Source: a plasmid. Taken from it: 32,715 bases of DNA. A program made the translations under genes and the position numbers. The notes under the pieces are model-generated. The model was not told the origin of the DNA. It did not search any database and saw only the letters and a list, made by a program, of their open reading frames with translations. Location of the stretch: assembly GCF_053078305.1 (NCBI RefSeq), contig NZ_CP166878.1. One strand, given 5' to 3'. This document shows positions 1-32,715 of the stretch, piece by piece (the stretch's first letter is position 1; each line of letters begins with the position of its first letter).

Positions 1-1866
1 ATGCAAGCAAATGATGAGTTTCTTCGCTTGGTTTTTGAAAACATATGGCCATGGTGGACATATGCCTGGGTTTTAGTTTTTTCTTTGTTATGTGTGTTTA
101 CATTTTCGGGTCATGCAGAAAAAAGTGGTGATAAGAGTACTCTGCGTTTCATTATTGAAGCAGCCAGGAAGAAATTACTTGTTGCATGGATTTTATGTAC
201 TCTTTTGTTCTTTCTATTTGTGTACATAATAGCGTGGAAACACTTTGGGGAAGATTCACATAAAGCATCACTTTATATGGAGTTATTGTATGAGCGGATT
301 GGTGACAAATCTTTCTCATTTGGTGATTATTGTGGTATAGCATTTGTGCTACTTTTTCCCTATGCCTGTCAGATAATTAATCGCCGTCTTATAAGACCAA
401 AACTATCATCATGGCTTCGTCGTTTTCGTGTGTCTCAGACCTCGGATACTATGAGTGATATTCGTGTTGAGAAAGGTAAATATTCGCCTAAAAACTTCAA
501 TCCTTTAGATTATTATAAGGATGGTCATTTCTTTTTAGGATTAGATGAAAATGATAAAGCAATCTACGTTACAGATGACTATTTGTCTAAAGTAAATATT
601 AAAATTTTAGGCGCAACGCAAACGGGTAAAGGTGTTATTCAGGGGGTTATTGCAGACCAGGCAATATTGAAAAATTGGGGTTTGTGGTTCTGGGATCAGA
701 AACCAGATAAATTTATTTACTCGATTATGAAACAACGTTGTGAGTCAGAGGGGCGAGAAATATATGAAGTTGATTTGAATGGTGAAGGTATAGGTGATTA
801 TGCGCCATTTAAGAATGGTACAAAACGTGAAATTTTGGATAGGTTTTTTAATGCGTTTTCTCTTGAGACTGGCGGGACTGATGCAGACTATTACAAAAAT
901 AATGCACAGGAGGTTATGTACTATATATATACTTTTTGGGACCGTTCGTTAAACGATTTACAAAAATTGTTGTCTGGTAGTGATGATAGAATACCGGAGG
1001 AAAAACAGGAATGGATAGCTAAAAATGGAGCTAATATTCGAACGCAGCTTAATAAATGGTTAGAGCTTCCTTGTCTATCTCCCGCTGATGGTCAGGGATT
1101 AAATGTAACTGAACTGGTTAAGTCAGGTGCGGTTATTTATGTAAAAGGTAGCACAAAAGATAAGGTTGTCAGGGCTGTCTTAAAATCAATGTTGCGTGAG
1201 TGGTCTGCGGCTGTTATTCGTGAACAACCAAAAAATCATGTGTTGGGGATAATTGATGAGGCCCGTTTTGTTATCTCGTCAGAGGTTGCTGATAGTCTGG
1301 CAACTATATTATCCTCAAATGCAAGTTTGTCTATTGCATATCAAGAGAGAGATGACCTTTTAAATATACCGGATGAAAAACCGCAGATTGCTCAGTCAAT
1401 AAAAAAAGGGACGGAAACAAATACCAATTTGACACTTGTTTATCGTTGTAATGACGAGACGGCTGAATGGGTTGCCAAAAATTCTGGTACAACTGCGAAG
1501 AGTCTGACAAAACTTGAAGAAGTCGAAACTGACGGTTATGGCGCGGAAACATGGAAGGGACGACGAATGATTGGACAGGAAGAGGATTACTATATACCAG
1601 TAAATACGGTTCTTGCAGTTGAAGAACGAGTTGGTATTATGCAGACTATGTTTGAACTCAGTCGGGTTTTATTTACATGCTGGGTTCCTGTTCAACGTTT
1701 TTATACACTTCCGGCCCGCCCTCAAACGGAGCACGATAATGTTCAGGATTGTATAAAGAATGATGGTTCAATTTCTCCGAGTGATGAGGATTACTTTAAT
1801 CCTGACATGATTAGTGATGAAGAGCTAGCGATGATAAATAAAACAGTATCGTCAGACAGTAAATAA
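1..1866 (+). CDS. virD4: Type IV secretion coupling protein (VirD4/TraG-family ATPase)
   Basis: 621-aa ORF with Walker A-like GATQTGKG and Walker B-like hydrophobic-DE (LGIIDEARFV), N-terminal hydrophobic segments. ORF begins at window edge, so the true start may lie upstream. Confidence 0.7.
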   Translation: MQANDEFLRLVFENIWPWWTYAWVLVFSLLCVFTFSGHAEKSGDKSTLRFIIEAARKKLLVAWILCTLLFFLFVYIIAWKHFGEDSHKASLYMELLYERIGDKSFSFGDYCGIAFVLLFPYACQIINRRLIRPKLSSWLRRFRVSQTSDTMSDIRVEKGKYSPKNFNPLDYYKDGHFFLGLDENDKAIYVTDDYLSKVNIKILGATQTGKGVIQGVIADQAILKNWGLWFWDQKPDKFIYSIMKQRCESEGREIYEVDLNGEGIGDYAPFKNGTKREILDRFFNAFSLETGGTDADYYKNNAQEVMYYIYTFWDRSLNDLQKLLSGSDDRIPEEKQEWIAKNGANIRTQLNKWLELPCLSPADGQGLNVTELVKSGAVIYVKGSTKDKVVRAVLKSMLREWSAAVIREQPKNHVLGIIDEARFVISSEVADSLATILSSNASLSIAYQERDDLLNIPDEKPQIAQSIKKGTETNTNLTLVYRCNDETAEWVAKNSGTTAKSLTKLEEVETDGYGAETWKGRRMIGQEEDYYIPVNTVLAVEERVGIMQTMFELSRVLFTCWVPVQRFYTLPARPQTEHDNVQDCIKNDGSISPSDEDYFNPDMISDEELAMINKTVSSDSK

Positions 1867-1872
1867 AATAAA

Positions 1873-1901
1873 TCTGGCATCTAGCTGATGCCAGATTTTT
1901 T
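1873..1901 (+). terminator. Rho-independent terminator after coupling-protein gene
   Basis: Hairpin TCTGGCATC-TAGC-TGATGCCAGA followed by TTTTTT. Confidence 0.75.
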
Positions 1902-1922
1902 AGTTAATAATATGGTGTACAT

Positions 1923-2987
1923 ATGGATAAAAAGACAAAAACATATCCTTTTGGTGACATTGAGTTTTTTGACCAGTTAGAGGAACATGCATGGGACCAG
2001 ATTCATGATGGTATGCTACCAATTATGGATTTGTATCTTGATCCGACAGTAACCGATATATTTATAAACAGGTATGACAATATATATACATCTGTCAATG
2101 GCAAGTATGTAAAGACCGACAGTTCCTTTTCCAGTGAACGGGCACTTAAAGCCTGGATTGATCAAATCGCAACGGTGTTGAGGCAGCCATTTTCAACGTC
2201 AGGAAACTATAAATATGGTGATGTCATTGAGCCTGTACTTGATGCCCGATTTCCCGATGGTTCCCGGTTGATGTGTACAGACCCGGTGATTTCACCGCAG
2301 GGTTCTACGGTAAGTCTTCGTAAAGTACCTAAGCAAATACTGGAAGAAAAAGATTTTATAAATTCCGGTATGTTGACGAGAGATATTCTTGATTATCTCA
2401 TTAGTGTTATACAAAAACGGAAAAATTTTATTGTTGCTGGTAATACTGGTTCTGGCAAAACATCACTTTTACGCTTGCTCGCCAGGTATATTGATACGAT
2501 GGAGCGTGTTATCACCGCCGAAGACACTCAAGAACTTCATATACACAGGTATTTTCCGTTAGGGATTGCTCTGGAAGCTGCACATCGTAAAGATGTGAAT
2601 GCGGATCTTCCTTCTCTGGTTCACCTGACTATGCGTGGTAATCCCGATCGTGTATGGGTTGGGGAGGTAAGAACGGCAGAGGCTATAGCTGCTTATTACA
2701 TGGTTCTGGCAAGTGGAACTATAGGTAATGCTACAACTCTGCACTCCGTTACCCCTATGGGGGCAATACGCAAAATGACCTGGCTTATGTCAAGCTATCT
2801 CAGTATCGATTTTCAGATAGCTCAGGATTTAATTATGTCAGAGGTTGACGTGATTATTCAGTGCCGGAGAACATCAAAGCATGGAAGAAGAATTACAGAT
2901 ATCGTCGAAATACGTGAAGGGAAAATTGTTCCTATATTCAAGTTTGATGAAGAGCAAGAAGTACATGTCAGGTTTGACAAAAAATGA
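1923..2987 (+). CDS. virB11: VirB11-family secretion ATPase
   Basis: 354-aa ORF; Walker A GNTGSGKTS, downstream ITAEDTQEL and conserved His-box region typical of VirB11/TrbB traffic ATPases; ATG at 1923. Confidence 0.9.
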   Translation: MDKKTKTYPFGDIEFFDQLEEHAWDQIHDGMLPIMDLYLDPTVTDIFINRYDNIYTSVNGKYVKTDSSFSSERALKAWIDQIATVLRQPFSTSGNYKYGDVIEPVLDARFPDGSRLMCTDPVISPQGSTVSLRKVPKQILEEKDFINSGMLTRDILDYLISVIQKRKNFIVAGNTGSGKTSLLRLLARYIDTMERVITAEDTQELHIHRYFPLGIALEAAHRKDVNADLPSLVHLTMRGNPDRVWVGEVRTAEAIAAYYMVLASGTIGNATTLHSVTPMGAIRKMTWLMSSYLSIDFQIAQDLIMSEVDVIIQCRRTSKHGRRITDIVEIREGKIVPIFKFDEEQEVHVRFDKK

Positions 2988-3000
2988 ACATTTAGCATTA

Positions 3001-3080
3001 TATGCTTATATGCTTATATGCTTATATGCTTATATGCTTATATGCTTATATGCTTATATGCTTATATGCTTATATGCTTA
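3001..3080. repeat. Perfect tandem octamer microsatellite (TATGCTTA x10)
   Basis: Ten uninterrupted head-to-tail copies of TATGCTTA directly readable in sequence, starting 14 bp after the virB11 stop. Confidence 0.95.
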
Positions 3081-3105
3081 TATCATTGTGTTTGTGTGAA
3101 ATATT

Positions 3106-3299
3106 GCTGTAACATCGACGGTCTACGACCACCTACCACCTGAATAGCTGTAGGTTCCGTGCGGTCAGGCTTGGCAGGGGGCTGACGCGGTTCCTGGCGA
3201 CATGAAACTCCCTGGTTAGGGGTATCGGCGCGACCTGGCATCTGTGACTCTATAAAGCCATTTTTCGCGCCTTCCATGCCGCTAAAGCGGCATATTCCA
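3106..3299 (+). repeat. 194-bp repeat family, copy 1 (upstream of ccdA)
   Basis: Near-identical to 18900-19093 and ~90% identical to 3962-4155; begins GCTGTAACATCGACGGTCTACG and ends with hairpin ATGCCGC-TAAA-GCGGCAT then ATTCCA. Confidence 0.9.
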
Positions 3300-3366
3300 C
3301 ACTTCTAGATCCGGGGTTTTGGGTATATGCTATGTTTATATGCATAATTTATGTGGGGGGCTTGTT

Positions 3367-3612
3367 ATGAGAACAAATGTGGCAGTAAAAAAACGTAGTA
3401 TAAACGTATACTTAAATGCAGGGTTACTTGAAGAAGCAAAAGATCTTGATCTGAATGTTTCTGCTATCTCTAACAAAGCTCTCGAAAAAGCGGTAAGGGA
3501 GCGTAAGCGTGAACGCTGGATAGAAGAAAACCGTGCTGGCATTGAGGCATTAAACCGTTTTGTAGAAGATACCGGGATTTTTTCAGATGATGAAAATTTT
3601 GGGGTAATTTAG
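3367..3612 (+). CDS. ccdA: CcdA-family antitoxin
   Basis: Recognisable similarity to F-plasmid CcdA (VNISxxxxxxxxEARRxRAERWxxEN...FADENRDW pattern: NVSAISNKALEKAVRERKRERWIEENRAGIEALNRFVEDTGIFSDDENFG); ATG 3367 preceded by G-rich RBS; stop overlaps ccdB start. Confidence 0.85.
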   Translation: MRTNVAVKKRSINVYLNAGLLEEAKDLDLNVSAISNKALEKAVRERKRERWIEENRAGIEALNRFVEDTGIFSDDENFGVI

Positions 3613-3929
3613 TGAAACAATTTTCTGTCTACAAGAACAAATCGCGAAATAAACAGGCGTACCCCTATTTTATTGATATACAGGCAGAGATGCTTGCACA
3701 CCTTAACACCCGGTTGGTGATGCCTTTAACGCCAAAAGATAATTCAAACTCGCAGGTAAAGACGTTAACGCCAGTAATAAACATCAACCAGGTAGATTAT
3801 GTGGTTCTGACTACTATGATAACGACAACGGATGCAAAAAATCTGAACTCTGATAATGTCGTTATGGATGCTTCATATTTACGAGATCAACTGGTTTCTG
3901 CAATTGACATGATGATTCTGGGTATTTAA
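3612..3929 (+). CDS. ccdB: CcdB-family gyrase-poison toxin
   Basis: GTG start overlapping the ccdA stop by 1 nt; protein begins MKQFSVYKNKSRNKQAYPYFIDIQ and ends MMILGI, matching the CcdB family pattern ([21 protein letters not shown] ... LMFWGI). Confidence 0.85.
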   Translation: MKQFSVYKNKSRNKQAYPYFIDIQAEMLAHLNTRLVMPLTPKDNSNSQVKTLTPVININQVDYVVLTTMITTTDAKNLNSDNVVMDASYLRDQLVSAIDMMILGI

Positions 3930-3961
3930 TTTTTGCAGGGTAGTAAATAGTAAAAAATATC

Positions 3962-4155
3962 GCTGTAACATCGACGGTCTACGACCACCTACCAGCCGAG
4001 TGGCTGTCTGTTCCGTGCAAATGGGCTTTGCAGGGGGCTGGCGCGGTTCCTGGCGACCTGAAAGCCCCTGGTTAGGGGTATCGGCGCGACCTGGCATCTG
4101 TGACTCTATGAAACCATTTTTCGCGCCTTCCATGCCGCTAAAGCGGCATATTCCA
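3962..4155 (+). repeat. 194-bp repeat family, copy 2 (downstream of ccdB)
   Basis: Same length and ends as copy 1; about 20 substitutions clustered in hairpin-forming segments, several compensatory. Confidence 0.9.
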
Positions 4156-4233
4156 AACTTTGGAGCAGTTCTGCAATGTTGTTTGAATTGTTTCGTAGTC
4201 GTATCATTATTTTTTATGTGATGATTGTTTTTT

Positions 4234-4560
4234 TTATGTGTCTGACATTTTTCCAATCATGATTTCTGTGAGATTTGTATCAGCAAAATCTCCTTTCCCC
4301 GATTCAGTGTCAAAGTCGCCTGGCGTGAACTTATGTACGTCTTGCCAGACTGCGAAGCAGGTAGGGCATGTTACAGGTAGTTCGCCCTCCGCTATCTTTT
4401 CACAACTTTCTACCAGTTCTTGTTTCTCGTTGTACCTGATGTTATAGCCGCTTGTGCAAAGCGTTTCATACCCGTGAGCGCCCGTCACTATATGTGTGGC
4501 GGTTCTTTCTGTGATTTTTCCATCAACTAATAACTGTTCATGCGTTGTGATCGTTTGCAT
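4234..4560 (-). CDS. Hypothetical Cys-rich protein (108 aa)
   Basis: ORF with CxxC-type cysteines (CTSGY...CEKIAEGELPVTCPTC); no family recognised; lies between repeat copy 2 and the virB3-like gene. Confidence 0.45.
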   Translation of the reverse strand: MQTITTHEQLLVDGKITERTATHIVTGAHGYETLCTSGYNIRYNEKQELVESCEKIAEGELPVTCPTCFAVWQDVHKFTPGDFDTESGKGDFADTNLTEIMIGKMSDT

Positions 4561-4704
4561 GTCTGTCTCTCATAATTGTTGGTTTATGTGATTGTTGGGG
4601 CGACCGTAAAAATATACGCCAGATGATGGGAGAGCATCTTATTTCGTATTGCTCAAAAAAACATATGACAAATATCACAAAAATGAAGTGCAGGTATTGA
4701 CATC

Positions 4705-4717
4705 GGGGGGGGGGGGG
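4705..4717. repeat. Homopolymeric G13 tract in divergent intergenic region
   Basis: 13 consecutive G read directly, 71 bp upstream of the virB3-like start. Confidence 0.9.
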
Positions 4718-4787
4718 TAACGTAAAGATTATAAATATAAATTTTACAAAACGTAAAAATATACTACGTCATTCGGTAAGAAATCAA

Positions 4788-5120
4788 ATGGCTGAAATAA
4801 AAGGAAAAATAACCAATCCCGCACTGGTTAATGCAAAAGTTTTTTACAACAGACGAACAAAGCTGGGGATACCTACAGAGGTCTTTTTGATCCTGATGTT
4901 CCTGAATGTTTTTGCTGTTGTGCTGTGTGTTATGTATTTCAGCACATTTTCCGTTATTTCGCTGATTTTATTTGTTCTGGTATCGGTTGTTCCTATGAAG
5001 TTCGTTTTTCATGGCGATCCCGATGCTCATAAAGCTTGGATTTATGGTTATTTGTCACCTTCCAGGCTGAACAATACCCACGCAGTGAAGCGTCGTATCA
5101 CATTTATAGACGCTATTTAG
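4788..5120 (+). CDS. virB3: VirB3-like small inner-membrane T4SS protein
   Basis: 110 aa, hydrophilic N-terminus then one long hydrophobic region (GIPTEVFLILMFLNVFAVVLCVMYF...); position immediately upstream of pilin and VirB4 genes. Confidence 0.55.
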   Translation: MAEIKGKITNPALVNAKVFYNRRTKLGIPTEVFLILMFLNVFAVVLCVMYFSTFSVISLILFVLVSVVPMKFVFHGDPDAHKAWIYGYLSPSRLNNTHAVKRRITFIDAI

Positions 5121-5149
5121 GGATTTAACCAGTAAAAGAGGTGTATACA

Positions 5150-5497
5150 ATGCTCAATCGCATTTCCAGAAAGATATCAACATTCCAGATAATGCTTTAC
5201 GTAGCATTAGTGACAGGAAGTGTCACACCGGCTATGGCTGCTGGTAATAGTACAGTTAAACTTCCTACGCCGGATGATAGTTTTTTACAGAAAATCGTTA
5301 ACTGGATGCAAAGTATTCTGGATCTGGTTGGTGGGGCTGGAGCTTTGTTCTTTGCGTTTGTCAGTGGGTTTGCTTGTATTGTGTTGTGGGGACTTGCACC
5401 GCAACAGAGCCAGGCTATCGGGAAACTGTTTCGTGCTGCTGTTGCAGCAATTGCAGCGTTTAACCTGGCGTTCTTTATTGCCTGGCTGCAAAAATGA
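5150..5497 (+). CDS. virB2: VirB2/TrbC-like pilin precursor
   Basis: Long signal peptide ending AMAAG, two hydrophobic helices (GGAGALFFAFVSGFACIVLWGL; AAVAAIAAFNLAFFIAWL); ATG 5150 with AGAGG RBS (ORF track extends to GTG 5141). Confidence 0.65.
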   Translation: MLNRISRKISTFQIMLYVALVTGSVTPAMAAGNSTVKLPTPDDSFLQKIVNWMQSILDLVGGAGALFFAFVSGFACIVLWGLAPQQSQAIGKLFRAAVAAIAAFNLAFFIAWLQK

Positions 5498-5508
5498 GGT
5501 GATCCACG

Positions 5509-8109
5509 ATGGGGCAGAGCTATAACGAACATCTGAATCTGGCAGGCATCGAACAACATTCCGGGCAGGTGTATACCTATACTGGAGGTGCTTTTGGTGC
5601 TATTGAACTGACAGGTGTTGATCCAACGGGTGTTACCCCTTCTCAGGGTAGCCGTATTTCTTTATTACTTCGTAATATCGTTCAGTTACTGCCCCTTTCT
5701 GTCACACTGACTCAGTATTATATCCATAATGACGGCGTTAAGATCCGGCTGACAGGGCGTGATAATCAACGCAGTCAGTTACTTTCTATGCGTCGCCAGG
5801 CATATCTTAATAAATGTCGTAATTTAAATGCCTCAAGAATTATATGGACGCTGGATGTTCACCCGGAAGAGAATATTAATCGCCTGGCATCTGCCGAGTT
5901 TTTAAAGAATCTTTTTAACAGCATGTTTGATGACACAGCCAGACGTAAAGTCAGGCTGGCACTGTCAAATCGCGAATCGTTTATCATTGAGCGTCAGGCA
6001 TTTGAAAAACAGTGCCTGTTGCTGAAAGAAACATTACGCGATCTGGACTTACGCCTTTCTTTTATTTCAGAAGATAACAGGATTCTTGATTCAGAAGGGA
6101 TCTGGCGATTACAGAAGTTCCTTGCAACATTTAATCACCATTGGCTGGCTCCACGCCGTAAGGTCACTGTACCCAATGATATGTGGGATTGTCTGGCGAT
6201 TGAAGGTGACGATATCGAGGCCATTACCTGGCGTGGCGTTGATATGTTGAAGATCCAGGGGGTACGGCCTGTTTATGTTCGCCTGGCCAGTGTGTTGAAA
6301 ATAGGCGATGAATCTGTACCGGAATGTGCCTGGGCGCTGACAAATGGCAGACCAGTTTTACAGCGGGGTAACTACGTTTACTTCATGCGGTTCACTCCCG
6401 CCAGTGCCTTTAAGAAGTCACTGATGATCAGCGGGAAAGAAAACGAACTTGTCAGGACTCAAATCAGTTTGAGCGATTTAATGACTGACAGTACGAGCAA
6501 AGATATTCTCGATGAAAAATTGCGCAGAAATTCACATCTGATGAAGATGCGCGAAGAACTGGAGAATATTTCATATTCAGATGAGCGCCTGGGGATCTGC
6601 CAGGCCGGGATTGCTGTATTTAATACAGATCCCGATAAATTACTTGAGACTTGTGCGGATATTAACCGTAGTGTCTCTCAGACCATGCAAGTTGTATGGG
6701 AGACGGTAGCACAACTGGATGCTTACAAGGTTATGCAACCAGCCTACTCACGCAATACATTTCGTGCATTACAGCTTAACGCATCTCAGATGGGGGCGGC
6801 ATCCTTGTTCTTTAAATCCCATCCAGGTATTCCTGAATGGGAGCTAAATGGACGCATGGAGGAAGCCTTCTATATTCTTGAATCAGATGATGGCGTGCCG
6901 TTTTTCTTTACGCCAAAAGTTAAAGAAAAGCTACTGCTTCTTGGTAATGGGGCGACCCGTGGCGGCAAGACTTTTATGAAAAACTGTATTGCCAGCCATT
7001 TTATTAAATTCGGTGGTCTGTATAACTGTCTGGATATCGATCCTGGCTCTATCCCAATGGCTAATTTCTTTGGGGATGATGGGGCAGCATTTACCCTTGA
7101 TAGCGATTTTCAGTGTGGTTTTAACATGTTCAGTATGGCGCAAAGCAAGGATGACAGGGTATTTCTTGCGCATCTTATAGAGCAGTTAAAAGCAATGGCA
7201 GCAGAAAATGACAGTGAGCAGGATAAATATTTAACGCCTGATGAACTTGAAAATATAACAGTGTGTGCGAGTGATCTTCTTGTACAAAAATTTTCGCCGA
7301 ATGAGGGGCGTTTAAGCTCAATCACGTTGTCAACGCTGGTTTCTAAGTGTGGTCAGAGCGTTAAACGCAAGTTAGCGCCATTTATTAGTAATGGTATTTA
7401 TGGACGTTTATTTGATAACAAAGAGGACGCGATTGGTGTTCTTGATAAGCCGGTAGCTGTTTACAACCTTTCAGGTGTGAAAGATAACCATAATCTTGCG
7501 CGGCTTGTGCACCGTGAAATCTTCTTTCGTGTCGTTCGTTTGTTTGAATCACCGGAATATCGCACGATACCAAAGTTTTTTGAAATAGATGAGGCACAGT
7601 ACACCCTGTCTGTACCACATGCCGCAGAGTTCGCTACACAGAAAGCCCGAACCTGGTTTAAGCATGGTGGGGGTATGGGATTCTGGACTCAGAACCCGGA
7701 GCACTATTCATCACTGGATGAGTGGACTACGTTACGTTCCTCGGCGTCGGTGTTTATCTTTATGCCGGATAATGAGGCAACAGTTAAAGCATTCCATGAT
7801 GCTTATGGCTTCGATGAAGAAGAAGTGAATATTATTCGCAGCCTTAAGGTAAAACAGCAGTCGTATATAAAGATCCCGGACATGCAGATTGCAAAAGTGG
7901 TGAATCTGTTTGTTGAGGCTGAACAGTATGCTGTTTGTACATCAACGTCTAATGAAGCAGCCCTGGCAGCGGAAATATGGAAACGTGAATCAGATCCCGA
8001 TGTTGCAGTGCGACAGATTGTAGAAGGTCTGATAACGAAGTGTAATAAGGACTTGATCCCAACGCCTACAGAGACTGAAAAGGATAAAACGGAGGGGTTT
8101 TTCTTATGA
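5509..8109 (+). CDS. virB4: VirB4-family T4SS ATPase
   Basis: 866-aa ORF, Walker A GNGATRGGKT, size and position typical of VirB4/TrbE; RBS GAGGTGA. Confidence 0.9.
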   Translation: MGQSYNEHLNLAGIEQHSGQVYTYTGGAFGAIELTGVDPTGVTPSQGSRISLLLRNIVQLLPLSVTLTQYYIHNDGVKIRLTGRDNQRSQLLSMRRQAYLNKCRNLNASRIIWTLDVHPEENINRLASAEFLKNLFNSMFDDTARRKVRLALSNRESFIIERQAFEKQCLLLKETLRDLDLRLSFISEDNRILDSEGIWRLQKFLATFNHHWLAPRRKVTVPNDMWDCLAIEGDDIEAITWRGVDMLKIQGVRPVYVRLASVLKIGDESVPECAWALTNGRPVLQRGNYVYFMRFTPASAFKKSLMISGKENELVRTQISLSDLMTDSTSKDILDEKLRRNSHLMKMREELENISYSDERLGICQAGIAVFNTDPDKLLETCADINRSVSQTMQVVWETVAQLDAYKVMQPAYSRNTFRALQLNASQMGAASLFFKSHPGIPEWELNGRMEEAFYILESDDGVPFFFTPKVKEKLLLLGNGATRGGKTFMKNCIASHFIKFGGLYNCLDIDPGSIPMANFFGDDGAAFTLDSDFQCGFNMFSMAQSKDDRVFLAHLIEQLKAMAAENDSEQDKYLTPDELENITVCASDLLVQKFSPNEGRLSSITLSTLVSKCGQSVKRKLAPFISNGIYGRLFDNKEDAIGVLDKPVAVYNLSGVKDNHNLARLVHREIFFRVVRLFESPEYRTIPKFFEIDEAQYTLSVPHAAEFATQKARTWFKHGGGMGFWTQNPEHYSSLDEWTTLRSSASVFIFMPDNEATVKAFHDAYGFDEEEVNIIRSLKVKQQSYIKIPDMQIAKVVNLFVEAEQYAVCTSTSNEAALAAEIWKRESDPDVAVRQIVEGLITKCNKDLIPTPTETEKDKTEGFFL

Positions 8110-8924
8110 GAAAACAACTTGCAGTAGTCTTGTTTTCTGTAATGACAGGATTGATTACAACACCTGCTATTTCTGGCGTTCCTGTTGCGGATGCTGCTCA
8201 GATTCTTGGTCAGGCCAGGGCTATGATGCAGGATATCAAAAACTATAAAGAATATATGGAACAGACAATTCTCAATAATAAAGAATTGCTGGAAGCATAT
8301 AAGCAATACAACCAGATGCTTGAGGATTATAAGCAAATTTTACGTGAGGCCGAAGGGCTGAAAGATAAACTTTCATCGATTGACTATAAGAATTTTATGG
8401 ATGAAATAGCCCTTATCTCTAACCAGTTCGATCCCGTTTATGGCGGGGGGCGTATGGTTAAAAATACGGGTAATGCGCCGTGGGATAAAGCCTATGAGCG
8501 TAATTTGTTGCTTAATGGCTATGGGCTTACAAACGAAGAATATGCCGAAATGCTGGCAGCGATACCATATACGAGTGATGACCGCGAACGTGCCCGGCAG
8601 ATGTTTGAATATAGGCAGCGCAGGGTTGTTGAAGGGATTTCAAAAGATGCCTTTGTTGGTGAATTGCAAATACAATTAAAAAAGCAAGGAAAAACTCTAG
8701 GGGAATTACAGGAAAGACGTTTAAGGTTAGGTGATAACGATACGACAGCCTCTATCCAGTTTTTAGCTGAACAAAATGAACAACTGTTACAACAAATTCA
8801 GAGTTTACAGTTACAGCAAGCAGAGGCGATGAAATATAGTGGTCGTCTTGAGGATCACTATTTTAACAAGCGAGCGCAACAGGAAGAATTAAAGGCACGT
8901 CAGTTACAGAGGGCATGGCAATGA
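8106..8924 (+). CDS. VirB5-like secreted helical protein (minor pilus subunit candidate)
   Basis: Start overlaps virB4 stop (ATGA); signal peptide; helical/coiled-coil-rich 272 aa; positional inference. Confidence 0.5.
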   Translation: MRKQLAVVLFSVMTGLITTPAISGVPVADAAQILGQARAMMQDIKNYKEYMEQTILNNKELLEAYKQYNQMLEDYKQILREAEGLKDKLSSIDYKNFMDEIALISNQFDPVYGGGRMVKNTGNAPWDKAYERNLLLNGYGLTNEEYAEMLAAIPYTSDDRERARQMFEYRQRRVVEGISKDAFVGELQIQLKKQGKTLGELQERRLRLGDNDTTASIQFLAEQNEQLLQQIQSLQLQQAEAMKYSGRLEDHYFNKRAQQEELKARQLQRAWQ

Positions 8925-9388
8925 AAAAATATCTGATTCTTTTCTTCATGATGTTTTCAGCCTCGGCAATGGCTAAGATTGGCTATGTTGATGAGCATCA
9001 AAAGGAAGTTGACCTAAAAATTGACGCTCTGATTTCTAAATATGAAAAAGAATGTGAAGGTAAACGCAATAGTAATATGTGTAAATCCCAGGCATGGGAT
9101 AAGGCTCATTTTGAATATGAAGATGAATTTAGAGGCGAAGATAAATATAATCATAAGCATTATGATGGCCTGACAAAAGATCAGGCAGTCGCGAAGTTAC
9201 ATGAACTTATTAAATTGCATAATATTGTTTCTAAAGATGAACGCAATCCTGAAAGTTGGCCTGGAAAATTAGACACACTAACTATTAATGGTGAGATTAA
9301 CTATATAGTTAGAAAACACTGGCCAGCATGGATTAATCCATGTGATAAGATTTGTGCGGAACTGTTACTTAGACAAATAGGTAAATGA
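8921..9388 (+). CDS. Secreted protein between virB5- and virB6-like genes (possible entry-exclusion protein)
   Basis: Signal peptide MKKYLILFFMMFSASAMA; the equivalent position holds eex in pKM101-type clusters; function is inferred only from position. Confidence 0.4.
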   Translation: MKKYLILFFMMFSASAMAKIGYVDEHQKEVDLKIDALISKYEKECEGKRNSNMCKSQAWDKAHFEYEDEFRGEDKYNHKHYDGLTKDQAVAKLHELIKLHNIVSKDERNPESWPGKLDTLTINGEINYIVRKHWPAWINPCDKICAELLLRQIGK

Positions 9389-9429
9389 TGTAGCGTTTAA
9401 CAGGCTATATCTTTAATTTGGGGGCTATT

Positions 9430-10419
9430 ATGCTTCGAGGATTCTTTTTGTCTTTAATTAACAGACTCTTATTTGTAGTCCTGTTTTTATCTGTCTCATT
9501 TTATGCCAGTGCAGAAACAGCTATGCGCACAAACTTTCAGAATGGCGTAAGTGAGATGGTTAATAAAATACTAAATAGCCCGGATAGTGATTTACGTGTC
9601 TGGACTATTGCCGCATCAACTTTCCTGGCTGCGGTAACGGCATTCGTCTATTTCTGGCGGTTCGTGGAAAATGGTGGGGCGTTAGTTGATTTATTCACGC
9701 TTGCAATCATGTTTATGTTATCAATGTCATTGCTTGCTTCTTACTCAATGGTTGTTGATACTATCACAGGCGCTTTTTATGCGATATCAAATACACTACA
9801 GAAACTGGCGTTAGGTAATATTAAGCCGAGTTTTCTGCAAAATTTTGTAGAGGGCGTGTTAACAAAGGCTATTTCAGCACCATCGGTTGATATTTTTGAT
9901 GGCATGAATATGGTTGGCATGGCGCTCTTGTGGGAAATATGTTCTGCTATTTTGTCTGTTGCTATATATCTTGCTGATGTTTGGATTGATGTTGGGACAG
10001 CAATAGCAAAAATTACAGGTGTTATGTTTATTCCTTTTTTGGTTGCGCCAGCAACAAGAGGAATTTTTGATGGATGGTTTAAATTCTATATTGGATGGGG
10101 GCTTGCAGCGGTTGTACTTAAAATAACATCTATTGTGGTAATGATAATGATCAGGGCATCAATTAACTCTGCGGGTAGTTTCCAGGGCGCTGGCGATGTT
10201 ATCGCGTCAGATGGTACTGTTAATGGCGTTCTTAATATAACAGCTAATAATATCAGCTTGTTACGTGATATTTGTGCATATTCTGTAATCGCTGCAATTA
10301 TGGTGTTCAGTTGTTTTATATTTGCGTACATGATTGGTTCTGGTGTCGGCTCTGCAAGTCAGGGTTTGAATAATATGGCAGTAAAACTAGCCAAGAAAGC
10401 GGCTAAAGCATTATTGTAA
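9430..10419 (+). CDS. virB6: VirB6-like polytopic inner-membrane protein
   Basis: About 330 aa with multiple hydrophobic helices; ATG 9430 after GGGGG RBS (ORF track starts at TTG 9418). Confidence 0.65.
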   Translation: MLRGFFLSLINRLLFVVLFLSVSFYASAETAMRTNFQNGVSEMVNKILNSPDSDLRVWTIAASTFLAAVTAFVYFWRFVENGGALVDLFTLAIMFMLSMSLLASYSMVVDTITGAFYAISNTLQKLALGNIKPSFLQNFVEGVLTKAISAPSVDIFDGMNMVGMALLWEICSAILSVAIYLADVWIDVGTAIAKITGVMFIPFLVAPATRGIFDGWFKFYIGWGLAAVVLKITSIVVMIMIRASINSAGSFQGAGDVIASDGTVNGVLNITANNISLLRDICAYSVIAAIMVFSCFIFAYMIGSGVGSASQGLNNMAVKLAKKAAKALL

Positions 10420-10428
10420 GGTGAACGT

Positions 10429-11148
10429 ATGCTGCTTGAAAAAAAAGAAGTCGAAAAAGTAAATCGCACAGCCTTTAAGGATCGTGTTGGTGAACTAAAA
10501 AAAGACAGAAATTTGTTTTTCTGGATTGCCTTGCTTCTTGCCGGGACGACGATATATCAGTCATATTCTGTTCAGGAGGCAATAGAGAAAAGCCAGAATA
10601 CTACAGAAGTAGTATGGGTGAAATTATTGCCTGATGGTTCACATAAAATATCACAATTTACGCCAGACAATGAGCAGCCTATATATACACCAACAGTGAA
10701 CTCATTGCTGTCAAAGTATATGCAGAAGCGCTATGGACAGTTAAAAGAGACTATAGAACGGGATTATGCAGAAGCGGCAGTATTTATGTCTCCTGTACTT
10801 ACAGGGGAGTTTGCCGATCCCAAAGGGTTTAATGTCGCTCAGAAAGTTGTGGATATTCAGGCCGATATGGCAGCAAAAAGGATTGATATAGAAATAAAAG
10901 ATATTGACCATTATGACGCGATAGAAGGTCAGTTTGATGGTGATGTCAAACCTGTAATTCGAACGCTTGTTACTTATCAGGAGATAACAAGGGATTATCA
11001 GGGTAAAGAAATTTCATCGGTTCAACAAATGAGGCGTCTTCAATGGACGTTGTTACAACGTAACGAACTTAGTAAACAATCGCTGGACTGGCTTAACATC
11101 AATCCGCTGGGAATCCAGATTATTGATGATAAATCCGTACAACAGTAA
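10429..11148 (+). CDS. virB8: VirB8-like bitopic protein
   Basis: 239 aa, single N-terminal TM (LFFWIALLLAGTTIY), periplasmic domain; position after the virB6-like gene. Confidence 0.65.
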   Translation: MLLEKKEVEKVNRTAFKDRVGELKKDRNLFFWIALLLAGTTIYQSYSVQEAIEKSQNTTEVVWVKLLPDGSHKISQFTPDNEQPIYTPTVNSLLSKYMQKRYGQLKETIERDYAEAAVFMSPVLTGEFADPKGFNVAQKVVDIQADMAAKRIDIEIKDIDHYDAIEGQFDGDVKPVIRTLVTYQEITRDYQGKEISSVQQMRRLQWTLLQRNELSKQSLDWLNINPLGIQIIDDKSVQQ

Positions 11149-11160
11149 AGGAACTTAATC

Positions 11161-11994
11161 ATGTTAGCGAAAAGAACTCTCTTATTTTCTGGAGTCCTGG
11201 CTGTTGTCATGACTACGTTCAGTGCAACAGCACAGCAATGTAGAGTGGTTAACTGGCGGCCTGGAACAATAGTTAAAGTGCAGTCCGCTTTATATCTGGG
11301 AACTCGTATAGAACTGCCGGAAGGCTCAATGTTATTAACGAAAGAACCCTTTTCTTCTAATGCGCTATGGGCCAGCACGGGAGCCGCAAATCAGGTCATG
11401 ATTCAGCCTACCAGCGAAGAGCCGGAAGGGCTGAAAACGATGGTAACAGTATTTATGACTAACGGGCAGACGCTGGATATTGAGGCTGTTCGGGTATCTC
11501 AGAACCAGAATCAACAGTGTGTTCAGATCCGTGGTGCAGGTATGCGTTCCGCAGACAGAAGTGCATTAAACACGGCTTACAGTATGGGAGCATCCGGGGC
11601 TGATGTGGCTCGTTTACAGAATGAAGTGAATACATTGCGGAGTAACAGAGAAAGCGAAGTCAAAAACGCAGTTCTTGAAGCTCTTCGTCGATACCGATAT
11701 TTCATTTATACCCGTTATAACTGGACGACAGGTAAAGGTTTTAGCGGAAAGAATATGATCTCTGATGTTTATGATGACGGGCGTTTTACTTATATCCGTA
11801 TCGCAAAACCGAATCGTGGATTACTTGCGGTACATGCAGATGTCGGAGGAAAACCAGCGGTTATTCCTACCAAGTACGACGATGCATATGCCATTTATCA
11901 TATGTCAGGGATATATCCCAAATTTACCCTTACCCTGGATGGCGTAAAGCTGGAAGTCAGCCGTGCGGATAATGCGACTGATGGGGAGAGCTAA
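11161..11994 (+). CDS. virB9: VirB9-like outer-membrane channel subunit
   Basis: Signal peptide, 277 aa, C-terminal beta-rich region; order B8-B9-B10. Confidence 0.7.
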   Translation: MLAKRTLLFSGVLAVVMTTFSATAQQCRVVNWRPGTIVKVQSALYLGTRIELPEGSMLLTKEPFSSNALWASTGAANQVMIQPTSEEPEGLKTMVTVFMTNGQTLDIEAVRVSQNQNQQCVQIRGAGMRSADRSALNTAYSMGASGADVARLQNEVNTLRSNRESEVKNAVLEALRRYRYFIYTRYNWTTGKGFSGKNMISDVYDDGRFTYIRIAKPNRGLLAVHADVGGKPAVIPTKYDDAYAIYHMSGIYPKFTLTLDGVKLEVSRADNATDGES

Positions 11995-11996
11995 TT

Positions 11997-13403
11997 ATGG
12001 AAGAACGTCAGGAGAAAGTAGAAGAAAAACCAGCTACTTACCGTAAAAAAATACAGTATTACGCTTTTGGTACTTTTGGTGTGATCCTGGTAATTCTTTT
12101 TATCAATATGGTGATAAGTATTGCCTCAAGGAACGAGGAAGAACCAAAGGAAAATGCGAAACAGGAAACTGCCAGCACTGCGCCAAATACAACGGAAAAG
12201 TTTAATGCGTTACTGAAAAACAGTGGTGCACGTCCTTCTGCCTCCGTTAATCAGGCTAATACGGTTGGAAATAAGGATAGTGCCAGTAATGGAAATCCGA
12301 ATAGTGAAACAGATAAAAAACCTGTTCACCCTTACAGCCGGGAAAAAGAGGCGTCTCAGGAGAGGGGGGCGAGAGCAAGTGATGCGGGGTCACCTGATGA
12401 AATCAGGGCACGCTTTAAGGCTGATGAGATTAACCGAGCACTGCGTGCCAGGTCAGATAAAACAAATTTTGACAGCACTAAAAATACGGTTGCGGGTAGT
12501 GGTAATGCATATGCCCCGGCAGCATCGTTTACCGGAAACCGGACTAATGCGCAGCGTATCAGCGATATAAACGCAGAGCAGAATGGATTGCAGGAACGTA
12601 TCCAAATGATGGAATCAAAAGTTCGTGCTGATGAAGCCGCTTTGCCTGGACGACTGGAAGAAGCCCGGATACGTGGGGAACAGCAATTTGCAGAAGCCCG
12701 ACAGGGTGGAGCAGGAAGTAACGCGACATCGGTAACTAAGGGGAGTACCCAGAGCGTACCGTCCGGTGTTGTGGGATATACAGCCAGTAATCCTTATGGG
12801 GCAAGTGTTGATGGAATGATGAAGTTGCCAGTAGGTACGGTCCTGAATGCCATTACCACATTTACGGCTATTTCTGATTATTCCGGCGGCTCAATGAAGG
12901 CCATGCTTACGCATGATATCTATGATGCGACGCATAGCTACATTCTTGCGCCTAAAGGAAGTGAGTTCGTTATCAGGGTCGTTAAAGCCTCCCAGGTAAA
13001 CGAAATCCTTCAAAGCCGTATTGGATTCCAGGTTACATGGCTTGTATTGCCTGATGGTAACAGGGTCGATTTTAAAACCTCGTCGTCTCTTGACCGAATG
13101 GGGACTCCGGCGGTTGAAGGCGATGAGGTGGACAGGCATTTGCTCGCTCAGTTTCTTGGCGTAGCGGCCTATGCCCTTGTGGGGACGAAAACCAGCTACG
13201 AAGGCTCAGGTGATAGTAACGAGAGTTTTGCCGGGAATTTTGGCGAAGGCGCTCGTACTCAGGCAGGAAATATCGCTCAAAAATACCTCCAGGTTGTGCC
13301 TACAACAACGTTACATGCGGGAGCACCGATCAGGGTCTTTACCGAAGATGAGATATACATGAAGCCGTGGAGAAATATTTATGAAACGGATTATACGGGC
13401 TGA
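11997..13403 (+). CDS. virB10: VirB10-like protein
   Basis: 468 aa, N-terminal TM, Pro/Glu/Ala-rich linker, C-terminal beta-barrel-like domain. Confidence 0.75.
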   Translation: MEERQEKVEEKPATYRKKIQYYAFGTFGVILVILFINMVISIASRNEEEPKENAKQETASTAPNTTEKFNALLKNSGARPSASVNQANTVGNKDSASNGNPNSETDKKPVHPYSREKEASQERGARASDAGSPDEIRARFKADEINRALRARSDKTNFDSTKNTVAGSGNAYAPAASFTGNRTNAQRISDINAEQNGLQERIQMMESKVRADEAALPGRLEEARIRGEQQFAEARQGGAGSNATSVTKGSTQSVPSGVVGYTASNPYGASVDGMMKLPVGTVLNAITTFTAISDYSGGSMKAMLTHDIYDATHSYILAPKGSEFVIRVVKASQVNEILQSRIGFQVTWLVLPDGNRVDFKTSSSLDRMGTPAVEGDEVDRHLLAQFLGVAAYALVGTKTSYEGSGDSNESFAGNFGEGARTQAGNIAQKYLQVVPTTTLHAGAPIRVFTEDEIYMKPWRNIYETDYTG

Positions 13404-13875
13404 AATATTGTTTTTTGCTGCATTCTTTGCATTTTCCTGTCAGGCAGCAAGAAGTCCTTTCCAGGTAGACAGGATGCGAGAAAGTGCGCCTGTTCAGATA
13501 TCACAGCAGGATGTGCATGTGCAGGGAAACTTTCAGGAGTTACAACCACTGGACAGGAACCAGAAAGATCCTCGCTGGCAGTATATCGATCCGTTGAGTG
13601 TTTACATGCGTACAGTTTGGCCCGATAACATCAGGACTATCAGAGCAGCGGTGAACTATCTCCTTGAACCAACAGGATATCGCCTGGTAACGAGTCATCC
13701 GGCACCGCGTGAGGCTTCCCTTCTTGTTGATAAGCCATTACCGCCAATTGCCAGAATGCAACGCACAATGCCCGTAGTTGATGCTCTTCAGTTGCTGGTT
13801 GGGCTTGATAATTATGTTGTTATTGATCGTGCCCACAGGCTGGTTTCATTTCAGAAAAATGGGGGCGGTGTATGA
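13381..13875 (+). CDS. Hypothetical exported protein within T4SS cluster
   Basis: Signal peptide MKRIIRAEILFFAAFFAFSCQA; 164 aa; overlaps virB10 end by 23 nt; no family recognised. Confidence 0.45.
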   Translation: MKRIIRAEILFFAAFFAFSCQAARSPFQVDRMRESAPVQISQQDVHVQGNFQELQPLDRNQKDPRWQYIDPLSVYMRTVWPDNIRTIRAAVNYLLEPTGYRLVTSHPAPREASLLVDKPLPPIARMQRTMPVVDALQLLVGLDNYVVIDRAHRLVSFQKNGGGV

Positions 13876-14096
13876 AGGAATGGTGTATGCGGATTATTTT
13901 TGTTGCTTTCCTGGCTATTGCAACGGTGATTCTTTGCTTATTTATGACGGGGTGTGCACAACGTTATGAGAGTGGTCATGATCAGCTTTTCGAACTGTCA
14001 GAACGCCATATCATTTACCGGGATCTGACTGTTCCGGCATCGATGAGCAATTTGCCGGAGAAGCAGCAGATAAGCGTACCGGGGATTGAGCCGTGA
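13872..14096 (+). CDS. Small lipoprotein (VirB7-like candidate)
   Basis: Lipobox LFMTGC after hydrophobic leader; 74 aa; start could instead be ATG 13887. Confidence 0.45.
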   Translation: MKEWCMRIIFVAFLAIATVILCLFMTGCAQRYESGHDQLFELSERHIIYRDLTVPASMSNLPEKQQISVPGIEP

Positions 14097-14770
14097 ACGT
14101 CCGGTTAATTTTCATGCTGGCGTTTCTGATATCTGGCGGTATCAGCGCATCAACGGATGAAGAAATTCTACTGGCGTCGATAACCGCGCCAGGAGTTACC
14201 AGCTTTACCGATGAATCACCTTCTTCGGAATGGATTACAGCGATGCAGGGACGTTGGGGGAGTACAACTGATATGAAGGATATGCGTAGTTTGCGCGAGA
14301 TAAGAGAAGCGGTGATTGCTGAAATTAATGCCGTATCAGAGCCGGTGGTGGAGAAAACAGGGCCAGAAAACAAAGAATCGACCACAGGAATAAAAATATC
14401 TGAAAAAATACAGGCGATAATCAATAAATACGCAGAAAAATATCAAATTAGTGAAACTTTGTTGAAAGCGTTAATTAAAACGGAGTCTGGATTTAATCCA
14501 AACGCTGTCAGCAGAAAAGGTGCAAAGGGACTGATGCAGTTAATGCCTGTACATACCAAAAGGCATAATGCTGATCCCTTTGATGTTGAAACCAATGTGA
14601 AAATTGGTACAGGGCATCTTTCATATCTTCTCGATAAATACGGGGATTTACGGCTTGCTCTGGCTGCATATAACGCTGGGGAAGGTGCTGTTGATAAATA
14701 TGGCGGTATCCCCCCTTATAAGGAAACACAACAGTATGTAAATAAGATCATGGCAATGTTAGGAGGTTAA
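14093..14770 (+). CDS. virB1: Lytic transglycosylase (VirB1-like, SLT domain)
   Basis: SLT catalytic motif region ALIKTESGFNPNAVSRKGAKGLMQLMP and AYNAGEGAV; GTG start. Confidence 0.8.
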   Translation: MNVRLIFMLAFLISGGISASTDEEILLASITAPGVTSFTDESPSSEWITAMQGRWGSTTDMKDMRSLREIREAVIAEINAVSEPVVEKTGPENKESTTGIKISEKIQAIINKYAEKYQISETLLKALIKTESGFNPNAVSRKGAKGLMQLMPVHTKRHNADPFDVETNVKIGTGHLSYLLDKYGDLRLALAAYNAGEGAVDKYGGIPPYKETQQYVNKIMAMLGG

Positions 14771-14772
14771 AT

Positions 14773-15132
14773 ATGACAAAAATAAAGATACTGATATTTG
14801 CAGCTTTTGTCTCATTTGGAACCGTGCATAGCGCCAGCGCGGAAAATGGAAGTGATGCTCTGTCACTGACAGGAGAATTTCTTGAGCAACCTGTTAACAG
14901 TAGTGATCCATGTACTGTTTTTCTCTGTATGGCTGGAATGCTTAAGGGGGAATCGCCTGGTGAATGTAGTGGGGCAAAGAAAAAATTTTTCAGCATTATC
15001 AAAAGGAAGCATGGCAGTTTTCATCCAGGAAGAACATTTAATGCCCGGAAAGCGTTTCTTGGTGATTGTCCGTCAGCACCTGGAGATATTGTAGGCAAGA
15101 TACTTGATAAATACGGAAAATTACGCTGGTAA
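14773..15132 (+). CDS. Hypothetical Cys-rich exported protein
   Basis: Strong AGGAGG RBS, signal peptide ending HSASA; 119 aa; unknown function. Confidence 0.5.
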   Translation: MTKIKILIFAAFVSFGTVHSASAENGSDALSLTGEFLEQPVNSSDPCTVFLCMAGMLKGESPGECSGAKKKFFSIIKRKHGSFHPGRTFNARKAFLGDCPSAPGDIVGKILDKYGKLRW

Positions 15133-15147
15133 CAGAAGGGGTAAACA

Positions 15148-15591
15148 GTGGCAAGAAAAGGTGTAAATGAAGTCACCCTAGTTGGTTTTGTTGGTAATGC
15201 TCCGGTGATATCTCAGGCCAGTAGCGGGGATAAGATCGCGGTTATTTCCGTTGCAACAACTGAAACATGGACGGACAGAAAGACAGGTGCTGAAAAAGAG
15301 AAAACCGAGTGGCATCGAGTTGTTATTTTCGGAAAAACAGCTGAGATAACGGAACAATATGTAAAAAAAGGCACATTGCTGTACATTCGCGGGAAACTGC
15401 AAACCCGTAAGTGGCTGGACCGAGACAATATAGAGCGTTACAGCACGGAAATTATTGTTAATCCGGCAGGGGGAGAAATGCAGATGCTGGGGAGTCGCCA
15501 GGATAAAGTAACCGGAGGAAAAGCCGGAAACGACATTCCTGAAAATGGCGCTGGCAGTACGGACAAGCAGCAAAGCAATGAAACCGACTAA
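15148..15591 (+). CDS. ssb: Single-stranded DNA-binding protein (plasmid SSB)
   Basis: OB-fold region matches the SSB family (MARKGVNEVTLVGFVG..., TEWHRVVIFGK, LQTRKW); C-terminus ends QQSNETD with no DDDIPF-type tip. Confidence 0.9.
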   Translation: MARKGVNEVTLVGFVGNAPVISQASSGDKIAVISVATTETWTDRKTGAEKEKTEWHRVVIFGKTAEITEQYVKKGTLLYIRGKLQTRKWLDRDNIERYSTEIIVNPAGGEMQMLGSRQDKVTGGKAGNDIPENGAGSTDKQQSNETD

Positions 15592-15611
15592 CGCGCCTTC
15601 GGCTTGTTCAA

Positions 15612-15665
15612 CCCCGGAGTCACTCAGAAGCAAGTTCCGAGTGACCCCGGCGTTTTTGGTTTTTA
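15612..15665 (+). terminator. Rho-independent terminator after ssb
   Basis: 12-bp stem CCGGAGTCACTC / GAGTGACCCCGG followed by CGTTTTTGGTTTTT. Confidence 0.75.
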
Positions 15666-15818
15666 CTACGGGGATGATAATACCCATGAGGTTGATACTT
15701 GGCAGAGTCAGCTTGTGGGCATTATCAGGGGACTATAAAAGCCCATTTAAATTGTATTTAAATCATCCGGTAACGGCAAGAAAAATAATGTGTCATTCAG
15801 GCATAAGTGCAGGGCCAT

Positions 15819-16787
15819 ATGATTAGTCCGGCAATTGATTATTTTGCGGCAAACTTGCCATACCGACCTTATCACGCGAATGAATTGCTCTATGGGCTTC
15901 GTATCGATAAGGCAGCTAAAGCAGTGCTGGCGCGTTATATACAGCATAATCCACCTCATGCAATGTACTGGCTTGTTTTTGACGTTGACAGGCCAGTTGC
16001 GGCGATTGACTGGAATGATCTTAATGCGCCCACACCTAATTTTACGGTCAAAAATCCGGTTAATGGTCATGCACACCTGTTTTATGGGTTAAAAACGGCA
16101 GTTCGTGTTGCCAAAGACGGTAGCATTAAGGCGATCGAGTTTGCTGCTGCGGTAGAGCGAGGATTACGTGACAAACTTAAATCAGATATCGGCTATGCAG
16201 GGCTGATCTGTAAAAATCCTCTCCATACATGCTGGCAGGTTGTTGAATGGCGTGGAGAACTTTATGAGTTAGCTGAACTGGCTGATTATGTTGATTTGTA
16301 CGCGTCAACAGCGGCTAACGATGAACAGGCATTCGATATCGACTTTAGTTATGGGCTTGGGCGAAATTGTTGGCTCTTCAATCTGACCCGTATCTGGTCA
16401 TATACAGCAATCCGGCAGGGCTGGCCTGATTTCCCGCAATGGAAAGAAGCGGTGATTCAGCGTGTCGAAATGTATAACGTGCAGTTAAGCGTGCCTTTGT
16501 CTCACAAAGAATGTGTATGCATTGGCTCCAGCATCGCCAAATGGACGCATAGACGCTTCACTGAAGCTGGATTTGAGCAATATGTAGCTGATACCCATAC
16601 ATCAGAAATTCAGGCTCGTAGAGGGCGTAAGAATCGCTCAGAAGTGCAGGCTGCTAAGGGGCGTAAAGGTGGGAAAATATCTAAAAGAGGGATTGTTGAG
16701 GATTCTGCGCGGAGTTTGAAACCGTGGGTAGAGTTAGGGATCAGTCGGGCAACCTATTATCGACGTAGGGCAAATGAGACCAAATAA
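15819..16787 (+). CDS. ColE2-type plasmid replication initiator (primase-type Rep, Replicase family)
   Basis: N-terminal region YRPYHANELLYGLRIDKAAKAVLARYIQHNPPHAMYWLVFDVDR is characteristic of ColE2-like Rep proteins as I recall them; basic HTH-like C-terminus; origin-like sequence overlaps the stop. Confidence 0.65.
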   Translation: MISPAIDYFAANLPYRPYHANELLYGLRIDKAAKAVLARYIQHNPPHAMYWLVFDVDRPVAAIDWNDLNAPTPNFTVKNPVNGHAHLFYGLKTAVRVAKDGSIKAIEFAAAVERGLRDKLKSDIGYAGLICKNPLHTCWQVVEWRGELYELAELADYVDLYASTAANDEQAFDIDFSYGLGRNCWLFNLTRIWSYTAIRQGWPDFPQWKEAVIQRVEMYNVQLSVPLSHKECVCIGSSIAKWTHRRFTEAGFEQYVADTHTSEIQARRGRKNRSEVQAAKGRKGGKISKRGIVEDSARSLKPWVELGISRATYYRRRANETK

Positions 16788-16815
16788 ACAACCTATATCA
16801 GATAACAGCACCGGA
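16775..16815 (+). promoter_or_regulatory. ColE2-like replication origin candidate
   Basis: GAGACCAAATAAACAACCTATATCAGATAACAGCACC resembles the ColE2 minimal ori (remembered as ...AGACCAGATAAGCCTTATCAGATAACAGCGCC), positioned at the rep stop as in ColE2 plasmids. Confidence 0.55.
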
Positions 16816-17015
16816 TCTTGATCCTTGCAGACAGATCCTTTGCCTTTAGTGATCTTCCGATTTTCAGGTATTGAGTCTTTTATGAGAGAGATGATAGCGC
16901 CCGCCGCAGCCCCAGCGACCGAACCGCCAGGTGAGCGAGTAGGCGAGGAGGCGCAAGGGAGTCAGAGGTTGATGTTTGCACTTACGCTCGATGTTTGAGC
17001 ACGGCAAGAAGACAA

Positions 17016-17291
17016 ATGGAGAGTATGATGATGGTCTGTATACTTGTTGTGTCAAATAACGGTCGGGAAGAATTGATTGATTTTAATCCCGATCATGATT
17101 TAGCGCACATTATCAAATCATACCGGACACCAGAAAACAGGATGGTATGTATTATCCAGGATGGTAAGCGCATTCTTCGTTGGGATCGCAGTTATGCTTC
17201 CCGTGCAAAAAATCACTGGCGTAAGGTAGATCCAGACAGTTTTGAGATTTTAGGGTCTGTTGAATATCTCCGCTATGTTGGTCAGGGTTAG
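17016..17291 (+). CDS. Hypothetical protein (91 aa)
   Basis: ORF from ATG 17016 (track begins at TTG 16995); no family recognised; stop abuts the Tn21-like repeat. Confidence 0.35.
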   Translation: MESMMMVCILVVSNNGREELIDFNPDHDLAHIIKSYRTPENRMVCIIQDGKRILRWDRSYASRAKNHWRKVDPDSFEILGSVEYLRYVGQG

Positions 17292-17293
17292 TT

Positions 17294-17340
17294 GGGGCGT
17301 TGAAAACGGAAAATAACCCACGCTAAGACTGTTTTTTAAC
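17294..17340 (+). repeat. Tn21-subfamily-like inverted repeat, left arm
   Basis: GGGGCGTTGAAAACGGAAAATAACCCACGCTAAG matches the inner 25 bp of the Tn21 IR (remembered ...CAGAAAACGGAAAATAAAGCACGCTAAG); inverted partner at 18563-18609. Confidence 0.6.
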
Positions 17341-17649
17341 CAGGCTATGATAATGCTATCTGTGACGGATGATGGTCGTTGCTCTTTTGTTAATGCTAAC
17401 GGATGCGTACATTAGCATTAACTTTTTGTGTTATGTTGCACGTGAATTTTTGAGTTTTAATATTTATATAATGTTATGAATATTAAAGATAAATGATGAA
17501 CATGCTTTGTGATGGCTTTTGGCGCATAGATTGATCTTAAGATCTGCGCATGTTATTTTTATGCGGTTTTGACGAATTTATAAGGGTAGGACGTTCCCGT
17601 AACAGCGTCCAGGGGAGGGGGTAGCGAATTTATAGCCCCCGGAATGCAA

Positions 17650-17710
17650 CAACCCCCTGATATCTCTCTTAGAGCTTTTGCGGGGCCAAAGAAGATAATC
17701 AGGGGGTCCA
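17650..17710 (+). promoter_or_regulatory. Long stem-loop in repA leader (candidate antisense-RNA target)
   Basis: Arms CCCCCTGATATCTCTCTT / AAGAAGATAATCAGGGGG around an 18-nt loop containing GCCAA (one base off the conserved IncFII/IncB loop hexamer); location upstream of leader peptide and repA. Confidence 0.45.
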
Positions 17711-17743
17711 AAGCAGGCTTTTGCCTGTAAAGGATTATAGCAA

Positions 17744-17800
17744 ATGCATTTTTCAATACAAGACTACTGCCCGGCAATAAGTGCGGGCGGTGGTGGCTGA
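17744..17800 (+). CDS. Leader peptide overlapping repA start (translational coupling candidate)
   Basis: 18-codon ORF MHFSIQDYCPAISAGGGG whose stop lies 17 nt inside repA, the arrangement seen for tap/repY-type leader peptides. Confidence 0.45.
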   Translation: MHFSIQDYCPAISAGGGG

Positions 17801-18506
17801 AAAGAACAATTCCTTAATCCCCCGCATATCGCCGTCAGGGGTGGCCAAACAAAGTCCATGCTATAACGTTGTGTCGCGTAAGCGACGCCGTTTCCTCAAT
17901 CGCTGGATTAAATCGCTGGCGACGGTCGCTGGGCGTGTCAAAATCAAAAACGAACTCCGCCGCCGTATCCGGCATAACCGATATTGGGTTAATGAGGCTA
18001 ACAAGTTTGGCATAGAGGCACTTTGCGAACTGATGTTAGCTATCCTGGATGATCTCGATTTACGCTCCTGGGAAACCAGGCATAACCTCGAAACACTGGC
18101 AGAACGTGCCGGACTGGTGACACGCAGTGACGCGGGGCGTAAATCTATTTCCCGTGCCAGTAGGGGATGTGATCGCCTGGTCTGGTTGAATGCGATCATT
18201 ACAGATAAAGCGCCGTTTAACCCCTATGATGCACGGTGTGCCTGTAAACACATTGAAGTAACCGAAGACTTCTTTGCCATACTCGGCATTCCGTTAAAAC
18301 TGGTTTATCGGGAACGTGCCAGGCTGTTAAAGGCAGATCCTAATGAAATGATTTACTCCGGGGATGCCAGACTGATAGCTATCAGAGTCCAGAACTGGAC
18401 ACGGAAAGCGGCAGCCGGATTAGCCCGGATGAAAGCGAAACGCGACGCAGCTCGACAACGCAAAAAAGAATATTACGCTCACCCACCTACCCCTATTCCG
18501 GTCTGA
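17781..18506 (+). CDS. repA: IncFII-family replication initiator RepA
   Basis: Segment LETLAERAGLVTRSDAGRKSISRASRGCDRLVWLNAIIT aligns with the RepA1 core of R100-type proteins (SITTLAIECGLATESAAGKLSITRATRALTFLSELGLIT); GTG start right after an in-frame stop. Confidence 0.75.
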   Translation: MRAVVAEKNNSLIPRISPSGVAKQSPCYNVVSRKRRRFLNRWIKSLATVAGRVKIKNELRRRIRHNRYWVNEANKFGIEALCELMLAILDDLDLRSWETRHNLETLAERAGLVTRSDAGRKSISRASRGCDRLVWLNAIITDKAPFNPYDARCACKHIEVTEDFFAILGIPLKLVYRERARLLKADPNEMIYSGDARLIAIRVQNWTRKAAAGLARMKAKRDAARQRKKEYYAHPPTPIPV

Positions 18507-18562
18507 TACAGGCTAACTTACCGCCTTATGGGGCGGTGTATCGCCACGTCCATAATAAAAAG

Positions 18563-18609
18563 CTGTACAAAAAATAGTCTTGGCGTGGGTTATTTTCCGT
18601 TTTCCATGC
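18563..18609 (-). repeat. Tn21-subfamily-like inverted repeat, right arm
   Basis: Reverse complement reads GCATGGAAAACGGAAAATAACCCACGCCAAGACTATTTTTT, matching the left arm over ~36 bp with 2 mismatches; outer GGGG is absent. Confidence 0.6.
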
Positions 18610-18659
18610 TCAGAAAAGAGCAGTTATAAGCTGTATCATTGGGTAAACAATGCACAGGT

Positions 18660-18668
18660 TGTGGATAA
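18660..18668 (-). promoter_or_regulatory. Consensus DnaA box (TTATCCACA)
   Basis: Forward TGTGGATAA is the exact complement of the 9-mer consensus; lies about 150 bp downstream of repA. Confidence 0.5.
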
Positions 18669-18705
18669 TCATACTTAAAGTGCAAACGATATGCCGCAAT
18701 TACTC

Positions 18706-18750
18706 TTTTGCTTCTCTTTTAGTTACTTACGTACTAAAAGAGAAGCAAAA
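18706..18750. repeat. 18-bp perfect inverted repeat with 9-nt spacer (origin-region hairpin candidate)
   Basis: TTTTGCTTCTCTTTTAGT - TACTTACGT - ACTAAAAGAGAAGCAAAA; no T-run on either strand, so not a terminator. Confidence 0.8.
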
Positions 18751-18899
18751 AAGAAAAACATTACTGTTATCCCCTTTAACAAGTGAATAACCTAAAAACA
18801 TCGGCGCAAGCGCCTCAAAAGTAGCACCCCTCGCAAGCTCGGGGCATTAGAAACAACAGCATCCCATCATCACAATCGAACTATTATTCATCTATCTTC

Positions 18900-19093
18900 G
18901 CTGTAACATCGACGGTCTACGACCACCTACCACCTGAATAGCTGTAGGTTCCGTGCGGTCAGGCTTAGCAGGAGGCTGACGCGGTTCCTGGCGACATGAA
19001 ACTCCCTAGTTAGGGGTATCGGCGCGACCTGGCATCTGTGACTCTATAAAGCCATTTTTCGCGCCTTCCATGCCGCTAAAGCGGCATATTCCA
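18900..19093 (+). repeat. 194-bp repeat family, copy 3
   Basis: Differs from copy 1 by only a few substitutions; same orientation; sits between the repA origin region and the next gene. Confidence 0.9.
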
Positions 19094-19196
19094 TAAGAAT
19101 TTACATGAGCGTATACTTTATAATCAGTATCAATGAAAGTTGCTTGTCCAAATCAGGGGCAACAATCGCATCAAATAACTTGCGCAGGTGAAAATT

Positions 19197-19505
19197 ATGG
19201 AGACTTTCGATACAGATAAATTTCGCTCAGAACTGGATCTTTTATCAAAAAAGATCATGCCTGGTTGTGGTCTTGTTTTTGAGCTGTATCAACGTCGTTT
19301 GAGCGCTGCGATTGATGAATTTGTCGCCAGATTGCCGAAAGAACAACATGCTCAGGCGTTTGAACTGGCTCGCCAGGAGTTTGATTATCTTTCTGCAGAA
19401 GAGATTGCAGATGAAATACGCCGAGACGCAGAAAAAGGCTATTGTTGCCACGGCATTGATCGCGATTGCTGCCCTCTTGGTTGCGGTGATTTAGATGATT
19501 ATTAA
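19197..19505 (+). CDS. Hypothetical protein with Cys-rich C-terminus
   Basis: ATG 19197 after AGGTGA RBS; C-terminus GYCCHGIDRDCCPLGCGD; unknown family. Confidence 0.5.
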   Translation: METFDTDKFRSELDLLSKKIMPGCGLVFELYQRRLSAAIDEFVARLPKEQHAQAFELARQEFDYLSAEEIADEIRRDAEKGYCCHGIDRDCCPLGCGDLDDY

Positions 19506-19570
19506 TTTAAAGGGATAAATATATTTACATACTGAAAATATAGGCTGTTTTTTTCTGGTGAAGAGGAAAA

Positions 19571-20221
19571 ATGATGGTTAATTCAAAAAAATTTGTGATA
19601 ATTGCGTTAAGTTCATTATTGTTGGCAGGGTGTGACTCATCGAAGGATGCCAATAAAGCAAACTTTGAAAAAGCGATTAATACGAAACTTGAGAAGGAAT
19701 GCATTACAATCAGTCCTCTTGGGAGGTTTGATAGTAAGCCTTATCCAGTTCAATTATCTGTCGCCCAAACTAATCGATATACATCTCAGGAACAGGCAGA
19801 CGAAATAAATACCAAAGAGTTTTCCATGTTTGATGCACTGGTTAAAGCTGGTTTATTGACAGTAAAAGATACCCTAGTTGATGAAACTATCGGATTTTCT
19901 AAAACAGGTAAAAAAGTGCCTGGGCGTGAATATGCTCTGACAGAGAATGGGAAAAAATATCTGAAATCTCCAGAGCGCCCTGATTTCTGTATTGGTCATT
20001 ATAAGGTTGATGAGATCATTGATTTTACTGAACCTGGTGATGCGATGGGAATGAAAATAACAAGGGTCAATTACACATTCAGTCCTACGAATATTGCTGA
20101 ATGGGCAAAGAGCGATGATATTCAGGCAGCATTTCCACTTCTTAAGTTTAATTTGAAAGAGAAACAGAAAAACCGTCTATCTCTGGTTTTGAAAAATGAT
20201 GGATGGTCCGCTGAACGATAG
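19571..20221 (+). CDS. Hypothetical lipoprotein
   Basis: Lipobox LLLAGC after hydrophobic leader; 216 aa; RBS GAGGAAAAATG. Confidence 0.6.
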   Translation: MMVNSKKFVIIALSSLLLAGCDSSKDANKANFEKAINTKLEKECITISPLGRFDSKPYPVQLSVAQTNRYTSQEQADEINTKEFSMFDALVKAGLLTVKDTLVDETIGFSKTGKKVPGREYALTENGKKYLKSPERPDFCIGHYKVDEIIDFTEPGDAMGMKITRVNYTFSPTNIAEWAKSDDIQAAFPLLKFNLKEKQKNRLSLVLKNDGWSAER

Positions 20222-20340
20222 GTAGATAAATGACGTTGCTACGTGGTCTCCCTCTTTTGCTGATTTCACGTAGCACTCTCACTCTGCCGCTACTTCTCGT
20301 TATTCTGAACAGATGATTGAAAAATAAGGAGAATCAAATA

Positions 20341-20379
20341 ATCTCTTGATTTTATAATCCTATGATTATAAGATTGTTG
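20341..20379 (+). promoter_or_regulatory. Operator-like block P1 (CTTGATTTTATAATCCTATGATTATAAGATTGTT)
   Basis: About 85% identical over ~38 bp to 23919-23956 and related to the TGATT-repeat region upstream of parA. Confidence 0.5.
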
Positions 20380-20387
20380 TGTATGAG

Positions 20388-20409
20388 TGTTTGGATAGAG
20401 AATTATTGT
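20388..20409 (+). repeat. GTTTGGATA(TA)GAGAATT motif, copy a
   Basis: One of three direct copies (with 21113-21130 and 22086-22109); this copy lacks the TA dinucleotide. Confidence 0.8.
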
Positions 20410-20431
20410 AATCAAGTGGGAGATATTATTT

Positions 20432-20920
20432 ATGAATAATTTACGTGATAAAAAATCAAATCCTGTTATTACATTAATTGTTGTTGTTATTTCTTTATTC
20501 CTCCTTCCTGCAATCGTCGCGGGACTAGGAACTATGGGAGTGATTTACATTGATGGTCTGCGAGAATTACCGTCTTTTTGTATAAAGGCAATAAGTGTAG
20601 CAATCTGGATGCTTGTAGTTGCATACCTGATGTGTCGTATCATGAAAGCTAAGAAAGATTTTATTCGCTTACCTGCAAAACTGACGCTTATTGGAGCAGT
20701 TCTCTTGCCTCTGATAAGCAGTTTTAATAATGTAGTGACTACTATGTCATCTCCAGATGTTTCCACCAGAACAGACTTTCATGCAGCACTTATAAAAGGT
20801 CTGGACACAATGGAAAGTGAATTTATGTTTATAGTACCTGCTTTATTATGTGCAATAGCTTCCATTATGCTGGCTGTTGGAATGATAAATATTTTACGTA
20901 ATCGTTATATGGGGCGCTAA
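20432..20920 (+). CDS. Hypothetical polytopic membrane protein (162 aa)
   Basis: Several hydrophobic helices; RBS GGGAG; preceded by block P1 and motif copy a. Confidence 0.55.
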   Translation: MNNLRDKKSNPVITLIVVVISLFLLPAIVAGLGTMGVIYIDGLRELPSFCIKAISVAIWMLVVAYLMCRIMKAKKDFIRLPAKLTLIGAVLLPLISSFNNVVTTMSSPDVSTRTDFHAALIKGLDTMESEFMFIVPALLCAIASIMLAVGMINILRNRYMGR

Positions 20921-20955
20921 TCTGATGTGCGGTGATTGTGAGGTTGATTATAGAA

Positions 20956-21127
20956 GGGATTTAATGTGGAACTGATAACAGATAATTTTTTTGAGTGGGT
21001 GGTGGCTCTCGCTATTTTGAATTTTATCGTCACGTTGAAATCTAAAGAGAAAATAACTTTGTTGTTAACGACGATAATTAGCCTACTTATTGCTTCAATT
21101 ATATTGAGGGCAGTTTGGATATAGAGA
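20956..21127 (+). CDS. Possible small membrane protein (56 aa)
   Basis: GTG-start ORF with two hydrophobic stretches; its stop codon lies inside motif copy b; weak call. Confidence 0.25.
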
Positions 21128-21130
21128 ATT
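21113..21130 (+). repeat. GTTTGGATATAGAGAATT motif, copy b
   Basis: Identical core to copy c; shares preceding GGG-CAG context with copy c. Confidence 0.8.
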
Positions 21131-21211
21131 TTACAAAATGAACTGTGCTATTTATCAATATCATTGATAAACACACTCTAATAATCACTCTTTACAGGAA
21201 ATGTACTCACT

Positions 21212-21529
21212 ATGATTATTAATCGAGAAAAATTTGAAATTATCAGAAAAATCATTCATGACACTCTGCTGGGTAATATTGCGCTCGTCGTTATTGCATT
21301 AATGTCTCCGGTTCTGTTAGATAAAATAGCGGAGCCTTTTAATATTATTATAGCTTCCGCCATGTCGATTTCCTTTATATTTATTCTTTGCTGGCTGGCT
21401 TCTTCAATCTGGTTGTACGCAGGAGAACTTGCGAAAAATAAAAGTTTAAGATGTACTCTTTTTATACTATGGGCACTGAGTGCTGAGGGTTCAATTATTT
21501 TAACTGCGAGAGATATTATTTTATGGTAA
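21212..21529 (+). CDS. Hypothetical membrane protein (105 aa)
   Basis: Two to three hydrophobic helices; no family recognised. Confidence 0.5.
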   Translation: MIINREKFEIIRKIIHDTLLGNIALVVIALMSPVLLDKIAEPFNIIIASAMSISFIFILCWLASSIWLYAGELAKNKSLRCTLFILWALSAEGSIILTARDIILW

Positions 21530-21583
21530 TGATCGTGGCGCGATTGCCAGCGAGCTAGGGGTTCCGTGGGAATTTCTGCGATA

Positions 21584-21621
21584 GGGGTTTGAAGCCCAAC
21601 CGTACGAAAACGTACGCTAAG
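21584..21621 (+). mobile_element. Tn1000/Tn3-family 38-bp terminal inverted repeat
   Basis: GGGGTTTGAAGCCCAACCGTACGAAAACGTACGCTAAG, close to the gamma-delta/Tn3 IR consensus (GGGG...ACGAAAAC...ACG.TAAG); a resolvase gene remnant ends 2 bp away. Confidence 0.75.
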
Positions 21622-21622
21622 T

Positions 21623-21862
21623 TCATTTCTTGAACAACCTGGCTGACTCTATGTATTTGTACAGCGTTGGCCTCGATATCCCCATCAACACACAAATCTG
21701 CGCAACGGTATGTTTTTTCTCGTTATAGAGTTGAACAGCAAGGGCCTGTTTATCCTTACTCAGTGTTTTCGGCCTGCCGCCCTTACGTCCTCTGGCTCGT
21801 GCTGCTTGAAGCCCGGCCTGAGTTCTCTGGGGGGTCGCGCCCATTTCCTCTAAAAGTCTCAC
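21623..21862 (-). pseudogene. Serine recombinase (resolvase/invertase) C-terminal HTH fragment
   Basis: 79-aa ORF containing GRKGGRPK...HTVAQICVLMGISRPTLYKY, the C-terminal DNA-binding domain only; the catalytic N-terminal domain is missing. Confidence 0.7.
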
Positions 21863-21885
21863 CTTGCTTAGGTAATTAATTGAAT

Positions 21886-22100
21886 TTATTTATAAAACAT
21901 TGCAATTTTAGCATCATTTTTTATTGTTCTTTTTAACCTGAAGTACGTCGATCGAGAGATACCTGTTTTTTCTGTCACACTGCCCAGAGATTCTCCCTGT
22001 GATATAAGCTCCAACGCTGTAGGCGTTCGTGGATGCTTCTTCCTGCCAAATTTTACGCCTGCGGCAAGTGCCGCTATTGGGGTCAGTTTGGATATAGAGA
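21886..22100 (-). pseudogene. Second recombinase-like HTH fragment (no start codon)
   Basis: Minus-strand frame encodes ...AALAAGVKFGRKKHPRTPTALELISQGESLGSVTEKTGISRSTYFR, resembling a serine-recombinase C-terminus; the frame runs into motif copy c with no initiator. Confidence 0.4.
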
Positions 22101-22109
22101 ATTATTGTA
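22086..22109 (+). repeat. GTTTGGATATAGAGAATTATTGTA motif, copy c
   Basis: Third direct copy; lies at the 5' truncation point of the recombinase-like fragment. Confidence 0.8.
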
Positions 22110-22404
22110 CGGCAAGCCTGTTTTTTGAACAGACTTACCTATCGCGATAGGGTGTACTCCCGTGCTATACGGCGTTTTCAGGGGCTTTGGCCTTAATCGG
22201 ATAACCTAAATGCGACATAGCAAGAGCGATAACTTAAAGGCGATAGCCGCTGATGTTAAATCAATACGTTAGAATCTTAAATTGATTAAATAATGCGCTT
22301 AACGTACAAAAATTTCCGTTTCCCAAACCGCCCCCATATTGTACGTTTCCCTAACCGACCCCTTACTGGTCGCGGAAAAATCCAGGTTTCCGGCCTGGAA
22401 CCCC

Positions 22405-22536
22405 TATACAATCACTTGATTCGATAATTATAAAATTAAGTGATTTTATGATTGCATGATTCTATGAGCATGGGATTATTAGAATGTTTGGCAGAGGTAC
22501 TATGTGAACAAAGGGGAGGGGAAAATGCCTAAAGTT
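22405..22536 (+). repeat. Orphan duplicate of par promoter-operator plus first 4 parA codons
   Basis: About 94% identical over 132 bp to 24844-24975, including RBS and ATGCCTAAAGTT, then diverges; the operator inverted repeat is degenerate in this copy. Confidence 0.85.
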
Positions 22537-22614
22537 GGAGCAGCGGGAGCGTTCGAACAGAGACTTACGGTTTCGTTCTTTGTGCAGCAGTTGAAACCGT
22601 AATTATTTGTTTTA

Positions 22615-22865
22615 GGGGTTTGAGGCTCAGTGGAACAATAACCGCCGTTAAGCGGTCATTTTAAATAGCCAAAAATCAACCAGCCAATTTACATCGTGAA
22701 TCTGCGTTCTTGGCTATCTGTTTTGGGGGGCCAAGTTGGCTTTACTCATCCTGGCCGTTTGCGGAACAAAAGACGTTGTTGATCTCAACAGATTGATTAA
22801 CCTGTTATTGACCATTCAATTGAACCGCTTAACCGCCTTTTGAGTTCCACTACTCCCCAAACCCC
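22615..22865. mobile_element. Miniature Tn3-family element (TIME-like), 251 bp, with 5-bp target-site duplication
   Basis: 38-bp IRs GGGGTTTGAGGCTCAGTGGAACAATAACCGCCGTTAAG (22615-22652) and inverted GGGGTTTGGGGAGTAGTGGAACTCAAAAGGCGGTTAAG (22828-22865); flanked by direct repeat TTTTA on both sides; no ORF inside. Confidence 0.8.
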
Positions 22866-22882
22866 TTTTATGCCAAGTAGAA

Positions 22883-23091
22883 GGGGTTTGAGGGCCAACC
22901 GTACGAAAACGTACGGTAAGAGGAAAATTATCGTCTTAAAAATCGATTAGTAGACAATGCCGTCCGTTAAGTGCCAATTTTCGATTAAAAAGACACCGTT
23001 TTGATGGCGTTTTTCTATGTCCATTATGTTTTGATATATCAGACAGTTACTTCACTAACGTACGTTTTCGTTCCATTGGACTTCAGCCCCC
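22883..23091. mobile_element. Second miniature Tn3-family element (TIME-like), 209 bp, with 5-bp target-site duplication
   Basis: IR GGGGTTTGAGGGCCAACCGTACGAAAACGTACGGTAAG (22883-22920) and an inverted IR at 23054-23091 that contains TGGAACGAAAACGTACGTTA; flanked by TAGAA on both sides. Confidence 0.75.
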
Positions 23092-23111
23092 TAGAATACG
23101 TCAGATGTGTT

Positions 23112-23333
23112 CTACCTAGATTGTAGAGACTGAATTAGTGCTTCTACTGCCCAATCAGGACAGGTTCTGGAGCTTGGTTTATCCGGGTCATTAATCCAGG
23201 AACGGATAGTTCTTACAGAGCATGGTCGGTGAGTGTATTCACAAATTAGGTTCGCGGCTTGCGCCTGGGTTAACCCGTTATCAGTCAGTAACGTTATAAA
23301 TGCGGCACGGTTATCTGACACTATAAACCCCAT
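23112..23333 (-). CDS. Small putative DNA-binding protein (73 aa)
   Basis: HTH-like segment LTQAQAANLICEYTHRPCSVRTIRSWIN; overlaps the end of the upstream membrane-protein gene by 23 nt. Confidence 0.45.
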   Translation of the reverse strand: MGFIVSDNRAAFITLLTDNGLTQAQAANLICEYTHRPCSVRTIRSWINDPDKPSSRTCPDWAVEALIQSLQSR

Positions 23334-23805
23334 CTTTTTTGAACGTAATGCTAACCTGCCCTTCTGTCGGAACCTCCATTACTTCCCGGATCTTTTTATT
23401 TATGGCAATTTCGGTAGCGCTCACAAAGATCGGAATCCCTTTTGCCGCTATGCTGATAGCTACGGCAATAACCGTCAAAGCAATACAGTAGTATGTTATT
23501 ACTCTAATAATTTCAGCTATATTCTCAGAGGGGGAGTTTCTTAGAAATGTTATTAAATGTATTAATTCTGCTTGATGATAAATAGAATAAAACATAATAG
23601 AGGCAATAAATATTGCGAAACCATGAACAAAATAATGCCAGAGTTTAAGGGGTATTCTCCAAGCAAATCCAATGTAACTGAAAACTGAAGCCACATGAGT
23701 TCTCCAGTCTTTTTTTACTGATTTAACTATTTCTTCATATTGTGATATTGGCATTGAGCCGACTTCAATATTATTGACTTTAACTATCGCTATGCCCTCT
23801 TGCAT
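23311..23805 (-). CDS. Hypothetical membrane protein
   Basis: Start placed at the ATG preceded by a consensus AAGGAG RBS (ORF track extends to 23898); three to four hydrophobic helices. Confidence 0.55.
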   Translation of the reverse strand: MQEGIAIVKVNNIEVGSMPISQYEEIVKSVKKDWRTHVASVFSYIGFAWRIPLKLWHYFVHGFAIFIASIMFYSIYHQAELIHLITFLRNSPSENIAEIIRVITYYCIALTVIAVAISIAAKGIPIFVSATEIAINKKIREVMEVPTEGQVSITFKKDGVYSVR

Positions 23806-23918
23806 GACTTTGTTCTCCTTCTGCCATGATAAAAGATCTTGTTTTACATACCATGATAGGCACATGTGCCTGTTTGGTGCAACATGCTTTACAAACATAA
23901 GAATAATAAAAGGATATA

Positions 23919-23956
23919 ATCCCTTGATTTTGTAATCATATGATTATATGATTGTT
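23919..23956 (+). promoter_or_regulatory. Operator-like block P2 in divergent promoter region
   Basis: ATCCCTTGATTTTGTAATCATATGATTATATGATTGTT, homologous to P1 (20341-20379); lies between divergently oriented genes. Confidence 0.5.
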
Positions 23957-23985
23957 TTTGAGCGTGAATTATTCAGGAGGGAGTT

Positions 23986-24261
23986 ATGAGCCAGTATCGT
24001 TTAACAGGAAAATCAGCATCGCGTAGTTATGAACTTCTGGTTGGCTGGGATACCCCGCTTTCCAGGTTTTTTCTTGTTATTGAGCCAGAACTTGACGAGC
24101 CGGTATATTCGAATATTTATGAGAAAGATCCATCATCTTTGACGCTTGAGTTTTTTCAGTCAGTTCTTGAACGTTACGGGATAGAGAATGTATCTCTGCT
24201 GCCTGGTCATGAGTCAGGTTTGTATGAGAAATTGCATGATGATAGAAGAAATAATAACTAG
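23986..24261 (+). CDS. Hypothetical protein (91 aa)
   Basis: Strong AGGAGGGAG RBS; no family recognised. Confidence 0.55.
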   Translation: MSQYRLTGKSASRSYELLVGWDTPLSRFFLVIEPELDEPVYSNIYEKDPSSLTLEFFQSVLERYGIENVSLLPGHESGLYEKLHDDRRNNN

Positions 24262-24293
24262 CGGTTTTTAATGGAATATGCAGGAATATTGCG

Positions 24294-24644
24294 ATGAAAA
24301 TAAAACTAGGGTCAGGTTCGGTATCTGTAAATGGTGTTGTGTATGAAGGAAAGGGGAAAATTATTTCCATATTAAATAATGAAGTCATTATTGATGGTGT
24401 CGTTCATGGGAAAGCCGTAGCTCTTCCTGAAATTACTGTTATTGTTAATGGTCATGTTGATTCATTACATACCGAGTTGGGAAATATAATCATTAATGGT
24501 AATGCTGGTATGGTTAAAACTGCATCGGGGGATGTTTCTTGTGAAAATGTTTCAGGAAATGTTGAGTCTATGAGTGGTAATGTTAATTGTAAAAATGTTT
24601 ATGGTGGAGTTAAAACATTATCTGGAAACATATATAAAGAATGA
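24294..24644 (+). CDS. Repetitive beta-strand protein (bactofilin-like?)
   Basis: 116 aa with recurring V/I-x-G-x-V and SGNV motifs typical of beta-helical repeat proteins; the bactofilin assignment is a guess. Confidence 0.45.
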   Translation: MKIKLGSGSVSVNGVVYEGKGKIISILNNEVIIDGVVHGKAVALPEITVIVNGHVDSLHTELGNIIINGNAGMVKTASGDVSCENVSGNVESMSGNVNCKNVYGGVKTLSGNIYKE

Positions 24645-24843
24645 GTTCATTAAAACCCCGTACAATATATTGTACGGGGGTAGTACAGAAGAGGTATTGG
24701 GTTGCTACATTTCCAGGTTATATGCAGAAACCATTTTTATTTTATCAGGTATTTATTTTTTCTTAATGAGATAGTTCACAAAATCATCAATCCAGGGACT
24801 GTTTTTCGTTATCTGCCGTATCTGCGTACCCCTGATTTTTTGG

Positions 24844-24963
24844 TATACAATCACTTGATTCGATAATCATAAAATCAAGTGATTTTATGATTGCATAATT
24901 TTATGAGTATGAGATTATTAGAATGTTTGGCAGAGGTACTATGTGAACAAAGGGGAGGGGCAA
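24844..24963 (+). promoter_or_regulatory. par promoter-operator (candidate centromere/operator)
   Basis: Perfect 12-bp inverted repeat AATCACTTGATT ... AATCAAGTGATT plus reiterated TGATT motifs directly upstream of parA. Confidence 0.6.
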
Positions 24964-25587
24964 ATGCCTAAAGTTATAGCATTTTTAAATGGTAAGGGGG
25001 GGGTGTCTAAGACAACCTCGGCAGTCAATATTGCTACTGCTCTTGCTCGTAAGGGATACAAAGTTGTCGTTGTGGATACCGATCCTCAGGGAAGTGTTAG
25101 TAACTGGTATGATGACAGTAAGTGTGTTTTTGATGTAGCAGAAGCTACGACAGAAAAAGAAATTTACCGTTTGCGGAAGGCGCTTCCTTTGCACGATTTT
25201 ATCATTATTGATGGTGCTGCGGCGATTTCGGCGATATCGGCAGCTGCTGTTATGGTTTCTGATCTTGTCATTATCCCAGTTACTCCTTCGCCGCTTGATT
25301 TTGCTGCATGTGGCGCGATATTGGCAGTGATAGAAGCTCGGCAGGATTTACGCCCGGTGATTGCTCGCTTTTTGATTACTAAAAAAGTACAGCAAACGCA
25401 TATGCTATCTTTGCTGAAAGAATCTATTGCAGAAACAAGCATACCAGCATTAAAAACAGGAACGTCGTACAGGCAGTCATATATAAAGTCTATGCTAGAT
25501 GGTGGTACTATATTTGATACAAAAGATAGTGCTGCTAAAGGTGAAATATCAGTCATTACAGAAGAAATACTTGGACTATTAAAATGA
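24964..25587 (+). CDS. parA: ParA-family partition ATPase (ParF-like)
   Basis: Deviant Walker [19 protein letters not shown]; ATG 24964 with GGGGAGGGG RBS (ORF track begins at upstream GTG 24943). Confidence 0.9.
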
Positions 25588-25793
25588 GTAAAATGAAACT
25601 TGGGAATCATAAGGCAACAAACACCGCTCTGGATGCACTAAAGAAACCTGCTGGAGCAACCAGGAAATTACAAATGAATATTCCAGAAGAGTTACACCTT
25701 GCATTTAAGTTAGCTTGTGTGGAAGATGGTGTCGATATGACACAGGTAAATATAGAACTAATTCAAAACTGGTTGAAGAGTCGTAACTTATAG
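25584..25793 (+). CDS. ParG-like ribbon-helix-helix centromere-binding protein
   Basis: 69 aa; start overlaps parA stop; C-terminal region [39 protein letters not shown] resembles ParG of TP228 as remembered. Confidence 0.65.
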
Positions 25794-25821
25794 TTTTTGT
25801 TATGATGCATATGGAGGATTT

Positions 25822-26313
25822 ATGGAGTATACACCAATAGCGTTAAGTCCAGGAGCTATGTTGCATAAAGGGAAATTCATTGGTTATGTCATGAAGATCA
25901 GATTTTCCGAGTGTTCTGGAGATCATCTTTTTTATTTGAGATATGATATGGTTGTTGAACTTGCAAGAGCATTAGCAAGAAAAACACACCAGATGTATCT
26001 TAAAGGGACTTTTAGTACAGATGAAAGTAGTCAGGCTACGTTAGAAATGGAAAAGGATTATAAGCAGCATGATATTCATTTAACAAGTGATGAAATATCG
26101 TCACCATCTGTAAATAACTTTGTTGCATTGTTAGATTATAATGTAAGGGATGCATCATTATTATTATCACTAATCAAAAATGATAATTCTAAAATTGATA
26201 TTAGTATACCAGAAGCAGCGGTGGAAATATTTACAGGTTATATGATGAATACTGTTATTAAGGCAGGGGGAGAAGCTTTATCTGAAAAACTTATATCAGA
26301 TATTGGAGTTTAA
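25822..26313 (+). CDS. Hypothetical protein (163 aa)
   Basis: ORF with GGAGG RBS; no family recognised. Confidence 0.5.
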   Translation: MEYTPIALSPGAMLHKGKFIGYVMKIRFSECSGDHLFYLRYDMVVELARALARKTHQMYLKGTFSTDESSQATLEMEKDYKQHDIHLTSDEISSPSVNNFVALLDYNVRDASLLLSLIKNDNSKIDISIPEAAVEIFTGYMMNTVIKAGGEALSEKLISDIGV

Positions 26314-26343
26314 TTATTGCTGCCAGGTAAACGCGAACGCTCA

Positions 26344-26370
26344 GAAAAGGGGCTTTTCGCCCCTTTTGAA
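26344..26370. terminator. Bidirectional terminator between convergent genes
   Basis: AAAAGGGGC-TTTTC-GCCCCTTTTG: hairpin with A/T runs on both sides. Confidence 0.75.
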
Positions 26371-26458
26371 CCAAATCTTAAAGGCCACTCGCTTTCCGGT
26401 AGGGGGCAACATCCAGGCTTAACCTTCCGTCCTCCACAACATCAGGCCATGGAGGATT

Positions 26459-26737
26459 TCAACCCTTTATAGACGAAGTGAAGTCAGACCACTGTTCAAT
26501 CCTGAATGCTCTGATATCCCTGACTGAATTTGGGAACCATTCAAGAGCTTTTAATGCGTTCATAGCCTGAAAAAGGTTTGCCATATTTTCATCGCTATTT
26601 GTGTACAGGCTTCCCTGGATTCGCTCAAATCCGTACCTTTTAAGGGTCGAACTTATATCGTTGTAAGCCTGTGACACGCCTTTCGGATGGTGTTTTTCTG
26701 TATCTGCAACGGTTAAATCAAATGATATTGCGTACAT
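26459..26737 (-). CDS. vapD: VapD-family endoribonuclease (Cas2-like fold)
   Basis: MYAISFDL N-terminus, QGSLYTN and SVRDIRAF motifs match VapD proteins as remembered. Confidence 0.85.
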   Translation of the reverse strand: MYAISFDLTVADTEKHHPKGVSQAYNDISSTLKRYGFERIQGSLYTNSDENMANLFQAMNALKALEWFPNSVRDIRAFRIEQWSDFTSSIKG

Positions 26738-26740
26738 AAC

Positions 26741-27031
26741 TTACTCTGCATCAGGATCTTGTAATAGTTTTGAAAGTTTGTACAACTCTTTCTCACCTGT
26801 CTGAACCAGTATAATGTTGACAAGAATATCACCATCAGGTAGTTCTTGGGCTGGCTCTCCTACCTCGTAAGGAATACCAAGCAGCCCGAATGTCTTAATC
26901 GTACCTGTTGGAATTTGCACTGTATTCATTGTTTTCGCTCCGATTTCCAGCCTCATCTTATCAGTCATAGCTTTGATAATAGCCTGACTGTCAGGTGACT
27001 GGGCCGCAATTACTTCTTCTAATGTTCTCAT
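26741..27031 (-). CDS. Hypothetical protein immediately upstream of vapD (possible cognate partner)
   Basis: 96 aa, 3-bp gap to vapD in the same operon; no sequence-level assignment possible. Confidence 0.5.
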   Translation of the reverse strand: MRTLEEVIAAQSPDSQAIIKAMTDKMRLEIGAKTMNTVQIPTGTIKTFGLLGIPYEVGEPAQELPDGDILVNIILVQTGEKELYKLSKLLQDPDAE

Positions 27032-27049
27032 CTGTTGATGCCCAATTTT

Positions 27050-27349
27050 TTACAGGTGGAAAGCCATACGCTTGCCTGTAGGCAATGTCACGTCCAGGCT
27101 TAACTCGCCGCCCAAAGCTTTTACATAACGTTTAAGCGTCGATATTCTCGGATCGTTGTCAGTTTGCTCCATCCTGGCAACTGATGGTTGTTTTACTCCC
27201 ATCATTGTAGCCAGTTCGGTTTGGGATATGTTCAGTTCATCACGTAAAGCACTAAGTGCGAGCTGAATGCTGGCTTTTTCAACTCGGTCGGCTACGTGCG
27301 CCTGCATTTCAGGACTCTCTTTAGCCAGTAGTTCTCTGTAGGTAGCCAT
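27050..27349 (-). CDS. XRE-family helix-turn-helix protein (HigA-like antitoxin/regulator candidate)
   Basis: HTH segment NISQTELATMMGVKQPSVARME and C-terminal LKRYVKALGGEL; start set at the ATG preceded by GGAGAAA RBS (ORF track extends to 27400). Confidence 0.65.
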   Translation of the reverse strand: MATYRELLAKESPEMQAHVADRVEKASIQLALSALRDELNISQTELATMMGVKQPSVARMEQTDNDPRISTLKRYVKALGGELSLDVTLPTGKRMAFHL

Positions 27350-27720
27350 GTTATTTCTCCAGTTTTGCAAGATGTTCACGGTATTCATTATATACTGCAT
27401 TATAACGAATACACTATAATTTCCAGAAGAACAGGGCTATTTAACATAATGGACGTTATCAGCACCACCGGATCACAGTTCGTTGTCAGATCTGAAAAAT
27501 CCGCTCAAAAGATCATGTTTTCCTGGGCGTTTTTCGTCGTTTTTTATGTTGCTTATTTGTTAATAAAATCTCGTTTCTTGTTTTGGCTGAATTTGGATGT
27601 GAAAGCCTTATATTTGCAAGTTATCCGGTGAAGGGAGGTAGCCGAGACTGAGGATTGATTGTTTTGTACAAGTTCTAATGCATAATGTGTACATATAGTA
27701 GCGTTAGCATAGGGCGTAGT

Positions 27721-28224
27721 ATGCACCAAGAGCAGGATATAGCAGATGCACTTCATGAATCCCTAGCCTATTTCAATCGATATTGTCGCTATTCGCTAAA
27801 AAGGCTTGCTGCGGATTATCAGGAAGAGATTGATAACTACCAGGATGATGTATGGGAGGCTCCGCAGCGCGCTGCGCGGTTAAGTGCAGCGGTAAAAAAC
27901 TATAAAACCTCACGGATGATTGAGTTTATTTTTTATATGGCTATAAAGCTCAATCTTGATTTAACCCCGCTGGTTGTTAAGCGTTTATGTTCTTGTCTTT
28001 TTCAGCGTACTGGTAGCCAGGAGCTTATTGTTGAGATTTTTGGAAAAAAGCAGCGTGTAAATCGTAGTGCTGATAATACAATGGAACGAATCAATGACGT
28101 GACTGAACGTTATCGTAAATCGGCCACAAGACATTGGCGTAAGACATTATCAGATATAGAAAAAGTTAAAAAAGGCTATCAGAAAGAAATACGTGCACGG
28201 AGAAAAAAGAAAAGCGGTAAATGA
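27721..28224 (+). CDS. Hypothetical protein with basic C-terminal tail
   Basis: ORF ending KEIRARRKKKSGK; start placement uncertain (ORF track 27685). Confidence 0.45.
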   Translation: MHQEQDIADALHESLAYFNRYCRYSLKRLAADYQEEIDNYQDDVWEAPQRAARLSAAVKNYKTSRMIEFIFYMAIKLNLDLTPLVVKRLCSCLFQRTGSQELIVEIFGKKQRVNRSADNTMERINDVTERYRKSATRHWRKTLSDIEKVKKGYQKEIRARRKKKSGK

Positions 28225-28350
28225 AGTGAACTCACTCACTACAAAGGTTGTGGGGGGAGAGTGGATATCTTTTAATCATTAGTGTATCTTTTTTCTGTCT
28301 GCGGGATAGGGAAGGGCAGACTGTAACCTATCATTAACCAATTCTCTGTC

Positions 28351-28384
28351 GAGGCAACGTTACGTTGCCTCTGGCAGCGTAACG
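28351..28384 (+). promoter_or_regulatory. Palindrome module 1 (GAGGCAACGT-T-ACGTTGCCTC + TGGCAGCGTAACG)
   Basis: 21-bp perfect palindrome followed by a conserved 12-mer, ending 26 bp upstream of ATG 28411; repeated at 28885-28917. Confidence 0.7.
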
Positions 28385-28410
28385 TGATCCTCTTGTTTGA
28401 GGTAAACGTT

Positions 28411-28761
28411 ATGAAAGACAATCAAAACCAATCACTCCAGGTAGGTGACGCAACTATTCGTATTGGTGACATTTTTCATACCCATTGGGGCTATGAGCAA
28501 ACTAATATCGAGTTTTATCAAGTTGTTTCACTACATGGAAAGAAAACAGTAGGGCTTCGGGAGATTGCTAGGGAAGTCGTAGAGCACACCAGTTGGTGTA
28601 GTGCAGAGATTCGCCCTGTTCCTGATAAGTTTATTGATGAAGCCATCCATAAACGCCGGGTTATCGCAAAATGGGGGTCTGTCCTTGTACGGTTCAGTGA
28701 TGTAACCAATGCATGGCGAACTTCACCAGAAGCTTTACACCATTGTTCCTGGGGATACTAA
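28411..28761 (+). CDS. Hypothetical protein (116 aa)
   Basis: ATG with GAGGT RBS; followed by a terminator; unknown family. Confidence 0.5.
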   Translation: MKDNQNQSLQVGDATIRIGDIFHTHWGYEQTNIEFYQVVSLHGKKTVGLREIAREVVEHTSWCSAEIRPVPDKFIDEAIHKRRVIAKWGSVLVRFSDVTNAWRTSPEALHHCSWGY

Positions 28762-28770
28762 ACGTTGTGA

Positions 28771-28796
28771 GAAGGCGCAGTTGCGCCTTCTTCTTT
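28771..28796 (+). terminator. Rho-independent terminator
   Basis: GAAGGCGCA-GT-TGCGCCTTC followed by TTCTTT. Confidence 0.7.
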
Positions 28797-28884
28797 ATGC
28801 GTGATAGATTGGTTCTGTCAGATGATGCAGCATCAATTTTGATGTTCTGACGTTTCAGCATCAAAGAACATTCACACAACTGTC

Positions 28885-28917
28885 GAAGCAACGTTACGTT
28901 GCTTCGGCAGCGTAACG
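28885..28917 (+). promoter_or_regulatory. Palindrome module 2 (GAAGCAACGT-T-ACGTTGCTTC + GGCAGCGTAACG)
   Basis: Same architecture and same spacing to the ATG as module 1, with a symmetric G/C to A/T change that preserves the palindrome. Confidence 0.7.
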
Positions 28918-28943
28918 CAGCTTCTGAATACAGGAGTCTGGTT

Positions 28944-29303
28944 ATGACTAGTGTTATAAACAATTTATCATCGTTAAACCTGATCCCTTGCAGATCTCCA
29001 TTTGATTCTGTAATGGGAGAACGATGCTATCAGTCGATTGTTTCTGTTGATACATTCACTGATTTCATTGTTGAGGCTCAAGCTGATGGTATGCTGAATG
29101 AATGCAATCTTCGCGAAAATGATAGGTATTCTCGATTATTGAGAACATATCTTTTCAGGAGTATGGCAGTTATTCATGCTGTAATTGATCTACGAGCAGG
29201 TATTGTTCATTTGATTGTATACTCGCTCGTGACAAATGAGATTACGGAGTTTGAAGCCGAATATTTCATTTGTCAGATTCGTCAGAATCTAGACCGTTAT
29301 TGA
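28944..29303 (+). CDS. Hypothetical protein (119 aa)
   Basis: ATG 28944 with AGGAG RBS (ORF track starts at TTG 28899 inside the palindrome); followed by terminator. Confidence 0.5.
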   Translation: MTSVINNLSSLNLIPCRSPFDSVMGERCYQSIVSVDTFTDFIVEAQADGMLNECNLRENDRYSRLLRTYLFRSMAVIHAVIDLRAGIVHLIVYSLVTNEITEFEAEYFICQIRQNLDRY

Positions 29304-29320
29304 TCTGATTCTGAACTGTA

Positions 29321-29349
29321 AGGGAATGCTATTGCATTCCCTTTTTTTC
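29321..29349 (+). terminator. Rho-independent terminator
   Basis: AGGGAATGC-TATT-GCATTCCCT followed by TTTTTTT; the convergent minus-strand gene's last codons overlap the hairpin. Confidence 0.7.
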
Positions 29350-29925
29350 TATCAGTGTTGAAAGTTTTTCGCTGTATTCTTTTCGATTATGATGTAATTT
29401 TAGCCTAACGTTAGAAAACTTTTTAAGAACAACTCTTCTATTGCTATAGAAGTCCTTTTTTGATATTTCTCCACAAAGATAAAGAATCCGTTGTTGCTTA
29501 ATGATGTTATCTGTAAGGGTGATAAGGGATATCATCATCATAACAACAGGCGATATAAGAACAGGTATTTTTATTTTTTTGTTATCATTATTTATATGGT
29601 TGTATATATCTTTATAATTTGGTATTTCTGAAACAGTTTGTTTTAAGTGTTCGTAATGCGACGAAAACTCATCTTTTTGAATACGGATAATTTCTTCTGC
29701 TTTTGGCAATAATGATTTTGCAACTATATGTTTTATATAGTGCTCTTTGTTTTTATAACGTTTTAGATTGCTTGATGTAAAAAGAATTTCAAGATATTTA
29801 ATTGTATTAATCGCATCGGTAACATGATGCTTGTGAATAAGTTTTTCACTATGTAATTTGTTGTCAATTTCTCCAATAAGAAATTGATCATTTATTCTTA
29901 AATTAAGTTGTTTTCTCTCCATCAT
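29329..29925 (-). CDS. Hypothetical protein with single central TM helix (198 aa), second gene of AT-rich operon
   Basis: ORF with AAGGTGG RBS embedded in the upstream gene's end; hydrophobic segment IPVLISPVVMMMISLITL; unusually AT-rich relative to neighbours. Confidence 0.55.
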   Translation of the reverse strand: MMERKQLNLRINDQFLIGEIDNKLHSEKLIHKHHVTDAINTIKYLEILFTSSNLKRYKNKEHYIKHIVAKSLLPKAEEIIRIQKDEFSSHYEHLKQTVSEIPNYKDIYNHINNDNKKIKIPVLISPVVMMMISLITLTDNIIKQQRILYLCGEISKKDFYSNRRVVLKKFSNVRLKLHHNRKEYSEKLSTLIEKKGMQ

Positions 29926-30380
29926 ATATACCCACCTTTTTCTTCAACTAGTGTCAGTTTATCAGTCGATGCGATTTTGTTACCACTCATAAAAAACATA
30001 CTGACCCATAAGTACAAATCTGATTCATAGTAAAATCCTTCGTGTTTTTTTAGTTTGCTTAAAGTGCTATAATGTTCATCCTTATTTTTTGCATAATAAA
30101 GTTTGACAATAAGGTAACACTCTTCCTGTGTTCCCTTTGATAAACACCAATCGAATATTCCATCCCATGAGATATTTTCTAAGCTAAAAAAGTTCTGTTT
30201 TCTTAATTTCTGGCGTTGTCTGTTTAAAAGAATGCTTTGTTGAGTATCGTTGTATTGCTGGGCACCAAGAACAGGATCTTCACAGCGAACGCCACGAACA
30301 GGGCGTTTGTCAAATGACAGTTCCCATAGGTTAATATCTGGTATGAACTCGTAATCTTCCGGTTTCGCCAGACGGAACAT
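29922..30380 (-). CDS. Hypothetical protein (about 152 aa), first gene of AT-rich operon
   Basis: Start set at the ATG preceded by AAGGA RBS (ORF track extends to TTG at 30449); stop overlaps the downstream gene start (ATGA-type coupling); no family recognised. Confidence 0.5.
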   Translation of the reverse strand: MFRLAKPEDYEFIPDINLWELSFDKRPVRGVRCEDPVLGAQQYNDTQQSILLNRQRQKLRKQNFFSLENISWDGIFDWCLSKGTQEECYLIVKLYYAKNKDEHYSTLSKLKKHEGFYYESDLYLWVSMFFMSGNKIASTDKLTLVEEKGGYI

Positions 30381-30460
30381 AACGCTATCCTTTGTCTGTT
30401 GTGTGTTCGGTAGTTCTGGTTTACCGTAAAACAAAAATTTTTTCAACAAAGGTGTTTAAT

Positions 30461-30676
30461 ATGAGCGATAAGATCCAAGAAATCACACAAAAAATTGAGA
30501 AATTGCAGATAAAATTGAGCAAAATTGAAGAGGAAAAAAACAAGATACAATCAAAGCTGGTTAAGTTAGAAGAAGAGAAAAAATCAATACAGCGCAAGCT
30601 GATTCTACAGGAGAAAAGAGAAGAGCTTGAAATGCTTTTAGACAAAGAAAGTTTTGATATTTTATTCAATAAATGA
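30461..30676 (+). CDS. Small coiled-coil protein (71 aa)
   Basis: Heptad-like K/E/I/L-rich sequence (IQEITQKIEKLQIKLSKIEEEKNKIQSKLVKLEEEKKSIQRKL); AAAGGTG RBS; divergent from the AT-rich operon. Could be a chance ORF in AT-rich DNA. Confidence 0.4.
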   Translation: MSDKIQEITQKIEKLQIKLSKIEEEKNKIQSKLVKLEEEKKSIQRKLILQEKREELEMLLDKESFDILFNK

Positions 30677-30692
30677 GCATGATTTTTGGGAG

Positions 30693-30721
30693 AATTGCCC
30701 TCTGATTATCAGAGGGCAATT
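30693..30721. other. 29-bp palindrome (AATTGCCCTCTGAT-T-ATCAGAGGGCAATT)
   Basis: Perfect 14-bp arms; weak T-run, so a terminator or protein-binding site is equally possible. Confidence 0.6.
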
Positions 30722-30974
30722 TGTCATTGGTAGTGCCTATTACCGTTAGTTATGATCACGAAAAACGCGATGATTGTTCATTACAATGCCCTATCGTTAG
30801 ACAGGACATGTGAGCGTTTTATCAACAACGTAAGCAGAATTTTTTGCAGAAATGATCCTGCATCAATACTGAAAATCGTTGTTGTCTTACATGTGTTAAA
30901 CATGATTTTTTAGTCAATTTCATAACAAAATATACCTACGTTTTTTTGGGAAGTCCTCTTACTGAACCAACAGA

Positions 30975-31885
30975 AAGAGGACGAAAAAGAGGAAACATGA
31001 ATGTTTCCTCTGCCATGTTACTACCGTGAATTTTCAGCTACTTATCTGTACTGGTTGCCTCCAGTATTTTCAGATTCATCTACAGACTTCGGCTATATCG
31101 TCTGTAGATTTTTGCGCCTACTCGTTCACTCTCCCACACTCAGGAATGTAATTTCGGTGCCACCCGAAATTTTCCAGAGTGCTTCCCACGTTAGCTGATC
31201 TTGTCGGGATAACCCGCCACTGGCTCAGACAAACTACTAGGCTACGCCTTACCATTTCTGGCTTTCAGGGGGCCGAGATTCCAAAGCACCTCCCTTACTC
31301 ATAATTTGCCGTCAACACCATAGCCAGACACTTAAGTCATGGCTGGTTATCACTTACCCGAATGCGACCTCTTCGGACGCAATTACAGGCTTGAGCTTTA
31401 CAGCGATCTGCAAAGGTTGCCCCTCACAGTACCGACGTTTCCAGGTTTCCCCTCAACGCCCTGACACCTCACGATGCCCTCAGCAGCCCACCTGTCGGGA
31501 ATATGTTGTACCTTCTCAAGCACCCCATATTCGGGATTTTCACCCGTTCAAGATCAACAGGGATCACGTAGTCACCTACGTTCCCGTTTCCGTGTCGCCC
31601 AGTCTCACGCTTTGGCGTGGATTGGGTCGGACAGGGGAGTTTCACCCCCGAACGCCCTTCGTAGCCGTACCAGCCCAATTACAGGCATACGGCTTCGGCA
31701 GTAACTGTTATCAGGGTTGGCAGTCCTGATAACTCACCTTCGTTTGGCAGACGAAGGCTTTTGGCTTTTTTCGTCTTTCGACTTCCCAAAAATGCGTCGA
31801 GAGTTGGCAGCTCGCAACGCACGTTTTGTTACGTAAGCGATGCTTGATAGTCCGGCGCCCGAAAGGCTCGCATCGAGCCGGACAT
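30975..31885 (-). ncRNA. Candidate ~900-nt structured non-coding RNA (unclassified)
   Basis: ORF-free, G-rich on the minus strand; minus-strand sigma70-like promoter (-35 TTGCGC, 17-bp spacer, -10 TATTAT at 31918-31890) and a minus-strand terminator (GAGGAAACAU-UC-AUGUUUCCUC then UUUUU) at 31003-30975; many internal hairpins. Confidence 0.3.
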
Positions 31886-31996
31886 CAGTATAATATTTAA
31901 CCTGTAAGCGCAGCGCAAGGAATCTCTTTATAAGGTATTCCCATATGTTGATTTCTTTTATGTAGCGGTTACTACATAGCTTTTATGAGGATTTCG

Positions 31997-32689
31997 ATGA
32001 TTTACCGTTTTAAAACCGATTTTATGCGTCAGATAGCCATGCTGTTTTCGCTGGGATATACAAGGTGGTTTGGTGGCGAAATTCCTCTAAACCCTCACTA
32101 TAAATTCGTGTCACTAAAAGCACGTTTTGATGAACTCTACGCTATCAATGCAACAGCACAACAACGTTTCAGGAGAAGAGAAAAAGGAGTAGCAAACTGC
32201 AAATTTCTTGTCTGGTTTGATGAAAAAAATGCAACTCTTTTATGGGTGTTACTTGCAACAGAAGGGGATGTATACAATGAAGAGAAATTTTATGATGGTA
32301 TGAATAAAAAAACTCGTATTTCTGTTTCAGGTTATGAACTAAAAACAGTTCCACATCGAGGTAGAAAACCTAGCGTTTCATGGGCTATGAAGAAAGAAAC
32401 TTATGAAAAGTGGCATGCGGATATAAAGAAGTCGATAAGAACAAGAAATGATGAGAATATAGAAAAATTATGGTATTCACTCAGGAGGGTGGCAGGGTTT
32501 AGTGAGTTACGTAGACAGGTATTTAAGTTACAGAGATATGCAATGACAGAGTGGAAACGCTCCAGAAGAGGTGAATATCCTTATGAGAAGATTTTTGTTG
32601 GATGGTTAGGACGATTTAAACAAAGTGAAACCATCACAGATGAAGAGCTTTTGTTAATATCGAAGTCAAAAAAAGCTGATATCTTTTAG
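31997..32689 (+). CDS. Hypothetical protein (about 230 aa), basic/aromatic-rich
   Basis: ORF with GAGGA RBS before ATG 31997 (track start 31985); preceded by inverted repeat ATGTAG-N6-CTACAT; no family recognised. Confidence 0.5.
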   Translation: MIYRFKTDFMRQIAMLFSLGYTRWFGGEIPLNPHYKFVSLKARFDELYAINATAQQRFRRREKGVANCKFLVWFDEKNATLLWVLLATEGDVYNEEKFYDGMNKKTRISVSGYELKTVPHRGRKPSVSWAMKKETYEKWHADIKKSIRTRNDENIEKLWYSLRRVAGFSELRRQVFKLQRYAMTEWKRSRRGEYPYEKIFVGWLGRFKQSETITDEELLLISKSKKADIF

Positions 32690-32715
32690 TTTTATCAACA
32701 TAGCGTGAGGTGCTT

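Follow-up and report, generated by a model that had tools for sequence, protein, structure and literature searches.

Leaders that sequester the ribosome binding site (RBS) and can adopt an alternative pairing are among the closest described systems to the element analyzed here. They include the repZ/repA leaders of IncI, IncB and IncL-M plasmids, the hok mRNA and the tisB standby-site leader. These leaders act in cis, place a stem-loop upstream of a hairpin that hides the Shine-Dalgarno sequence (SD) and the start codon, keep a single-stranded stretch upstream of the structured RBS, and are activated by a competing pairing. A further comparison is offered by the phage T4 gene 32 mRNA, whose leader begins with an H-type pseudoknot and continues, ahead of the RBS, as an unstructured, G-poor stretch. 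Other related systems are cassettes repeated upstream of several establishment or leading-region genes, which form a regulon, such as CUP of the IncN plasmid pKM101, Reg576 of p576 and EGeRS of pLS20. Hairpin-forming elements upstream of small genes are also typical of the Frpo and ssi elements in the establishment regions of F-like and IncI plasmids, and Frpo hairpins span a few hundred nucleotides. CUP regions exceed 400 bp in length (PMC6294495), and ArdK binds duplex sites within them (PMC6289460). The targets of Reg576 are heptamers repeated in direct orientation (PMC6294495), EGeRS1 has many inverted repeats for which folding is predicted either as RNA or as ssDNA (PMC8708921), and Frpo is a long imperfect hairpin on the transferred strand with its -35 and -10 hexamers in the duplex (PMC11541004).

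The window, that is, the whole 32,715-nt stretch of plasmid DNA that was analyzed, contains two copies of a module that resembles each of these systems in part. Like the repZ/repA, hok and tisB leaders, it is a predicted cis-acting element with a stem-loop upstream of a hairpin hiding the SD and the start codon, a single-stranded stretch ahead of the structured RBS and a competing pairing that would activate translation. A member of that group, the Rfam family PK-repBA (repZ/repA leader), lies on the same plasmid at 17651-17778. Unlike these leaders, the module serves two unrelated genes, its pseudoknot stands at the 5' end instead of being formed with the RBS region, and it has no leader peptide, no Rfam match (Rfam 15, E <= 1, for the module in the window, L002, L004, L014 and L022), no antisense promoter that could be found and no complementary RNA on the plasmid, where a plasmid-wide search for sequences complementary to the conserved core matched only the modules themselves. 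The order of pseudoknot and G-poor stretch recalls T4 gene 32; there, however, gp32 coats an unstructured stretch that continues up to the RBS, whereas two stable hairpins intervene in the module. As in CUP, Reg576 and EGeRS, a repeated cassette stands upstream of establishment-type genes, but it is only ~150 bp long, and its covariation, G·U pairs and SD/AUG pairing point to RNA. EGeRS1 is ~325-500 nt long, comes from Gram-positive plasmids and has no sequence relation to the module. The module shares with Frpo and ssi its establishment-region setting and a hairpin upstream of small genes, yet its stem is much shorter than an Frpo hairpin.

The two genes that follow the module, here called A and B, are unrelated to each other. 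Gene A (28411-28761, plus strand) encodes 116 aa of unknown function and belongs to a family widespread in conjugative plasmids (2813 PLSDB records), including IncL (pOXA-48-like), IncX1 and IncI2 plasmids, where its homologues are preceded by repeated promoter-leader cassettes of other, plasmid-specific kinds. Gene B (28944-29303, plus strand), with 119 aa and likewise of unknown function, represents a very rare family, with 5 representatives among 1.84 billion proteins and 19 PLSDB records. No match was obtained for gene A in Pfam, NCBIfam or PADLOC or for gene B in Pfam, and searches of Pfam, NCBIfam, PHROGs and PADLOC with the two genes and their neighbours were negative. The AF2 model of gene A is all-beta and has no PDB match, and the AF2/Foldseek comparison was not informative on function. 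After gene A, a terminator-like hairpin at 28770-28798 (plus strand; AGAAGGCGCA-GT-TGCGCCTTCT, then TCTTTAT), read by eye where the strict scan was silent, implies that copy 2 has its own promoter. The terminator scan placed an intrinsic terminator after gene B at 29320-29350 (plus strand).

A first-pass annotation had drawn attention to a perfect 21-bp palindrome followed by a short box, located 26 bp before both start codons, and to a substitution between the copies that keeps the symmetry. Both copies were found as described. In copy 1, the palindrome GAGGCAACGT-T-ACGTTGCCTC occupies 28351-28371 and is followed by GGCAGCGTAACG at 28373-28384 and the ATG at 28411; in copy 2, the palindrome GAAGCAACGT-T-ACGTTGCTTC occupies 28885-28905 and is followed by GGCAGCGTAACG at 28906-28917 and the ATG at 28944. 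The pair G28353/C28369 of copy 1 is replaced by A28887/T28903 in copy 2, which preserves the symmetry. Some details need to be restated. The palindrome is symmetrical, but its centre base is unpaired, hence it consists of 10-nt arms around 1 nt; copy 1 has an extra T (28372) before GGCAGCGTAACG that had been overlooked; and the distance of 26 nt, although exact in both window copies, ranges from 17 to 28 nt in relatives. The flagged span of 28351-28917 covers only the middle of the conserved module, which extends past both ends, to ~28297-28413 and ~28816-28946. The repeat finder paired the copies as repeat D15 (92% identity), and the 15-mer core with up to 3 mismatches gave 6 matches against 0.78 expected, with 6 or more in 0/100 shuffles. 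Complementarity also continues outward of the palindrome (CTGTC...GGCAG, with one T·G), resulting in a 13-bp stem.

At the RNA level, this stem corresponds to a hairpin, HP1, predicted on the plus strand at 28346-28377 in copy 1 (13 bp with a U bulge and a U28349·G28374 wobble, enclosing the palindrome 28351-28371) and at 28880-28910 in copy 2 (13 contiguous bp with a U28883·G28907 wobble, enclosing 28885-28905). HP1 is directly adjoined by HP2, a second hairpin; here box 3, the conserved CGTAACG, is paired with the start-codon region, and the SD is buried in an inner stem. In HP2 of copy 1 (28378-28413, plus strand), box 3 CGUAACGU (28378-28385) pairs with ACGUUAUG (28406-28413), including the AUG at 28411-28413, and CCUC (28389-28392) pairs with the SD GAGG (28399-28402). 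In copy 2 (28911-28946, plus strand), CGUAAC (28911-28916) pairs with GUUAUG (28941-28946), including the AUG at 28944-28946, and CUUCUG (28921-28926) pairs with the SD CAGGAG (28931-28936). The pairing of the GGCAGCGTAACG box with the start codon had escaped the earlier reading of the locus. RNAfold returned HP1 and HP2 in both copies (z ~ -6.2 and -6.3), and RNAalifold on 9 relatives independently gave the same two hairpins. The energy needed to open the RBS is 10.7 kcal/mol in copy 1 and 14.5 kcal/mol in copy 2; across the leaders it lies between 10 and 15.5 kcal/mol against a plasmid median of 8.95, with controls up to 17, so that these values belong to the upper range without being extreme.

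Eleven distinct relatives were collected from Salmonella, Proteus, Providencia, Klebsiella and Photorhabdus plasmids and from metagenomes, corresponding to only about six independent lineages. In 11 distinct sequences, 97.1% of HP1/HP2 cells are paired, as opposed to 30-52% in slid controls, and six pairs have changed on both sides. The covariation score of 0.264 (0.169 in shuffles) was reached by 0/500 shuffles. The symmetry-preserving pair of the palindrome is A-U in 6 sequences, G-C in 3 and G·U in 2. The start-codon pairing also covaries, GUAACG changing to GUAGCG together with ACGUUAUG to ACGCUAUG; the outer stem of HP2 pairs the CGUARC box with GYUAUG and includes the AUG in 11/11 sequences, and an inner stem between an anti-SD and the SD occurs in every lineage with differing sequences. 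In the predicted folds, SD and start codon are base-paired within a conserved structure whose helices are supported by compensatory changes, as in RBS-sequestering leaders. The sense strand folds better than the antisense strand: G·U cells outnumber A·C cells by 31 to 2 in HP1 and HP2 of the relatives, and whole-leader folding gives -49.1 and -52.1 kcal/mol for the sense strand versus -36.0 and -44.3 kcal/mol for the antisense strand. HP1 is 13-15 bp long across the leaders, and its loop has 3 nt in the window, L025 and L014 and 6 nt in the Salmonella and Proteus mirabilis copies, which have a 5-nt insertion; the Proteus vulgaris copies contain a 1-nt bulge and a U·U mismatch. Since a variable spacing of the arms, compensatory changes and G·U pairs confined to the sense strand suit an RNA structure and do not suit a dimer operator or an ssDNA promoter, the palindrome is probably the DNA copy of HP1, the central hairpin of a structured 5' leader of 117-131 nt ahead of genes A and B.

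Upstream of HP1, a G-poor single-stranded linker and an H-type pseudoknot are predicted; the covarying pseudoknot upstream of the palindrome is likewise absent from the first-pass annotation. In copy 1, the pseudoknot (28297-28332, plus strand) consists of A5' GUCUGC, GG, B5' GAUAGG, GAAGG, A3' GCAGAC, L3 UGUAA and B3' CCUAUC, and is followed by the G-free linker AUUAACCAAUUCU (28333-28345, plus strand), unpaired in the MFE fold. In copy 2 (28816-28863, plus strand), it consists of A5' UGUCAGA, B5' UGAUGC, an L2 of 17 nt with its own hairpin, A3' UCUGACG, L3 UUUCA and B3' GCAUCA, followed by the G-poor linker AAGAACAUUCACACAA (28864-28879, plus strand). Linkers of 13-22 nt with 0-1 G occur in nine leaders. 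The order A5'-L1-B5'-L2-A3'-L3-B3' is shared by 11 leaders, among which there are 5 or more unrelated stem pairs and every cell is canonical, in an alignment made by hand and fitted to the structure. Cross-lineage pair counts were made with a script of our own, as MAFFT with N padding and anchors shifted rows; one subfamily could be counted with the standard pair counter and was 98.3% paired. Even the two copies of this one plasmid have unrelated stem sequences. Conservation is limited to loop 3, which always has 5 nt and reads U-N-N-A-A in 8/10 leaders, and L1 and L2 are freely variable. An unsupervised search returned the common architecture as best match in 9/10 leaders, including copy 1 of the window. 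For copy 2, the unconstrained search picked a different fold, whose score (31) is tied by the fold identified by hand; with loop 3 set to 5 nt and the position fixed, constraints that were chosen post hoc, the best score is again 31, is reached by 0/1000 shuffles and was identified by hand as the pseudoknot listed above. The pseudoknot of copy 2 is thus less certain than that of copy 1. Per-sequence shuffle p values of 0.001-0.007 were likewise obtained with constraints chosen after the data had been seen, and a plasmid-wide scan yields about 1 chance match per 30 kb. Judged from the alignment, two interleaved helices appear to be kept by covariation, as expected of an H-type pseudoknot.

The candidate promoter of copy 1 (28262-28290, plus strand) comprises TGGATA (28262-28267), a 17-nt spacer and TATCTT (28285-28290) and ends 6 nt before the pseudoknot; copy 2 has a putative extended -10-like element, TGaTAGATT (28802-28810, plus strand), ending 5 nt before it. 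In a looser inspection of 10 leaders, most had a -10-like hexamer with A2/T6 that precedes the pseudoknot by 5-8 nt; in L025 the top pick of the script lies at 12 nt and TAAGGT at 7 nt was spotted by eye, and Sal_c2 lacks such a hexamer. A strict sigma-70 consensus scan around the modules found no promoter. The putative start site of the leader and the transcription of the pseudoknot and HP1 are deduced from the -10-like hexamers only.

Among the three readings offered by the first-pass annotation, the comparative evidence favors the leader hairpin and speaks against the other two. One of these is a double-stranded operator for a dimeric plasmid regulator, for which an XRE-type helix-turn-helix protein encoded at 27050-27400 would be a candidate and GGCAGCGTAACG a third half-site. 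The sequence common to copies 1 and 2, the substitution that keeps the symmetry and the resemblance of GGCAGCGTAACG to the left half-site would all fit this view, and repeated operators upstream of establishment genes are known from the CUP/ArdK sites of IncN plasmids (PMC6289460). A dimer, however, would be expected to read half-sites at fixed spacing and without strand bias. In these leaders, 3 to 6 nt of loop separate the arms, lineages disagree by 5 bp in the distance between half-sites, the Proteus vulgaris lineage interrupts the arms with its bulge and mismatch, and the asymmetries are of the G·U type on the sense strand. Furthermore, the likely transcription start is ~50-80 nt ahead of the element, covariation links the box to the flank of the start codon, and pseudoknot stems differ wholly between the copies, which a shared regulator would not tolerate. 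An operator is therefore highly improbable.

The other reading places the hairpin in single-stranded DNA on the transferred strand, as a priming signal (ssi/primosome site) or an Frpo-like promoter used during conjugative entry. It is very unlikely, even though the region looks like an establishment or leading region, with ardC adjoining gene B in relatives and an inverted-repeat-rich, oriT-resembling region upstream in Salmonella and Proteus plasmids, and even though DNA hairpins tolerate G·T pairs. The EGeRS1 cassettes of pLS20 present the same ssDNA-or-RNA ambiguity (PMC8708921). In contrast to Frpo, the 13-15 bp stem contains no TTGACA-like or TATAAT-like hexamers and does not resemble known Frpo sequences; the -10-like hexamers are found ahead of all the predicted structure. 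Folding is markedly poorer for the template strand than for the sense strand, and the SD and the AUG are themselves parts of HP2, which covaries with both, an arrangement sensible only for mRNA.

The distribution of the leader is narrow. It was found in ~22 PLSDB plasmids and a handful of metagenome contigs, and blastn with other variants added no plasmids to the same 22. A covariance model of HP1-HP2 alone recovered an unseeded copy, L014:1464-1538, upstream of which a predicted pseudoknot, a G-free linker and a -10-like hexamer are present; its pseudoknot stem GAUGGG/CCCAUC represents a compensatory change relative to copy 1. Neither the covariance model R1 nor the pseudoknot pattern scan detected a third copy in the window, the pattern scan of genome contigs gave 2 loci only, both of the Salmonella/Proteus type, and no copy was found in viral contigs. 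As no paper describing the leader was found, it is apparently undescribed so far. A recently duplicated mobile or recombinational repeat (REP-, MITE- or attC-like) with no regulatory role would explain the two copies on one plasmid, and the ~90% identity of the two Salmonella copies over ~135 nt, beside unrelated genes, suggests exchange between copies. The window copies, in contrast, are alike over only ~40 nt and keep the structure with different sequence in the remainder, which indicates that they are old and constrained. Moreover, no copies exist in 5426 E. coli chromosomes, there is no integron integrase and no attC core site, and the module keeps a constant position with respect to the SD and AUG, which makes this explanation scarcely credible.

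Most likely, the leader controls the translation of both genes, and a translational switch is the favored, though unproven, mechanism. The parts would follow one another from 5' to 3' as pseudoknot (5-8 nt past the -10-like hexamer), linker (13-22 nt), HP1 and HP2. In the putative ground state, HP1 and HP2 are formed and ribosome binding would be hindered. Because the CGUARC box approximately duplicates the inner 5' arm of HP1, it could compete for the 3' arm; if the 5' arm were displaced, bound or cut off, the 3' arm would capture the box and form a hairpin of 11-13 bp, with a C(UUCG)G cap in most copies; the start codon would then be freed and translation would begin. With the segments numbered in order, pairing 1:2 together with 3:4 would be the off state and 2:3 the on state. 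The pseudoknot and linker might protect the 5' end, serve as a ribosome standby or factor-binding platform, or be the site at which a trigger acts. Two unrelated genes of an establishment-type region would thereby come under one post-transcriptional control. The alternative pairing of the GGCAGCGTAACG box with the right arm of the palindrome is another feature that the first-pass annotation did not record.

Folding calculations are consistent with such a switch. In nascent transcripts the alternative hairpin and HP1 are nearly isoenergetic (-19.0 vs -19.5 and -18.6 vs -20.0), and blocking the HP1 5' arm in folding makes the leader refold and frees the AUG. However, covariation of the alternative hairpin is not above chance (its score was reached by 198/500 shuffles), in the full leader HP1 + HP2 is favored over it by 4.4 kcal/mol or more, and the alternative is weak in the Proteus vulgaris lineage; for these reasons the switch is still a hypothesis. 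Some of these observations also fit a passive RNA structure, in which the pseudoknot and HP1 would only shield the 5' end against decay of the RNase E type and keep upstream sequence from interfering with the RBS, and HP2 would simply set a constant low translation of two possibly toxic small proteins. HP1 and HP2 form a clear thermodynamic minimum, the alternative hairpin lacks discriminating covariation, and the pseudoknot, unlike a ligand-binding aptamer, conserves little sequence past loop 3. Structures at the 5' terminus are established mRNA stabilisers, for example in the ompA leader. Nevertheless, box 3 is nearly a copy of the HP1 5' arm and can pair with the 3' arm at 93.9% across relatives in all lineages, all 6 nt of the HP1 loop in the Salmonella group could pair with the HP2 5' strand (3/3 variants), and the G of box 3 that forms a G·U with the U of the AUG, and would pair with C in the alternative hairpin, is invariant (11/11). 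A passive element needs none of these features, and this account is accordingly rather unlikely, with the translational switch preferred.

Other kinds of RNA control were also considered. An intrinsic terminator or attenuator was rejected because no U run follows HP1, the next bases being GGCAGCGUAACG/CGUAAC, an RNA thermometer because HP2 is too stable, and a leader peptide because in-frame GTG/TTG starts are not conserved in relatives. As regards riboswitches, conservation within the pseudoknot is restricted to loop 3, and no Rfam riboswitch matches.

A more far-reaching proposal, speculative and clearly improbable at present, is that the leader represents a class of plasmid riboregulator not described before, in which the pseudoknot and linker would respond to some factor or condition specific to a fresh recipient cell and flip the switch formed by HP1, box 3 and the start codon, giving a burst of translation of two establishment genes after conjugative entry. 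A host protein, access of ribosomes or RNases, or the absence of a plasmid product are candidates for the condition. Such a device would be the RNA-level counterpart of zygotic induction.

The leader may be classed as a structured translational-control leader, or as a repeated establishment-gene cassette, of a rare plasmid group. Control of plasmid establishment genes has so far been attributed to duplex-DNA operators (CUP/ArdK, Reg576) or to ssDNA promoters (Frpo). The module suggests a third layer, in which a shared structured mRNA leader gates translation. It is compact, is supported by covariation and could enter RNA-family libraries. Since gene A homologues stand behind other repeated cassettes, the principle may be general even though the motif itself is rare.

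The palindromes reported in the first-pass annotation before gene A (28411-28761, 116 aa) and gene B (28944-29303, 119 aa) are both present in the window sequence, together with the GGCAGCGTAACG box, the 26-nt spacing to the ATG, and, between the copies, the paired change of G/C to A/T. The observed repeat is real and non-random, and its frequency lies far above chance. The element is also larger and more elaborate than first described. Copy 1 carries an extra T at 28372, outward pairing of CUGUC with GGCAG (one U·G) lengthens the palindrome to a 13-bp stem, and the box nearly duplicates the palindrome's left arm. RNA folding predicts two adjacent hairpins in both copies (z of about -6.2 and -6.3). 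The first, HP1 (28346-28377 and 28880-28910), is the extended palindrome. In the second, HP2, the outer stem joins CGUAACG(U) to (A)CGUUAUG and so includes the start codon, and the inner stem joins anti-SD to SD (CCUC/GAGG in copy 1, CUUCUG/CAGGAG in copy 2).

Searches by blastn, one genome scan, one metagenome scan, gene B protein look-ups, and a covariance-model search yielded 11 distinct leaders. These lie on plasmids of about 26-35 kb from Salmonella, Proteus, Providencia, Klebsiella, Enterobacter, and Citrobacter, and on contigs from Photorhabdus, Candidatus Erwinia dacicola, and metagenomes. A homologue of gene A or gene B stands directly downstream of every leader. A weak covariance-model match in an unrelated metagenome contig (L017:104-195, minus strand, 32.8 bits), with a 12-bp HP1-like stem, a 28-nt loop, CGUAGC/GUUAUG pairing, no SD, and an ORF of only 6 codons, probably represents the module in decayed form.

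RNAalifold, applied to a MAFFT alignment of nine leaders, returned exactly HP1 and HP2. With the 11 distinct sequences aligned to the model, standard pairs fill 97.1% of cells, six HP1/HP2 pairs show two-sided changes, and the covariation score is 0.264 versus 0.169 after shuffling (0 of 500 shuffles reach 0.264). When partners were slid by 1-3 columns as a control, only 30-52% remained paired. The symmetry-preserving substitution corresponds to column pair 10/31, which is A-U in six sequences, G-C in three, and G·U in two; G-C is seen again in an independent copy from a metagenome. Similarly, the box change GUAACG to GUAGCG is accompanied by ACGUUAUG to ACGCUAUG. The palindrome had also been read as a dimer-binding operator, and the pairing, strand, and loop-length tests lend that reading no support. 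G·U cells outnumber A·C cells in HP1 and HP2 by 31 to 2, whole leaders fold much better on the sense than on the antisense strand, and the HP1 loop is either 3 or 6 nt long, depending on the lineage. Taken together, covariation, G·U bias, strand folding, and loop length speak for an RNA hairpin of the sense strand rather than a duplex operator, bearing out the leader hairpin that had been offered as an alternative. The third proposal, an ssDNA promoter, is likewise unsupported, as the leader does not show the defining features of Frpo-type elements (PMC11541004).

Upstream of HP1, at a distance of 13-24 nt, every leader contains two predicted interleaved helices in the order A5'-L1-B5'-L2-A3'-L3-B3'. 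Their stem sequences bear no relation to one another across lineages, nor do those of the two copies on this plasmid. Copy 1 reads GUCUGC, GG, GAUAGG, GAAGG, GCAGAC, UGUAA, CCUAUC, and copy 2 reads UGUCAGA, no L1, UGAUGC, a 17-nt L2 with a hairpin, UCUGACG, UUUCA, GCAUCA. The Salmonella form is GCCUGU, CC or UAC, GGUGCA, a 17-nt L2 with a hairpin, ACAGGC, UGAAA or UGAGA, UGCACU; L022, another relative, has ACCGGU, CAAC, GUGCG, CUAUA, GCCGGU, UGCAA, CGCAC; and Proteus vulgaris has UCCAC, AGC, AAGCGU, AACCA, GUGGA, UUCAA, ACGCUU. Loop 3 is invariably 5 nt long and follows U-N-N-A-A in 8 of 10 leaders. An unsupervised search for the best pseudoknot recovered the architecture in 9 of 10 leaders and chose a different fold of equal score in copy 2. 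Only 0-7 of 1000 shuffles per sequence equal the real score, under positional and loop constraints picked after seeing the data, and scans of three whole plasmids gave about one chance match per 30 kb. In an alignment made by hand to fit the structure, all cells across lineages are canonical and 12 of 13 pairs changed on both sides; the official pair-counting tool, applied to one subfamily only, reported 98.3% pairing and one double change. The best independent support for the predicted pseudoknot comes from L014:1464-1538, an unseeded copy retrieved by a model of HP1-HP2 alone. Upstream of it lie the predicted pseudoknot, in which a compensatory change replaces an A-U pair of copy 1 by G-C, a linker free of G, and, 6 nt upstream, a TATCTT hexamer.

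A -10-like hexamer (A2/T6) stands 5-8 nt before stem A in most of 10 leaders, with a TGn extension in four by script. For leader L025 the script's top choice lies 12 nt away, and inspection by eye picked out TAAGGT at 7 nt; the same scan found no such hexamer in the Salmonella leader Sal_c2. Because of this placement, the sequence suggests a pseudoknot at the extreme 5' end of the mRNA. In nine leaders the linker to HP1 is 13-22 nt long and contains at most one G.

The window approximates a whole E. coli plasmid of about 30 kb, present in 14 of 5426 complete E. coli genomes, with no chromosomal copies; 10 PLSDB records (e.g. pEc631_3) match the region at at least 99.4% identity. The plasmid encodes a VirB-type T4SS, a T4CP-like gene, ssb, ccdAB, parFG, and two replication genes, and the flagged span is set among small orphan genes. 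Genes A and B are each followed by a terminator-like hairpin. The gene A family is widespread (2813 PLSDB records), and that of gene B, with 5 representatives in a set of 1.84 billion proteins, is extremely rare. In relatives, ardC adjoins gene B, and the region is therefore of establishment type. A three-gene block on the minus strand (26459-27400), encoding XRE-type HTH (116 aa), DUF5397-like (96 aa), and VapD/Cas2-like (92 aa) proteins, lies directly upstream of, and divergent from, the 179-aa gene preceding copy 1; no link between this block and the leader was found.

In other plasmids, homologues of gene A and small genes nearby, one of them for antirestriction, are preceded by plasmid-specific repeated cassettes of about 100 nt. 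These occur in IncX1 (L005:1460-1581 and 2370-2492), IncL/M (pOXA-48-like; L006 upstream of 1190, 2492, 3777, and 4755, with partial copies before 1442, 3490, and 4249), and IncI2 (L007 upstream of 2498 and 3228). Each comprises a near-consensus promoter, a palindrome between -35 and -10, and a two-hairpin leader.

Further repeats occur elsewhere in the plasmid. A G+C-rich element of about 195 nt, with a GCCGC-TAAA-GCGGC hairpin at its end, is present in three direct copies (3106-3299, 3962-4155, 18900-19093; 91-98% identical). Cryptic E. coli plasmids of about 1.5 kb (648 PLSDB records, many classed as mobilizable) contain a segment that matches it at 80-85% identity. The element matches nothing in Rfam, its folding z-score is only modest (about -2 whichever strand is folded), and it possibly serves as oriT, ssi, or ncRNA. 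Between the VirB11-like ATPase gene and the element's first copy, the octamer TTATATGC is repeated in tandem about 11 times (2982-3101). A 38-nt unit, AGGGGTTTGAAGCCCAACCGTACGAAAACGTACGCTAAG, with internal palindrome CCGTACG-AAAA-CGTACGG, occurs directly at 21583-21621, 22614-22652, and 22882-22920 and inverted at 23056-23093, within about 1.7 kb free of long ORFs; these could be iterons or origin-type or oriT-type repeats. ATGATT/TGATTA-rich clusters (20338-20378, 22405-22542, 23916-23956, 24844-24981), including a 138-nt pair of 93% identity, lie upstream of small genes and a ParA-type gene (24943-25587). They are probably partition or operator sites, and similar arrays adjoin par genes in a Proteus plasmid (L003:960-1120). 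The stretch 30930-31985, about 1 kb with higher G+C, many local hairpins, and no convincing ORFs, lies upstream of a 234-aa gene and the T4CP-like gene (1-1866) and may hold oriT. In relatives the T4CP-like gene is on the other strand, right after two genes converging on gene B, and rearrangement has therefore occurred here.

Within the conserved predicted structure, SD and AUG are paired. Opening them would cost 10-15.5 kcal/mol, where the median over the plasmid's remaining genes is 8.95; this lies in the upper part of the plasmid range and not extreme. An alternative pairing of the HP1 3' arm with box 3, the conserved stretch after HP1, is 93.9% canonical in nine sequences, with covariation that does not discriminate. 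In predicted folds of transcripts ending after box 3, it is nearly isoenergetic with HP1, and with the 5' arm blocked the predicted structure rearranges and releases the AUG. From this a translational switch is inferred, in which HP1 plus HP2 would be the off state, the alternative pairing the on state, and HP1 the lock. The pseudoknot and linker might act as 5' protector, standby site, or point of action of a trigger.

Rfam contains no match for the leader, and no paper was found that ties a pseudoknot or structured leader to leading-region genes. The closest concepts are leaders that sequester the RBS and are activated by an alternative pairing, the PK-repBA leader of the same plasmid being one, and repeated cassettes that regulate establishment genes: CUP/ArdK (PMC6289460, PMC6294495), Reg576 (PMC6294495), and EGeRS1 (PMC8708921). 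The PK-repBA match (17651-17778, plus strand, 86 bits, E = 4e-18), directly upstream of a RepA-family gene (17781-18506), is a pseudoknot-controlled replication leader of IncB/I/K/L-M type. The element is put forward as a candidate for a new cis-regulatory RNA motif, one that is narrowly distributed. That it gates translation in a general sense is moderately probable; given such gating, a real switch and constitutive damping with stabilisation would be roughly evenly matched.

Follow-up and report, generated by a model that had tools for sequence, protein, structure and literature searches.

A very probable circularly permuted group II ribozyme gene on plasmids of Escherichia coli

What does a plasmid of Escherichia coli encode in about 1.3 kb that hold just short mechanical open reading frames (ORFs)? 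The DNA analyzed here, which we call the window, is a stretch of 32,715 nucleotides from an E. coli plasmid (NCBI RefSeq assembly GCF_053078305.1, contig NZ_CP166878.1); near-identical DNA is found in 28-35-kb E. coli plasmids, and a repBA pseudoknot lies at 17651-17778. The interval in question runs from a small plus-strand ORF ending at 30676 to a 234-aa plus-strand ORF starting at 31985. An earlier note on this DNA had seen no credible ORF here and had proposed a large structured RNA on the minus strand. The longest mechanical ORF inside the RNA region indeed spans only 112 aa (31391-31729, plus strand; TTG, GTG and ATG starts), and the three longest have no match in NCBIfam. The G+C content is 0.50-0.55 over about 31000-31800, compared with 0.30-0.40 in the flanking DNA, and a plus-strand GC skew of -0.15 to -0.29 across about 31000-31700 makes the minus strand G-rich, as had been remarked. 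The minus strand is also rich in stable hairpins: its folding energy of -356.4 kcal/mol corresponds to z = -6.6 relative to 20 shuffles and is 56 kcal/mol more favorable than that of the plus strand (-300.5 kcal/mol).

A terminator and a candidate promoter lie at the two ends of the region. At its 3' end, where the earlier note had read a minus-strand terminator, the terminator scan calls an intrinsic terminator composed of a 10-bp stem (31011-30988) and a T-run. The minus-strand promoter claimed for the other end is present in its two elements, TTGCGC and TATTAT, with a 17-nt spacer, but the description "near-consensus" was too generous: the -35 element matches the consensus at 3 of 6 positions, the two elements together at 8 of 12, and the promoter scan does not call the site. 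It is retained here as a candidate, specific to the lineage of ~30-kb plasmids.

Related sequences occur well beyond E. coli. A distant blastn search against plasmids located an unannotated core of ~480 nt (window ~31257-31739) in nine genera, at 65-76% identity in small, unrelated plasmids of Halomonas, Azotobacter, Thiothrix, Paraphotobacterium, Paraburkholderia and Ralstonia and as shorter pieces in plasmids of Acinetobacter and Novacetimonas. The core is almost never annotated in plasmid records; in one Halomonas record, the corresponding stretch is labeled a hypothetical protein. When 100,044 species genomes were scanned for the most conserved 19-mer and then analyzed by nhmmer, about 85 homologues of full length, 50-70% identical, emerged; almost all are from Proteobacteria (Alpha-, Beta- and Gammaproteobacteria), and some lie on contigs of 0.2-1.7 Mb. 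No match to the RNA was present in the phage collection, and a pattern scan of IMG/VR returned two loci, one with just a 36-nt local match and the other without any. The first alignment of homologues already contained hairpins with compensatory changes, and insertions and deletions among the homologues fall in hairpin tips.

The earlier note could name no RNA class for this region. A class does exist, that of circularly permuted (CP) group II ribozymes, which are ~900-nt noncoding RNAs of chromosomes and plasmids in Thermus, Firmicutes and Proteobacteria (Roth et al., 2021; PMC8637638). In these RNAs, domains D5 and D6 precede D1-D4, two extra 5' hairpins, P1 and P2, form pseudoknots, and there is no internal ORF; D6 and D1 are separated by a linker of 15-86 nt that is cut out as a circle, the splice sites being NU and GGGCG (PMC8637638). 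The splice sites of the Comamonas testosteroni ribozyme (Cte 1) have been mapped, and members of the class self-process in vitro (PMC8637638). Members are also known to react by a hydrolytic route, and cryo-EM work on Cte 1 has been published.

An nhmmer profile built from the window and nine plasmid homologues, with no published member among them, matches the ribozyme Pna-1-1 on pPNAP05 at 112-693 (E=4e-68), which falls within the published coordinates NC_008761.1 83-834. Projection of the published consensus structure (SS_cons) through Pna-1-1 places every domain in the window in the order P1, P2, D5, D6, linker, D1, D2, D3 (Table 1). We conclude that the minus strand at ~31884-30985 very probably encodes a CP group II ribozyme gene. 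The E. coli element thus adds a member, and a host genus, to a class that has been known since 2021 and is not itself new; Ralstonia pickettii, Acinetobacter and Polaromonas pPNAP05 are among the published taxa, and Escherichia is not listed (PMC8637638). The hairpin that the earlier note had likened to domain V of a group II intron, with an AGC triad and a 2-nt bulge, is a genuine homologue of group II D5. The note was also right that this is no canonical intron, as D5-D6 stand 5' of D1: the domain V seemed misplaced, and the intron ORF missing, because the CP class has a permuted domain order and no internal ORF.

Table 1. Features of the ribozyme locus, in window coordinates.
Feature	Coordinates	Strand	Description and basis
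acpG	31997..32689 (in-frame ATG also at 31985)	+	divergent from the RNA gene; homologue of TTHC007
Candidate sigma-70 promoter	31890..31918	-	TTGCGC (31918-31913), TATTAT (31895-31890); read from the sequence, inferred; in the ~110-bp divergent region shared with acpG
5' leader	31758..31884	-	only in ~30-kb E. coli plasmid copies; constrained and free folds
Leader hairpin	31883-31850	-	fold
Extra hairpin P0	31820-31794	-	loop is a third CUGCCAA; fold and motif positions
P1 stem-loop	31737..31757	-	6 bp, loop UCUGCCAAA; P1 with loop-to-3'-end pseudoknot in the published model
P2 stem-loop	31707..31733	-	9 bp, loop ACUGCCAAC; loop nt 31722-31718 pair with the D2 loop
Domain 5 (D5)	31663..31694	-	AGC 31694-31692, five bp 31691-31687, bulge U31672 G31671, upper stem, UAAU loop
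Domain 6 (D6)	31624..31657	-	bulged branch-point A31627 at -7 from the 3' splice site; conserved internal loop
3' splice site	AAU/C, between U31621 and C31620	-	homology to mapped C. testosteroni sites
Linker	31601..31620	-	predicted excised 20-nt circle CCACGCCAAAGCGUGAGACU; hairpin 31619-31606; IBS1 31605-31601
5' splice site	between U31601 and G31600	-	GGGCG at 31600; homology to mapped C. testosteroni sites
Domain 1 (D1)	31187..31600	-	starts GGGCGAC at 31600; closing helix 31594-31591/31190-31187
EBS1	31280-31275	-	AAUCUC, in conserved 14-nt D1 loop GCUUUGGAAUCUCG, 31287-31274
Domain 2 (D2)	31136..31182	-	loop GUGGCA (31163-31158) pairs with the P2 loop
J2/3 linker	31130..31135	-	GGGAGA; corresponds to purine-rich J2/3 of the published model
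Domain 3 (D3)	31026..31129	-	closing helix 31129-31124/31031-31026, GAGUAGG...GAAA internal loop, two variable hairpins
3' tail	30983..31025	-	P1-loop partner UGGCAG (31015-31010), then terminal hairpin 31011-30988 and U-run

The homologues bear out this structure. The published pPNAP05 row and its SS_cons were checked to be in register and mapped to the sequence (191 of 201 pairs canonical), and the SS_cons was then projected through pPNAP05 onto our own MAFFT alignment, A2, of 68 non-redundant homologues; in the published member, the columns of P1 and of the linker are not alignable to the window and were excluded from the pair count. Passed in this way through a single sequence, the published consensus, which is independent of our alignment but not of the class definition, pairs 76.2% of the cells in A2, compared with 57.2% in column shuffles (none of 500 attains the observed level) and 38-43% with slid partners. 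The covariation score is 0.429, versus 0.153 in the shuffles and 0.08-0.13 with slid partners, and changes on both sides are seen at 167 of the 199 pairs. This covariation, which the earlier note had suggested looking for, and the roughly 85 full-length homologues substantiate that the minus strand holds the gene of a large structured RNA. Some helices are just 36-60% paired in A2; they are sited in length-variable regions that MAFFT aligns poorly.

Pairing is high in D5, the catalytic hairpin, and in D6. The 11 pairs of D5, which fits the published description of this domain, are 97.6% paired in the 68 sequences, with changes on both sides at 8, and the 11 pairs of D6 reach 99.5-99.7%, with as many as 6 pair types. 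The bulged A31627 of D6 is invariant and is placed between the pairs 31655-31626 and 31654-31628; GGAG of J2/3 is likewise invariant in 68 sequences. The D1 closing helix is 99.6% paired in A2, where several internal D1 helices reach 90-99% with 4-6 pair types, and the closing helix of D2 reaches 92%, each of its 5 pairs varying on both sides. The D3 closing helices are 76-95% paired with compensatory changes, the D3 interior being drawn from the constrained fold only.

The two 5' hairpins also appear to make the long-range contacts expected of the class. The well-aligned 7 bp of the P2 helix are 89% paired in A2 and change on both sides at all 7 pairs, and the pseudoknot between the P2 and D2 loops has 5 bp in the window, its core of 4 pairs being 91% paired across the family with 10 GC-to-AU changes at one pair. 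The P1 loop (CUGCCA, 31750-31745) can form 6 of 6 Watson-Crick pairs with its partner in the window's 3' tail, and a perfect 6-mer partner is found in the 3' tail of 13 of 62 homologues, versus about 3% expected; the evidence for this P1-3' end pseudoknot is weaker than that for the P2-D2 pseudoknot. The terminal hairpin that follows is the intrinsic terminator and occupies the place of D4, to which it is assigned by position only; no D3-D1 pseudoknot was confidently placed in the window RNA. The 5' leader upstream of P1 is not conserved in the 3-kb plasmid copy described below or in other taxa.

How the 5' splice site would be recognized could be traced as well. In a column scan, the 3' end of the linker was complementary to AAUCU of the conserved D1 loop in 60% of the sequences, and the resulting EBS1-IBS1 pairing is 92% paired family-wide with 23 AU-to-GC changes. 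A different EBS1 candidate, GUCU at ~31232, had been chosen by eye and was dropped when the column scan indicated the conserved loop at 31280. The window itself forms 4 of the 5 pairs, with an A.C mismatch at -2 (31602 U>C) that is common to both E. coli lineages and could lower the use of the 5' splice site in these copies.

Within E. coli, the element is present in 20 of 5,426 complete genomes, at 22 places that are all on plasmids and none on a chromosome. The carriers include fourteen plasmids of ~27-35 kb with acpG and seven of ~3 kb without it, and strain FHI_NMBU_11 has both types; E. coli 631, with pEc631_3 (NZ_CP040266), is another carrier. The 3-kb plasmids are of the RepL type and match window positions 31026-31724 at 96% identity. 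Comparison of the ~30-kb and 3-kb copies shows full compensation at five helix pairs, with four compensated pairs in P2, and nine more pairs are kept through a change on a single side, 7 from A-U to G.U and 2 from G.U to Watson-Crick. The A-U to G.U changes preserve pairing only in a minus-strand RNA.

This strand-specific pattern bears on the possibility that the element acts as DNA, as a replication origin or primer, a single-strand initiation site or an oriT, instead of as a ribozyme RNA. The plasmid-only distribution at 22 places in E. coli, often near rep or T4SS coupling-protein genes, would suit such a role, as would the location near the origin in pPNAP05 noted by Roth et al. (PMC8637638). 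The element is nevertheless found with unrelated replicons (RepL, TrfA, Rep_3 and others) and on contigs from over 200 kb up to 1.6 Mb, the G.U changes argue for RNA, other members self-process in vitro, and removal of most of the pTT8 copy is reported to have left replication unimpaired. We consider a DNA-level function highly improbable.

A slighter chance still attaches to the view put forward in the earlier note, that of a large structured RNA from a class not yet described. The Rfam search that the note had proposed matched no family: the window RNA gives chance-level matches only in Rfam 15, both at the gathering score and at E<=10, and no match to the Rfam covariance models of GOLLD, ROOL, OLE, raiA or HEARO; moreover, no E. 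coli record annotates the region. The published pPNAP05 RNA, however, is likewise without a match in Rfam 15, even at E<=10, and the window RNA has none because the class is missing from that release. Given a class published in 2021, whose structure fits and whose member Pna-1-1 the profile recovers, the notion of an undescribed class is already refuted by that homology.

We assign an equally slight chance to a decayed or fragmented canonical group II intron, whether an ORF-less remnant or of the HYER type, that is not selected as a unit. D5 and D6 are clearly group II-like and no intron-encoded protein is present, as such a remnant would have it. Against this reading, the Rfam group II models (Intron_gpII and the D1D4 models) do not match the window at E<=10, and the order D5-D6 before D1 is shared by about 85 homologues from three proteobacterial classes, together with the same splice-site motifs and P1/P2 pseudoknots. 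Of the 142 columns with a conservation of 90% or more in the remaining 66 sequences, the window copy also keeps 139, and its three deviations compare with a family median of 4. The three are the EBS1-IBS1 mismatch at 31602 and, in the D6 internal loop, positions 31652 and 31630, where C.U is swapped to U.C. Judged by its sequence, the window copy looks intact, with its catalytic and splice-site elements in place. Least likely of all is a degenerate protein-coding gene or pseudogene, the outcome that the earlier note had set against an RNA: the 112-aa plus-strand ORF and the Halomonas hypothetical protein would speak for it, but the ORFs have no family match, indels lie in hairpin tips, and conservation tracks the paired columns, where changes are compensatory or of the G.U kind, and not codons.

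Having identified the window RNA as a CP group II ribozyme, we propose, by homology with Cte 1 of Comamonas testosteroni, that it undergoes back-splicing. In this mechanism, the RNA would fold so that D5, with its AGC triad and UG bulge, and J2/3 form a metal-ion active site on the D1 scaffold, and EBS1 would hold the 3' end of the linker. The 2'-OH of the bulged A31627 would then attack the bond between U31601 and G31600, and the freed 3'-OH of U31601 would attack the bond between U31621 and C31620. The expected products are a 20-nt circular RNA and a branched two-piece RNA in which P1-D6 is joined 2'-5' to D1-D3. For the window copy itself, both the self-processing and the transcription start are predictions.

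The neighboring gene provides a second link to the class. In published members, AcpG (TTHC007), a protein of ~260 aa, is often encoded divergently upstream of the RNA (PMC8637638). The 234-aa ORF beside the window RNA encodes a homologue: a profile of the AcpG homologues at these loci matches the founding AcpG, T. thermophilus TTHC007, at E=4e-20, improving to 9e-44 in the second round. AcpG homologues adjoin the RNA in 64 of 92 loci and are upstream and divergent in 60, typically 190-400 nt away. At E<=0.001, 1.84 billion proteins yield 1,474 cluster representatives of the family. Roth et al. (2021; PMC8637638) reported no detectable homology for AcpG, and nothing significant emerged from our searches of Pfam (alone or per alignment member), NCBIfam, PADLOC or the PDB by sequence profile.

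The predicted structure offers a lead. A confident AlphaFold2 model from a 49-sequence alignment has a pLDDT of 94.3 and a pTM of 0.89, and below its top structural matches are the G2L4 reverse transcriptase (RT), a DGR RT, DRT9, Prp8, retron RTs, DRT2 and AbiA; the non-RT matches are short helical stretches. A Foldseek search of the model against the PDB gave nothing at E<=0.001. Alignment of the AcpG profile with LtrA by hhalign (LtrA sequence verified against 5g2x) was not significant, at a probability of 0.2%, and the sole local alignment set the first strand of AcpG on RT motif A. Among 142 AcpG sequences, there is no conserved YxDD, motif-A Asp or DD; the conserved residues are E96, E114, W129, F168, R172 and many Lys/Arg, with D100 and E185 conserved to a lesser degree. 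The 1,692 ORFs of the loci analyzed included no reverse transcriptase.

From the model, AcpG appears to have an RT palm-plus-thumb fold that lacks a polymerase active site and is maturase-like, and we infer that it is an RT-fold, maturase-like, RNA-binding cofactor. It may descend from a group II intron RT/maturase (palm plus thumb/X), having shrunk, lost catalytic activity and left the ribozyme, and may still serve the permuted RNA as a cofactor of folding or splicing or as a partner of the branched or circular product. We regard the case for this descent as evenly balanced. If it is true, the CP group II RNA together with acpG would be a domesticated two-gene remnant of a retroelement. In an incomplete literature search, AcpG was linked to group II introns by Roth et al. 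only, and the predicted RT/maturase-like fold offers a concrete hypothesis for the sole protein genetically linked to the class.

Importantly, natural E. coli copies had not been listed before, and with them the role of the class, whose chemistry and structure are well characterized, becomes addressable in the most tractable host. These plasmids also present a natural comparison, as the RNA comes with acpG on the ~30-kb T4SS-type plasmids and by itself on the 3-kb RepL ones. CP group II genes go unannotated, as in all E. coli records, or are miscalled as hypothetical proteins because the class is missing from Rfam 15.

Comparison with known systems places both genes. AcpG differs from group II intron-encoded RT/maturases in that it is half the size, lacks sequence-level similarity and YxDD, and is encoded outside the RNA. 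HYERs are hydrolytic endonucleolytic ribozymes, ORF-less derivatives of group II-C introns with canonical domain order; the window RNA is alike in being group II-derived without an intron-encoded protein and differs in its permuted order and conserved branch-point D6. With canonical group II introns it shares homologous D5, D6 and J2/3, the EBS-IBS logic and, by homology, probably the branching chemistry. It has no ORF in D4, no intron-encoded RT in the RNA, no interrupted host gene and no evidence of mobility; its domain order is permuted, its 5' end is GGGCG where canonical introns have GUGYG, and its "exon" is a 20-nt internal linker predicted to circularize, not two joined flanking exons. 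With respect to the published CP class, the E. coli copies differ by the A.C mismatch in EBS1-IBS1 and the swapped mismatch in the D6 internal loop, and the ~30-kb plasmid copy adds the 5' leader with a third CUGCCAA hairpin. The window RNA is otherwise like Cte 1 of C. testosteroni KF-1 and Pna-1-1 in its ~0.9-kb size, lack of an internal ORF and domain order; in the AGC triad, five base pairs and UN bulge of D5 and the bulged branch A; in the GGGCG and NU splice sites around a short, hairpin-bearing linker with EBS1 in a conserved D1 loop; and in its P1/P2 loop pseudoknots, plasmid bias and divergent acpG.

Two deviations from the family consensus lie close to the reaction sites of the circularly permuted group II ribozyme. 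At the internal loop of domain 6 (window 31652 and 31630, minus strand), the E. coli copies carry U.C instead of the consensus C.U mismatch, and U.C is also found in the Thiothrix homologue; this is a covarying non-canonical pair, and it adjoins the branch helix. At window 31602 (minus strand), position -2 of IBS1, both E. coli lineages have C where every other aligned homologue has U, which results in an A.C mismatch with EBS1 beside the 5' splice site.

The ribozyme of the window also carries an extra leader hairpin, P0, with the same loop motif as the class-specific hairpins P1 and P2. Only two UGGCA partners are present in the RNA (31162 and 31015), as against three CUGCCAA loops, and the 3-kb plasmid copy has no P0. 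P0 may provide a competing or regulatory pairing.

Features of the window and of related plasmids
Feature	Location	Strand	Remark
P0, extra hairpin 5' of P1	window 31794-31820	-	loop is third CUGCCAA
Ribozyme gene without acpG, RepL plasmid	L002 (NZ_CP045717) 1280-1875
Ribozyme gene without acpG, RepL plasmid	L003 (NZ_CP075648)
621-aa coupling-protein-like gene	window 1-1866	+	weak TraD match
VirB11-type ATPase gene, after coupling-protein-like gene	window 1923-2987	+
PK-repBA pseudoknot	window 17651-17778	+	Rfam match, 86 bits

The gene for the class-associated protein, acpG, is missing from E. coli RepL plasmids of about 3 kb that carry a 96% identical ribozyme gene. Because strain FHI_NMBU_11 harbors such a 3-kb RNA-only plasmid together with a 34-kb plasmid bearing both RNA and acpG, AcpG could act in trans.

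The window appears to be an entire circular plasmid. Counted across its ends, the coupling-protein-like gene starts 26 nt past acpG, and homologues of its product adjoin the RNA/acpG module in seven further loci (L008, L009, L020, L080, L081, L083 and L086), which come from different genera and have gene arrangements unlike that of the window. The PK-repBA pseudoknot marks a repBA-type replicon under antisense-RNA control; some 13 kb separate it from the gene of the ribozyme.

Rfam 15 holds no covariance model for this ribozyme class. Even the published and experimentally studied RNA of Polaromonas plasmid pPNAP05 (L132, NC_008761.1 1-1000) gave no Rfam 15 match at E<=10. In a Halomonas plasmid (L004, CP098531), the opposite strand of the homologous ribozyme region (2224-3048) is annotated as a CDS for a 'hypothetical protein', which is probably a miscall arising because the class is missing from RNA libraries.

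Follow-up and report, generated by a model that had tools for sequence, protein, structure and literature searches.

Results

The locus and its plasmid setting

The window, that is, the whole stretch of DNA analysed here with its 32,715 nucleotides (contig NZ_CP166878.1, assembly GCF_053078305.1), is a complete circular plasmid, and the region has matches of 99.2-99.8% in ten E. coli plasmids of 28-35 kb from PLSDB. It encodes a VirB-type type IV secretion system (T4SS), comprising VirB4, VirB8, VirB9, VirB10, VirB11, a VirB6-like protein, a lytic transglycosylase and TrbM, together with CcdAB, SSB and ParA, and it carries two plasmid replication genes with the Rfam PK-repBA element at 17651-17778. 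A non-exhaustive scan of the plasmid ORFs detected no relaxase family, and PLSDB types all the matching plasmids as non-mobilizable.

Near the end of the window, an acpG-like gene on the plus strand stands back to back with a GC-rich, C-skewed stretch at about 31000-31800, which is the RNA region (Table 1). The operon at the window end runs on through the circular junction into the ORF at the window start, which encodes a 621-aa protein with N-terminal transmembrane segments, a P-loop (GATQTGKG) and an IIDEA motif. This protein matches TIGR03743 (SXT_TraD) at E=8e-7, below the curated cut-off, and has no PADLOC match; by these weak sequence signals it is a probable divergent type IV coupling protein (T4CP), and a gene for a VirB11-type ATPase follows it. 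On the other side of the locus, two hypothetical genes lie downstream of the RNA on its strand, for which PADLOC returned weak matches only (Helicase_II at E=5e-4; coiled-coil). A homologue of the 175-aa ORF (72% amino acid identity) adjoins the RNA in the 3-kb plasmid L002, and in two of the other loci compared (L004 and L007) a homologue of the 198-aa ORF is found downstream of the RNA.

The first-pass annotation had placed a basic protein of 230 aa at this position, and the ORF is indeed present on the plus strand, with a pI of 9.9 for its product. The longer call, 31985..32689, gives 234 aa, while the 230-aa form begins at ATG 31997, the RefSeq start. We prefer ATG 31997 because a Shine-Dalgarno-like GAGGA lies 5 nt upstream of it and the homologues align from that Met; the numbering of the entry GI 300949988/5-196 in a published alignment implies the 31985 start.

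Table 1. Features of the acpG-ribozyme locus and its flanks, with positions in the window
Feature	Position	Strand	Description
621-aa ORF (probable T4CP)	1..1866	+	26 nt downstream of acpG across the circular junction
VirB11-type ATPase	1923..2987	+	PF00437, E=3.5e-25; same operon direction as the 621-aa ORF
Hypothetical gene, 198 aa	29329-29925	-	Downstream of the RNA on its strand
Hypothetical gene, 175 aa	29922-30449	-	Downstream of the RNA on its strand
Intrinsic terminator of the RNA gene	30988..31011	-	10-bp stem, then UUUUU; hairpin covaries in 7 homologues
CP group II core, P1 to 3′ strand of closing helix	31017..31758	-	P1-P2-D5-D6-(3′ splice site)-linker-(5′ splice site)-D1-D2-D3
D3	31026..31129	-	Covarying consensus structure
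J2/3	31130-31135	-	Purine-rich GGGAGA; precedes D3
D2	31136..31182	-	Covarying consensus structure
D1	31187..31594	-	Outer helix 31594-31591 with 31190-31187
Putative EBS1 hairpin in D1	31267-31295	-	Loop GGAAUCUCGG, invariant; complementarity scan
5′ splice site	before GGGCG 31600-31596	-	GGGCGAC invariant in 7/7 homologues
Linker	31601..31620	-	CCACGCCAAAGCGUGAGACU, 20 nt; between the splice sites; holds a small conserved hairpin
3′ splice site	after AAU 31623-31621	-	Matches published NU
Bulged branch-point A	31627	-	7 nt upstream of the 3′ splice site; conserved in 6/7 homologues
D6	31624..31657	-	GGGCG...CG-A-CCC; compensatory changes in both D6 helices
D5	31663..31694	-	AGCCGUAU-GCCUG-UAAU-UGGGC-UG-GUACGGCU; AGC triad, five pairs, UG bulge on 3′ strand
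Long-range closing helix	31698..31705 with 31017-31024	-	100% of cells paired; changes on both sides in 5/8 pairs
P2 hairpin	31707..31733	-	Loop ACUGCCAAC; 8/9 pairs with changes on both sides
P1 hairpin	31736..31758	-	Loop CUGCCAA; 7/8 pairs with changes on both sides
Two conserved hairpins upstream of P1	31794-31820 and 31850-31883	-	Loop CUGCCAACU in the former, GUCCGGC...GCCGGAC in the latter; compensatory changes, L004 and L007
Inverted repeat	31959-31965 and 31972-31978		TATGTAG-N6-CTACATA, 7-nt arms; just upstream of acpG
Shine-Dalgarno-like GAGGA	31987..31991	+	5 nt upstream of ATG 31997; read from sequence
acpG-like CDS, 230 aa	31997..32689	+	AcpG family; alternative in-frame ATG 31985 gives 234 aa

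The divergent RNA is a circularly permuted group II ribozyme

Circularly permuted (CP) group II RNAs have the domain order D5-D6-D1-D2-D3-D4 (Roth, Weinberg, Vanderschuren, Murdock and Breaker, iScience 2021; PMC8637638). [quoted passage not shown] An nhmmer profile of three published RNAs from Data S2 of that study (Acinetobacter radioresistens, Geobacillus sp. WCH70 and Thermus aquaticus) matches the window at 31725-31116 on the minus strand with E=1e-32. Together with the covarying consensus structure, the nhmmer alignment places D5 and D6 5′ of D1-D3, with P1 and P2 ahead of them, and a long-range closing helix links the two portions, 5′ and 3′, into which the permuted RNA is divided. The window RNA resembles the RNAs of Roth et al. 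in the order D5-D6-D1-D2-D3, the AGC triad, the UN bulge, the bulged A, the NU/GGGCG splice sites and P1/P2; its D5, with the lower stem AGCCGUAU/GUACGGCU, agrees with the published UN-bulge D5 and with the Thermus D5 in Data S2.

The consensus structure was derived from seven aligned homologues, namely the window, one 3-kb E. coli plasmid and five metagenomic or MAG loci, on which RNAalifold predicted 215 base pairs. Standard pairs fill 95.6% of the cells versus 80.9% in column shuffles, a level that none of the 500 shuffles reached, and 37-41% of cells are paired in slid-partner controls; changes on both sides of a pair, that is, compensatory changes, occur in 102 pairs versus 60 expected. 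The DNA of the RNA region is also far better conserved than the AcpG protein, with nucleotide identities of 83% and 72% where the neighbouring protein is 49% and 37% identical. Since the sequence and structure features of the class are present, with EBS1 as a putative one, we identify the neighbouring RNA on these grounds as a CP group II ribozyme, and the candidate RNA from which the first-pass annotation saw the protein diverge, at about 31758-31017 of the minus strand, proves to be real and structured.

Searches of the RNA region with Rfam gave no family at threshold and no group II model even at E<=10, and a tRNA/tmRNA scan found none. Three other assignments were considered and rejected. 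The only ORF of at least 100 aa inside the RNA encodes 112 aa from a TTG start on the opposite, plus strand (31391-31729), and was rejected as coding on account of the RNA-type covariation; a canonical or ORF-less group II intron was rejected as D5 and D6 lie 5′ of D1; and a ColE1-type replication origin of the 3-kb plasmids was rejected because the rest of these plasmids (2043-3082) is a Col/RepL backbone common to about 950 plasmids, which makes the RNA their cargo. The large plasmid, too, has its own replicons.

The D1 loop GGAAUCUCGG is likely EBS1. When paired by hand, its AAUCUC matches the last six nucleotides of the linker at 6/6 positions in L003, L006 and L009 (GGGAUU), and at 5/6 positions, with an A-C mismatch, in the lineage of the window, wherein the linker ends in GAGACU; the register scored by the EBS1-IBS1 complementarity scan is offset from the splice site by 2 nt in the upstream direction. 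Splicing is predicted to release the linker CCACGCCAAAGCGUGAGACU as an RNA circle of 20 nt, which would be short in comparison with those of the published CP group II RNAs. Two conserved hairpins stand upstream of P1, and therefore the start of the RNA transcript probably lies further upstream; the hairpins within 31794..31883 are likely a 5′ extension of the transcript, with an inferred boundary.

The divergent gene encodes an AcpG-family protein

No match to the window protein was found in Pfam, NCBIfam, PHROG or PADLOC, in agreement with the absence of recognisable motifs reported by the first-pass annotation. Its description of the protein as an orphan does not hold, however: a word-indexed search with the window protein returned 9 clusters, and an HMM profile of these nine relatives, whose alignment seeded an exhaustive search, retrieved 822 cluster representatives at E<=1e-3, of which 554 reach E<=1e-10. 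The entry GI 300949988/5-196 in the published AcpG alignment (Data S3, Roth et al., 2021) is identical to the window ORF at 191/192 positions.

The founding member of that family is TTHC007, an ORF of about 260 aa on the Thermus plasmid pTT8, which was named AcpG by Roth et al. (2021; PMC8637638) for its recurrence beside CP group II RNAs, often in divergent orientation; these authors report no detectable homology of AcpG to any known protein class (PMC8637638). BLASTP found no similarity between the window protein and TTHC007. By hhalign, the window family matches the TTHC007 family with a probability of 97.6% (E=4e-12), and with the 48-member alignment the profile match rises to 99.2% (E=6e-20, 188 columns); the relationship is thus one seen by profile-profile comparison only. 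The window protein, with 230 aa, is of a size with AcpG proteins, which have about 200-260 aa and no recognised domain, and neither it nor TTHC007 has a known domain. Judged by its sequence, the window ORF is an AcpG-family protein already catalogued in the published alignment, and the locus shares with the TTHC007 system the protein family, the RNA class and the frequent divergent layout (PMC8637638).

Pairing of the RNA with acpG and its distribution

In all ten informative loci (the window, which is L001, and L003, L004, L006, L007, L009, L011, L012, L013 and L014; L008 and L010 are too short), the RNA lies upstream of acpG on the opposite strand, over protein identities of about 25-99%, and the same is seen in pTT8. 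Another gene intervenes between acpG and the RNA in L003 and L009. The protein was not found without the RNA in the informative loci, and the converse, RNA without protein, does occur. The functional link between protein and RNA that the first-pass annotation suggested is therefore supported by synteny and agrees with the published association (PMC8637638); the pairing of RNA and AcpG itself is already known.

Of 5,426 complete E. coli genomes, 20 have the element, and in each of them it is plasmid-borne. The RNA and acpG occur together on 27-35-kb plasmids in 14 of these genomes, and the RNA occurs alone on plasmids of about 3 kb in seven, six of which have no close acpG copy; a single genome has both an RNA + acpG plasmid and an RNA-only plasmid. 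The 3-kb plasmids consist of the Col/RepL backbone, the RNA and a homologue of the window ORF 29922-30449. Genomes with the RNA and without acpG have been reported in other lineages, and neither Escherichia nor Salmonella appears among the published RNA hosts (Roth et al., 2021; PMC8637638). What sets the window pair apart from those of that study is its place on enterobacterial plasmids of 27-35 kb that carry a T4SS, where it stands first in a probable T4CP-VirB11 operon.

Homologues of the 621-aa protein adjoin the RNA/acpG pair in L004 and L007; VirB11 directly follows acpG in L004, and a 705-aa relative of the 621-aa protein follows it in L007. Elsewhere, L003, of which L006 is a close copy, is a chromosomal island that carries an integrase gene and genes of defence type, and L012 has a resolvase gene and a restriction enzyme gene beside the pair; no T4SS genes were seen at L003, at L012 or in Thermus pTT8. 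The T4SS linkage of the pair is kept in some loci only and is not universal. As for the defence and mobile-element framing of the first-pass annotation, the mobile part stands, since all contexts are mobile elements, but no match to a defence family was obtained.

Predicted fold of AcpG

The AlphaFold (AF2) model built from 48 relatives has a mean pLDDT of 95.7 and a pTM of 0.90, and, with conservation that extends from 99% to about 25% identity, acpG is clearly a real gene. In the model, a strand is followed by two helices, two successive beta-hairpins and three long helices, an order that would fit the palm and thumb (X) of group II intron reverse transcriptase (RT)/maturases such as PDB 6ME0 chain C and 7UIM chain D, with the fingers absent. 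The RT-like fold matches of the model comprise the G2L4 RT, the DGR RT, DRT9, Prp8, retron RTs, the RT domain of a Roseburia maturase and DRT2, and the non-RT matches are short and helical, of about 60-100 residues; a Foldseek search of the model against the PDB gave nothing significant. Two very distant AcpG proteins, modelled independently, both resemble group II intron RT/maturases in their predicted structures.

PDB sequence searches with the family profiles found nothing, the 48 members gave no Pfam RVT (RVT_1) or GIIM signal at E<=5, and the conserved Asp pair (motif A Asp and motif C YxDD) was not found in the family. The turn of the first beta-hairpin (residues 75-79) is variable; E96 is the one near-invariant acidic position that hhalign sets against an invariant Glu of the Thermus family, with no other acidic position common to that branch, and about ten basic (Lys/Arg) positions are conserved.

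The partner RNA is a group II ribozyme for both AcpG and the group II maturases. However, unlike the maturases, AcpG has no RT motifs, YxDD, motif-A Asp, fingers or DNA-binding/endonuclease domains, it is about half their size, and it has no detectable sequence similarity to them; acpG is encoded apart from the RNA, on the other strand, whereas the maturase gene lies within D4. While Roth et al. reported no homology for AcpG, two independent models here point to an RT/maturase-like fold, and no report of a maturase-like reading of AcpG was found in the literature searched. From the predicted structures and the synteny, we infer that AcpG may be a polymerase-dead, RT-derived or RT-like RNA-binding protein; this structural lead, a maturase-like AcpG without the conserved catalytic aspartates, is reproducible.

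Discussion

We consider it fairly probable that AcpG works with its divergent partner, the CP group II ribozyme, as a polymerase-dead, trans-encoded, maturase-like cofactor. On the pattern of the five examples of the class that Roth et al. tested, the RNA of about 0.75-0.9 kb would first fold, and the 2′-OH of the D6 branch-point A at 31627 would attack the 5′ splice site, which precedes the GGGCG at 31600. The 3′-OH thus freed would next attack the 3′ splice site after AAU at 31621, and the expected products would be the 20-nt RNA circle and a branched, T-shaped ribozyme. AcpG, as modelled, would have a palm and a thumb with many conserved Lys/Arg residues and neither fingers nor catalytic aspartates, and it is for this combination that a maturase-like cofactor is proposed; it may bind the ribozyme and stabilise its active fold, or the fold of the branched product, in vivo. 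In the plasmid lineage of the window, acpG is the first gene of an operon that also encodes the probable coupling protein and the VirB11 ATPase, and therefore the ribonucleoprotein (RNP) is probably made together with the transfer machinery.

Some observations count against a cofactor role: the fold match is one of predicted models only, to which neither the Foldseek search nor the searches by sequence added a significant match, CP group II RNAs process themselves in vitro without protein, and the RNA persists without acpG on the 3-kb plasmids. Whether a CP group II RNA needs a protein was left undecided by Roth et al. (2021; PMC8637638).

The operon context also admits a different role, in which AcpG would be a conjugation accessory, such as a relaxosome or coupling-protein partner or a factor for substrate recruitment, that acts on DNA or on the T4SS and neighbours the ribozyme because both are passengers of the same mobile elements. 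The gene stands 26 nt upstream of the probable coupling protein, with VirB11 after it, a like adjacency recurs in L004 and L007, and T4CP and TraD domains are included in the neighbourhood table of Roth et al. (2021; PMC8637638); moreover, as described above, a relaxase family went unrecognised among the plasmid ORFs scanned and the typing was non-mobilizable. The arrangement resembles in position the relaxase-oriT-coupling protein modules, wherein a gene and a structured non-coding region lie upstream of the coupling protein or T4SS ATPase, here a probable one. However, the RNA-acpG pair is kept, and the T4CP adjacency is not, where T4SS genes were not seen (L003, of which L006 is a close copy, L012 and pTT8), and AcpG has neither a relaxase fold nor a relaxase or HUH motif, its family being without a conserved His pair. 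The non-coding region differs as well, as it is a transcribed ribozyme with covariation at the RNA level, whereas an oriT is a nic site with short repeats. We hold an accessory role of this kind to be unlikely.

A DNA-binding regulator of the divergent RNA gene, or of its own operon, would account for a basic protein, a divergent layout and an inverted repeat in the common control region, with the repeat as the operator. The small inverted repeat recorded by the first-pass annotation is present at 31959-31978 but is not conserved in L004 and L007, loci with a 49%-identical protein, and it was rejected as a conserved operator; it is possibly an operator or promoter element, on weak grounds, and arms so short in AT-rich DNA could be a product of chance. 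A scan of the acpG-RNA intergenic region found no consensus sigma-70 promoter, and hand-picked candidates were weak. Nor does AcpG have an HTH or another DNA-binding domain, its model matches the folds of RTs and not those of regulators, and in L003 and L009 another gene lies between acpG and the RNA; we therefore give a regulatory role little credence.

An extension of the cofactor reading was entertained since the plasmid has a full T4SS and a probable coupling protein with the relaxase unrecognised. On the enterobacterial plasmids, the AcpG-ribozyme RNP might conceivably take part in DNA processing for conjugative transfer, with the branched ribozyme, bound by a maturase-like AcpG, cleaving a nucleic-acid strand or becoming covalently attached to it by reverse splicing and so replacing or aiding a relaxase, at the place usually taken by relaxase and oriT. 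We regard this as very improbable, because the T4SS linkage of the pair is not universal; if it were true, the 3-kb plasmids that carry the RNA alone might be mobilised in trans.

That AcpG is an active, highly diverged RT which copies the ribozyme or the 20-nt circle into DNA in a retron-like or DRT-like manner hardly merits belief: its predicted fold does resemble RTs with non-coding RNA partners (group II, G2L4, DGR, DRT9, DRT2 and retron) and a small circle could act as a rolling-circle template, but there is no conserved Asp at motif A or motif C and only one universally conserved acidic residue, the 230 aa without a fingers domain stand against about 400 aa for the matched RTs, and the Pfam RVT signal is absent in 48 members, whereas G2L4, DRT2, DRT9, retrons and DGR are active polymerases with intact motifs, whose non-coding RNAs are templates or scaffolds where the window RNA belongs, by its predicted class, to the self-splicing ribozymes.

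In conclusion, this work explicitly annotates an enterobacterial CP group II ribozyme, borne by natural plasmids of E. coli, and adds a strict protein-to-RNA co-occurrence in the AcpG branch of the window and a structural lead for a maturase-like AcpG that makes the question of what role these ribozymes play more tractable. As the pair is carried by natural small E. coli plasmids of 27-35 kb, ordinary E. coli genetics can be applied to it. If the maturase-like fold of AcpG holds, a specific RNA-protein complex would be predicted, and CP group II ribozymes would have kept a stripped-down, trans-encoded maturase, which would tie them in evolution to the RNPs of ordinary introns.

Replication and transfer functions of the plasmid

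The plasmid appears to carry two replicons, since a PK-repBA pseudoknot (Rfam, 86 bits, E=4e-18) is immediately followed by an IncFII-RepA-like ORF, and another replication gene, belonging to the PF03090 'Replicase' family, is located 1 kb upstream. It also encodes a full VirB-type type IV secretion system (T4SS), together with a probable, divergent coupling protein of 621 aa; the T4SS operon is interrupted by a ccdA/ccdB toxin-antitoxin pair, which separates virB11 from the remaining genes. No relaxase family was detected among the window ORFs scanned, and all 12 of the related plasmids in PLSDB are typed as 'non-mobilizable'. Either the hypothetical proteins include an unrecognised relaxase, or transfer proceeds by a different route.

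A Cas2/VapD-fold protein, named 'virulence factor' in RefSeq and matched by PADLOC to Cas2 (E=1.5e-15), is followed by a DUF5397 protein, and no CRISPR or cas1 match was found among the window ORFs scanned. The two genes probably constitute a VapD-type toxin-antitoxin-like pair.

The ribozyme transcript and its occurrence without acpG

[quoted passage not shown] The first has the loop CUGCCAACU, similar to the loop UGCCAA found in both P1 and P2. Therefore, a repeated loop motif in the RNA is suggested, perhaps as a protein or pseudoknot contact, as is a transcript extending beyond the core RNA model.

The CP group II RNA also occurs without acpG, on seven ~3-kb Escherichia coli plasmids with a Col/RepL backbone, namely L002 (NZ_CP045717.1, 3082 bp) and six others like it. 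Their RNA shows 96% identity, and they also encode a homologue (72% amino acid identity) of a neighbouring window ORF; the corresponding window region is 29922-31737. Of these seven host genomes, just one also contains the large acpG plasmid.

Genes flanking the ribozyme

A 94-aa coiled-coil ORF, which may or may not be a genuine gene, is located between the terminator of the ribozyme and the 175-aa gene; it is missing from the otherwise syntenic flanks in the 3-kb plasmids. A 198-aa hypothetical protein, 43-45% identical across three lineages, is encoded downstream of the ribozyme on the same strand and may be an additional member of the module; Pfam and NCBIfam gave no family match for it, and PADLOC only a weak one (E=5e-4). 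In more distant loci, including the chromosomal island L003, a hypothetical gene of 160-200 aa lies on the RNA's strand between acpG and the ribozyme; its product shows no similarity to the window proteins tested, and it may represent a further lineage-specific partner.

Coordinates of the features described
Feature	Locus	Position	Strand
Coupling protein ORF	window	1-1866	+
T4SS genes	window	about 1923-15132	
ccdA/ccdB	window	3319-3929	+
PF03090 replication gene	window	15807-16787	
PK-repBA pseudoknot	window	17651-17778	+
IncFII-RepA-like ORF	window	17781-18506	
Cas2/VapD-fold gene and DUF5397 gene	window	26459-27031	-
198-aa gene	window	29329-29925	-
198-aa gene	L004	6323-6901	
198-aa gene	L007	235-810	
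ORF with homologue on ~3-kb plasmids	window	29922-30449	
94-aa ORF	window	30392-30676	+
First extra hairpin	window	31794-31820	-
Second extra hairpin	window	31850-31883	-
160-200-aa gene	L003	9098-9703	-
160-200-aa gene	L009	1980-2522	-
160-200-aa gene	L010	3-491	-
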